From Azolla caroliniana (lineage: Eukaryota; Plantae; Polypodiophyta), in NCBI GenBank assembly GCA_043228905.1, contig JBHGNT010000009.1:5642001-5706000 (forward strand): a stretch of DNA of 64,000 bases. Direction: 5' to 3'. Numbering within the stretch: the first letter of the stretch is position 1; each line of letters begins with the position of its first letter. The position numbers were made by a program, and so were the translations under genes. Of this stretch, positions 1 to 64,000 are shown one piece after another. The notes under the pieces were generated by a model that worked only from the letters and a program-made list of their open reading frames with translations, searched no databases and had not been told where the DNA came from.

Positions 1-747
1 AGAAGACATTGGAACCGAACAAGATCCCAAATCGGATGAGGATGAGGAAGAAACGAAGGAACTAGCAATCAGAAACCAAGAATGGAAATATCCTCTCCGA
101 GAGAGAAGAGCCCCAGAAGATTTCTTCGATGAGGGTGAGCCGGAAAGCTTCGAAGAAGCAAAGAGAGACACCCACAGCCGCAAGTGATTGAGTACCATGC
201 AGGATGAGATGGATTCCCTGCGTGAGAACCACACATATGAACTAACGGAGTTGGCGAAAGGGAAGAGAGCACTCCGGAACAAGTGGGTGTACACGTTGAA
301 ACCGGGAGATGACGGAAATACACCCAGGTATAAGACCCGAATCGTGGTGAAGGGCTTCCAACAGAAGAAAGGAGTGGACTTCGATGAGATCTTTGCCCCA
401 TTAGTAAAGATGACATCCATCCAGACGATATTGGGCATAGCGGCAAACATGGACCTCGAGGTAGAGCAATTGGACGTCAAGACGGCATTCCTACATGGTG
501 ACCTCTAAGAAGAGATCTACATGCATCAAATGGAAGGATTTGAGAGGAAAGGGAAGGCGCACCTGGTGTGCCGGCTGAAGAAGAGCATATACGGACTAAA
601 GAAGGCTCCCTGGTAATGGTACCGGAAGTTCGACTCCTTCATGACCGACCAAGGGTACCACAAGACGAAGGCAGATCACCGTGTGTTTGTGAAGAAATTT
701 GATGGAGGAGATTTTCTGATACTCCTCCTATATGTAGATCATATGTT

Positions 748-1201
748 GATCGTCGGACAAGACCAAGGCAAGATTCGGATGCTCAAGAAGGCTCTGAACC
801 AGACCTTCTCAATAAAAGACTTGGGGCGGGCAAGATAGATATTGGGAATGCACATCATCCGGGACCGGTCGAAGAAGTTGTGGTTGTCACAGGAGAAGTA
901 TGTGACAAAGGTGCTTCAACGGTTCAACATGTCGGAGGCGAAACCGGTCGGATCAACATTTCCGGCAAACTGCAGATCGTCGGACAAGACCAAGGCAAGA
1001 TTCGGATGCTCAAGAAGGCTCTGAACCAGACCTTCTCAATAAAAGACTTGGGGCGGGCAAGACAGATATTGGGAATGCACATCATCCGGGACCGGTCGAA
1101 GAAGTTGTGGTTGTCACAGGAGAAGTATGTGACAAAGGTGCTTCAACGGTTCAACATGTCGGAGGCGAAACCGGTCGGATCAACATTTCTGGCAAACTGC
1201 A
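748..1201 (+). repeat. 227-bp tandem duplication inside copia RT
   Basis: 748-974 and 975-1201 nearly identical (2 C/T differences seen). Confidence 0.95.
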
Positions 1202-2001
1202 AGCTATCCGGAAAACAAAGAACGAGGACAAAGGTGGAGAAGACAGATATGATGAAGATACCATATGCCTCTGCCGTCAAGAGCTTGATGTACATGATGG
1301 TATGTACCCAACGGGATATCAAATATGGAATCGGAGTGGTGATCCGGTTCATGAGCAATCCCAGAAGAGAGCACTAGAACGCGGTCAAGTGGATACTCAG
1401 GTATCTGAAAGGCACCTCGAGTATGTGCCTCTGGTTTAGCTCTGAAAAACCCCAACTCGATGGTTGCACAGATTTGGATATGTTGGTTGATGCAGATACT
1501 AGCTAGTCGACATTTTAGATATGTCATGACTTATGCAGGAGGAGTTGTATCATGGTAGTCGAGGCTGTAGAAGACGGTTGCATTGTAAACCATGGAGGCG
1601 GAGTACATGCTAGTTGTAGAAGCCGACAAGGAGATAATCTGGATGAAGGAATTCATCAGAGAGCATGGCAGTTGTAGAAGCCAGCAAGGAGATAATCTGG
1701 ATGAAGGACTTCATCAGAGAGCTAGGGATCCAACAGGAGGAATACCGGCTCTACTGTGATAGTCAAAGTGTCATCAACCTTGCAAAGAATGCGGCCTACC
1801 ATTCCTGGACGAAACATATCCAGCAAAGGTACCATTGGATCCGGGAGAAAGTAGAAAATCAAGAGTTTGTGATGACGAAGATCCACATGGAGGAGAATGA
1901 GTCGGATATGCTGACCAAGGTGTTGACAACCAACATGCTGGACGCGTGCCTAAAGCGGATCGGGCTAACAAGTCATCCCATGCCGGAGTGAAGGGGGAGA
2001 T

Positions 2002-2547
2002 TGTTGGGAAATTGGTCTCACCAGATGGGACCCGGTGATGAATGAAGAGGACCCGGTGAGAAACGAAAGAGATTCGGAAACCGGAGGAGACCCGATGAGA
2101 ACTGGAAAAGAGACATATTTGTAAATATGTCTTGAGCAAGCCTATTGAGGCTATATTTGTAAATAGCCCTAAGTTCATATAAGTATAAACATGACTTAGG
2201 GCAATCACTTTATGTGTTGCTATTATTGTTGTTATATATTGTTGTACAGAGCGAGAGCGACTTAGAGAGAGTGTGAGATACAGAGAAATACTCTTTTGTA
2301 ACCGCCGGTTGGCGAAGAAACAGAGCTCGAGGTCATTGCCTCCATGTCTCTATTTGTACCCTTTTTTCTTCATAGTGATAGTTGGAGTCTGTGGGCTCCC
2401 GTGGTTTTCCCCATTTAGGGTTTTCCACGTAAACATCCTGTGTACTCTCTTTTGTGCATACTTCTATTCCCATTCATGTGTTGCACTCTTATCTAAGTAA
2501 TTCAAGAGTTGGTCGTGGCTGAGGAGTATTCCATGCTATTCCTCACA
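2002..2547 (+). repeat. 3' LTR of element A
   Basis: TG start after PPT, ends ...CCTCACA; similar to LTRs 12304-12792 and 16889-17415. Confidence 0.88.
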
Positions 2548-2550
2548 CGT

Positions 2551-3220
2551 TGTCGCGTTGTTACGCGCGTGCGTGTAGAAGGGGCAGGAGCACTAGGGTC
2601 TTGGACCGAGGAGCGAGCGAGAGAGAGAGAGAGAGATTCACAGACACGGAGAAGTGAGAATTAGAGATATATAACGGAACACTTAATTACAATGACAAGA
2701 GATTACAAACTCCGACGGTTACAACCGTCAAGGCGGCAATGGGCCCGACACGGGGACCCTACTCACGCACACAGGCAGAAAACACTGAACCCAGAGAAAC
2801 GCGGAAGGAAAGGCCTCTGCTGGCAGTGCACGGGCTACCCACGAAGCAGAGGCGTCGAACTCCCAAGCACCCACAGGGAATGACGGTCAGAGGAGGAGAG
2901 AGAGAGTTTGGCCCTCGGTCCTGGAGCACTTCGCCCTCCTTAACGCGCGATCCCCACTCTTCCTTCTCTCCTCTCCTTAAATAGTTCCCAAAAGGGGGTG
3001 CCCCTTTTTCCCTAGTCAAATCGCTTTATTCCCTGTCCATTCTGACAGTGATACGCACAATCCCCCTAATAACTATGTACTACTTAGTATTTACATCAGC
3101 CGATCCATTTATGAATCATGTACAAAATATCAAAATATCAATTCACGCGTCCGTCCGTGTAAGAGCCGGTCCATGCGCCCTTTTCTCCGATTCCGCCTAT
3201 GGCCGGTTTTCTTCACGACA
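2551..3220 (-). mobile_element. Solo LTR (TGTCG...CGACA), probably gypsy-type
   Basis: Terminal inverted TGTCG/CGACA; 4-bp TSD ACGT (2547-2550, 3221-3224); (GA)n tract; orientation inferred from CT tract and TATA-like site. Confidence 0.75.
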
Positions 3221-3224
3221 ACGT

Positions 3225-3905
3225 CACTGAAGTTTTTGTATAGGCTCATGTCGATGAAGCATTGTAGGTATGTCATCATCTCCCATGTCGTGGCATCGAT
3301 CTTGTCCGGTTTCTTGTCCCCGAACTATACTGATAGCCAGAGATCTTTGACCACGAGCATGTCCCTCATCTTCGACTTCCACACTGGGTAGTTGGAGCCG
3401 GTGAGCTTGAACATGCTTCTGAATGACTCTTCCATTTTCTTGTTTGCTCTGATTCCAGTTTGTGCGGAATAGCGCTCGGTCACAACCGAGACTAAAACAC
3501 TTTATGAAAGAACAAAACAGAAATTGAGGTTTGTACACTCACACAGAAGAGACAACACAGGATGTTTATGTGGAATAAACCCTAATAAGGGAAGAAATCA
3601 CGGGAGTCCACAGACTCCAACTATCACTATACAAGAAAGGAGGTACAATAGGAGACCTAGAGGCAACGACCTCGAGCTTTGTATCTTCGTCAACAAGCGG
3701 CTTCTCTTCTCTCTCTCTCTCTCTCTATGATACAGCTAACAACAACTCACTCACTAACACTCTAACACTACAAAGTGATTGCCCTAAGTCATATTTATAC
3801 TTATATGAGTTTAAGACTATTTACAAATATAGCCTTTATAGGCACACCAGAAACATATTTGCATATATGTCCCTGGATCTGATTCACACCGGATCCATCT
3901 GGATA
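3225..3905 (-). mobile_element. Copia 5' fragment (truncated LTR, PBS, gag start)
   Basis: Reverse-strand gag start homologous to 12795-13196; degenerate tRNA-iMet PBS at 3446-3457; LTR from 3461. Confidence 0.85.
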
Positions 3906-4149
3906 TCTTCCGAGAATTCTTGATTTTGTTGAAAATCTTGATTGTGCTGAAAATTACTTTGTTGGAAAGACTGATTATTTTGTTGAAAAGCTGGATTTTG
4001 CTAGAATTTATTCTGCTAAAAGGTTTGATTGTTTTGAAAATTATTCTGTTGAGCTTGTAGAAAACTATTTTGTTGGTATCTATTATTGAACGAATTCTGT
4101 TTATTGTGGTTACCCATTTTCCGAAAAAAATTGTCTTACCGGAGCTGTC

Positions 4150-4856
4150 ATTTTATTAAGCAAATTATACTCACATTGCTCGACCGAATGAAGTTTAGAA
4201 TGACATATTGTGCAATGTGTTCATAGACTACACTCGATCGTCGAATGACCAGTATTTAAACAAGTAGTACACTGAACTTCTTGTCGAAATTGTAACTCCT
4301 CCATTGTTGGTAGTGTATGATTTAGTGCTGACATATCCATACTTCGTACATATATCGGTTGCCGGTCCATAGCGATTGCTTTATCAATCACTTGCTCAAT
4401 ATTCTGATTCCGGAAATCGAACACCTTTAGTGTTGTTCGTAATCGTTCTTGAATTGCTTCAAGGAATACATCCTTCAATTCATTGTCTAGAATAGGCCTA
4501 GAAATTTGCAATTGCAAATTCTGAAAACAGATCATGAATTGAGACACCGTTTCCTGATGCTCCTGATACAACGCATAAAATTGCACTATCAAGTCTTTTT
4601 GAGGTATTTGACGATGAAATAACTGCAAAAATTTGTTGTTCAATTGTTCGAATGTTTCGAACCCACGGAGACCATTTTGCGCAAACCAATTAGCGGAATC
4701 CTCCAATGACAAAACGAACTCAACAATGTTCGACTTATCTTCGGCTGTTGCCGACAGTCTTTGAGCTCCATGGTTAATCTCCCATGTTGTCAAAAAATCC
4801 ATCACATGCGCTTCTGCATCAGCTCCCTCGCGGAACTTTGAGTATGGATAAGGCAT
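4150..4856 (-). pseudogene. Gypsy-type gag remnant with two CCHC knuckles
   Basis: ORF 4221-4856 with retrotransposon-gag-like region (QETVSQF...F..L) and CTTCLNTGHSTIEC; second knuckle CTICHSKLHSVEQC after a stop; Asn/Gln-rich repeats follow. Confidence 0.75.
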
Positions 4857-5579
4857 ATTGTCCTCACTCCAGATATCGTAAAATGATACCTCTTCCAGGT
4901 GATTTTCGTCGGAAGACTAGCTATCAGTTAAATCAGGAAGTACCGACCACCTTCTACTTGTTTCCTATTGTAAGCCCTTAGCCGATTCTGTGTCTAGCGT
5001 CTTCATAACAGAACGCATACGAGGATGTTTACAACCAACTGGTGTATTCGGACCAAACAACATCCATTCGTCTTGTTCTCTACTATGTGCAGATGTAACC
5101 GGGCGTGCCAAAATTATACTGTGTTGTTCGGTCGACACTTGCTATTTTGCCGACACAGTATAAGACGAACGTTTGTCTCGAACGTTCTATCAAGAAGTTG
5201 TGGTTAGACGAATAGATATGAAATAGTTGTAAACTTATCGGTGATAACAGACACCGAGATCGTGACTTATGTAATATAGCTTAGAAAGAAATAAACAGAT
5301 GACAAGAAGCAATCCGTACACAAAGATTTCCTAACCAAACTTTATATTACTAAATACAACGATAGATTTTTACAATGCCTTCAGTTCCTTTTATAGGTAA
5401 CCCAAAGGTCTTTTCTCATCAAGAAATCCTACTACTTATACTTAACAAGAATTACAAAACTTCATAACTAACTATGTCCTATTCGGCTATTTACTGAGTC
5501 ATCGATCCGAACTGTCAATCCGACTCCGACTCCGAACATCTTTCTGATACCGACACATTCATACTTGTTCGGATAACAA

Positions 5580-5826
5580 TACAATGCTCTCTGCCTTTGA
5601 TCATATTCGACCATGCTTTCCACATCTTTTCGATTGAGCCCAATCCTTGCACGAATTTCTCTCACAACCACAGTGTGCACTCTTGATTGCAACATTCATT
5701 GGTAAAGTCCTTGAACATCGAGAGTCGGTACTCACTTTCACACATATCACATGAAATGTAATATTTTTGGTCTCATAGGTAATATTGGAACTCCGACAAC
5801 AATAATATAATCTATTTATATATCTA
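5580..5826 (+). mobile_element. 3'-terminal fragment of the RTE/RTEX-like LINE
   Basis: Clearly homologous to 26944-27190 including the ATCT-type tail. Confidence 0.88.
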
Positions 5827-6960
5827 GGAAAGCATTATTTGCCAAACAATAGATTTAAGCCAAAAGATGGATTTTGTCCCGTGCTTGGGGGAGTCTTCGC
5901 TTTTTTTTCATTAGCAGACTTGATTACCTTTCCCCAAAATCTTGATCCGATCTATGAGTCATCAACCTTCAACCTAGAGGCAGTTGAAAAGTACATCACC
6001 TGAACATTTTTCGACTCTACGTCCTCCATCAATTTCTTCATTCCGCCTTTGCCGAAGTTGGATTTTAGGGGTTGTTAGGTCTCAGAGGAGTGGATTCTCT
6101 CATTTTGATAGAATATACGGTTTCTTTCTAACGTTTCCTTATGAATTTGACAATCCCTTTTTAGGTGCTCCATGCTATTGCACCATATGCATTGGCGGAT
6201 GAGTTCCCCTTTTTTTCCTTGATTGGGCTTCTTTTCGACACCCGAGCTTTCACCCTTCTCAAGCTTTGTGAACGTGGGTTGTAAATCCCTTGTTTCCTTT
6301 ACCAACTCATTGACAGATGACTCTGGCTCCTTTCCTTTACCAACATCCATTCAGGTTCCTAATTCTTCTTTTGGACATTCTTTGATAGTTTTCATATCCA
6401 TCCTCTATCCTTATTGTGCTCCTTCTTAGTACTTGACAAGCCTTGGGTACCTCCGCCCAATCAGACACCAAACCGATTGTGCTTGTCTTGTCCTCTAGAA
6501 GAATGGTGAGATCTTTTCTAAAAGATTTATCTACCGCTTAACGAATATATCCACCTTCTCTGATTGTAATAGTTGTTGATCACTCTCAGCAACTCTGAGA
6601 CTAAGAGTCCTTTACCCCCTTTCTCAGTCCATTTGAGACAGTTGTTCTTTGACATTCAGGTCCATTCTTCTAGCATATATTCATCAAACAATGCTTGACA
6701 AAACCCGGCTCAATCTTCACAGAATTTGTCCGACAATTCTGTTACCTTCACTCGGAGTTCAAGTGTGCAAACTTGGTTGATATGCAACACAATATGTACT
6801 CTGGTTGCCCCTGTGTTGGCCATCTCATATTCGTAGACCTCGAGGAACTGATTGACGTTGTCGTAGTGTATTTCGTACACTACGTGAAAAAGTAAAAATA
6901 ATATAACCGATTTAATTACATATAAATAAATAAAATAAGAATATCAAAACATTTATCACG

Positions 6961-7032
6961 TGCATAGGGCAAGATTCAAACCCTATACCTCCACATAGCC
7001 AAACCCCAACTTTACCATTATGCTACCTTATC
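6961..7032 (-). promoter_or_regulatory. tRNA-like A/B-box module in U3 of element B 5' LTR (copy at about 8328-8399)
   Basis: A box TAGCATAATGG (7025-7015), B box GGTTTGAATC (6982-6973), spacing 43 nt, T4 run at 6946-6949. Confidence 0.7.
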
Positions 7033-7582
7033 TTTAGTGTTCTATAAATAGATTTAATAACTATAAGTGCTTTATTTGCGCCTACCTTTATTAAAAGGTA
7101 AATCATGTATTTTTAGAGTGCGTGAATCTTTTATAGAAAAACGCAAGCAACTAAAAAGTGACTCATGCACATCTAGCGTGCATGAGCACTATATTTAACA
7201 AATAAAAGCAAGGATTAGAAAAGCATCACATGCACATTTAGTGTGCATGAACATATTAGAAAAAGCATGTAGCTATGCTTAGTCTCTCCCATCACTATAT
7301 AAGGATGGGAAGCACATTGTAGTTTTGTTGATTTTTTTTCTATAATGATCAATCAATCTAAAATATTCGTGGGATTCAGGAATTTGCTAAAATAATTCTC
7401 TCTTACTACCTAAATATTGACTAAATATACTAAACTCGTGGGATTCACGAGATTCTTATCTTATAACTCTTTATACCTATTCTTTACTAGTCTTATTTGT
7501 ATTTTTCTTCCTCCTAGTCCAAAACCTCGGCGGTTCCCACCCGACTCACACAACGATCCGTTGCCGAAAGGCACGACACATT

Positions 7583-7600
7583 TGGTGAACCCGACGTGAA
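7583..7600 (+). promoter_or_regulatory. Primer binding site complementary to tRNA-Trp 3' end
   Basis: TGGTGAACCCGACGTGAA is the reverse complement of the plant tRNA-Trp(CCA) 3' end TTCACGTCGGGTTCACCA; 4 nt after the LTR; same PBS at 62343-62360 (-). Confidence 0.85.
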
Positions 7601-9072
7601 GACGGGTGGCAAGGGGATGGAGAATCAACAAGAGGCGATGAACATGATGATGATGATGGTTGAGCGGATGCAACAAGAACAACGCGCGATGACGGAGATG
7701 AAGGCGGCAATAGAGCGGCTTGTGCGACGAAATGGGGAATTCAACAGAAATGGTGTGTCACGCTATCTACGTGACTACAAGGCGGAGATGATGCGATGTG
7801 GGATACCGGAAGGATTGCAAGTGATATCCTTCAGTCGGGTAGCCACGGATGAGTTACAAGAAAGAATCTACAAGATACGGCAACAAAATCCAACATGGGG
7901 GTCCTTTGAAGAAGCTTTACGAGAGGCATATGACTACGAGAGATCGATCGAACGAGAGCGATCCGGAAAAAAGTCAAGGTTGATGAAGACAAGAAAGAGG
8001 CCAGTAAAAGACACTACCACAAATGACAAGGGCCAAGAATATGACGAGAGAGAACAAAGAATATGGTGGATCGGATGGCGACAATGGTTCGGGTGGAAAG
8101 AATGGGTCTACTCAAAATGGAGAGACAAAGTTGACATAGCGGGACAAACGGAGGATGAAGGGGAGACAACGAGCATCGGCAACTTCGGCACATACCGGAG
8201 GATGTGCGGGTTCGGAGGGGGCGAGTGTCGTAGTGTATTTCGTACACTACATGAAAAAGTAAAAATAATATAACCGATTTAATTACATATAAATAAATAA
8301 AATAAGAATATCAAAACATTTATCACGTGCATAGGGCAAGATTCAAACCCTATACCTCCACATAGCCAAACCCCAACTTTACCATTATGCTACCTTATCT
8401 TTAGTGTTCTACAAATAGATTTAATATTACTATAAGTGCTTTATTTGCGCCTACCTTTATTAAAAGGTAAATCATGTATTTTTAGAGTGCGTGAATATTT
8501 TATAGAAAAACGCAAGCAACTAAAAAGTGACTCATGCACATCTAGCGTGCATGAGCACTATATTTAGCAAATAAAAGCAAGGATTAGAAAAGCATCACAT
8601 GCACATTTAGTGTGCATGAACATATTAGAAAAAGCATGTAGCTATGCTTAGTCTCTCCCATCACTATATAAGGATGGGAAGCACATTGTAGTTTTGTTGA
8701 TTTTTTTTCTATAATGATCAATCAATCTAAAATATTCGTGGGATTCAGGAATTTGCTAAAATAATTCTCTCTTACTACGTAAATATTGACTAAATATACT
8801 AAACTCGTGGGATTCACGAGATTCTTATCTTATAACTCTTTATACCTATTCTTTACTAGCCTTATTTGTATTTTTTTTCCTCCTAGTCCAAAACCTCGGC
8901 GGTTCCCACCCGACTCACACAACGATCCGGCGCCGAAAGGCACGACAACGTCCTCACCATTAAACTTGTCTATCCACTCGATGACCATGTGTACGGCAAG
9001 TGTTAATTCACTTTCCATCTGGTTCATCGCACTTTGCTCTTACATCGTTGTCATCAGTTTGTGTTCATTCTA

Positions 9073-12000
9073 GCAAGCTTGACACATAGCTCAAGCTTTT
9101 CTTTAGAGACTACCTTCATCAACATGTCAGCAACATTTTCATCTATGTGAATTTTCATGAGTTGTCGAAGTTGATCTTCAACTGCCTAGTGCAGCCAATG
9201 ATACCTTACATCAATATGTTTCGTACGAGAATGGTACATCGAGTTCTTGCTTAAATTTATTACACTTTGGCTATCACAAAATATCACATAAGTTAGTTGA
9301 CTTAAACCCAAATCTGAAACAAACATTTTCAACCATCGCATCTCTTTCGCAGCTTCAGTGGCTGCAATATATTCTGCTTCTGTTGTAGACAAAGCAACAC
9401 ACTTTTGCAGCTTAGATTGCCATGATACGGCTCCCCCTACAAATGTAAATAGGTAAGCCGAAGTAGAGTTTCTCCCATCAAGATCCCCTAGCATATCTGA
9501 ATCTGAAAAAGCCTTCAAGAGTTTGTTTAGAATCTCCGAAACATAAACATCATTTTGATGTACCTCTTAAATATCGAAGGATCCATTTTACGACATCCCA
9601 ATGAGACTTACCCGGATTGGAGAGATATCTACTTACAACACTAATGGCATGGGCAATAATTGGCCTTCTGCTAACCATAGCATACATCAATGAGCCAATC
9701 ACTGAAGAGTAAGGAATTGAAGACATCTCTTCTTTCTCTTGCTTGGTATGTGGACAATCTTTTCTACATAAATAAAATGGCTAGCAAGGGGGGTACTTAC
9801 TAGTTCTGCATTATGCATATTAAACCTCTCTAATACTCGTTCTATGTATTTTTCTTGAGAGACCCACAACTTTCCACATTTCCTATTACGAGTAATTTTC
9901 ATGCCTAAAATATGTTTAGCATGGTCTAGATCTTTCATGTCAAAGGCCTTAGATAGATCCAGCTTTAACTTGTTGATATTGTCTACATCTTGTCCTACAA
10001 TTAGCATATTATTGACATACAATAAGATAATTATAAAATTACCATTAGAAAAATGCCGAACATACACACAATGATCTCCATTAGTCTTGGTGTAGTTTTG
10101 ACTCACCATAAATGAGTCAAACCTTCTATATCATTGTCGCGGTGCTTGTTTTAGGCCGTAAAAACTTTTCCTCAACTTGCATACCATATGCCCCTTTCCT
10201 TTATCTTTGAAACCCTCCGGTTATTCCATGTAGATCTCTTCTTTCAAGTCTCCATGCAAGAAAGCAGTCTTTACATCAAGCTGCTCAATCTCAAGATTTA
10301 AAGTGGCTGCCAAACCTAAAACAACTCAAATAGAACTCATTTTCACAACTGGTGAGAATATTTCAGCAAAATCAATACCTTTCTTTTGACCGAAACCTTT
10401 TACAACTAAACGAGCCTTATGTTTTACAAGGTTACCATCACCTTGTTTTAACTTAAACACTCATTTATTTTTCAAAATTTTTCTTCCCTTAGGAAGTTCT
10501 ACTAAATCAAAGGTATTATTTTTCTTTAATGAGTTCATTTCGTCATGCATGGCTTTCATCCAATCATCCTTATCTTTATGGTTTAAAACATCATAATAAC
10601 TTTCAGGCTCCCCCTCGTCAAAGATCAAGACATAATCTGAACTAGGATACCTTATAGATGGTTTTCGTTCTAGGTTGTTCATTGACCACCTCTTGTAAGA
10701 AAGTTTTCTCCCCCCGTTCAAAACTTGGTTGTGGTAAAATATCATCATGATTAGTGTCAAGCCTATTATTTATAATACTTGGTTCATCAACATCCTCACG
10801 GTTTTCGTCTTATTGGGAAGCATCTCCATATGTAGCATCTTTGGTCGTAGGAATCGGGTCAAAATCAATAAGACCACCACCTATTTGAGTGTTGGATCCT
10901 TTGACCTTTTCAATATCTTCGATAGTTTCATGCTCAACAAATACCACATCACGACTTCAAATAAGCTTCCTTTCTATTGGGTCATAACATCTGTAACCAA
11001 ACTCATCTTGGCCATAACCAATAAAATTACATTCTTTAGATTTAACATCTAACTTAGACTGTTCATCTTTAGGTATATGTACAAAACATTTACACCCAAA
11101 CACACATAAATGATCATATGAAACATTCATACCATACCAAACTCTATTAGGAACATCGCCTTGCAATGCTACAGTAGGAGATAGGTTAATAACATATGCA
11201 ACGGTACTCAAAGCCTCACCCCAAAAGGATTTGGATAACTTCACATCTGAGCGCAAGCATCAAACTCTTTCAACTAGAGTTCTATTCATCCTTTCCGCCA
11301 AGCCATTTAGTTGTGGGGTTTTTGGTGGTGTCTTTTGATGCTTAATCCCATGCTCTCAACAATATGCATCGAAAGATCCACGATATTCCCCACCATTGTT
11401 GGTGTGAATGCATTTAAGCTTCTTTCCTATCTCTCTTTCTACAGAAGCATGAAATTTTTTGAACACATTAAATACTTGGTCCTTGGTTTTCAATGTTCGA
11501 ACCCAATGTTTTCTAGAATTGTCACTAATAAAAGTAACAAAATAGAGTGCATCCACCTATTGCCTTTACCTTTAAAGGACCACAAACATTTGCATGTACC
11601 AACTCAAGTACCACTTCCTTTCTTGAAGAAGAATGATGTTTGAACGAGACTCTTCTTTGCTTTCTTACCACACAATGATTGCACACGTCTAACTTCGCAT
11701 CTTTTAGACCTAGAAGCAAGTTTTTCTTTGCTAGGCAATCAAGTCCCTTCTCACTAATGTGAGACAACATTTTATGCCATAGCTCTGACATATTGTTGCT
11801 TTCAATTGCATTCACAAGATTAGTAGAGATAGAGGCTTGTAATAAATACAAACTAGAGAATTTCTTACCACGAGCTACAACCAATGAGCCCTTAGTGAGT
11901 TTCCATTGTCCCTCAATGAAGATGTTGCAATAGTCATCATCATCTAATCTGCCAATTGAGATAAGATGTAAATGAATGTCTGGTACATGTCTTACCTCCT

Positions 12001-15000
12001 TGAGAATCAACTTTGATCCCGTGTTGGTCTCCAAACAAATAGTCCCAATTCCTACCACTTTTGAAAGACCATCATTGCCCATCTTCATTATATCCTACCT
12101 TCTTTATATACTAAATGCATCACTTGTTTAAGCAAAAATAACTTATTGTTACCTGTCTTTGATGCATACAATGTTTCGAGTTTATTCCATAGAGCTTTGG
12201 CATTCATTTCATTCACAATATGGTTTAAGACATTATATCCTACCCATTGTCGAATAAATCCACATACCCGTTGGTTCTCGAAAAGTCATTCCTCGGTGGT
12301 TTCTATTGGGACATCTGTCCCTTCAGATGGGATCTGGTGTTGAATGAAGAGGACCCGGTGAGAACTAGAAGAGAAGACATATTTGTGAATATGTTTTGAG
12401 TAAGCCTATTGAGGCTATATTTGTAAATAGACCTAAGTTCATATAAGTATAAATATGACTTAGGGCAAACACCTTAGTGTGGACAGAGGTTGTCATATTG
12501 TTGTATGTATAACTGTTGTATAGTGAGTGACAAAGTGAGAGCGAGAGAGAGAAGAAACAGAGGTCGAGGTCGTTGCCTCCGAGTCTCTGACTGTACCTTT
12601 CTCATATAGTGTTAGTTCGGAGTCTGTGGGCTCTCGTGGTTTTTCCCATTTAGGGTTTTCCACGTAAACATCATGTGTACTCTCTTTTGGTGTATGTGTA
12701 TTCATCTCTATTCTCATTTCTGTGTTTGATCCTTAAACGAAGTGACTCAAGACTCGGTTGTGGCTGATCAATATTCCATGCTTTTCTCTTTAATTTGCTA
12801 TCAAAGCGAACAACACAAGAAATGGAAGAATCATTTGGCAGCATGTTCAAACTCACCGGTTCCAACTACTCAGTTTGGAAGTCGAACATGAGCGTTATGC
12901 TGGTGGTTAAAGATCTTTGGTTGCCGGTAATGTTCGGGGACAAGAGACCGGATAAGATCGACGCCACAGTGTGGGAGGTGATGCACATGAAGAGTACGGC
13001 ATACATCCAGTGCTTCATCAACATGAGCCTGTACAACAACTTCAATGAAGAGAGAAACGCCCATGAACTCTGGGAGAAGATCGACATCATGTTCCAGAAC
13101 AAAAATGTTGTTAATCGGGTTTCGGTAGTCAGGAAGCTAGTGAGGCTCCGGTACCAGAACGACTCTAGTATGGTGGAGCACATGAATGTCTTCTAGGGAC
13201 TGATCCACTAGGCAACCTCATTAGAAGTACCTCTCGCCGATGAGATACTCACATTACTCCTACTCGGTTCCCTCCCGGATAGTTGGGAGACGCTAGTTGT
13301 CACGTTGGGCAACGCCGGGCCGGAAGGAAAGCTGTTGTCCCTAGCAAGGGTAAAATCAAGCTTGCTAGATGAAGAGGCTCACCGGAAGGACTGGGAGTCC
13401 GGAATCGATCCGAAGGCCTTGGTCACGGAAGATGACCACAACCAGGGAAAAGATCGGTCTCGGAATCCCCAAAACTAGGACAAATCAGGACGAGGTCGAA
13501 GTCAAGGGGGAGGCCCACATGCTTCTATTGCGGGAAGCCGGGACACTTCCAGAAGAACTATCGACACTTCTGGAAAGAGAAAGAAACCAGCACTATTGAT
13601 TCGAAGAAGAGTTCGGACCGGAGAGGCACGGATCAGAAAGGAACGTCGGCAATCGCGACAAGTGAAGAGGAACGGATAATCATTATTGGGGAGAATGAGT
13701 TAAACCTTGTCAGCGACGAGACAATGTGGGTTGTCGATTCCGGAGCGTCGTTCCACTTGACACAAGATCGGAAATGCTTCTCATCCTACACAACCGGTGA
13801 TCATGGGTGTGTCTGGATGGGGAATGAAGGTACATGCTGAATTGTCAGCATAGGAGATGTGTTGTTGACGACACCAACCAGATGCAAGTTGTTGCTGAAG
13901 GATGTCTAACATGTTCCGGAGTTTTGACTGAACCTGATATCAGCCGGTCAGCCAGATGATGAAGGCTACACGGGTAGCATCCGGAATGGAGTCATGAAGT
14001 TCTGCAAAGCGAGCCTAATAGTGGCTCGAGCCCGGAAGGTCAACACACTGTACCTAATGAATGCCCAATTATGCCGGGAAGAAGTGAACGTTGCATCCGA
14101 CACTGCCGGTGAGCTGTGCACAAGAGATTGTGTCACATGAGCAAGAAGGGGATGAAGAGGCCTGCCGAAGACAATCTTATTCTGGTGAAGGACGTGCAAC
14201 TTGAGAAGTGCACCAACTACCTAGCCGGCAAACAAAACCGAACCTCCTTCCGGTCAAGACCATTGATGACACGGAATGCACTACTAGAGCTGGTGCATAC
14301 CGATGTGTGTCAAATGGACACAAAGTCACATGCCAGATCGCAGTACTTCGTGACGTTCATAGATGACCACAGTCGGAAGCTGTGGGTCTCACCATTGAAG
14401 ATGAAGGATCAAGTGCTATCCGTCTCCAAGGAGCTCCACGCAAGACTGGAAAGAGAAACCGGTCGGAAGCTAAAGGCGGTTCGAGTAGCCAATGGAGGAG
14501 AATACCAGGGGCATTCCGAGGAGTACTGTCGGTCGAAGGGAATCCGGCTTGAATTCACCGTGCCGAAGACCCCGGAATTGAAGGGGTTGGCCGAATGGAT
14601 GAACCGGACCGTGATGGAGAGAGTTCGGAGCATGTTGGCACATGCAAAGTTACCCAAGATGTTTTGGGCTAAGGCGTTGATGAAGAAGACCTATTTAATA
14701 AACAAATCACCCTCAGTCCCCTTGGACGGAGACACACCGCAAAGAGTATGGACCGGTAAGGACGTGTCTTACTGGCATATGAAGGTGTTCGAGTGTCTCG
14801 CATATGTGCATGTAGCAAAGGACAAGAGAGCAAAGCTGGATCCGAAGTCCAGGCCATGCATATTCCTTGGATATAGAGATGATGTGTTCAGTTATCGGGT
14901 GTGGGATCTAGTCGACAAGAAGGTGTTCCGGAGTCAAGACATAGTCTTCATGGAAGATAGGACCATTGCCGACTGGGAGTTGAAGACCACGGTGATGAAC

Positions 15001-18000
15001 TCTGTATCATCCAATGAAAACCTACTTGAGGACACAAGGACATACTCGGTTGAAAACTGAATGTTAGCCGATAACCGGATGACACTCGACGAACCGACTG
15101 AATACGGACAAGAAACCGAACCGACCGAAGAAGAAGGAGGAGGAGGAGGAGACACCGGAACTGGACAAGATCCCGAATCGGATTCGGATGAGAACAAACG
15201 GAGGAGCCGGTAGTCAAAAACCAAGGACAGAGATATCCTCTCCGAGAGCAAAGAGCCCCCCGAAGATTTCTGAATGTTGACCATGTGTTGCTAACCGATG
15301 AGGGGGAGCCAAAAAGCTTCGAAGAAGCAAAGAGAGACGCCCACAACCGCAAGTGGTTGAGTGCCATGCAGGATGAGATGGATTCCCTACATGAGAACCA
15401 CACATATGAACTGACGGAGTTGCCAAAAGGGAAGAAAGCACTCCGGAACAAGTGGGTGTACAAGTTGAAACCGGGAGATGCCGGAAATCCATCAAGGTAT
15501 AAGGCCCGAATCGTGGTGAAGGGCTTCCAGCTAAAGAAAGGAGTTGATTTCGATGAGATCGTTGCCCTGGTAGTAAAGATGACATCCATCCGGACGGTAT
15601 TAGGCATAGCGGCAAGCATTGACCTCGAGGAAGAGCAACTAGACATAAAGACGGCATTCTTCCATGGTGACCTCAAAGAGGAAATTTACACACAGTAACC
15701 GGAAGGATTTGAGAAGAAAGGAAAGGAGCACCTGGTGTGCCGGTTGAAGAAGAGCCTATACGGACTGAAGCAAGCTCCCCGGCAATGGTACCAGAAGTTT
15801 GACTCCTTCATGACCGACCAAGGGTACCACAAGACGCAAGCTGATCACCGCGTGTTTCTGAAGAAATTTGACGGAGGAGATTTCCTGATACTTCTCCTAT
15901 ATGTGGATGATATGTTGATCATCAGACGATACCAAGGCAAGATCCAGATGCTGAAGAAGGCTCTGAACCATACCTTCTCAATGAAAGACCTGGGTCCGGC
16001 AACACAGATATTGGGAATGCACATCATCCGAGACCGGTTGAAGAAGTTGTTGTGGTTGTCATAGGAGAAGTACGTGAAAAAGGTGCTTCAACGGTTCAAC
16101 ATGTTGGAGGCGAAGCCGATCAGATCGACACTTCCGGCAAACTGCAAGCTATCCGGAAAACAACGCCCAAAGACAAAGCTAGAGAAGACGGATATGATGA
16201 AGATACCATATGCCTCTGCCATCGGGAGCTTGATGTATGCGATGGTGTGTACCCGGCCGGACATCAATTACGTTGTAGGAGTAGTCAGCCCGTTCATGAG
16301 TAATCCCGGTAGAGAGCACTGGAACGCGGTCAAGTGGATACTCCGGTATCTGAACGGCACCTCGAGTATGTGCCTCCAGTTCGGCTCCAGTAATCCCCAA
16401 CTTGACAAATTCACGGAATCGGATATGTCGGTTGCTGCGGATACCAATCAGTCTACATCCGGATATGTCATGACTTATGCAAGGGGGAGGGGGAGTTGTA
16501 TCATGGCAGTCGAGGCTGCAGAAGACAGTTGTGTTATCAACCATGGAGTCGGTGTACATGGCAGTTGTAGAAGCTGGCAAGGAGATAATCTGGATGAATG
16601 ACTTCATCAGAGAGCTAGGGATCCAATAGGAGCAATACCAGCTCTACTGCGATAGTCAAATTGCCATCCACCTTGCAATCGGCCTACCATTCCCAGACGA
16701 AACATATCCAACAGAGGTACCACTAGATACGGGAGAGAGTAGAAGATCAAGAGTTCGTGCTGACGAAGATCCACACGGAGGAGAACGGGTTGGGTATGCT
16801 GACCAAGGTGTTGACAACTGACAAGCTGGATGCAGGCCGAAAGCTGATCGAGCTGGTGTATATCCCATGCTGGAGTGAAGGGGGAGATTGTTGGGACATC
16901 GGTCCCTCCGGATGGGATCCGGTATTGAATGAAGAGAACCCGGTGAGAACCGGAAGAGAAGACATATTTGTGAATATGTTTTGAATAAGCCTATTGAGGC
17001 TATATTAGTAAATATCCCTAAGTTCATATAAGTATAAATATGACTTAGGGCAAACACCTTAGCGTGGACAGAGGTTGTCATATTGTTGTATGTATAACTG
17101 TTGTATAGTGAGTAACAAAGTGAGAGCGAGAGAGGAGATACCGAGTGATATTCTGTTGTAACCGTCGTTTGGCGAAGAAACAGAGCTCGAGGTTGTTACC
17201 TCCGAGTCTCTGACTGTACCTTTCCCATATAGTGTTAGTTCGGAGTTTGTGGGCTCCTGTGGTTTTTCCCATTTAGGGTTTTCCACGTAAACATCCTATG
17301 TACTCTCTTTTGGTGTACATGTATTCATCTCTATTCTCATTTCTATGTTTGATCCTTAAACAAAGTGATTCCAGACTCGGTTGTGGCCAAGCAATATTCC
17401 GCGCTTTTCTCTTCAGTTTTGTTCTCCGGTTTGGTGGCTATGAAAATAGATAAATGTAGATTTTTCACAAAAAGAAGATCTTTCATCTTACCTCTCCATT
17501 TGTGGTAGTTAGTGTCGTTCAAGCAAACCATTTTGGAAAAAATTGCCTCTATAAGAAAGTGCTAAACCTCGCTCTGATACCACTTGAACGGAATTTATAG
17601 CACTAAATCACTTATCTGAGACAAAGAAAGATTATTAAAAGAAAACAAGAAGATACACAACAAATACTATGCACAATACTCCACAAAAATTTAACGTGGA
17701 AAACCCTCGAAGAGGTAAAAACCACGGGACCTAGTCCAGAAATAATCCACTGTCAATGTAAATTTATACACCAAAGTTCTCCTCTAAACAAGTTAGAAAC
17801 CATGAGAAAACGAGGATATTTCCTCAACTACTAAACCCAACAAAAAAGACACAAATACAACCACCCAAACTCACAACATGTGGTTTATGATAGAGGCGGC
17901 GATGTCCAGATGTCTGAGTTTATCGGTGTACTCGAGAGTGCTTGAAGGAGTGAGCCAAGAAAGAGAGTATGAGCTCTCTAAAATCTATTTTTTTTCTCTT

Positions 18001-18166
18001 CTGCAGAGAAATACCCGTTTCACTCTTTTTAACTCACTCTCAAAACGTGAGTATAGGTATGTAACGCCATCTTGTGTGACCCCTTTTCACACGATATTTA
18101 AAAAATACAAGTTTTGGTCGTCGAAGGCCCATTTACATAGCAAGTATGTGGACAAAAAACCTAATA
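9073..18166 (-). mobile_element. Ty1/copia element, 3'-truncated and internally deleted [element E], host of element I
   Basis: 5' LTR about 17585-18166; PBS 17571-17582; gag MVCLNDTNYHKWRGKMKDLL resumes at 12090-12303; GAG-pre-integrase, INT, RT (LLYVNNM) and RNaseH fragments 9073-12088. Confidence 0.9.
12304..17415 (+). mobile_element. Full-length decayed Ty1/copia element [element I]
   Basis: LTRs 12304-12792 and 16889-17415; TSD GTTTC/GTTTT; degenerate PBS 12796-12807; gag, DSGAS protease, INT (14116-15060), RT (LYVDDM) and RNaseH in copia order; PPT before 16889. Confidence 0.95.
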
Positions 18167-18700
18167 AGAGAATAGTAATATGCCTACCATTTTGAATTTT
18201 TTGCGTTTCTCTTGTTCCTTTCGGGATCAAGTAGATCATCCCCTCTACAATCGACTCTGGCATGTGTTTTGTGCTCCATATTTTCTAGAAGCCTTTCACA
18301 ATTGTATCTGAGATTGCATCCCAGAACATGTCGAAGAAAATATGTGGAATTCCATCAATCCCTAGACATGCCATGACGCAAGACTATATTTCCTCAATCC
18401 ATCTGCAATCTCAACTTTATCTAAGGGTTTGCATTGTCTGCTCTAATCAGCCCATGTAAGCTTGGATTGTATGCATGTAAGAAATACCATGGAGAAGGAG
18501 GGTTCTCAGCATGAATTCCTTGGAGTAGAAAGAAATCGTGATTTCCATAATCTCGTGAATGTCCTCTGTGACTGTAGCATTGGGCCGTATTAGGCTTGTT
18601 GGTTGTCCACCGGTTCTCGTCAATGCCTTTGAATGGAAGAATTCCTTGCTAGTTATAGTTCAATATGTGAATAATGGGAAGGTTACTGGTTTAAAACTAC
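18167..18700 (-). pseudogene. L1-type LINE reverse transcriptase fragment
   Basis: Manual translation LGIDGIPHIFFDMFWDAIS...EGMIYLIPKG...QNGRHITIL matches the L1 RT N-terminal motifs (PGxDG, IxLIPK, RPIxLL). Confidence 0.65.
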
Positions 18701-21394
18701 TTTCTATACCAATTTATAGGCAATCACATTCGTTTAGTTCATGTCAATAGAATTGATTCGGGAAGACTCATTGATGTTATACATCAAAAAAATCATTCTA
18801 GCATTTGATATTAGATTTTCGTGAGAATGAGAGCTACTGCAATTTTAACTTGTGAAATGTCATTTGAATAAAAACATATTATTTGATTCATAGAATAACA
18901 TTGTCTTCTCAAAGTTGTTACATGTGTGACTACTATCTACTACTCATTAAGGCAAGTGGATGCATGTCTATAGCACAAACAATGAAATTCAATTAATGTG
19001 AGATTTAAGTATACAAGTTCAATCAACTAGCTAATATAAACTCTTTAAAGATAGAAATTTCAAACATTGACTTAACATCTAGTAAGGATGTTGTCATGTT
19101 CTTAATATACAAAAGTTTAAAAAAGTAGTGCTTTTTTATTTGGTTGGTAGAGAAAAAGCATTAGTTTATAAAACTAACAAATAATGGACTTTTTTTGTGA
19201 TGTTGAAAAGGTAGTGTTATATAAGAAAGGATCTAGGAATGAATACGTTTCCTGGAAAATTTCCAATTTTTACTTTATTATACTTTAGAAGGTAGAAGGT
19301 GGAAAGGACAAAAGAGAGTGACATTGAGATTGCATTCGGATATACCAATGCATGTAACATTCATGGTCAAGAATATATGTTATGAATGATATATAAGATA
19401 TATCATGGTTTTCGGGTTCATCATAAGGATTGCATGATTCTAGAAAAAGTATTGCATTGGTCTTTTACGTGCTTAAGTTTAATATATTTACAAATGCTCA
19501 ACAAATGTGATGGATTCTATTTTGCATACGAAAAGTACCATAGTGTAAATTATAAAACTAATAAGCAAAGTAAAAACCCCAAATTTGGTGGACAAGACAA
19601 GAAGAGAAGTTGGTGATGTGGTTCTAATTGATTAGTCAAAGACAATGTATATATATATATTATAATTCACAAGAAGCAAGTTGTATCTTGTGTAATGTAA
19701 AATACATTATCTCAATTATTTGTAAATGTTTATCGAGTTACACATATCTACAACACAAATCCAATGCACATGATTGCTTGAAGAAAGACATCTTTAACAA
19801 ACATACCGCAAGACTCTATTAAGATAGGAATATATAAATTTGCGTATCTTGTATAGGGTGCATGTAGATGTTATGTTCACAATTTTAGTATCAAAAATAC
19901 TTATTAAGATTGCTTAAATCTTTCGAATCTAATGTAACATTTATAGTTATTTGGCAAATGGGGTAGGAGGCAAACACTACATATACGCTACGATCTATAT
20001 ATCCTTATGAAAATACCAAGGTTTCTTTTTTTGTTTCTCTTCATCCCGTTGAATGGAGCACCTTTTTTAGCTCCTTGTTTTTTGGTCACCTCATCCAACA
20101 AAAAATGTTTTTTAAGCATTGTGTGTAATAATGCTAAAGAGTATTATTTAAATTATAAATTGTACATGAATGATTGCATCCTTCATTCTTAAAGCATTCT
20201 TTGCAACACCCTGATTGAGAATATGTAAACCGAATATAATTATTAAATTTACAAATTGCACAAACTTTAGGAACTTATAAGATTCAACGGGCAAGAAGTG
20301 TGTAAGATTAACTTTGGTAGCCTAATATATGTTTGGCTTATATGGTTAACCTTATACACCTATATGGTGTAATTTCCAAACCTCTATGTTTTAATATCAC
20401 ATGACTCTTTGCCTCATAGATTCTAGAAGATGACGTAGAAGCCACAAAGCCCATGGTTAATTAGAAATCACTCTTCTTACAAAATATTTAGAATTTCACT
20501 AATAAATCCACTTCAACTACAACATTCTTTCTGTTCAACATTGATTCAACCATAGTCTAAAATCGCATTTACACACATATTTGTATATATGCATGACTTT
20601 GAGAGTTGCATGTTGAATGTTTAAATCATTTCACTAAGCACTCCGTATCCAACCAACTTGACTTTGAGACTTTACGATTCCCACCAAAATAGCACATTAC
20701 ATTGTCTCTCAAGCATCCATTAGTGATTCTTCTACCCATCAACAACCATGGCCATTCAACCTACTAATATTATTCCCATTGATCTAGTCTAGTTACTTAG
20801 ATCTATTTTCTAATATTCCTGATAAGAAGTTAATGATTTATCTATCCTTCCAATTACCCCTCTTCAAATGGAGATTGGGCTACTTCAAATCATTATCTCA
20901 CTATGTCTCACAACTCACTACTGATGAACCGTTGAAATATTTTATCCATTCTAAGGTTTGTCGACATCTAGTATGAGTGAAATCCTTAAAGCTCCTACTA
21001 AACCTTGTATCAATTAGTTGATTGACATTAAGAAAAATACTGTTGTCATGCATTACTCACATCCAAGAAATCTTAAAAGGTTTTCAACATTACACACAAT
21101 TCATTCTCACTCATGCGCTTGCACAAGGAATGGTGTAAACATTCTATAGGAATTCAAAACCCAAAAGCAGAGTAATCAATTAAAGTGTTTTGATATTTGT
21201 TAATAATGTAGCCACTCATGGGCGTCTAGTGATTAATAGGTTTAATGGTAAAGCTCTCTCATGCCAATTGGAACACCTATTAATATTGCCAATTTTCTAT
21301 CCTTAAGTAAAAAAGAAATAAACTTTGAAACCTTATCTTGTTTGTCATAATTGGCATTGACTTGTGCTAGTAGAAGTGATGAAGGCTTAATGTG

Positions 21395-23366
21395 TGATGT
21401 AAGTATATCAACAAATATGCGGAAGAATGTCTTTGAGGACATTCAAGAGATGTACAACAAACAACACAGATATGAAACAAGAAGAGAGACAGAAGATAGA
21501 CACAGTTCTGAGCTTCAATGGAAGTTCTTATTCTCTTACACTGCAACTCTTACACTCCTCGTCACTTTTACAATGTTAGGGTTGAGCTTATATACTCAAG
21601 CCCTAACTCAAAGACGTGTTCACACTTAGGATATAAAGTGGCAGGAGTCAGCCTTTTTCTGCCATCAAACTCCCCCGTAAAAGGGCCACTCTTTCCTATG
21701 TATACAAGTACTTGGGGTTATCTCCCCCGTGAACCTAGATTACAAAACTAATCTATAGTTACAAGTATACATATAAGGTTGCCGGCATTTAGTCGAATCG
21801 GCAAAGGTAAAGTCAGGCTCTAACCTTATTTGGCTAGTTATCTGGATCAACTTGTTTGATTTGGTTGGAGTGACTAGTCTGGGTCGGACTGTGTCCTAGT
21901 CGACTTGCACTCCTGCCTCCCACTCGTGCTTGCTCCTCGTTGGCTCCTCGATTTGTCTGTAGGTCCATTCATCTCTTGATTGTTTCCTCTCCAGTCAATA
22001 TCCTCGCTCAATGCTGCATCTTCAGCCTCTTGACATTCTGATTCTTTTGACTTTGCCTTTTCGACTTGTCTGATTGAGCATGTCTTTGACTTACCTTCTA
22101 TTCCTCATTTGGCTTTCTTCTGCTCGGTCTCTTGTCGTAGTCACATCATTGTCCTTAGTGCTCCAAAGCGTTGTTCTAGGGAGTGGCTTCGTCAAGAAAT
22201 CAGTGATGTTCATCTTGGTGTTAATCTTCCGGATTTCGAGCTTCTTGTTTGTTACAAGCTCCTAGATATGATGGAATTGTACCTGAATGTGTTTCGTCTT
22301 CACATGATAGACTGGATTTCGAATGAGGTGTGTTGCACTCTGAGAGTTGCAATAGATGGTCAGTGTCGATATAACTTTCAACTTCTGTCGGGTTTGCTGA
22401 TCCAAAAATCAGTTGTACATCTTCGGTTCCTCTTAGATACCTAAAGATGTGCTTAATGGCCTCCCAATGCTTCCGCCTTGGGTTTGACATGTACCAGCTG
22501 ACAACTCCTACAACATAAGCAAGATCAGGTTGGGGCGCCACCATCATGTACATGATACTTCCTACAGTCGATGCTGTGGGATATCATTCCATTGAACTCT
22601 CTCTCTTCATCTATCAAAGGAGAGTCTCTGTCCGATAGTCAGATCGACGTAAAAAACAATGTTAGTGTTGGCTTTGATTTCTCCAGATTGAAGCGCCTCA
22701 ACACCTTTCGGATGTAGTCAGACTGGGAGAGTCGGAGAGTCTTTGTCTTCCGATTTCATTCGATCCTCATACCCGAATTCCTTCATCACGAACTTGTCAT
22801 GAAGGCTTCATTTTATCTTTCCGATCTCTGCTCGATTGCTCCCTACAATGAACATGTCGTGAACGTATAGGATCAAATAGATATGGGACTCGTCGGCTAA
22901 TTGCCGAATATACATGCATGGGGTCAGAGTCGGATCGGCTGTAGCCAAGCTGCCTGATGTAGGAGTCGAACTTTTGGTACCACATCCTTGACGCTTGTCT
23001 TAAGCCATATGACCTTTTCTTCAATCGACATATGAAGTGACCTTCCTCCCTCGTTGCCGTGAAGCTTGTCGGTTGAGACATTTAGATTTCTTCTTCCAAA
23101 TCTTCGTGTAGGAATGTTGTCTTGACGTCCAACTGCTTGAGCTCTAGGTCTTCAATTGCCACGACTCCAAGTAGGAGTGGAAGGGTGGTCATCTTGACTA
23201 TTGGTGAGAATATCTCGTCGTGATGAGTAGAGCTTTATATTTGGGTTTCTCTGAGTCAGATACATATTTGTATCTGAAGACCCATTTGTAGGGCAACGAC
23301 TTCCTTCCAGTTGGTAGTTCAACCAGCTCCCATGTTTGATTCTGATGAATAGAGTCCATCTCGCTC
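21395..23366 (-). mobile_element. Copia 3' half (RT, deleted RNaseH, 3' UTR, PPT, 3' LTR) [J1]
   Basis: LTR 21395-21667 is the reverse complement of LTR 55143-55411; PPT 21668-21676; RT fragments 22221-23360. Confidence 0.85.
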
Positions 23367-23384
23367 ATGATGAATAGACTGTGT

Positions 23385-23580
23385 CAACCGGCATGGGATG
23401 TCTAATTAGTTCAATTCGCTTCCGGCATGCATCCAACTTGTCGGGCGTCAACACCTTGGTCAACATATCTGACCCGTTCTCCTTTGTATGAATCTTCATC
23501 AACACGAACTCTCGATCTTCAACTCGCTCTCGAATCCAGTGGTACCTGCGCTAGATGTGCTTCGTCCAGGAATGATATGC
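23385..23580 (-). pseudogene. Copia RNaseH C-terminal fragment (A/I family)
   Basis: RYHWIRERVE...DMLTKVL...HPMP, homologous to 1820-1985. Confidence 0.75.
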
Positions 23581-25708
23581 GAAAAAGTAAAGGCGAAGCA
23601 ACTAAAAAAGGAGGTCATGCAACTAAAAGGGGATGCATGCAAAGGATCATGGAAGGATCATTTTTTAATATTATCATCATTATTTGCTTGTTTCTCCTAT
23701 CATGCTAAGCCATTTTCTTTCCACTTTATTAGGTTATGAATGAGTCCTCATGAATTAGCTATGCTTTTCCAAATATTGACTGAATTTAATTGGACGTAAG
23801 GAAATTAAAATTTTGTTGTTTTAATGTCAAGCAATGTGCATTCCCTACTAAAATAATGATATGAACTAATTTTGTTGAGACACCAATGCTTTTTCAGACA
23901 TTTTAGCCCATAATGTAAATAATATTTTTGCAACAAACTACACAACATAATAATGTAGCTATGTTTCAAGGAAAACTTGTGTATTTTTTGAATTGAAACT
24001 CGTTTTGATTGAATACATTAAGACATAGCTAAGTGAGTTGGTCAATAATGGTAGAAATTGGCGAAGGGGTGATGAAATTTTAATGTGCAAGAAACATGTT
24101 CATCCAAATGTTGTGTTTTTTGAGATAAACCAACATAGATTCCAAGAAATGAAAATTTATGATAGAAAAGGATACTACAATTATCCACACCATTGCAAGG
24201 TAATATACCTTGCAATCCCTATTTTTGAAATCATTATAACCTTAGTTGTTTCCTTTTATTGCTAAAGGTACAAAGTATGCTAACATGAATTAAGCCAATT
24301 TGAAAGTTGAGAATTTCCTTTTATTGCTAGAGGTACAAAGTATGTTGCCAATTTGAAGGTTGAGAATCTAGGGTATTTATTCTCATCAAGAAAAAACTAA
24401 AATTAAAGAATAGAGGCTAGATTCACAACATCTATATGAGAAGACCTTTTGGGAAGGTGGTTAGGTTGCATGCTATATTTAGATATGGAGAGCTAATTAC
24501 TTGGGGGGAAGAGGAGAAACACTTATGTTGTGTTACCATATCTTAATGGGAGGTGAGCTCTTTGTATAATTTGGGCCACACAAAAAAAGTGTTAAAGACA
24601 TTCCCCTTTATTTTTTCTACTTCTCGCAACAAGCTATTCAATTTTGTAGATCTAGTTTATCGTAAAGTTTAGAATGAACATTTATATGTAGTAAAATCAT
24701 TGATATCCAACATCAACTTAAAAAGATGTAGTAAAAAGAAATGTATGTAATACTTGTTTTTTTAACAATTTGGTTTAGGTTTAAATTGATATGTTTTATA
24801 TTTCTTTTTTACTTTCGTGAAAGTGTGATAGTATATTAGTTCAAGCCATGATTCTTGGCCCTATCGACAATAACTTAGAAACACTTTTTGAGGCCACCTA
24901 GAATAAGGATCCAAGTTCAATGAGGTTCATCTAATAAAACAAGTCTTCTTGACAAACAAACATGTTAATCTTGGCAATGACCACTTTGTTTTGGAGAAAG
25001 GACTAGTGATAAAAGTGGTGTATGCTACTAGGAGCATCCCCACATTACAAACTTTGAAAGGCATCCTTGAATTCTCAACATTACAACACACATGCAAGGG
25101 CAAATTTATTACAAGCTCATACACGTTTAGTATTTTGGGTCACAAATTCGCCAAACAAAACAACGCTACACATAGAAGGTATTTTTCTGCACCTACAAGT
25201 CAAGTTAGGAATGTTCACTCACATGCAATCATAGCTATCATCTCCCATAACCCTTCATCAACGACAACATCGTGAAATCTATCTTCCCTAACTAAGGTCC
25301 TTGGTGGTTCGGCTCAACTTTTTACATGCTTGTGTCTATTTTCGTGACAACATGCTTCCCTTATTAGCATTTGAGAGTGTCGATTCTGCCAAAAAATAGA
25401 CACTTAGTATGGGAATTTCTTTGTAAACAATATTATATTGAAGATGGAGTCGTCAATCCATGAAAGGATATGTTGAAATACACAAATCTTGCGGAAATAA
25501 GAGACAACACAATAGGCAAAATGCACAGGGCACAACGTTTTACTTGGAATCCCTAAATGGGGAAAACCCACGGGAACAAAGATTCCACTATACAAAGAGA
25601 ATATAGGATGAGATCAGAGTACAAACACTCTCCACTTAGAGTGTATCAACCACACAGGGCTCTTGGCGTCAAACTTCACTTGGCTATGGCCTCTCTCTCT
25701 CTCTCTCT

Positions 25709-27195
25709 ATGTGCAAGGTTGGGTTGTATAACTTGGATGAATGGATGCGGCCAAGTTATTCAAATAGTGTTTTTCTCACCAACATTATTTGGTCTATGCA
25801 TTGATGAATTAGAAGAAATGGTTACCAAGTTTGTAAAGGAAGAATGTGTTGAAGAAGTTGCCATTGGGAATGTTGTGATTATGCTTTTGTTATATGCGGA
25901 TGATGTAGTGCTTTTTGCAAATACTTCAGGAGAAGCACAAAAGCTTATGACGGCATTGGAATTTTTTTGCATGCATACTAGATTAAGTGTCAATAGTTCT
26001 AAAACAAAGATTATGCTTGTGAAGAGTCAAAAAAGAGATAAACCATGCAGTATGTACAACAATGAGCCACTTGAATATGTGGAAAGCTTCAAATATCGTG
26101 GCCTTGAAGTTCCTTCAAATCATAAATGTAATGAATGTGCTACACGCCGCTTAGAGGCGGGTAAGAGAGCATATTATGCATTTGAGAACACATGCAATCT
26201 TGGAGATATTAAGTGTTGGGTCCTCAAGAAATATCTTTTTGACACTTTGGTGACCCCGGTTCTTCTCTATGGGGTGGAAGTATGGGGCGGTAGCATCCCT
26301 AAATCTACGTGGAAAGAGTTTGAAAATGTCCAAAAACATTTTCTTACAAAGTTTCTACAAGTTAAGAAACAAACGCCCTACACCCTCCTCCTCCTTGAGA
26401 CAGGATCGCTTCCCATTGAGATCATGGTCATGGAAAGGGTTGTTGAATACATGCTTAAGGTTCAAAAAAGCCCCTCACATCGACTTCCTAGAATTCCATG
26501 GGAAGCAAGCAAAAAGATCCAAAAGACGCATAAAAGCAAAATTTTGTGTTCCAGTTGGATGCAAGATATAGAAAAATGGTTTGGTAGATGGGATGCAAGA
26601 CACTTGCTTCATGATGCATCACTAGATTCCTCTGTAAATGAGGCCTTTTTGCAATGCCAATGTGTCATGACATGGGACAAATGTGGTGGTTCACGCTTCA
26701 CACATTATACTACAAATGTTGCACCTAACTACAAAACCATATTCTTCGCGGAACGGGGAAGTCGTACACATCGATACATGTTAGAGCCCATCCCGATATC
26801 TGCCATTCGAACCATTGCTTCCATGCGACTTAGCTCGCACACATTGAGATGTGAGACGGGGCGTTGGGGCACAAGTGATGAGAGTGGCCGACTATGCACA
26901 CTTTGCCCTAAACAAGTTCGAGAGACTGAGTATCACACTTTGGTACAATGCTCTGCCTTTGATCATATTCGACCATGCTTTCCACATCTCTTCAATCGAA
27001 CCCAATCCTTGCACGAATTTCGGTCACAACCACAATGTGCACTCTCGATTGCAACATTCATTGGTAAAGTTCTTGACATCGAGAGTCGCTACTCACCTTC
27101 ACACATATCACGTGAAATGTAATATTTTTGGTCTCATAGGTCATATTTGACCTCCGAAGACGATAATATAATCTATCTATCTATCTATCTATCTC
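25709..27195 (+). mobile_element. 5'-truncated non-LTR retrotransposon (RTE/RTEX-like LINE) inserted in a (CT)n tract of the K LTR
   Basis: RT motifs SPTLF, LLYADD, FKYxG; C-terminal RLSSHTLRCETGRW..CTLC..ETEYHTLVQC; (ATCT)n tail at about 27170-27193. Confidence 0.9.
25770..27122 (+). CDS. LINE ORF2 C-terminal part (RT, thumb, zinc-binding tail), uninterrupted
   Basis: Part of the 521-aa ORF; the first about 70 aa are read from host LTR and an unexplained segment, not from recognisable RT. Confidence 0.8.
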   Translation, partial: FFSPTLFGLCIDELEEMVTKFVKEECVEEVAIGNVVIMLLLYADDVVLFANTSGEAQKLMTALEFFCMHTRLSVNSSKTKIMLVKSQKRDKPCSMYNNEPLEYVESFKYRGLEVPSNHKCNECATRRLEAGKRAYYAFENTCNLGDIKCWVLKKYLFDTLVTPVLLYGVEVWGGSIPKSTWKEFENVQKHFLTKFLQVKKQTPYTLLLLETGSLPIEIMVMERVVEYMLKVQKSPSHRLPRIPWEASKKIQKTHKSKILCSSWMQDIEKWFGRWDARHLLHDASLDSSVNEAFLQCQCVMTWDKCGGSRFTHYTTNVAPNYKTIFFAERGSRTHRYMLEPIPISAIRTIASMRLSSHTLRCETGRWGTSDESGRLCTLCPKQVRETEYHTLVQCSAFDHIRPCFPHLFNRTQSLHEFRSQPQCALSIATFIGKVLDIESRYSPSHISREM

Positions 27196-28191
27196 TCCCT
27201 CCCTCCCTCCCTCTCTCTCTCTCTTCTCTAACCCCAATAGAGGAACATTCACTATTCTATTCTACTCTATTCTCAGCACACACTTCTGTTTGCCCTAGGT
27301 GTATTTATACTAATACACAGAATGAGCTATTTACAATCATGAGTATTATTATTATCTAATAATATTAATGGTCTTACTAATTGTTAATAATTAGGTAACT
27401 AAGCAAGGGTTAATTAGTACCTAATTATGTGATTAAGTTAAGCGGAAGATTAAGTGATATGTGTGTGTATGTGTGTGAGAGGAAGAGAGAGAGAAGTACG
27501 CTTATGAGCAACACAAGATGGGGGATGATTAACTCTATATTAAATTAGCATTATCATCATCAAATACAAAAATACCCACAATGATGTATATATAGATCTC
27601 ATGTGCAAGGGTGCACATGTGTGAGGAGAATATAGGTACAAGGGTGTAAGTCCTATATTAAATGTACTTGGGAGTGGAGGATCTAGAATATCCCACTTAA
27701 GTACAAGGTCCTATTAAAGGCGTTATAGTCAACACTTCTAACTAGATTCTATCTAGGTAACTACGAAGTTACATGGTTGACTAACTAACTAAACTAACTT
27801 GAGCTTGATCTCTCAACACCCCCCCTCAAGCTCATGTGTGAGGTGCCTAACATCCGCTTTGGCTTTCGTCGGCTTCGTGTGCTACCGTCCCGCCTTCGAC
27901 CTTCTTCGTCGTGGCAATCTCAGTTCCTCCCCCTCAAGTCGGTGATGAAGGCTTGTAGTGTGTGGGCGAATGTCGACTACTTCAACCCATCGTGGGTTAC
28001 GAGCCGCTTCGGTTGAGCTCTTGGGCTCTTGTTCGGCCGCTACCTTCATCACGAAGGCATAGTGATGGGCCATGTAGTTGTTGTAGCCGAGCTGAGTGAT
28101 GAGATTCTTCTCTCTAGAAGAGCGTCGAAGTTTTTCACTCGCCGATGTGAGCGCATAATGGAAACGCATTGTCTGGTGAGGGAGCTGTCAT

Positions 28192-28261
28192 GATATAGCA
28201 AGACGTGAACCCATGACCTTATGTTACATGGGTCGAGCTCTTACCATTAGGCTATATATTA
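28192..28261 (-). promoter_or_regulatory. tRNA-like A/B-box module at LTR 5' end of element D
   Basis: A box TAGCCTAATGG (28254-28244), B-like box GGTTCACGTC (28211-28202), spacing 43 nt. Confidence 0.7.
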
Positions 28262-28646
28262 TAATACTAAGGATATTATTTTCATTTAAATTTTACTATA
28301 GAAAATTGATGTATATTCCAGATTTCTCTGGAACATTCTAGAAACTTCAGGAGTACTCCTGAGAACACTATAAAAGGAGGCACAAGGCATTATTTCGAAC
28401 CAAATCGGTATATTATAATACTAAGGATATTATTTTCATTTTTTCTCTGGAACATTCTAGAAACTTCAGGAGTACTCCTGAGAACACTATAAAAGGAGGC
28501 ACAAGGCATTATTTCGAACCAAATCGGTATATTATAATACTAAGGATATTATTTTCATTTTTTCTCTGGAACATTCTAGAAACTTCAGGAGTACTCCTGA
28601 GAACACTATAAAAGGAGGCACAAGGCATTATTTCGAACCAAATCGG
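28255..28646 (+). repeat. Triplicated TATA-containing LTR segment (119-bp unit)
   Basis: 28409-28527 and 28528-28646 identical; first copy has about 35 extra bp. Confidence 0.92.
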
Positions 28647-31600
28647 TTCAATGCCAATCTTATGCCTCCTAGCTATCCTTGTACATTTTTTCACATAATA
28701 TATCGTTATTATCATCATTCTCTCTCTCTCTCTCTCTCCTTTTCTCGACTGTTCTACACCCTCTTTTCTTCTTAGTATTAATCTGCATCTCTTAGTACTA
28801 CTTTATCTCTGTTTCAGTACTATTCCTAACAGCTTGAATTGATTTTGCATCTCTTTACTCTTCCTTTTATCTTCTTACGTTTCTCTCCCTTCATACTAAT
28901 ATCTTATTCTTCTTTCATCTCATCCTATGGACATTGTTAGCGCTCAAGAATATCAATCTGTTTTCTTAGAGCTGCAATGCTTGAAAGAGAAGTTCCGTGC
29001 TTTGGAACAAGAAAATCAACGGTTGTTGGGGGATCTTCAACAAATATCCTTAGAAACACAGTTGACGCAACAACAACATGAGGAACTAGCGGTACGCGTG
29101 CAACTCGAAGCAACCATAGTAGCGATGCAACAAGAAGGACCCACTACGCAAGGGATTCATAAAGAACCCAAGATCGGCCTTCCCATGAAATTCGATGGAA
29201 CGCGATCATAGTTTAGATGGTTCCTTAATCAGGTACGATTAGTCATTCAAATGCATCCTTCTCGATATCCCACCGATGCATCACGAGCAAGACTAGTAGG
29301 CACTTTACTTAGTGGCACGGTTTTGGCACGGTTTGCCTCCTTGTTAGAAAAACGCTCTCCCTTGTTAAATAATTTCGAAGAATTTATTACTGAGTTTAAA
29401 ACCTGTTTTGGAGATACCGACAGTGTTATAACAGCAATCAACAAAATTCGGAGATTGCGCCAAGGTGAGCGGCCGACCTCATCTTATGCTACGGATTTCC
29501 GTCTTCTCGCCACCGATATTCCTTGGGATGAGCAGGCATTAATGGAGCAATTTCGTTTACCCTACGTAATGATGTTAAAGATTTACTCTTAACTTTCCCC
29601 GAGGAGCAAAAGTCATTGACAGTCTAAGCAATCAGTCGTGCGGTGCGATGCGATAACCGCCTCTTCGAACAACGTTCAGAACGTCAGTTCCAAATGCCAA
29701 GGACAAAATCAGAGCCCACCTATGCTTCAATCGTAGCAAATCCTTTCCCAAGGGAGTCATTCTATATATCTTCAACAAATACTCCGACTCCAATGGAAAT
29801 CAACACCACATGTCGTCGCGGAGCACTATCGGAAGAAGAAAAGCAGTGACGCATGGCAAATCGATTATGCCTTTATTGTGGTGGACCGGGGCATATTGCA
29901 ATGAACTGTCCCCATCGGCCGAAAAGGCAGGTAAATCAAATAACCGTTAGTACTAATAATACTAAACCCGAGTCTATTCCTCTAGGTGTGTTTGATAGTC
30001 CTAATAGCCCAAGCCTTTCAAATAAATTTGAAATCCTTAGTCAACTAGAAGAAGAGTTAAATGATTAATTCCAGCCAAAATAGGAGTTGTTTGGTTGGAC
30101 AACCCTAGATCTGTGCAACCCATTAGTGGTTCCATTTCCTCTAAGCAAGTTAGCAATGTGTTCTTAACTCAAGTAATGGTTAGTACTAAAAGTACTCCTC
30201 CAGTACATGTCCTAGCACTCTTAGATTCCGGAGCCAACTCTTGCTTCATGGATAGGAATTTTGCCCAAGCTCATCAGATATCCGTAAAAAACTACCGTGT
30301 CTAGCCTCTGTAGTAGTCATTGATGGTCATCCCATTGCTTCCGGAAATATTATAGAAGAGTCAAAACCCGTTAATATTGTCCTAGATAACTTAGCGTGTG
30401 TAATATCATTTAATATAATTAATATCCCAAAATATCCCATTGTTTTGGGATTACCATGGTTCGAATTACATAACCCACACATAGATTAGAGAACAAGAGA
30501 AATATGGTGTCGACAAACCCGAGTATCTACTGATAAGATTGCAACCATTTCGTTGCATCAATTGCATGAGAAAGGACGCAAGGAAGAAATGTTTCTCTTT
30601 GCAATATTAGTAAAACCCTCCAGTATCAATAAAGAGGAGTCCACCGTTCAACTTCCATAGAAGTATCGTCATTATGCCGATGTGTTTGATAAAGTACAAG
30701 CCAATACGCTTCCTCACCATCGACCGTATGATTGCCCCATCGATTTACAACCGGGAAAAGAGCCACCATGGGGACCGATCTACAATTTGTCACCAACCGA
30801 GCTAGAAGTCCTTTGAGCCTATATAGAGGATAATTTGGCAAATGGTTTCATTTGACATTCGAAATCTCCAGCCGGCGCACCCATTTTCTTCGTCAAGAAA
30901 AAGGATAGATTACCATGGATTGAATAAATTCACCATCAGGAATAGGTATGTGCTTCCCCTTATCTCAAGTCTTTTAGAATGGATCAATGGTGCAAGGTTC
31001 TTCACAAAGATCGACTTACGAGGAGCATATAACCTCGTATGAATCCGACCAGGAGATGAATGGAAGACTGCGTTTCGCACCAGATATGGGCACTTTGAGT
31101 ATACGGCCATGCCATTCGGCCTCACTAATGCGCAGGCAGTCTTCCAGCACATGACAAATGATATGTTCCGAGATCTCTTGGATGATTTTTTGATCATATA
31201 TTTGGATGATCTACTGATTCTCATGTGGAACACTATAAAAGGAGGCACAAGGCATTATTTCGAACCAAATTGGTTCAACGCCAGTCTTAAGCCTCCTAGC
31301 TATCCTTGTACATTCACATAATATATCGTTATTATCATCATTCTCTCTCTCTCTCTCTCAATCTCTCTTCTTAGTACTAATCTGCATCTCTTAGTACTAA
31401 TTTATCTCTGTTTCAGTACTATTCCTAACAAGAGCCGACACATCCAAATCACTCTCGTCGGGGTGGTCGTCTTCGTATTCGGGCATCTTACCTTTGCCTT
31501 TTTCCGAGGTCGTACTTGGCCGCAACGTGCTTGGGTCGCATGGGGGCTCTTGTGGCCAACTAGGCCTTCATGTAATCGGACTTTCTTCGAACATGTGTTC

Positions 31601-34600
31601 ATAGCGATCTCCATCTTCAACCTCTTGTTTGGCGGATTCCGGGTCGAGCGGAGTCGGAGTCGAAGTTGTCTCTGGTGCGTACCAAGATGCGGACTCGTTG
31701 AAGACTACGTCTCGACTTACCCAAACCGCTCAGGGAGAAGGGTTGTAGCACTTGTATGCTTTCTTCTCGGATGAGTATCCTATGAGGATACATTCCTCCA
31801 ACTTTGCACCGGGCTTCTGTCGTTGTTCGTTCGGGATGCGTACATTCGCAATGCTTCCAAACACCTTGAGGTGTGACAAGATCGGCTTCCTTCCGGCGAG
31901 GAGCTCGTATGGAGTTAGCTCATGCACACCATTAGTGGTGCATCGATTATGAGATAGACGGCCGTGGATGCCACTTCGGCCCAATATAAATTTGGCATGT
32001 GCTTCTCATGCATCATGGCGCGTGCTACCTTGAGTATTTGCTAATTCTTCCTTTCGGCTACTCCATTTTATTGGGGTATGTGTCGGCACGAGAAATCTCT
32101 CCGAATTCCTTCACTTTGGAGGTAGGAGGTGAATTCATTGGAGAAGTACTCCTTGCCTCGATCTGATCGTAGGCATCGAATGTGCTGACCGGTTTCTTTT
32201 TCGACTTGGCCCTTGAGCTTTTGGAAGTGGGAGAACACTTCACTCTTCTTCTTCATCGGGAAGATCCACGTGTAGCGCGATTAGTCGTCGGTGAAGGTGA
32301 CGTAGAATCGGCATCCGCCGATCGTTGGTGTTTGAACCGGTCCCCCTACATCCGAGTGTATGATATCCAGGAGGTCTTTTCTCGTGTGGTTCTCCTTCGG
32401 AAATGGGAGTCGATATTGTTTATCGAGTTGACACGCTTCGCATACTCGGTCGACTCGTTTCAACTCGAATGTCGGAAGTCCGATGACGACTCCCTTTGAT
32501 TGCATAGCTCGGAGCCGTTGGAGGTTTATGTGGCCGATTCTCTTGTGTCACAACTCGATGCTAATCTCGGTTTTGAGACCTTTAGTGTACATTGCCGATT
32601 TCACCTTGTTCGAATCGAGGATGAACATTCGACCATCTCTCTGCCCCCTAGCTATGAGTTGGCCATCTTTCTCGATGAAGAATCCTTCGTTGTTGAAGCG
32701 GACTTGCATGCATTGCTCCACGATTTGGCCGACGGAGACCAAATTCTTCGTTATTGTGGGCACATGCAAGACATTCTTGATGCAAGTTTGCTTGCCTTCT
32801 TTCCTGAATGGGACATTGCCGATGTGCAGAATGGGATGTGTGGTGTCGTCTCCCATATCTATGAAGCCGGGTTGGTCCGGCGTTCGTAGTCATGAAACCA
32901 CTCTTGGTGTGACGTTATATGATGTGAGGTGCCGGAGTCGACGAACCACGCGTCTTCCGAGTTGGAGGTGCTTGTGAAGTCGGAGGCCGACATAGAGTTC
33001 ACTCTATGCTTCATTACGAATAGTCCGCCGTAGTCGTCGTATTCGGAGTTGGCAACGTAATTCGTGAGTTGTCGACTTGTCGAAGCCGACTCCCTTCTTC
33101 TTTTTCGGTACTCCTCCTTGCGGTGGCTGATTTTTCCGCAATAGTTCCAAGTTGCGGGCGTCATTTGCCGACCTTGTTCGGCATGGAAGCTTCCCTTTCT
33201 TCCGAAGGTTCCTTGATGGCTTCCATCTTGTTGTCGAAAGTTTGAGTTCCCTTCGTGTGATGGGTCGAATCGACCTCTTCTACCCCCTCGACCTCATCCT
33301 CGGCCACCATCCGAACTTGAGAAGAACATTTGTCCTTCCAATATCTTGGTTTTGCTTTGGACGTGGTTCTCTTCAACCATTAGCATTGATTGAAGGTCGA
33401 AGAATGAAGGAGGATTTTCCTCTCGCCAAGATTGCCGTCCTCAACGAGTCGAATCGTTGTGCAAGGCCGCCCAAGAATACTTGAACCATCTCGTCTTTGT
33501 CGACGTTTACTTTGATGGAGCCAAACGAGTTGCAAATGCTCTTGATCCTGGCGGTGTAGTCCGACATAGACATGTCTTTTTGCCGAATGTCGTTCAACTC
33601 TTGTCGGAGTTGAAGCTTTCGGGCAGTTGTGTTGGCAGTGAACATTTTCTTTAAGTTTTGCCCATGCTTCTTTAGGCGTCTTCGCGTCTCGAATGTGGCT
33701 AAGCATGTGGTTGTGGACACATGTTGCCAAGCAATACATGAATCGACTCGTAACTTGCTCCCATGTTGCGTAGTCGGCGTTCTTGTGCGCCTTTTATGTA
33801 GCTCCAATACCCTTGGTTGACAAGGTATTGGGTCATCTTGTACTCCCAAGATGAATAATTGCTCCGGTCTAGCTTTTCACTAGGGAGCGATTTGCCCATT
33901 TGTGTGTGCATTTTGATGTAGTGTCTTCCGTTTTGCTTTTCTTCCTTTGATCACATACTCGTGCTACGTAGCGGCACTACAGTAGCGGATAGCCGGAATT
34001 TTTCGTCGGCGTTTCTAACAAACAATTATGAAGAGGCTGATGAGCTTAGTGGATGTGCTAAACCACACGCTCTGATACCATGTTAATAATTAGGTAATTA
34101 AGCAAGGGTTAATTAGTACCTAATTATGTGATTAAGTTAAGCGGAAGATTAAGTGATATGTGTGTGTAGGTGTGTGAGAGGAAGAGGGAGAGAAGTACAC
34201 TTATGAGCAACACAAGATGGGGTATGATTAACTCTATGTTAAATTAGCATTATCATCATCAAATACCCACAATGAGGTATATATAGATCTCATGCGCAAG
34301 GGTGCACATGTGTGAGGAGAATATAGGTACAAGGGTGTAAGTCCTATATTAAATGTACTTGCGAGTGGAGGATCTAGAATATCCCACTTAAGTACAAGGT
34401 CCTATTTAAGGCGTTATAGTCAACACTTCTAACTAGATTCTATCTAGATAATTATGAAGTTACATGGTTGACTAACTAACTAAACTAACTCGAGTTTGAT
34501 CTCTCAACACTAATCTGCCGACTCATCCATCAATAGGTAGGTCGGTCCGACTAGTCGTCCTGGTCATCGATCATCCGGTCAACCTGACTAGCCATTTGCA

Positions 34601-36042
34601 TCTTTATCTCAATTAGCTCTTGTCAACTCTCCATGTCGGCTCTCTTAGAATCGACTCCTCGATTGTTGGCTCTCATCCAACCAGTCATCTTCTTCCTCTC
34701 TTCGAATGTTGACTCTCTCCAAGTAGTCAGCTCCTCCCACTAGAGGGACATATTCCTAACAAACTCCCCCTTCGCTCCAATGGGGAGGGGTCCGTTATTC
34801 ATGTCCTCTGTTGACAAACTCTGAATATGTCCATCGGTAGGTTTTTTGTCAGCATGTCGGATCCATTGTCATCAGTATGGATCTTAACAAGTGCAAACTC
34901 TCCTTCGTGCACTTTCTCCCATAACCAATGATATCTCCTCTGTATATGTTTCGTTCAGGAGTGGTACGCAACATTCTTGGCTAGATGTATGGCACTCTGG
35001 CTATCACAATGAAGCAAGAACTCCCTTTGCTTCATCCCCAACTCACTAAGAAAATTTCTCATCCGGATTATCTCTTCGTCGGCCTCTACCGTTGCCATGT
35101 ACTCTGCCTCTATGGTTGACAAGGCCACAAACTTCTGTAGTCGTGACTACCACGACACGACTCCTCTTGCATAGTTCATCATGTACCCTGAAGTGGATCG
35201 ACTTGAATCTACATCCCCCGACATGTCCGAGTTGGTAAACCCTTCGAGCATGGGTTTTCCAAGACCATACCTTAGGCATACCCCTGAGGTTCCTTTTAAG
35301 TACCTGAGTATCCACTTCAACACTGTTGAGTGTTCTCTTCCTGAATTACACATGTATCAAGTTATTGTTCCCACAACAAAAGCTATGTTTGGTCTCGTGC
35401 AGACCATAGCATACATTAGACTGTCAACGGCTGAGGCATATGGTACTTTCCTCATCTCAACCTTTTCTTTCTCCCCTCTTGGGCATTGCTTTGCATTTAA
35501 CTTGCAGTTTGTCAACAACATTGAGCTGACTGGCTTTGCTTCCGACATGTTGAACCTTTCTAGGATCTTTGTCACATACTTTTGTTGTGACAACCACAAC
35601 ACTTTCTTAGTTCTATCCCGGACTATGTGCATCCCCAAGATCTATTTAGCCGATCCAAGATCTTTCATGGCAAATAATTTTCCTAGAGCTTTGTTGAGAT
35701 ACAAGCTCAACATTGGTCGGACCGGTTGTGCAAGCCGAGAACCGGATTGGTTGGGATCGATCGGTTAGGCCGTACCGGTGCGTAAATTGGGTGCGTTAAC
35801 TGGTGCGCAATGAGAAGGCGTAGCGGTGCGTAAATCGCAAGGCCGTTGGAAAGATATTTCGCGTAGGAGTATATTTTGGGAGTTAGTGTAGAGCTCAGTT
35901 ATGAGCATGAGCATTGAAGTACGTGTCAATACTTCTGTTAGTCTGTATGGACTTGTATAAAAGTGCTCACTGAGCACATCCTATGTACAGACTGAGTATT
36001 ATTTTTTTGAATTGAGTTTTGTGTGCACTTTCTCTCTCTCTC

Positions 36043-36086
<44 letters not shown>

Positions 36087-36988
36087 CCCCACGTATTGTG
36101 CATATTCAAGCTCTCCATTAAACCTGTGTTTCTGTGTTCGGTTTTCTATTGCTTCCGCACGTTATTCTTTTTACATGGTATCAGAGCACGAGGGGTGAGA
36201 ACCTCTACAGCCGACCTTAGCTCAATGAAGAAAACCTAACCTTCGTAAAAAATAGGGAAAAAAAAAAGGATAGAGGCATGGCTAGCTCGCTTCCAACAGA
36301 GAAGCTCAATACAAACAACTACACGTCTTGGTCTTACAAGATGCACCAGTACTTGCTCAGGCACGGTTACTGGAGCTATGTCGACGGAGCAAATGACACA
36401 TTACCCGATTCGACACACATAGATTTCCTAGCGTGGGAACAGTTAGCGAGCAGAGTCCTCTACTGCTTCGCGTCTGGTGTGGGCGAACAACTTCTAAGCT
36501 ACATTTGGGATGCAAAAACGCCAAAAGATGCTTGGGGAAATCTGAAGAAGATTTTCGCCGCAAGCACCACAGCTAGGAAGCTTCAACTCCGACAGGAGCT
36601 GAGCAACTTATGACAACGCGACTTGCCGATGGCTGATTACACCTTGAAGATCAAAGAGATATGTGACTCCTTAGCCTCTATCGATGTGAACGTCAAGGAA
36701 GGCGAGATGGTGCAGATCTATCTCAGGGGACTGGCGTCAACGTTCGAAGCGTTCCAAACTGCTGTGTGTACACGGGAGAATACGTCGTCGTTTTTCGACC
36801 TATAGTCGATGCTCCTTATAGAGGAGAACCACGCGGGTGCATGGACAAGCACGCATGCCGACAACAAGATGTTGTACATGGAGGAAGATAGGTCCCGTGG
36901 TCGTGGCGGACGAGGCGAGTCGGTGCGCAATGGAAGCGACTGACAGGATCAAAGAAGAAGGCACTGGAGTGATGCCGACAACAATTCC

Positions 36989-37398
36989 AAAAACCATGGG
37001 TGAACAGATTTCTTCACTATACAAGTGGATATACAACACAGAGATGATTACAACACTCTCTGTCGAGTGCATCAGCCGCACAGGGCTCTTCACGTCTATT
37101 GTTACACACACAGCTATGCCGCGGCTCTCACTCACACACTCTCTCTCTCTCACGCTCTCCTGCACACTACACAGTTTCCACACAATTCTTCACGCTCCTA
37201 AAAGTTTTCCCTAGTTGCATATATACTTACGCAACTTTCCGATTATTTACATACGTAGCCCTCATGTGGCGCACACTTAGACTATTTATAAATATAGTCT
37301 CCCGAGTTAGCTATACTCGGCTCCTGTTTTCCGACTCTTCGATTGTCGGCTTTTCGAACAGTCGAATCATCCTCCCACTAGAGGGACATATCCCAACA
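36989..37398 (-). mobile_element. Partial copia LTR (K-like) replacing AP/INT core of L
   Basis: Ends ACTAGAGGGACATATCCCAACA like the K LTR end; L gag and INT tail flank it directly. Confidence 0.7.
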
Positions 37399-40174
37399 AA
37401 ATCTACGACACTTCAGAGTTTTCGGTAGCATTGCGTATGTGTATGTGCCGAAGGAGAAATGGAGGATGTTGGATGCGAAAGCTGAGAAGTGTATCTTAGT
37501 CGGCTATTTGGACAAGTAGAAGGGTTATAACTGCTATAACCCCCGAACCAAACAAGCTCACGTGAGTCATGATGTTGTGTTTGACGAGTCCTTGTCCTAG
37601 TACTTGCCTCCGACTTCGAATCTAAACTCCAACTCCGGATCTCCGGATCCGAGTTCTGACGATGAGGTCAGCGAGTCTGAAGTGCCTTCGGATGAGGGTG
37701 AAATCAGGACCCTCGAAGAGAGTCCGATCTCGTTTCGGTTAGGTGGACCGAATGGACGAATGAGTCGGTTTGACCAGTCCGAAGAAGAGCCGGCGAGTAG
37801 TGGAGACTCGGTCATGCATTCCCTGCGCAAGAAGTTGAGGAGACGGCTTACGCGCAAGGAAAAAGCGAAGAAGAAGGTGTCAGATTACGACACGGATAGG
37901 ATTGAGTTAAATCGACGCGAGTCTGACTCCGAGGGAAGTGATGGCGGGTCTTCGAGAGTGAAGTCCGCGTTGGCCAAGAAAGCCTCAACATCGGCTAATG
38001 AGCAATTACGCCGATCTACCCGCTAGAAGAACCCTGTTGTGCGGTTCAGATACAATGAGTACATGGCGCATCACTATGCGTACATGACCCGTGTAGCGGA
38101 AGTACATGAGCCAGACAACTACGTAGAAGCGGCGAAGGATGCGAATTGGCGGGCTGCAATGAAGGAAGAGATGCGTGCATTGACGGAAAATGAAACATGG
38201 GACTTGGTTGACGCACCGAAAGGTGTGAAGCCGATCGGATGTAGGTGTGTGTACAAGGTCAAGTACAACACCGACGGCTCGATCCACCGATACAAGGCCC
38301 CGTTAGTAGCAAAAGGCTATGCGCAGAAGCACATCATGGACTACGACGAGACCTTCACGCCTCTCGTGAAGATGACTACCATGCGTGTTCTACTAGCTGT
38401 AGCAGTGGCGAAGGGGTGGCACTTACATCAGATGGATGTAAAGAACGCGTTCCTACAAGGTGAGCTTTAGGAACAAGTGTACATGGTACAACCCCCCGGA
38501 TTTCACTTTGAAACGAACACCTCGGCGGTGTGCCAGTTGAAGAAATCCCTTTACGGACTAAAGCAAGCCTCACATGCCTGGAACGCGAAGATCACTAAAC
38601 GATTGCGTTAGATGGGCTTTGCAACGATTGACCACATGAAGCTCCAGCTTGCGGCATCATTCGACATGAAGGATCTGGGGGACCTTCATTACTTCCTCGG
38701 GATTGAAGTGATCCGCACCCCCGAAGGCATACTGATCAGCCAATGGCATTAATGGTTGAGTATGCTCTTCAAATTCGGGATGGGCAACTGTAAGTCCATC
38801 TCGACTCCTCTGGATAGAACCGTCAAGCGTCGCCCCGATTCCGGAAAGGTATGCGACCCGACGAGGTTCCGACAGATAGTCGGAAGCCTTATATACTTGA
38901 CCATCACCCAGCCAGATCTCAGCTACCCGGTCGGGGTGATTAATTAGTTCATGACGCGACCTACCGAGGAGCAGCTTTAGTGTCCGCAACACATACTGCG
39001 GTATGTATGCGGCACTAAGGACCGGGGGTTACTCTATCAGACCGGTTCAGCCCCATAGTTGGTCGGCTACATCGATGCCGACTAGGCCGGCAACATCGTC
39101 GATCGCCGATCCACGTCCGGGTTCGCGTTCTCTCTTGGGAGTGCCACGATCGTGTGGAGTAGCAAGAAGCAGACGATAGTTGCGTTGTCGAGCACTGAAG
39201 CTGAGTATAGAGGAGAGGCTATCACGACATGCAAAGCCATATGGTTGAGGTGGCTACTCAATGATCTGTAGGTGGAGGTATCCGATCCAACGACAATCTA
39301 CTATGACAATCTCAGCAACATCCAGCTAGCAAAGAACCCCATCTTCCACGCCTGGACTAAGCACATTGACATGTAGTACCATTTCGTCTGTGAGTGTGTC
39401 CTCTCCGGTGAAGTCGAACTTCAGTATGTTCCGACAGATCGGCAGACCGCCGACATCTTCACCAAGCCTCTTGGTTTGGACAAGTTGCGGCAATTCTCGG
39501 GTGCGCTTGGGTTGTGTCACCTCGACGTGCCGAACTCGAGGGGGAGAGACGTCCTGAATGACCACGGAAAGGGGAGAGAAGTTCTGGAAGACCGCGACGC
39601 CGAGTCGGATGACGAATTCGATTTCGGATCGCCTGAAGAAGCCGAGGGCGGATCCGCAGAAGATTCCGAAAGCGGACATAAGGGGAGATGTCAAAAGAAA
39701 GAGCCAAATCCAACCAAGCGTGGGGCAGATGAAGCCATCAAGGGCGAGAAGACCGAAGACAAGTTGGAGACAACTAACTCAGATGAAACCGAAAACCGAT
39801 CGGAGGAAGCCGAGTCGGTTGGGATGTTTGATTCGGATACGCCGAATCATCTGAGGGCCAAGCGAAAGAGAAGGCAGCAAAAGAATTGCCAACACTGCAA
39901 CAACAACAGAGCTGAGGAGGGCCGGACGAGCAGGACAGCCGATCGGAAGTGTCGAGGCGCGCGGAATCAAACAGGTCGAGGAGTGCGAGCAATGCATGAA
40001 GCCAGAAGGAACCGGAGCGTAGAGTCGGAAGAGCAGATGGAACCTCAAGTTGAGCTTGAGGGGGAGTGTTGATATACAAGCTCAACATTTGCCAGATCGG
40101 TTGTGCAAGCCGAGAACCGGATCGGTTATGCTGAACCGGTGCGTAAACCGGTGCGCAACGAGAAGGCGTAGCAG

Positions 40175-41201
40175 TGTCGTGAAGTACGAAAGCTTCACAT
40201 TAATAGTCTACAGTAAGATAAATACGTAATGAAAATAAAATAAACCTTTATAATGTTAATAACATACAATGATAATATTATACATTATATGTAGAGACAA
40301 AAAAAAAAATATCTATTATATTACATGGGTAAGAGAGGACTTGAACTAATAAACCCTACATTATGACACTCAAAGGTTACCATTTAGCCTATACTAATAA
40401 TTTACAAAATAATATATAATTTTTAGTATTTTATAGCCTAAACCATGTAATATAATACATGCACAAAATTACATGGGCAAAAGAGGACTTGAACCAACAA
40501 CCTCAAACCTTATATAGCATTCACACCTTACCATTTAGCCTATACTTATAATGTATATTAGTACATGTCTTGTTTTCATTCTAAGTAGTATTATATGGTT
40601 TAAACCATCAAACGTCCTACATGTGCACCATATAGCACACATGCAAGAGCCTCTCTACATGTGCGCCACATGGCCCACATGTAGAACCATCTCTTCCCTA
40701 TAAAAGGGGAAGGAAGTATAGACAAAGGGACAAAGAAATAAGATGGAAATGATTATATTGGATCTAGAGAAAGATATTTTGTAATAGAGAAAGAGAGAGA
40801 GAAAGGTATTCTTAAAAGAGGAAAGAAGAACTAGCTTGGTGGTGGTGGTCCTCAACTCGCAATGGAAGGGTGGCGGTTCGAGTCTTATACTTGTCGAGAG
40901 ATTGAAGGGAAGACTATGTTCTACCATCAAGAAAGAGAAGAGCGATTACCTTGTGAGACAAAGCTCGAAGGATCAACTATGCTCGCAATCATTTTGTAAC
41001 TCATTCATCAAATAATTATAGGTTTCTTTCATTCCTTCAAATATCATTCTATATCCCATCTTGTCATATCTTGTTCATCTTTATTTACTCTATCTCTACT
41101 CTTTCGTCTCTTTCGTCCATAATCCCAGTGATTCATTCCTCACTTTCACGATATCTTCTATCAACACAACAGTACGCTTCTAGGCAAGCCATGCCACAAC
41201 A
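40175..41201 (+). mobile_element. Solo LTR (TGTCGTG...CACAACA) inside L 3' LTR [element H]
   Basis: L 3' LTR rejoins exactly when it is removed; flanks GCAG/ACGG versus GCGG at 35823-35826 in the intact LTR; TATA CCCTATAAAAGG near 40696. Confidence 0.85.
40323..40548 (-). promoter_or_regulatory. Two tandem tRNA-like A/B-box modules in solo LTR H
   Basis: A box TAGGCTAAATGG (40391-40380; 40542-40531), B box (A/G)GTTCAAGTCC (40347-40337; 40495-40485), T runs downstream of each. Confidence 0.68.
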
Positions 41202-42854
41202 ACGGTGCGTAAACCACGAGGCTGTTGGAAAGATATTCCGCGTAGGAATATATTTTGGGAGTTAGTGTAGAGCTCACTTATGTGCATTGAAGTACGTGTC
41301 AGTACTTCTGCTAGTCCGTATGGACTTGTATAAAAGTGCTCACTGAGCACATCCTTTGTACAATCTGAGTATTATTTTTTTGAATTGAGTTTTGTGTGCA
41401 CTCTCTCTCTCTGTCTCTCCCGCATACTATGTATATTATTTGAGCTCTCCATTAAACCTGCGTTTTTGTGTTCGGTTTTCTATTGCTTCCGCACGCTATT
41501 CTTTTTACAAGCTTTCTTCAAGCTTCTGATACTCCTTGTATCTTGACCGACTGTCAACATGTCAACTACATATAACAAGAGAATCAAGAAGTCACCTTTG
41601 TCGTACCTTTTGACGAACACACAATGATCCGTCTCTGTTTTCTGGAACCCATGCTCCACCTTGAAGAATTCGAACTTCTTGTACCATTGACATGGAGCTT
41701 GTTTCAGACCTAAACCCTAAACTTTTCTTCAGTCAACACACCAGGTTCTCTTTGTCTTTCTCCTCAAAACCTTGGGGTTGTTGGATGTAGATCTCTTCAT
41801 CCAGCTCCCCATGCAATAATGTTGTCTTTGACATCCAACTGTTCGATCTCTACGTCCATGCTGGCAGATATGCTTAGAACAATTCGGATGGATGTCATCT
41901 TCCCTACTGGTGCGAATATCTCGTTGAATTCGACACCCTTTTTCTGTTGGAACCCCTTCACCACAATGCAAGCTTTGTACCTAGGTGTTTTATCGATTTC
42001 TCCAGTCTTCACCTTATAGACCCATTTGTTTCTAAGTGATCTCTTACCTTTTGGTAATTCTACCATGTCGTAGGTGTAGTTTTCGTGCAAGGAGTCCATC
42101 TCATCTTGCATCATGGTTAGCCATTTTTCTCTTTGCTCATCAGCAACATAGCACTCTGGTTCACCTTCATCAGTCAAGAGGATGTATTGACTGGCATATG
42201 TCGTCGGTGCTCTCCTTTTTCTGAGTGGGTATCCCCTTCCACTCGTTGTCGGCTCCAGCTCGGATGTCTCTAGAAACTCTTCTCTCGGCTCGGGTTCATG
42301 TATGCCGATCGGCTGCTCAAGGTTGGATGAATTCAACTCGTATTCCTTGATCTATCTTAATACCTCTGCCGACTCAGACTCATTGTCGGTCGGTCTCTCT
42401 GAGTTTACTGACCCGGATTCAACTGTGCCAACTAGCTGTCTCCGAACAACTTTTTTAAGATTGCTTAAAGTGTGCGGCACTTCATCGGGGGTTGTTTGGG
42501 GTGGACTCAAGTTTAGATCTTATTTGTATGTCTAAACATAAGTAGTGATATAGTTTTAGAAGAATAGAAAAGTGAGGGCGTGGGTGGGGGTTAGGGGAGT
42601 GTAGCTTGTTGAAGTTATCAAAAGTATTTAAACCTAATCAAAGTTTTTAGAACATATTAAAGATCATTGGGATAACTTAAGTTATTAGACACCAATAAAG
42701 TACTATTAAAACACCAATATAGAGTATTATTAAAACGGGACCACACGCTTAGATGAACGGGAGTTGTTTAAACACACGCTTAAGCAAACACATAAAAGAA
42801 AGATTATTATAAAAAAAATAAAAATAAAAATAGAAAAGAGAGATTGAGATTAAA

Positions 42855-43305
42855 AAATGATTATGGTTAAGAAGGGATTATGATTAAGGGGGAAGGGGTT
42901 GCTAAACAAAGTACTTAAACGAATGTTTAAACAAATATTTAGATAAGAAAACACTTGGGCAAACACTTAGCGCAAGGTTATGATTAAAAGAGAAGGGAGG
43001 GATTATGGTTAAAGAAAAGGGGTCATGGTTGAGAAGAGAATGATTATGATTAAGAGAGGAGAATATTTAAACAAATGTTTAAACAAAAAGTTAAACCTAA
43101 AAATGATTGAACAAGTACTTAAAAAAAAGGGGTTAAACAAGTATGTAATAAAAATGATTATTAAACAAGTACTTAATAGAAAATGATTAAATAAATACTT
43201 AAAAACTTAAGACAAAAAAAATTGATAAAAAAGTGATTAAACAAGTACTTAATAAAAATTTATTAAATAACTACTTAAGAACTTAAGACAAAAAATTAGA
43301 TAAGA
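42855..43305. repeat. Degenerate AT-rich short repeats in PLE 3' region
   Basis: Recurrent GATTATG(G/A)TTAA and AAACAAGTACTTAA motifs; one duplicated unit of roughly 75 bp at about 43150-43300. Confidence 0.6.
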
Positions 43306-43349
43306 GCAACACATAGAGGGAAAGAAAGTTTTACTATCATAAGGCAATG

Positions 43350-43395
43350 ATCGGCAAATGCATTTCACCTCGATGGAGGCTCTTCAGTGCCCGAT
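43350..43395 (-). ncRNA. Type I minimal hammerhead ribozyme
   Basis: ATCGGGCA-CTGAAGA-GCCTC(CATC)GAGGT-GAAA-TGCAT-T-TGCCGAT: conserved CUGANGA/GAAA core, stem II, palindromic ATGCAT stem III, AUU cleavage triplet, stem I. Confidence 0.8.
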
Positions 43396-43557
43396 GTACA
43401 AATGATGAAAACTAAGCCTACTAGGTTGCTCTTTTTATAGGGAGAGGGAGGAGAGTCCTTTGTATGTGGGACATACAAAAGTGTGTACAAAGGGAAGGTA
43501 AAAGAGTGTACACAAGACTTTAGGTGGGGGTTAAGAGGGGTGAGAGTACACAAAACA

Positions 43558-44586
43558 TTAGGTGGGGGGAAAGGATGCGTGTACTAGGTGGTTTCTTAGT
43601 TTTTTACCATTTAGCCAACACGTGAGAGGGGGTGTAAGGGAACTGTATTGTGGTTGTCCTAGAATTGGTTTAAGTTTGTTTCTCACGAGCGCTCCGATTT
43701 GGAGTTTTTTGATACATGGGGAGTAACGAAGCTTAAAAACAATGGGTGGAGGTTTTTTGTTGTCGGGTTTGTTAGAAAGTAGTTGGTTTCGTATGGAGTA
43801 GGGGACGGTCGAAAAACACTTGAGTAGGAACTTCGATGGGTAGCCCCTAGCTCTTAGGCGGTCGTAGAACTTTTTGCGTAGTTCCATGTAGCCATTTTCC
43901 GAGCTCTCCCGGATAGCATACCGTTTTAGTTCTCCCGTGATGAAGCCCTTTTTGTGTGCTATGGGGTGAGAGGATTTCCACGGGAGGTACATGTAGGCAT
44001 TGAGAGGTTTTTGGTGGCATGCGGTGTCGAGGATGCTGAATTCTTTAAAGTATGGGCCTTTGAAGAAGACGACGTCCAGGATGGTGATCTCTTTAGGGGA
44101 GGTTGTTGATTCAATACGGATGTGTTGTTGTAGAGGCACGCCGTATTGGTGTAAGAAGGTGTGAAGTGTACCGGGGGAACCTTCCCAAACTCCTATGGCA
44201 TCATCGATGTAGCATTTGTAGTAGAGTAGTTGCGGTGTTTGGAAAGTTAGGTTGTCGTCCTCTAGCTGCGAAAGAAACAAGCAAGCGTAAACAACAACAA
44301 AATTGCTACCCATCGCGGTGCCTTTAATTTGTAACCAAAAAGCATTATTAAAGGAGAGAAAATTGTTTCTAAGTATAAGTTCGGCAACACTCATAATGAT
44401 TTTGGTTTTGTGTGGTGGGAAATGATGTGAAATAGATTTTTTAAAAACCAATAGACCTTCCGTGGTAGGTATACTGGGATATAGTGACACTACGTCAAAA
44501 GAAAACGTGCAAGTTTTGGGGAAGGTGTGGTGTGCTAGGTCCTTAACAAGTGTTAAGGAGTCTTTGAGGTGTTGTTTTTTAGACAA
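43558..44586 (-). CDS. PLE reverse transcriptase (homology extends upstream to about 44990 with disruptions)
   Basis: 342-aa ORF with PLE/TERT-like RT motifs, ends LRNHLVHASFPPT*. Confidence 0.85.
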   Translation of the reverse strand: MSKKQHLKDSLTLVKDLAHHTFPKTCTFSFDVVSLYPSIPTTEGLLVFKKSISHHFPPHKTKIIMSVAELILRNNFLSFNNAFWLQIKGTAMGSNFVVVYACLFLSQLEDDNLTFQTPQLLYYKCYIDDAIGVWEGSPGTLHTFLHQYGVPLQQHIRIESTTSPKEITILDVVFFKGPYFKEFSILDTACHQKPLNAYMYLPWKSSHPIAHKKGFITGELKRYAIRESSENGYMELRKKFYDRLRARGYPSKFLLKCFSTVPYSIRNQLLSNKPDNKKPPPIVFKLRYSPCIKKLQIGALVRNKLKPILGQPQYSSLTPPLTCWLNGKKLRNHLVHASFPPT

Positions 44587-47449
44587 TAAGACAGGATGTA
44601 GTAGATGGTGTAGCCATTTAGAGGCTCTTTCGAAAACATAATTGTTGTAGGCGCAAATAGGGCGTCCTACAACAATGGGCTTGTGGATTTTGGGGATGAT
44701 GTAGAAACGACATATCCTGAAACCATGCTTGGGTTTCTGAAGGAGGAATCTAATTTCCTCATTGGAGAGGTGGGGGGAAGCTTTCAGACATAGGTGTTCA
44801 AGTCGACTGTGGAGAGTTTCTAGGGGGACGTCTTTGACGGGGGTGTAAGTGTTTTTGTCGTTGAGCTATCTAAGGCATTCGTTAAGGTACCAATCCTTAG
44901 AGAGAATGCACGTGCCTAGATTTTTATTCGCGGGTTTAATAACTATGTCTTGATTGTTTTTGAGATTATGTAGTGCAGTTCTAAAGTTCCTATGAGGGCG
45001 AGGTTGGATGGTGTGTCAGTTCCCTTGGCCTTAAGTCGACGGTAGTCGGGGTTAACTAGGAAGTTGATTCTGAATTCTGTTGCTTCCAGCCCAGTATCAC
45101 CTTGTCTTCCAAGAAGACTACATCCCGACTTCTCACTACCTTCTTGTCAACTAAGTCCCATTGCCTGTAGCCGAACTCATCTTCTGAGTATCCCATGGAT
45201 ATGCATGGCTTTGACTTATTGTTGAGCTTCGACCTCTGATCCTTAGGCACATGCATATACACTAAACATCCAAACACCCTCAGGTGTTGGTACGCGACAT
45301 CCTTACCTGTCCACACCCTCTATGGGACATCATCCTTTAATGGCACTGAGGGAGACCAATTGATCAGATAAACAGTCGTGTACATCGCCTTAGCCCAGTA
45401 TATTTTTGGCAGTTTAGCGTGCGACAGCATGCTCCTTACTCTTGCCATGATTTTCCGATTCATCCTCTCTACAAGCCCGTTCAAATTAGGGGTCTTTGGC
45501 ACTGTGTATTCAATTCGAATACCTTGGAACTTGCAGTATTCTTCCAACCACCCTTTATATTCGCCACCATTGTTGGTTCAGACAACTTTCAAGTTCCGAC
45601 CTGACTCCCGTTCGGCTCTTGCCTGGAACTCCTTGAAGAATGATAGTACTTGATCTTTTGACTTTAGTACGAAAGCCCACAACATCCGACTGTAGTCGTC
45701 GATGAAAGTCACAAAGTATTGTCTGTGTCGATGCGACGAAGCATCCACATAACACACATTCGTGTGTACTAGTTCCAGTGGCACTTCTCTTCTTCTTGGT
45801 GGTCTTGAATGGAATGTTGCTCTATTCTGCTTTCCAACTAAGCCGTCAATGCACTTCTCCAGGTGCACTCACTTTACCTCTGGTAGAAGTTTCTGGTCAA
45901 CTAACATATGCAGACCTTTCTCAATCATGTGGCCTAGCCTCTTATGCCATATATGTCTTGCCGAGTCGGCTACCACATTCACTTCCGACTTGCACAGTTG
46001 GGCTGGCATCATATACAATATGCCTTCTTTCTGTGCTCGGGCCACTATAAGATTTCCTTGGCAGAACTTCCACTTGCCATTCTGAAAACTACCATTCCAG
46101 CCTTCGTCGTCCAATCTTCGAGTCGATATTAGATTCGATCTGATATCGGGGACATGTCGAACATCCTTCAGAGTCAGTCGACATCCTGTCGACGTCGTCA
46201 AATAGACACTTCTGACTCCGGCTGTATTGCACTCCCCATTGTCACCCATCTTTACATAACCATGATCATCGACTATGTAATCAAGAAATACTCTCTCGAT
46301 GGAGTTATGTGGAACGATGCACCAGAGTCGATCACCCAAGTGCATTCTTCGCTTGCAAGGTTTGCACTTGCTTGTTCACAAATGAACAAGAGTTCTTCAT
46401 TGCTCGTAGTAATGGCTAAAGTGTTCTTTTCTTACCGACGCTCTTTTCCTTCTTAAGATGTCTACAGTCCTTATGGAAATGTCCAGGCTTTCCACAATAA
46501 AAGCACATGAGCTTACCTCTGGACTTCGATCTGGGGTGGGATTTGTCCCTCCTTGGTGGAATCCTTTGCCTGTTGAGTCAAGTTTGACTCCGACTGGACC
46601 AGGACACCCTTGTCCCTCCTTCTAGTCTCCTCGTTCAAGATTCTTGTCTTTACTACTTGTAGAGACAGGTTCTCTTCCTGACATGAGGTGTTGAGAGTCA
46701 CCACTAGATTTTCCTAGATGTCTGGCAGTGTACACAACAGGAGGATGGCTTGCATTGCATCTTCAAGGGGAAACTTGGTTGCGGCAAGTTGATTCACATA
46801 CCCCATGACTGTGCTCTCACCGTCTCTGTATTTCAACCATACGATCTTTCTCATTAGTGAGGTTTTATATAGGGCGTTCTTCCTCTCATGTAGACCTGAT
46901 AGCTTCTGCCACATATCATGGGTATTTGTGTTGTTCACCACATGCTGAATGACACTTACATCAACGCACTACCGGATGGTGGCCACCGCCTTTCAGTTAA
47001 GAAGTTTCCATTCCGACTCTAATACCCCCGTGGGTACTTCTGCTCTGTAGATCGGCTCGTATAGGTCTTTGACTATGAGAAGGTCCTCCATCTTTATCTT
47101 CTAGTCTGCATAGTTGTGAGAGTTTAGAAATATCATACTTGGGAAGCCACTCACACCTCCTTCCATCTTCACCTTGCTCTGATCCCAGTTTATTGAAGAT
47201 CGAGTCGTCAATGCATGAAAGGATATGCTGAAATACACAAATCTTGCAGAAATAGAAGAGACCGCACAATAAGCAAAATGCATAGGGCACAATGTTTTAC
47301 GTGGAAACCCTAGGGAAAAATCATGGGAACAAAGATTCCACTATACAGAGAGAATACATGATGAGATCAGAGTACAAACACTCTCACTCAGCGTGTATCA
47401 ACCACACAAGGCTCTTGACATCAAACCTCACTTGGATATGGTGTCGGTC

Positions 47450-47502
<53 letters not shown>

Positions 47503-48680
47503 ACCCCAACCGAGGAATGCTCACTATTCTGTTCTACTCTATTCTGAGCACACACTTCTGTTTGCCCTTGTGTATTTATACTAATACATAGAATGGGCTA
47601 TTTACAATCATGGACATTATTATTATCTAATAATAATAATAGTCTTACTAATCCCCTGACTCATCGGGTCGATTCGACTAGTCGGCCTGGTCATCGACCA
47701 TTAGGTTGGCCTGACTAGCCGGTCTTGTCTTTGACCTCAATCATCTCTTGTAAACTCTCCATGCCGGCGCTCTTGTAAACTCCTCGACTGTCTGCTCTCA
47801 TCCGACCAGTCGACTACTCCTTGTCTTCGACTGTTGACTCTCTTCGAGTAGTTGGCTCCTGCCACTGGAGGGACATATTACTACCAATGTGTATGTTTTA
47901 CCAGAGATTCTTAAATACATAATTCATGAAATCTTGATCATTGAAATTGATATATAATTGCTTGTCTATGAATAAGTGTTATTAAGTCAACATGATGAAT
48001 TTAGTTTTTAGGGAAAATGAAGTTTCACATGCACCTATGGTGGAAATTTAATAGATTACTTTGTGTACATTTATCCATGATTTTATTTCATTGGATCCTT
48101 TTTTTTCCAAAAAAGGAGCTACTTTCCCATTAGTTAGGAGAGATTTTTACAGAAAGGCTATACAAGATGACTTAAATATAAATCGGGGAATAACCCCATG
48201 TCTGAGTTCAAGAATATGAGACTACATATATCCTCTCATACTTTCTCCTTAATGTAAGTAGGTACCTAAAGCTATAAACTAGTGACAATCATTGCCGGCC
48301 AGCACAAGCCCGATCTTTGAGCTTCAACGGATGGCAAATGGGAGGTGAGGAGGAAACAACCAACGTGGAGGCTGGTAGTTCCACCTCGGGCCATTAACAC
48401 CTTGCGTCACCATCAGTGTGTTCCTCCATCTCTGTCAAAAGTGTAAACAGGCAGTGACCACATTATCGGAGTGACCGCAAACCTCGTCCAACTACTCTCA
48501 TAGGCAATTGATAATCACGAACCAAATATCCATGATCAATTCCTCCAAGGGGCGTACTAGATCTTGGAAGACCCTTTGTCATGAACAATACTGAGACAGA
48601 GAAGGAATTAGTACTAAACGAAGGATTAGTATTATGAGAGGTGTGGAACTTCTTCGAGAGAAGGAAGAAGTGAGCGAGAC

Positions 48681-48729
<49 letters not shown>

Positions 48730-49016
48730 TGATAAGAAAGATATTTATTATATGAAGAGAATATACAACGGTGGCTAAAAGGCTTAAGACTGGCGTTGAA
48801 CCAATTTGGTTCAACATAATGCCTAGTGCCCTCTTTTATAGTGTTTTCAGGAGTAATCTTGAAGCTTCTAGAATGTTCCAGAGAAATCTGGAATATACAC
48901 TAATTTCGTATAATAAAATGTAAATGAAAATAATATCCTACGTATTACAATAGATGGTCTAATGGTCAAGAGCTCGACCAATATAACCTAAGGTCATGGG
49001 TTCGAGTCTTGCCATA

Positions 49017-52000
49017 TCATGACACTATCCCCCCTTTAAAACGGCGAGTGTCACGAGTCGTCTTGGATTGAGGACCCGGTTTGTGTGGATATTGACGATG
49101 GAAGTCTTCAAGAAGAGCACGAGCATTGGTTACATTCTCGATTGGTTCCCAAGTACGTTCGCTGGGACTATAGCCTAGCCAATCGACTAGATAGTAGAGC
49201 TTGTTGCGAACAATCTTGGAATCAAGAATGGCGGCAACCTCGTACTCCGGCCCATCTTCAAGCTCGATCGGGGGTGGAGGTTGGATAAGACGTTCTGGGA
49301 TGGTGCTCTCGTGGTAGGGTTCGAAGAGAGAACTATGAAACACCGGATGTATCCGAAGTTGAGGAGGTAGATCGAGACGAAAAGCAACATCATTAATCTT
49401 TCCAATAATACGGAAAGGACCTAATCGCCGATAATCCAACTTCTCACATGGGCGAGTAGTCTTGATGTGTCGTCGTAGCAACCACACCCGATCTCCAATA
49501 TTAAAACTAGATGGAAGTCGATGACGATCCGCGTAGACCTTGTGTGTTTGTTGAGCTTGCTGGAGATGAGTTGATAAATCCGCTTGTATCTTGTGTAACC
49601 GCTCCAAACGATCCTCCGCGCACGGATTTGTGGACACCTCTGGGGTTTCAAGTACACTCCACCGGGGGTGACATCCCGTATAAGCATAAAATGGCGTAAC
49701 TTTAGTGGATGCGTGGATAGAGTTGTTATAGGCAAATTCGGCGAAGTGGAGAATATCTGCCCAGTCGTCCTGATGATAGCTGAGAAAGCACCGTAGATAC
49801 TGCTCCAACGTTTGATTTGTTCATTCAGCTTGGCCGTCAGTTTGTGGGTGGTAGCCGGAAGAGAGGTTACAAGTGACCTTGAGCATGTTAAAAAGGTGCT
49901 TCCAGAATTTTGACACAAACTGGGGTCCACGGTCGTTGATGATACTATCGGGGAGTCCATGATGTCGACATACTTCACGCATGACAATTTCGGTAGTGTC
50001 TTCACTGGAGATCTCCTTAGTACATGGCAAGACATGAGCCATCTTCGTATATCGATCGACCACCGTTAGAATCGCATTGAACCCCTTAGAGACTGGAAGA
50101 TCTGTGATGAAGTCTAGAGCAATGGATTGCCACGGCTTGCTTGGAATTGATAATGGTTCTAATAAACCATATGGATGATGCCTTGGCATTTTCGCTCTGC
50201 AACATGTATCACAAGTCCGAACAAAATCCTCGACAAATTGTCGCATACAGGGCCACCAGAATGATCGTTGTACTAAATGTAATGTTTTAGTACTACCAAA
50301 ATGCCCAGCTGTATATGTGTCATGACAGTTTTGTACTACTCGAAGGCGGCAAGAACCATTAGGAACATACAAAAGTTCTTTAAAGAAGAGTAATCCATCA
50401 TGGTATTTGAATTGCCGATAGTCCGTACCTGGTGGTTGCGACTGTGAACACGACGCTCGAGAGGGATCAATTTGTGCTAGTATAGCTTGGGCGAACGCAT
50501 CTGTCTTCAAGTCTTCACGTATGGTATCGATAACGCGGGAATCCATAGGCATGTCAAAGATTTGTGTTGCTTGTAATCGTGCCGGTCCCAAGATGACTTG
50601 TTTTTGGTTATCGAAAGCTGGCTCGCCGGGACGGGGTGCTAGATACGAACGCCGTGATAATGCATCTGCCTTCCCTTGGTGCCTCCCCGGACGATATGTA
50701 ATTTTGAAGTCGAAACGCGTGAGGAAGTGGGCCCACCGAGCTTGACGTCGATTCAACACACGAGCATCCTGAAAGTAGGCAAGATTCTTGTGGTCACTAA
50801 ATACGGTGACTGGATGAGAGGATCCCTCCAGAAAATGCCTCCATTGCATAAAAGAATCCACTATTGCCAATAGCTCCTTATCATGGATTTCGTAGTTGAT
50901 TTCGGCGGCATCAAACTTGCGTGAGTGAAAAGCCACAGGATGTAGCTTTTCATCATTCCCCTGTTGTGACAGAATGCTCCCCAATGCAAAATCCGATGCG
51001 TCAGCTTCGATAATGAATGGTTTCTCCGGATCGACATGAGCTAGAATTGGAGCCGATGTAAATGCTTTTTTAAGACTCTCGAAAGCCATGTCTGTTTCTT
51101 CAGACCAGGTGAACGGTTGTCCCTTCCTGGTAAGTTGTGTGAGAGGTAGAACGATCTTTGAGTAATCCTGTATGAACTTTCGGTAAAAATTGGCAAAGCC
51201 TAAGAAGCATTGCACATCCCGTACCGAACGCGGAGTCTGCCATTCTACCACCGTTCTGACCTTAGCTGGGTCCATGGAGATGCCTTCTGACGAAATGATG
51301 TAGCCGAGAAATTCCACTTGGTTGCACCCGAAACTACATTTTTCTAGCTTTGCATACAGACCATGTTCTCGAAGTCGTTTTAGTACTAATAGTACATGAG
51401 AATCATGTTCTTCTTGGGTCTTTGAATAAACCAGTAGATCATCCAAATAGATGATCAAACAATCATCCAATAGATCTCGGAATATATCATTAGCCATGTG
51501 CTAGAAGACTGTCGGCGCATTAGTGAGGCCGAACGGCATGACAGTATACTCGAAGTGCCCATATCTGGTGCGAAACGCAGTCTTCCATTCGTCTCCTGGT
51601 CGGATCCGTACGAGGTTATATGCTCCCCGTAAGTCGATCTTCGTGAAGAACCTGGCACCATTGATCCGTTCTAAAAGACTTGAGATAAGGGGAAGAGCAT
51701 ACCTATTCCTTATTGTAACCTTATTCAAGCCACGGTAATCTACAACGAGACGAAGCGATCCATCTTTTTTCTTGACGAAGAAAATGGGCGCACCGGCTGG
51801 AGATTTCGAATGCCGAATGAAACCATTTTCCAAATTCTCCTCTATATAGGCCCGAAGGACTTCCAGCTCGGTTGGTGACAAATTGTAGATCGGTCCCCAT
51901 GGCGGCTCTTTTCCCGGTTGTAAATCGATGGGGCAATCGTACAGTCGATGATGAGGAAGTGTGTTGGCTTGTACTTTATCGAACACATCGGTGTAATGGC

Positions 52001-52607
52001 GATACTTCTCGGGAAGTTGAACGGTGGATTCTTCTTTAGTGGTGTTGGAGGGGTTTACTGATATTGCAAAGAGGAACATTTCCTCCTTGTGCCCTTCTTT
52101 ACGCAACTGACGTAGCGAAATGGTTGCCATCTTCTGAGTTGACCCTTGGGTTTGTCGACACCGGATTTCTCTTGTTCTCCAATCTATGTCAGGGTTATGT
52201 AACTCGAACCACGGTAGTCCTAAAACTATAGGATGTTCTGGGATACTAATAATATTAAATGATACTACACATACTAAGTTATCTAGGACAATATTAATGG
52301 GCTCTGACTCTTCTAGGATATTTCCGGAAGCAATGGGACGTCCATCAATGACTACTACAGAGGCTGGACACTGGAGTTTTCTTAGGGATATCTTATGAGC
52401 TTGAGCAAATTTCTTATCCATAAAGCAAGAGTTAGCTTCGGAATCTAGGAGTGCTAGGACATGTACTGGAGGGGTACTTTTAGTACTAACTATTACTTGG
52501 GCTACGAACACATCACTAACTTGCTTAGAGGGAATGGAACCACTAATGGGCTGCACAGATCTAGGGCTGTCCAACCAAACGGCTCCTATTTTGGCTGGAC
52601 TTAGTCG
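49017..52607 (-). pseudogene. pol: Pol (AP-RT-RNaseH-INT-chromodomain), single frame with two nonsense codons
   Basis: ORFs 51501-52574, 49821-51497 and 49017-49808 share one frame; stops TAG and TGA from CAG/CGA; LLDSEA (DSGA in D), YLDD, DASD, HHCC, GPF, EYEVAAIL..YLVDWLGY..TWEP. Confidence 0.95.
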
Positions 52608-52613
52608 TTTAAC
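52560..52613 (-). promoter_or_regulatory. Putative -1 ribosomal frameshift signal (G TTA AAC + stem/pseudoknot)
   Basis: pol lies in the -1 frame; heptamer 52613-52607, 6-nt spacer, 11-bp stem GTCCAGCCAAA/TTTGGTTGGAC. Confidence 0.75.
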
Positions 52614-53752
52614 TCTTCTTCTAACTGACTAAGGACATCAAATTTGTTTGCTAGATCTGGGATATTAGTACTATTAGGACTATCAGATATCCCTACTGAA
52701 ATAGGTTCGGATTTAGTACAATTAGAACTAGCGACTATTTGGTTTACCTGTCTTCTTGGCCTATCGGGGCAATTTATTGCGATATGTCCTGGTCCACCGC
52801 AGTAAAGACATAGTCGATTTGTACGGCGTCGCTGCTTTTCTACTTCGGATAATGGCCCTCGACGACGTGTAGTGTCAATCTCCATCGGAGTCGGAGTATT
52901 CGCTGGAGACGCATTATATGACTCCCTCGGAAAAGGTCTTGCTACCACTGAGGCGTAGGTGGGCTCTGATCTTGCCCTCGGCATCTGTAGCTGCCGTTCC
53001 GAACGTCGCTCAAAGAGGCGGTTGTCACATCTCACCGCGCGACTGATTGCTTCTGTTAAGGACTTTGGCTCTTCGGGGAAGGTCAAGAGTAAATCCTTGA
53101 CGTCATTGCGTAAACCATAACGGAATTGCTCCATCAACGCTTGATCATCCCAAGGGATATCGGCGGCGAGTAGGCGAAAATCTGCAGCGTATGCGGAGGC
53201 TGGACGGTCACCTTGGCGTAATCGCCGGATTTTGTTGATTGCGGTCCTGATGCTGTCAGTATCTCCGAAACATGCTTTAAACTCACCTAGAAACTCTTCA
53301 AAATTGTTGAGTAACGGAGATTCCTTTTCTAATAGTGGAGCGAACCATGACAACGCTGAGCCACTTAACAAAGTGCCTACTAAACCCACTCGTGATGCAT
53401 CGGTGGGATATCGGGAAGGATGCATTTGAATAACTAATCGTACCTGGTTAAGGAACCCTCTAAACTGCGATCGTGTTCCATCGAACTTCGTGGGAAGGCC
53501 AATCTTAGGTTCTTTATGAATCCCTTGTGTTCCGGGCCCATGTTGTTGCATCGCTACGATGGTGGCTTCGAGTTGTTGCACGCGTAACGCAAGTTCCCCA
53601 TGTTGTTGTTGCGTTTGCTGCTTTTCTAAGGAGATTTGCTGAAGATCCCCCAGCAACCGTTGGTTTTCTTGTTCCAAAGCATGGAACTTCTCCTTCAAGC
53701 ATTGGAATTCCGAGAAAACAGATTGATATTCTTCAGCGCTAACAGTGGCCAT
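52601..53752 (-). CDS. gag: Gag (Ty3/gypsy, PEG10/sushi-like capsid, CCHC knuckle)
   Basis: Intact 383-aa ORF; [34 protein letters not shown]. Confidence 0.95.
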
Positions 53753-53810
53753 GGGATGAAAGAAAAGAGGAATAAAAGATTAGTAGGAAATGAGAGAGAC
53801 AGAAGGTAGG

Positions 53811-53823
53811 CAAATTGGTTCAA
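53811..53823 (-). promoter_or_regulatory. Self-priming PBS (no tRNA complementarity)
   Basis: TTGAACCAATTTG just after the 5' LTR is complementary to CAAATTGGTTCAA (54063-54051), 32 nt downstream of TATAAAA. Confidence 0.8.
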
Positions 53824-53929
53824 ACTGTCATGAACAGTACTGAGACAGAGAAGGAATTAGTACTAAACGAAGGATTAGTACTATGAGAGTTGTGGAACTT
53901 CTTCGAGAGAAGGAAGAAGTGAGCGAGAC

Positions 53930-53984
<55 letters not shown>

Positions 53985-54202
53985 TGATAAGAAAGATATT
54001 TATTATATGAAGAGAATATACAACGGTGGCTAAAAGGCTTAAGACTGGCGTTGAACCAATTTGGTTCAACATAATGCCTAGTGCCCTCTTTTATAGTGTT
54101 TTCAGGAGTAATCCTGAAGCTTCTAGAATGTTCCAGAGAAATCTGGAATATACACTAATTTCCTATAATAAAATGTAAATGAAAATAATATCCTACGTAT
54201 TA

Positions 54203-54274
54203 CAATAGATGGTCTAATGGTCAAGAGCTCGACCCATATAACCTAAGGTCATGGGTTCGAGTCTTGCCATATCA
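54203..54274 (+). promoter_or_regulatory. tRNA-like A/B-box module at LTR 5' end of element F (copy at about 48948-49019)
   Basis: A box TGGTCTAATGG 54210-54220, AGGTC variable-loop-like motif, B box GGTTCGAGTC 54254-54263, spacing 44 nt. Confidence 0.78.
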
Positions 54275-55142
54275 TGACACCCTTAGGTAATGTGCTTTCC
54301 ACACTAAGAGGGTGAAGCCTGCAATCAACATCCAAATCTCTTGGAAACGAGGGGATACGGTCTTCAACTCTCTTTCAAATCGGTTATTGACAAGTTTACC
54401 TATTCTGCATGAATTCTTACTTTAGCAAACTTACAAGCATGAGTTGATATGTAAGTTAGAGGGTTCATAGTCTAACTTGTAGCTTGTAATAGGCATAACC
54501 TTAAGGACCAAATTTAAAGATAGTTTGAATGGGCTATGGGTAGGATAGTTGGGATATAAGTTAGCTTAGGAACTAAGAAAAACTAATGAGGATTTGGCAC
54601 ATGGGAATGTGGTGCTAGTCTAGGAGGCTTATTTGTTGCACTACTTAAAAAAAACTAGCTACCTCATTCATTATAGTAACTTGAGAGGTTAAGCATCTTT
54701 AACCCATTCATTTCGGTAAACTCTTCTGCTATTTCTCATCATTAGTTCCATTTGTAATACATATGCTTTATAAAGGGAAAGGAGTTATATAACATGTAGT
54801 TAAATTTGTAGGAGTTATGTTTCAGATTTGTTGGTGATCTTTGTGTACATTGTTATGTTGGTGATAAAATTGAAGAAAATATCATGAAGCCATGTTTCTT
54901 ATTCTACTCTTACAATTATATTGAAGCCAAATATTTTGATTTTGTAGAGTTTTATATATTTCTTTTGAAATAACAAGTTTCAAGGATTTTGAGCCTTACT
55001 AGATTCATGCACTAAGAAGGCCTCATTGATACATAGCTTCACATAATATGTATGTTAATATGGAGTGTGTGAATGATTGTAGTCATTATGCGAATTTATG
55101 TAGTAAAACAAAATACCTACTTATTCATGTCAATGTTCACAT

Positions 55143-58130
55143 TGTTAGCATAAAAGGCCGACTCCTTCCACTTTGTATCCTAAGTCTGAACACATCTTTG
55201 AGATAGGGGTTGAGTATATAAGCTCAACCCTAACATTGTAAAAGTGACGAGGAGTGTGAGAGTTGTAGTGTAAGAGAATAAGAACTTCCATTCAAGCTCA
55301 AAACTGTGTTTATCTTTTTGTTTGTTCTTGTTTCATATGTGTTGTTTGTTGTACATCTCTTGAAGGTCCTCATACACACTCTTCCGCATATTTGTTGGTA
55401 TACTTACATCAAGTAGTATTAGAGCAACCTCATTGTCCAACGACAACGATAAGAAAAAACAATGAGAAGGGAAGGGAAGTTATCCGGCTGAAAGAAAAGA
55501 CTAGGTCAGCAACACCTACTTCTAGTAAAAGAATGCCAACACAATCTGACACTAGTGTGGAAATCCGCAAGTTCGATGGTAAGAACTTCATCGTCTAGAT
55601 GGAAATTATGCAAGATGTACTCATCATCCAACGACAAGTTGAAGCTATTAGGCACACTACAAAGACAACTTCAATCTATGGATTAAATAGCCAGATCTAC
55701 CATTCAAATGTATCTGGCCGAAAATGTCTATTTCAGCATGGCTAAGGAGACAACAACATTCTCTTTGTGGGAGAAGTTACAAGCAATGTACAAGAAGAAA
55801 TCCTCCTCATCAAAGTTGATACTTATCCAACAGTTATTCAACAAGAAGATGAGAGAGATGGATCCAGCAACCTCCCACATCAACACCTTCAGTCGGGTGT
55901 TATCTGAACTCTCCTCCCAAGGGATTAACTTTGAAGAAGAAGTCAAAGCCCTTATCCTCCTTTCGAGCTTGCCGTAGAGTTGGGAAGTATTTTGCATGAC
56001 CTTTGACAATAGTTGTCCAAATCTAAATCTAGATGAGATGATCGGACAAGTACTCACCGAGGACATTAGGCAAAAATCGATGGTACTCACCATGATTCAA
56101 CGAGTCAGCATAAAACCAGCACTCGACTGAGTTGATCAAGCGATCAAGTGGATCGAGAGAAAAAGTCGAAACAACTGGTCGGAATACCAGTCAACCAAGA
56201 AAGAGGGGAAACCAACAGTAGTCGAAGTCGACAAATAGTCAATCAAGTGACTTCTGCACTCACTGCAGAAAAACTGGTCACAATGTTTCCGACTGTTGGT
56301 CAATCAAGAGGAAGGAGAACAGTTGGCGATTCGAGCGGAACTTAGGATGATCCGATTCGAGCGGAACTTAGGATTGGACTGGCTGATGGCAATTGGCTAT
56401 CCCGAAGCTCCAGACAAAGATGGACTTCTATGAGCATTTTCATTATGGGAAACAGACCCAAAGTCTGCACTCTCTCCACTGTGACATAGAACATTAGTCC
56501 CTAGAATTGGTCCACACAGATATATGTGGACCAATGCCTAAAAGGTCACTAGGAGGCTCCCGGTAGTTCATCACATTTGTAGATGATTGTACATGGAGTT
56601 TTGGGCCTACTTGATTAGGTCGAAAGATGAAGAGCTCGAGGTCTTCTCTTGGTGGTTAGCCGAAGTGGAGAACCAATCAAGACACCAAGTGAAGACACTC
56701 CCATACGACAACGAAGATTAATACACCTCTCAAGTCTTCAAAACGTACTTGTCCGACAAAGAGATCTGCCATCAAAAGACCATTCCCTATACTGCCATGC
56801 AAAATGGCGTGGAGGAACGGATCAACCAGATGATTGAAGAGAGGGTATCGGAAATGGTCCAACACTCTGGACTAAGCTGGAATTCTGGGCCGAAGCATTG
56901 CAGATGGTAGTCTATTTGATCAATCTATCACCATCGAGGGTGGTGTGGCTCGAACTGCCATAGGCACTATGGTTAGGCAAACAAGCGACCTATGACAGAC
57001 TTCATATATTCAGATGCGAAGCCTATGCATTCATCCTCAAGGAGAAGAGGACCAAGTTGGCACCCCATGCAACAAAACGCATATTTCTTAGTTTTGGAAC
57101 CAATGGGGAATTCAACTACAGGTTGTGGAACCCAGAGAATCGGAAACTGATCCAGAGTAGCGATGTAGTCTTCAATGAAAACTCAATTCTCTTTGTGCGG
57201 AACAAGTAGAAAATAGTCAACAGAAAGGTTTCCTTCGAAATCGACAGATATGTCGTACAAGGACCAACCCACTAGGCCGAACTGGTGATTCGACAAACAG
57301 TCGAAGATAGGCAAGCTAGCAATTACTCTGCTGAATCTGAATCGACAAGAGGTCCACTAGTCTAAATAGATTCGACTAAGAGATTGAAAGTCGAAATGAC
57401 CAAATCACACAAGTAGGCCAAGGCACCGAAAGGTCTAACAGAACTGACGAAGGCACTAGCCAATTCATCAATCAATCCCAAAGAAAGTAATATTGATTGG
57501 CTGACTGAGCCGATTGAAGAAATCCTATTATAGGGATGAGTCATCCAACAGGAATCCTAAAGATGGTTTAAGTAATAAGGATTGGTCTATTGAGCTGATT
57601 GAAGGAATCTTATTATAGGGATGAGTCATCCAACAAGAATCCTAAAGATGGTTTAAGTAATAAGGATTGGTCTATTGAGCTGATTGAAGAAATCTTATTA
57701 TAGGGATGAGTCATCCAACAGGAATCCTAAAGATGGTTTAAGTAATAAGGATTGGTCTATTGAGCTGATTGAAGAAATCTTATTATAGGGCTGAGTCATC
57801 CAACAGGAATCCTAAAGATGGTTTAAGTAATAAGGATTGGTCTATTGAGCTGATTGAAGAAATTGAACCAACAAAATCGACACCCAAAAGATCCAGACGA
57901 GTTCGAAGGCTGACAAAGTTCTATCAACCGAGCCTCGACTTTGTCAACGACACGGATGCAGGCGAACCAAGCTCATACGAAGAAGCTATAGCCGTGTCGG
58001 ACACCGACACATGGCTACAAGCCATGAAATCCGAGATGGACTCTATTCATCAGAATCAAACATGGGAGCTGGTTGAACTACCAACTGAAAGGAAGTCGTT
58101 GCCCTGCAAATGGGTCTTTAGATACAAATA
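55143..58130 (+). mobile_element. Copia 5' half (LTR, PBS, gag, deleted INT, RT start) [J2]
   Basis: LTR 55143-55411; degenerate PBS 55414-55425; gag 55530-56300; RT start interrupted at 58131. Confidence 0.87.
57514..57863 (+). repeat. 85-bp tandem repeat x4 in INT-RT linker
   Basis: Units start at 57514, 57599, 57684, 57769 (partial at 57854); near-identical. Confidence 0.95.
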
Positions 58131-58451
58131 TGTTAGGATTTCGGTCCCTCCGGATGGGATGATGAAGGCCCGGTGAGAACCAGATGATGAAGGCCCGGTA
58201 AGAACCGGATGATGAGTACCCGACAAGGAAGACCCGGTGAGAACTGGATGTTGCAGGCCCGGTGAGAACCTCTCACCGGATGAAGGGACATATATGTAAA
58301 TATGTTCCAGAGAGCCCACTGGGGCTATATTTGTAAATAGCCCGAAATTCATATTAGTATAAGTATGACCTAGGGAAAACAGTGTGTATTATTGTGTTGT
58401 CATTATTTTGTATAGAGTTATTGGTGTAACTGTTCTACATAGCGTAGCAGA

Positions 58452-58492
<41 letters not shown>

Positions 58493-59508
58493 GTGAGTCT
58501 CTGTTGTAATCACCGCTAGGCAAAGATTGTGAGCACGAGGTCATTGCCTCTGTGTTCCCCTGTTGTATTCTCCTTGCATAGTGAGAGTTGGGGTTTGTGG
58601 ACTTCCGTGGTTTTTCCCGTTTAGGGTTTTCCACGTTAACATCATGTGCATTATCTTCTGTTTGTGTACTTACTTCCATTTCTCATCTTTCTATGTTTGA
58701 TTATCATTAAGTGATCTAAGTCTCGGTTGTGGCCGAAGATTTCCACATATTCTCGTCAATCTGGTATCAGAGCAAAACAACACAGAAAATGGAAGATTCA
58801 TTTGGCAGCATGTTCAAGCTCACTGGCTCTAACTACTCAGTGTGGAAATCGAAGATGAGGGACATGCTTGTGGTTAAAGAACTTTGGTTGCCGGTTCAGT
58901 TCGGGGACAAGAGACCGGACAAGATTGATGCCACGATATGGGAGGTGATGCACATGAAGACAACGACGTACATACGGTGCTTCATCGACATGAGCCTTTA
59001 CAACAACTTTAATGAGGAGAGTAAGGCTCATGAACTCTGGGAGAAGATCAACATTATGTTCCAGAACAAGAATGCCTTTAATCGGGTTTCGGTATTCCGG
59101 AAGCTAGTGCGGCTTCAATACCAAGATGGCTCTAGTATGGCGGAGCACATGAATGCCTTCCAGGGGCTGATTCACCAGGCAAACTCGTTGGAAGTACCTC
59201 TCGCCGATGAGGTACTAGCTCTACTCCTGCTCAGTTCCCTCCCGGATAGCTTGGAGACGTTAGTTGTCACTTTGGGCAACGCCGGGCCGGAAGGAAAACA
59301 ACTATCCCTAGCAAGGGTCAAGTCGAGCTTGCTAGATGAGGAGGCGTGTGGAAAGACAAGGAGGTGATCTCCTTACCAAATCGGAACGTAGAAGACAAAA
59401 GAATCGGAGTCCCCAGAACTGGAAAAAGTCGGGGACACTGTCAAAGTCAAGGGGGAGGCCCACTTGCTTCTATTGCGGCAAGCGGGGCACTTCTAGAAGA
59501 ACTACCGT
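58131..59508 (+). mobile_element. Copia 5' part (A/I-related) [element N]
   Basis: LTR 58131-58758 with CCCGGTGAGAAC-type repeats; PBS 58762-58773; gag MEDSFGSMFKLTGSNY from 58789. Confidence 0.92.
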
Positions 59509-62500
59509 TATCGTGCCTTTCGGCTCCGGATCGTTTGCGTGAGTCGGGTGGGAACCGCTGGGGTTTTGGACTAGGAAGAGGAAGAATTTGAGACGATTTT
59601 AATTATGAGTAGATTATTAGAAACTTGTGAGTCCCACAAGTATAATGTATTTTATTGATTAATATTTACGTAAGAATATGTATTTAGATTGATAGAGAAA
59701 GATATAGAAATCTCGTGAATCCCACGAGTATAGTTTATTAATTGGTGTTTTCGGAAATATATCCAATTTCCAAGTATTTCACACCCTCTTCACATTGTGG
59801 TCCTCATCCTTATATAGAGATGAGAGAGTCTTTTCCAACCCATGCGTTTTCTCTAACTATAGACTCCATGCTTTTTCTATAGATAGACTGTATGCTTTAT
59901 CTAAAGTGATCATGCTTTTTCTAACTTGTGCGTTTTTTTATAAACTATAGTGTTCATGCACGCTAGATGTGCATGCGTAACTTTTTCTTTTAGCATGCGT
60001 TTTCTTTTAATTAAAGTTTATCCTAGGTGAACTTAGCTTTCTATGTGGGACATCTACTTTTTAACACTAATGAAATGCTAGTTTAATGGTAAGGTTTCAC
60101 ATTATTAACATGGAGGGGCAATGTTCAAATCTTGCCCTATACATGTATTATTTATTTTCACATTTTCTTCTATTTCTTCATATTTACTAAAACGTTACTT
60201 TATAAGTTTTTCATGTAGTGTACGAAATACACTACGACACTCGCCCCCTCCGAACCCGCACATCCTCCCGTATGTGCCGAAGTTGTTGGTGATTGTTAGT
60301 CTCGTCCGTCCGTTCTCCGCATGGTTGGTTTCGTCACTGGTCGTTTTCGGTTGCCGGCTCTGTCCGGTCGCCAGTTTTCAGTTGCTTGCTCCGCCCGGTT
60401 TCTGGTTACCGGCCCTCGTAATTCTTCTTTACTTGTAGTACCCTCCGTTTCTCTCGCTATGTCGACTTTTTCTCTCCATTTTGAGCACAACCATTCTTTC
60501 CACCCAACCCATTTTCGCCATCCGATCCACCATAGTCTTCGTTCACTCTTTGCATAGCCATGGCCGATTGTCGCGGCTCCTCGTGCTCCTCTTGAGCATA
60601 ACCATTCATGTCTTGTCAAATTTGGTTGGCCCGCTTGGTCCTTGTTATCCATGGTAGTGTCTTTGCTTGGCCTCTTCCTTGTCTTTATCAATATTGATTT
60701 CTTTTCAGATCTCCAGTTGAGTCGGATTAGCTTCTTTCCAATTCGATATCGTCCGATTGTCTTTCAGGTTGTATCGGCTTCCATTCCGATTTGTATTCGG
60801 CTGATTCAAACTCGGTTGATTGGTTTTTACTGATTCAACCCCCTTCCGGATCTGTGTCAACCGATTAGTTTCCGTCCAGATTTTCTTTCTTTTCTTTGTT
60901 TTCACCAGTCTTGACAAGTTTGACTTCCGGAACTTCTTTCCGGATCGATCTCTTCGATCGACTTCCGGTTGGAATGATTTCCGTCCGTCTCGTACTCTCG
61001 GATTTTGCCCGGATCCACTCCCGCTTGCTTTAGCTTTCTTTTAGACCGGAATTTCGGACGGATCATCTTCCATTCGAACCAGGTTCCGACTTTACCTTCC
61101 TTGCCGCCATCTCCCATCTCTCCGGTCTCACGTTGCCTCTCGAACGCAACCGCTGAAGTCTCTAGGATTAATGCGCATGAACCCTCGGTATTATCATCCT
61201 TTGTCATTTCAACCATAGCCACCTTTTCGGCTATCTCTCCATCGTATGAATCGGCTTCGACCTTTGTTTTCTCTCCTCCACCTTCCGTCTCTTCGGTATC
61301 ACGTTGCCTTTCGAACGCAACCGCTGGAGTCTCTGGAATCAGTGGTGGGGAAGTCTCAATATGGCCATATGCCATTGATTCGTCTATAGACACCTTCAAT
61401 TCGATGTCATCTTTTGCGGCGACCTCCTCAATCAAGTCCTCCTTGCTCTCTTTCACTGCATCAATTATGCAATCATCAATTATGCTTACCCCTTTTTCAC
61501 CCGATGTTTCGGACACTTGTATTCCGAAATATTCTTCTACACTTGGGTTATCGGCCTTATCCTTCGCCGTCGTTCTTTCGTAAGACAAGAGGGTAGCTGG
61601 TTTTACACCCTCTTCCGTCGCACCTTCATGTTGTATTTCGGCCTTCATATCGGCTCCATCGTTTGTCTTCAATCGACGATCCTTCATCGGCCATGTCGCT
61701 GACAAGATTCTCATCTTCCTCTCATCATGTCTCCGGCATACCCTTTGGACTTCAGCCCAATCTTCAGTAAGACCATTCACACTGTCATCGTCTTCGAGTT
61801 CGATCCCGATGTCCATCCTTTCTTTTTAATCAATCGATTTTACGAACATTAGGACTTTATCCTCTCCCACCAATCTTTGTTCCTGCTTCGAGAGTCGAGC
61901 AAAACGATGCTCGAACTCTAGGAATACTTGTGTTGCACTCCGGTAGGTCTTCTCTGATGCCACCCATTCGTTGAATTCTCGCCAATCTTGTCCCTTCGAT
62001 CTCTTGAAATCATATGCCTCTCGTAAAGCTTCTTCAAAGGACTCTCATGTTAGGTTTTGTTGCCCTATTTTGTGGATTCTCTCTTCTAACTCATCTGTGA
62101 CTACTCGATTGAAGGATGTCACTTGCAATCCTTCTGGTATCCCACATCGCATCATCTCGGCCTTGTATTCGCATAGATAGCATGACATATCCTTTCCGTC
62201 GAATTCCCCGTTTCTTTGCACAAGCTGCGCTACTGCCGATTTCATCTCCGACATTGTGCGTTGCTCTTCTTGCATCCGCTTAATCATCATCATCATCATA
62301 TTCATCGCTTCTTATTGATTCTCCATCTCCTTACTACCCCTCTTCACGTCGGGTTCACCACTTGTGTCGTGCCTTTCGGCTCCGGATCGTTTGCGTGAGT
62401 CAGGTGGGAACCGCTCGGGTTTTGGACTAGGAAGAGGAAGAATTTGAGATGATTTTAATTATGAGTAAATTATTAGAAACTTGTGAATCCCACAAGTATA

Positions 62501-62556
62501 ATGTATTTTATTGATTAATATTTACGTAAGAATATGTATTTAGATTAATAGAGAAA
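59509..62556 (-). mobile_element. Gag-only non-autonomous LTR element related to B [element G]
   Basis: 3' LTR 59509-60239; PPT 60240-60255; tRNA-Trp PBS 62343-62360; 5' LTR 62365-62556 (interrupted by M); in-frame gag-like ORF about 62327-60902 with acidic repeats; no pol. Confidence 0.88.
60072..60143 (+). promoter_or_regulatory. tRNA-like A/B-box module in U3 of element G LTR
   Basis: A box TAGTTTAATGG 60079-60089, B box TGTTCAAATC 60122-60131, spacing 43 nt, TTTT at 60155-60158. Confidence 0.65.
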
Positions 62557-64000
62557 TGTTGAGAGACAAGCTCAACATCGGCCGGATCGGCTGAAGAAGC
62601 CGAGGACCGGATCGGTTGGGACCGATCGGTTAGGCCGAATGCGTAAACCGGTATGCAGACCGGTGCATAGGTAGGGCCGGATCGGTGCATAAACCGGGAG
62701 GCCGTTAGGAAAGATATTCCGTGAGGAGTATATTTGGGAGTTAGTATAGGAGCCCTTAATGAGCATTGAAGTACTGTCAATACTTCGGTCAGTCCTTCTA
62801 GGACTTGTATAAAAGTGTTCATTGAACACACATATGTATAGAGTGTGGTGAATAGAGATTGTGTATTTTTTGAAGATACTTCTTGTGTTTTCCTCTCTCA
62901 CTCTCTCTGTCTCTCCCGCGTATACTACGTGAGCTCAAGCTCTCCATTAAACCTGAGTTTTGTTCCTTCTGTTCGGTCTTCATACTTGCTTCTGCACGTT
63001 ACTTTTTATATGGTATCAGAGCGCGAGGGTTGAGAACCTCTCTGCAGCCAACACAGCTTGATGAAGAAGAACAAGAAGAACGATGGATAGAGGCATAGCG
63101 AGCTCGCTTCCAACAGAGAAGCTCGACAGAACCATCTACGCGTCTTGGTCCTACAAGATGCACCAGTACCTGCTCGGGCACGGGTACTGGAGTTATGTCG
63201 AAGGAGCTAATGACGCGGCACCCGAATCCACATATAGAGACTTCCCGTCGTGGGAGCAATCGGCGAGCAGGGTATTATACTGCTTCGCGTCGTGTGTGGG
63301 CGAACAACTATTGAGCTATGTTCGGGATGCAAAGACGCCGAAGGGTGTGTGGAAAAATCTGAAGAAGATTTTCGCCGCGAGCACCACAACCAGGAAGCTT
63401 CAGCTCCGACAGGAGTTGAGCAACCTACGACAACGCGACTTGTCGGTGGCGGACTATACCTCGAAGATCAAGGATATCTGCGACTCCGTCGCCTCCATAG
63501 ATGTGAACATTGAGGAGAGCGAGATGGTCCAGATCTGTCTCGGAGGTTTGGCGTCGAAGTTCGGAGCGTTTCGAATGGCTGTGTGTACCCGGGAGAAAAC
63601 GTCGTCCTTTTTCGACTTACAGTCAATGCTCCTAGTAGAGGAGAACCACGCGGGTGCGTCTACAAGCACGCACACCGACAACAGAATGTTGTACACGGAG
63701 GGAGATAGGCCCCGTGGACTTGGAGGACGAGGCGAGTTGGCGCGCAATGGAAGCGGCTGACGAGACCAAGGAAGAAGGCACCGAAGTGATGCCGACAGCA
63801 ACTCCGGACCCTCTGGAAACAGGGGGAGTCGAAGCGATGAGAACCGGCAAGGGAAGGCCATCGCGGAGTGCTGGTACTATGGCAAGAAAGGCCACAGGGA
63901 AAGTGAGTGCTGGAAGAAGTGCGCCGATTCAGAGAAAACCGGTTCCGGAAACGGCTCCGGACATACCGACAAGAGAAATCGGCAGCGATCGCACTACGCC
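62557..64000 (+). mobile_element. Copia 5' part (L family), runs out of window [element M]
   Basis: LTR 62557-63010; PBS TGGTATCAGAGC 63011-63022; gag 63083-63760 and knuckle near 63870. Confidence 0.93.

What the first reader, a model, noticed from the sequence alone, without database searches (positions are those of the whole stretch)
48948..54274. tRNA-derived Pol III-type modules built antisense into U3 of three different gypsy-type LTR families
Seen: the first about 75 nt of both F LTRs (54203-54274, 48948-49019) and of the D LTR (28192-28261) read, antisense to the element, like a decayed tRNA gene (TGGTCTAATGG or TAGCCTAATGG ... AGGTC ... GGTTCGAGTC). The same arrangement occurs in the dissimilar B/G LTRs (6961-7032, 8328-8399, 60072-60143) and twice in solo LTR H (40323-40548). 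All 8 copies have 43-47 nt A-to-B spacing, all lie upstream of the TATA box, and all point toward the LTR 5' end; I saw none in the copia LTRs. Known: intron-less tRNA genes have about 43-44 nt spacing; Cassandra TRIMs carry 5S-derived LTR sequence, and from memory Helenus non-autonomous elements carry tRNA-like LTR sequence; tDNA/TFIIIC sites can act as chromatin barriers. Inference: a recurrent, possibly convergent LTR design, here also in a coding-complete chromovirus, that recruits TFIIIC/Pol III as a portable insulator or nucleosome-free region, or makes antisense or decoy tRNA-like RNA.
Basis: partly seen in the sequence, partly recalled or inferred. Interest (0 to 1): 0.9.

Follow-up and report, generated by a model that had tools for sequence, protein, structure and literature searches.

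The report
Backward tRNA relic in retrotransposon LTRs
Several jumping-gene families in this (probably fern) genome carry, backwards at the start of their terminal repeats, a worn-down copy of a tRNA gene. Only the parts that match the RNA polymerase III promoter boxes have been kept, which suggests a DNA-level role that nobody has tested.

Summary
All eight ~72-nt modules are at the stated places. All are antisense to their element and upstream of the TATA box, with 43-46 nt from the A-box-like start to the B-box-like start. No other copy lies in the window.

- D and F are one Tcn1-like, self-priming chromovirus family. F has all domains but carries in-frame stop codons.
- B/G is a non-autonomous element family, and H is a solo LTR with a similar terminus. 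Neither is shown here to be gypsy-type.

None of the window's copies is a foldable tRNA. ARAGORN finds none, and the best Rfam tRNA score is 13 bits.

Relatives of F in independent metagenome contigs carry the same module at the same place. One of them still scores 21.8 bits (E 0.011) with a 7-bp acceptor stem, so the tRNA origin is real.

Across nine lineages the two boxes and the AGGTC just before the B box stay 58-78% identical. The spacer and flanks are at the chance level (29-33%), and the cloverleaf stems are lost.

The most likely reading is a heritable TFIIIC/Pol III entry site working at the DNA level. This is inferred, not shown: I found no RNA or binding data. A Ty3-style tRNA bridge is rejected.

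This scan had already reported and followed up the same thing on other pieces of this genome (s1-504007, s1-507359).

The parts
53826..54279 (-). F element 5' LTR (454 bp). F is a Tcn1-like chromovirus with the 5-bp target duplication CCCTT on both sides.
   Evidence: LTR pair 97% identical; flanks read
54204..54276 (+). tRNA-derived module in the F 5' LTR. tRNA sense is on the + strand, so it is antisense to F. A-box-like TGGTCTAATGG, B-box-like GGTTCGAGTCT, 44 nt start to start. It begins 11 nt from the LTR 5' end.
48577..49024 (-). F element 3' LTR
48949..49021 (+). tRNA-derived module in the F 3' LTR, antisense to F, directly after the polypurine tract
49025..49038 (-). F polypurine tract (AAAGGGGGGATAG on the element strand), abutting the U3 start
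49017..53752 (-). F coding region: gag, RT, RNase H, integrase, SH3 and chromodomain. It is broken by two in-frame stops (near 51501 and 49821) and a frame change between gag and pol.
53811..53823 (-). F primer-binding site of the self-priming type (TTGAACCAATTTG), just after the 5' LTR
   Evidence: this clade is known to self-prime (PMC6317226)
54051..54063 (-). 13-nt exact complement of the F primer-binding site, 32-45 nt downstream of the TATA box: the presumed 5' end of the transcript that acts as self-primer
54116..54133 (.). Perfect four-unit heat-shock-element-like palindrome (GAAnnTTCnnGAAnnTTC) in F U3, between the module and the TATA box. The TATA box (TATAAAAG on the element strand) lies at about 54088-54095.
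   Evidence: similar motifs in relatives
28186..28831 (+). D element 5' LTR. Same family as F, with a 119-bp unit (promoter region) present three times. The element is truncated near 31430.
28189..28259 (-). tRNA-derived module in the D LTR, antisense to D. The B box is damaged (GGTTCACGTCT).
6859..7578 (+). B element 5' LTR (720 bp). B is a 2.09-kb non-autonomous LTR element (6859-8947) with a primer-binding site, a polypurine tract and a target duplication of about 5 bp.
6959..7030 (-). Module in the B 5' LTR, antisense, about 100 nt inside the LTR. TAGCATAATGG / GGTTTGAATCT, 43 nt start to start.
8226..8947 (+). B element 3' LTR, preceded by the polypurine tract GGAGGGGGCGAG
8326..8397 (-). 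Module in the B 3' LTR
59506..60239 (-). G element 3' LTR. Same family as B: the first 30 nt are near-identical and the rest is 65-71% identical. Of the G 5' LTR only the last 190 bp remain (62367-62556).
60074..60145 (+). Module in the G LTR, antisense to G
40175..41202 (+). H solo LTR, inserted into another repeat. The flanks are continuous in the copies at 35684-36988 and 62549-63805. Its start, TGTCGT plus a hairpin, resembles the B/G start.
40324..40394 (-). H module 1, antisense to the H promoter
40472..40546 (-). H module 2, the least decayed copy in the window: Rfam tRNA 13.1 bits, full-length model

Best explanation
Shown: the module is the relic of a tRNA gene that became part of U3, pointing away from the element, and has since been passed on with the LTR. 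In the Tcn1-like chromovirus clade it sits 11-50 nt from the LTR 5' end in every lineage that has it. Its stems, anticodon region and flanks have drifted to chance level. The D-loop part (A box), the T-loop part (B box), their tRNA-like distance and the AGGTC before the B box have been kept.

Inferred: the cassette works as double-stranded DNA, as a binding site for TFIIIC, with or without Pol III firing outward. It would sit at the upstream edge of the LTR's own Pol II promoter (heat-shock-like element plus TATA box). The likeliest benefit is an open, protected promoter edge in the silent chromatin that chromodomain integrases aim for. Short outward or antisense Pol III transcripts would be a by-product or a second role. 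The antisense orientation would keep a tRNA-like fold, and with it RNase P/Z cutting, out of the 3' end of the genomic RNA.
For: - All eight window copies are recovered, and nothing else.
- Non-circular profiles recover them across families.
- The same module, antisense and right after the polypurine tract and LTR start, is in relatives with 48-79% integrase identity from independent assemblies: L007, L001/L002, L003, L004, L008, L042, L081, L082, L084, L086, L087.
- tRNA origin: L082 scores 21.8 bits, E 0.011, with a 7-bp acceptor stem; L004 15.8 bits; H2 13.1 bits.
- Tree: F, L001/2, L003 and L004 form one clade with full support; only two changes of state are needed in 79 rows, and no shuffle was as low.
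- Between-lineage identity: A box 0.58, B box 0.65, AGGTC 0.78, against spacer 0.33 and flanks 0.29-0.33. The pattern is the same inside the Tcn1-like clade alone.
- Box distance is 42-46 nt in 14 of 16 copies.
- Stems pair no better than permuted controls, so it is not an RNA structure that is kept.
- About 65 other chromovirus LTRs, used as natural controls, have no module.
Against: - There is no evidence of Pol III transcripts or TFIIIC binding. The runs that could be laid were contigs, probably DNA.
- F and B score nothing against the tRNA model.
- The invariant tRNA base C56 is T in B, L007 and L082, and D has a broken B box.
- L008 and L042 have lost the A box and the normal spacing.
- L085, 69% identical to F in protein, lacks the B-box half, so the module is dispensable for at least one copy.
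- There is no conserved T-run terminator in the F clade: only 3 of about 10 lineages have one.
- The best-kept stretch, AGGTC, is not a known TFIIIC contact as far as I know.
- Alignment anchoring inflates box identity somewhat.
Confidence: 0.45

Rival explanations
1. Neutral passenger. A tRNA or SINE copy landed in an ancestral LTR and is simply decaying. The apparent box conservation comes from alignment anchoring, shared ancestry and the small number of lineages.
For: Some copies have broken boxes (D, L008, L042) and one relative has lost half of the module (L085). No transcript evidence. F and B are indistinguishable from background for the tRNA model.
Against: The spacer, flanks and stems are at chance level while the boxes keep 58-65% and AGGTC 78-91% identity across lineages whose proteins differ by up to half. 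The box distance is held at 42-46 nt in 14 of 16 copies. Profiles built from other lineages still find the window copies.
Confidence: 0.2
2. The kept motifs are used at the DNA level, but not by the Pol III machinery. For example they could be binding sites for Pol II transcription factors, or a nucleosome-positioning element of the LTR enhancer.
For: The strongest conservation is AGGTC (GACCT on the element strand), just outside the canonical B box. C56 is replaced in three lineages. The U3 regions hold other short conserved promoter blocks, heat-shock-like and TATA.
Against: Two separate blocks matching the A and B boxes, kept at the tRNA distance, is what a TFIIIC site needs and not what a generic enhancer needs. 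The orientation is uniform.
Confidence: 0.15
3. Repeated capture. Different LTR lineages took up different tRNAs or SINE heads. If so, only the positions common to all tRNAs look conserved, without any selection inside the LTR.
For: AGGTC, the D loop and the T loop are the universally conserved tRNA parts. The spacer between clade 1 and B/G/H is at chance. F and B/G share TCTTGCC after the B box, while closer protein relatives of F do not.
Against: Recent captures should still fold, but the stems are at chance level in nearly all copies. In the Tcn1-like clade the module is always at the same place and in the same direction, which fits one gain. No free-standing copy is in the window.
Confidence: 0.1
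4. Replication signal in the genomic RNA. As in yeast Ty3, U3 sequences complementary to the T and D arms of a tRNA would bind the primer tRNA and bridge the two ends of the genome.
For: In Ty3 the T arm and D arm of the primer tRNA pair with U3 (PMC5371799). That precedent would explain the antisense direction, the U3 location and the conservation of exactly the D-loop and T-loop complements.
Against: F and D do not use a tRNA. Their primer-binding site is a 13-nt exact complement of the start of their own transcript, with a compensatory change in D, as is known for the Tcn1 clade (PMC6317226). In B/G the T stem implied by the primer-binding site does not match the module. The distance to the LTR end varies from 11 to about 300 nt.
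Confidence: 0.07

Closest known systems
Helenus (tRNA-like sequence in the LTRs of TRIMs; 'TRIMp3', Kojima 2024, PMC10886601)
   Same: A tRNA-derived stretch inside an LTR with conserved A and B boxes, not a functional tRNA; the element has a primer-binding site, a polypurine tract and 5-bp target duplications.
   Different: Helenus elements are 311-1263 bp, non-autonomous, and the box pair is proposed to drive transcription of the element itself. Here the cassette points away from the element. It sits in a 5.7-kb protein-coding chromovirus lineage and in a 2.1-kb non-autonomous element that keep a normal TATA promoter. In plants Helenus is reported only from Selaginella.
Cassandra and Ajax (5S rRNA-derived LTR sequence)
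   Same: A Pol III gene fragment built into an LTR and inherited with it.
   Different: The source gene is 5S rRNA, the orientation is sense, and only TRIMs carry it.
tRNA-derived SINE heads, tDNA and TFIIIC-only sites acting as chromatin barriers (yeast tDNA barriers, fission-yeast TFIIIC sites, mouse B2; from my own knowledge)
   Same: An A/B-box DNA that need not make a useful RNA and can act through TFIIIC binding.
   Different: Those are free-standing genes, SINEs or genomic sites. None is described as a fixed antisense part of an LTR retrotransposon's U3, and none of this is tested here.
Ty3 bipartite primer-binding site (PMC5371799)
   Same: U3 sequence complementary to the T and D arms of a tRNA.
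   Different: F and D self-prime, and the B/G primer tRNA does not match the module, so this mechanism does not fit.
Tcn1 clade of chromoviruses (Tf1/Sushi group of non-seed plants; PMC6317226, PMC2864245)
   Same: F and D have the chromodomain integrase, the Tf2-type SH3 domain and a self-priming site.
   Different: The papers I read on this clade, searched for the term tRNA, mention no tRNA-like LTR module.

Membership tests
tRNA gene (Rfam RF00005 / ARAGORN) | Covariance-model score at or above the gathering score of 29 bits; a cloverleaf found by ARAGORN | tested here: not met
   No hit at the gathering score. F and B get no hit even at E up to 10. H2 13.1, L004 15.8 and L082 21.8 bits. 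ARAGORN finds 0 at default settings, and only H2, L003 and L004 at 80-85% thresholds.
tRNA gene (Rfam RF00005 / ARAGORN) | Internal A and B boxes at tRNA spacing | tested here: met
   7-8 of 9 specified consensus bases per box; 42-46 nt start to start in 14 of 16 copies.
Helenus / TRIMp3 | tRNA-derived sequence with box A and box B inside the LTR | tested here: met
Helenus / TRIMp3 | Short non-autonomous element (311-1263 bp in the paper) | tested here: not met
   F is 5.7 kb with gag and pol domains. B is 2.09 kb with 720-bp LTRs.
Helenus / TRIMp3 | Box pair oriented to transcribe the element (Pol III promoter of the element) | tested here: not met
   All copies are antisense and upstream of a TATA box. 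The sense orientation of Helenus is taken from the paper's model.
tRNA-derived SINE insertion | tRNA-related head followed by a body and a tail, flanked by target duplications; free-standing copies in the genome | tested here: inconclusive
   No free copy in the window. No recognisable body. In B/G/H an AT/T-rich stretch follows the head. The genome as a whole could not be searched.
Tcn1-like (Tf1/Sushi group) chromovirus, for F and D | Chromodomain integrase plus self-priming instead of a tRNA primer-binding site | tested here: met
   Chromo and SH3_Tf2-1 domains. 13-nt complement between the primer-binding site and the start of R, with a compensatory change in D. Clade trait per PMC6317226. 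No tree with reference elements was made.
Ty3/gypsy superfamily, for B/G and H | RT-RNase H-integrase domain order, or a demonstrable autonomous partner | tested here: inconclusive
   No Pfam domain in the B or G reading frames. Homologues of the G frame carry no domain. A related contig, L088, has a zinc-knuckle reading frame downstream but no pol in reach.
Ty3-type bipartite primer-binding site | U3 segment complementary to the T and D arms of the element's own primer tRNA | tested here: not met
   F and D self-prime. The T stem implied by the B/G primer-binding site does not match the module.
Functional Pol III transcription unit | TFIIIC/Pol III occupancy, a 5'-triphosphate transcript starting about 8 nt before the A box, a T-run terminator | not testable with these tools
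   Only contigs, probably DNA, could be laid. A run of four or more T within about 30 nt is seen in some lineages only.

The most novel reading that the evidence does not exclude
An old clade of self-priming chromoviruses of non-seed plants, and at least one other LTR family in the same genome, carry their own TFIIIC-bound chromatin barrier. It is a tRNA-gene relic kept antisense at the outer edge of U3. It would shield the LTR's stress-responsive Pol II promoter from the heterochromatin into which the chromodomain integrase places the element.
Probability: 0.17. Interest if true: 0.85.

Novelty: new variant of a known kind. Interest (0 to 1): 0.6.

Why it matters
LTRs that contain fragments of small-RNA genes are known only from tiny non-autonomous elements (Cassandra, Helenus, Ajax), where the fragment is thought to drive the element itself. 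Here the fragment faces the other way. It sits in protein-coding elements that keep a normal promoter, and it has been kept through deep divergence of the clade.

If it binds TFIIIC, it would be a mobile element that carries its own boundary element. That would bear on how retrotransposons stay expressible in silent chromatin, and on how TFIIIC sites spread through large plant genomes.

On the practical side, these relics can confuse tRNA and SINE annotation in fern and moss genomes.

Tried and rejected
- **Real tRNA gene or pseudogene in the window:** rejected.
- **Chance resemblance:** rejected by cross-family profiles and by about 65 natural control LTRs. A crude textbook-consensus score alone was not discriminating: modules score 14-15 of 18 and background reaches 14. 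The apparent B-box hits in other clades were GC-rich chance matches.
- **Ty3-like tRNA bridge and 'module RNA as primer':** rejected, because F and D self-prime and the primer-binding sites do not match the modules.
- **Conserved RNA structure on the tRNA-sense strand:** rejected. T, acceptor and anticodon stems pair no better than permuted partners, in fixed or sliding register.
- **Origin by read-through of the plus strand into a primer tRNA:** this would give the antisense direction. It does not fit a self-priming clade, nor the internal position in B/G/H. I left it as speculation.
- **Expression:** The look-up of sequencing runs gave no clear RNA holder. The four runs laid on 5,901 letters, within the operators' limit, were contigs and gave no start, strand or level.
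- **Literature:** searches for tRNA-like LTR modules in chromoviruses, for TFIIIC plus LTR, and for box A/B plus LTR found only Helenus and Cassandra.
- **Classifying B/G through its reading frame:** led nowhere.

Full report
**What is there**

The window is a nest of LTR elements.

- **F** lies on the minus strand. Its LTRs are 48577-49024 and 53826-54279, 97% identical, and the 5-bp duplication CCCTT flanks it on both sides. Its reading frames hold gag, RT, RNase H, the integrase zinc and core domains, a Tf2-type SH3 domain and a chromodomain. Two frames are split by in-frame stops, and gag and pol are in different frames. F therefore has all domains but is not intact.
- **D** (from 28186, plus strand) is the same family, 81-88% identical in nucleotides. 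It is truncated, and a 119-bp promoter unit is present three times.
- **B** (6859-8947) is a complete but non-autonomous element. It has 720-bp LTRs that are 98.5% identical, a 647-bp interior, a primer-binding site, the polypurine tract GGAGGGGGCGAG, and no recognisable domain.
- **G** (62556 down to 59506) is the same family, with an almost identical LTR start and PBS. The rest of its LTR is only 65-71% identical.
- **H** (40175 to about 41202) is a solo LTR inside another repeat. Its start (TGTCGT plus a hairpin) resembles B/G.

**The modules**

A profile of the eight stretches finds exactly these eight in the window.

In tRNA sense each begins with a D-loop-like block such as TAGCCTAATGG. 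It ends with AGGTC, three to five bases, then a T-loop-like block such as GGTTCGAGTCT. The distance from A-box start to B-box start is 43-46 nt.

All eight are antisense to their element and upstream of its TATA box. In D and F the module starts 11 nt from the LTR 5' end. In B/G it lies about 100 nt inside, and in H about 150 and 300 nt inside.

None is a tRNA by the usual tools:
- ARAGORN finds none.
- Rfam has no hit at the gathering score.
- F and B get no tRNA hit even when about 100 nt are searched alone.
- H2 reaches 13.1 bits.

**Relatives elsewhere**

I searched with the last 263 residues of the F integrase. I fetched 80 chromovirus loci from metagenome contigs and eight more through exact protein look-ups.

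In the closest relatives the same module lies on the antisense strand, directly after the polypurine tract and the LTR start (TGTCATG or TGTCA). These are L007, L001/L002, L081, L084, L003, L004, L086, L087, L082, L008 and L042, with 48-79% protein identity to F.

- L082 still scores 21.8 bits against the full tRNA model, E 0.011 after correction for all 4227 families, and has a 7-bp acceptor stem.
- L004 scores 15.8 bits.

So the tRNA origin is real, even though F and B have decayed past recognition.

About 65 more distant chromovirus LTRs serve as natural controls and have nothing like it.

On an integrase tree, F, L001/2, L003 and L004 form one fully supported clade, and L008/L042 lie nearby. 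Two changes of state explain the distribution.

L085 is 69% identical to F in protein. It has lost the B-box half.

**What has been kept**

| Region | Mean identity across nine lineages |
|---|---|
| A box | 0.58 |
| B box | 0.65 |
| AGGTC | 0.78 |
| Spacer | 0.33 |
| Flanks | 0.29-0.33 |

Inside the Tcn1-like clade alone the figures are 0.63 for each box, 0.91 for AGGTC and 0.34 for the spacer.

The box distance is 42-46 nt in 14 of 16 copies.

T, acceptor and anticodon stems pair no better than permuted partners, in a fixed or a sliding register.

A profile made only from external loci ranks seven of the window's eight modules as its top seven hits, and a B/G/H-only profile finds F and D next.

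This pattern does not fit a folded RNA under selection. It does not fit recent independent captures either, because those would still fold. It fits selection on the two promoter-box sequences as DNA.

**Rival tested: a Ty3-type tRNA bridge**

In Ty3, U3 pairs with the T and D arms of the primer tRNA (PMC5371799). That would explain the antisense direction and the U3 position.

F and D, however, do not use a tRNA. The 13 nt after the 5' LTR are an exact complement of a stretch 32-45 nt downstream of the TATA box. D carries a compensatory change in both partners plus two G-U pairs. Self-priming is the known trait of the Tcn1 clade of non-seed plants (PMC6317226).

In B/G the primer-binding site (TGGTGAACCCGACG) implies a T stem that does not match the module. 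I reject this reading.

**What is not shown**

Nothing here shows TFIIIC binding or Pol III transcription. No clear RNA run holds the stretch. The four runs I laid, on 5,901 letters, were contigs and probably DNA. They show only that the family is very abundant.

Points against a strict Pol III reading:
- T at position 56 in B, L007 and L082.
- A broken B box in D.
- Loss of the A box in L008 and L042.
- No conserved T-run in the F clade.
- The best-kept stretch, AGGTC, lies outside the canonical B box.

**Comparison with what is known**

The nearest described thing is Helenus: TRIMs whose LTRs hold a tRNA-like sequence thought to act as the element's own Pol III promoter (PMC10886601). The size and orientation criteria are not met here.

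My searches found no description of an antisense tRNA-derived cassette in LTRs of protein-coding elements.

The scan itself has noted the same thing many times in this genome and followed it up twice (s1-504007, s1-507359). My results agree with those. They add the tRNA-model hit in a relative, the clade-wide inheritance, the loss in L085, the self-priming argument against the Ty3 model, and the corrected family assignments.

**Verdict**

The feature is real, tRNA-derived and inherited, and its box sequences are under constraint. Its function is inferred as a DNA-level TFIIIC/Pol III site. The insulator idea is plausible but untested.

Noticed in passing
window 53811-53823 and 54051-54063; D: 28832-28848 and the R region near 28620: F and D carry a Tf1-type self-priming signature. 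The site after the 5' LTR is a 13-nt exact complement of the presumed transcript start. D has a compensatory change in both partners plus two G-U pairs. This is known for the Tcn1 clade and was also noted elsewhere in this scan.
   Followed up: yes
window 54116-54133 (also in the F 3' LTR near 48861-48878; three copies in D, 28312-28668): A perfect four-unit heat-shock-element-like palindrome (GAAnnTTCnnGAAnnTTC) lies between the module and the TATA box. Similar motifs are kept in the U3 of relatives (L082, L084, L085). In D the 119-bp unit that holds it and the TATA box is present three times.
   Followed up: partly
modules in all lineages (e.g. window 54245-54249): AGGTC, tRNA positions 44-48, is the best-kept part of the module: 0.91 identity inside the Tcn1-like clade. 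It is more conserved than either box and is not a known TFIIIC contact. Unexplained.
   Followed up: partly
L085:1264-1330: This relative, 69% identical to F in protein, goes from TGTCATGATA almost straight to the anticodon-side part of the module. The B-box half is deleted and the A box has decayed.
   Followed up: partly
window 54260-54272 versus 6959-6975 and 60130-60145: F and B/G share TCTTGCC(A/C)TAT after the B box, although relatives closer to F in protein (L001, L003, L004) do not. This may mean exchange between LTR families of one genome or a common donor. The evidence is weak.
   Followed up: no
window 6859-6885, 60213-60239, 40175-40200: The B, G and H LTRs all start with TGTCGT followed by an 8-bp (B/G) or 7-bp (H) hairpin, then 100-150 nt of AT-rich sequence before the module.
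   Followed up: no
window 48573/54309 (joints): DNA contigs of several runs join the two flanks of F while skipping the element, some with about 30 other letters between. The flank is itself a repeat whose other copies lack F. The F family gives tens of thousands of contig pieces in single runs.
   Followed up: no
L088:3018-6266 (minus) and 6405-8032 (plus): A contig that starts like G (LTR end, primer-binding site, first reading frame) continues with a 1082-residue antisense reading frame without any Pfam domain. After it comes a reading frame with a zinc knuckle. This may be the autonomous partner of B/G.
   Followed up: partly
window 53925-53981 and 48676-48730: A long (GA)n microsatellite lies inside the R/U5 part of the F LTRs.
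   Followed up: no
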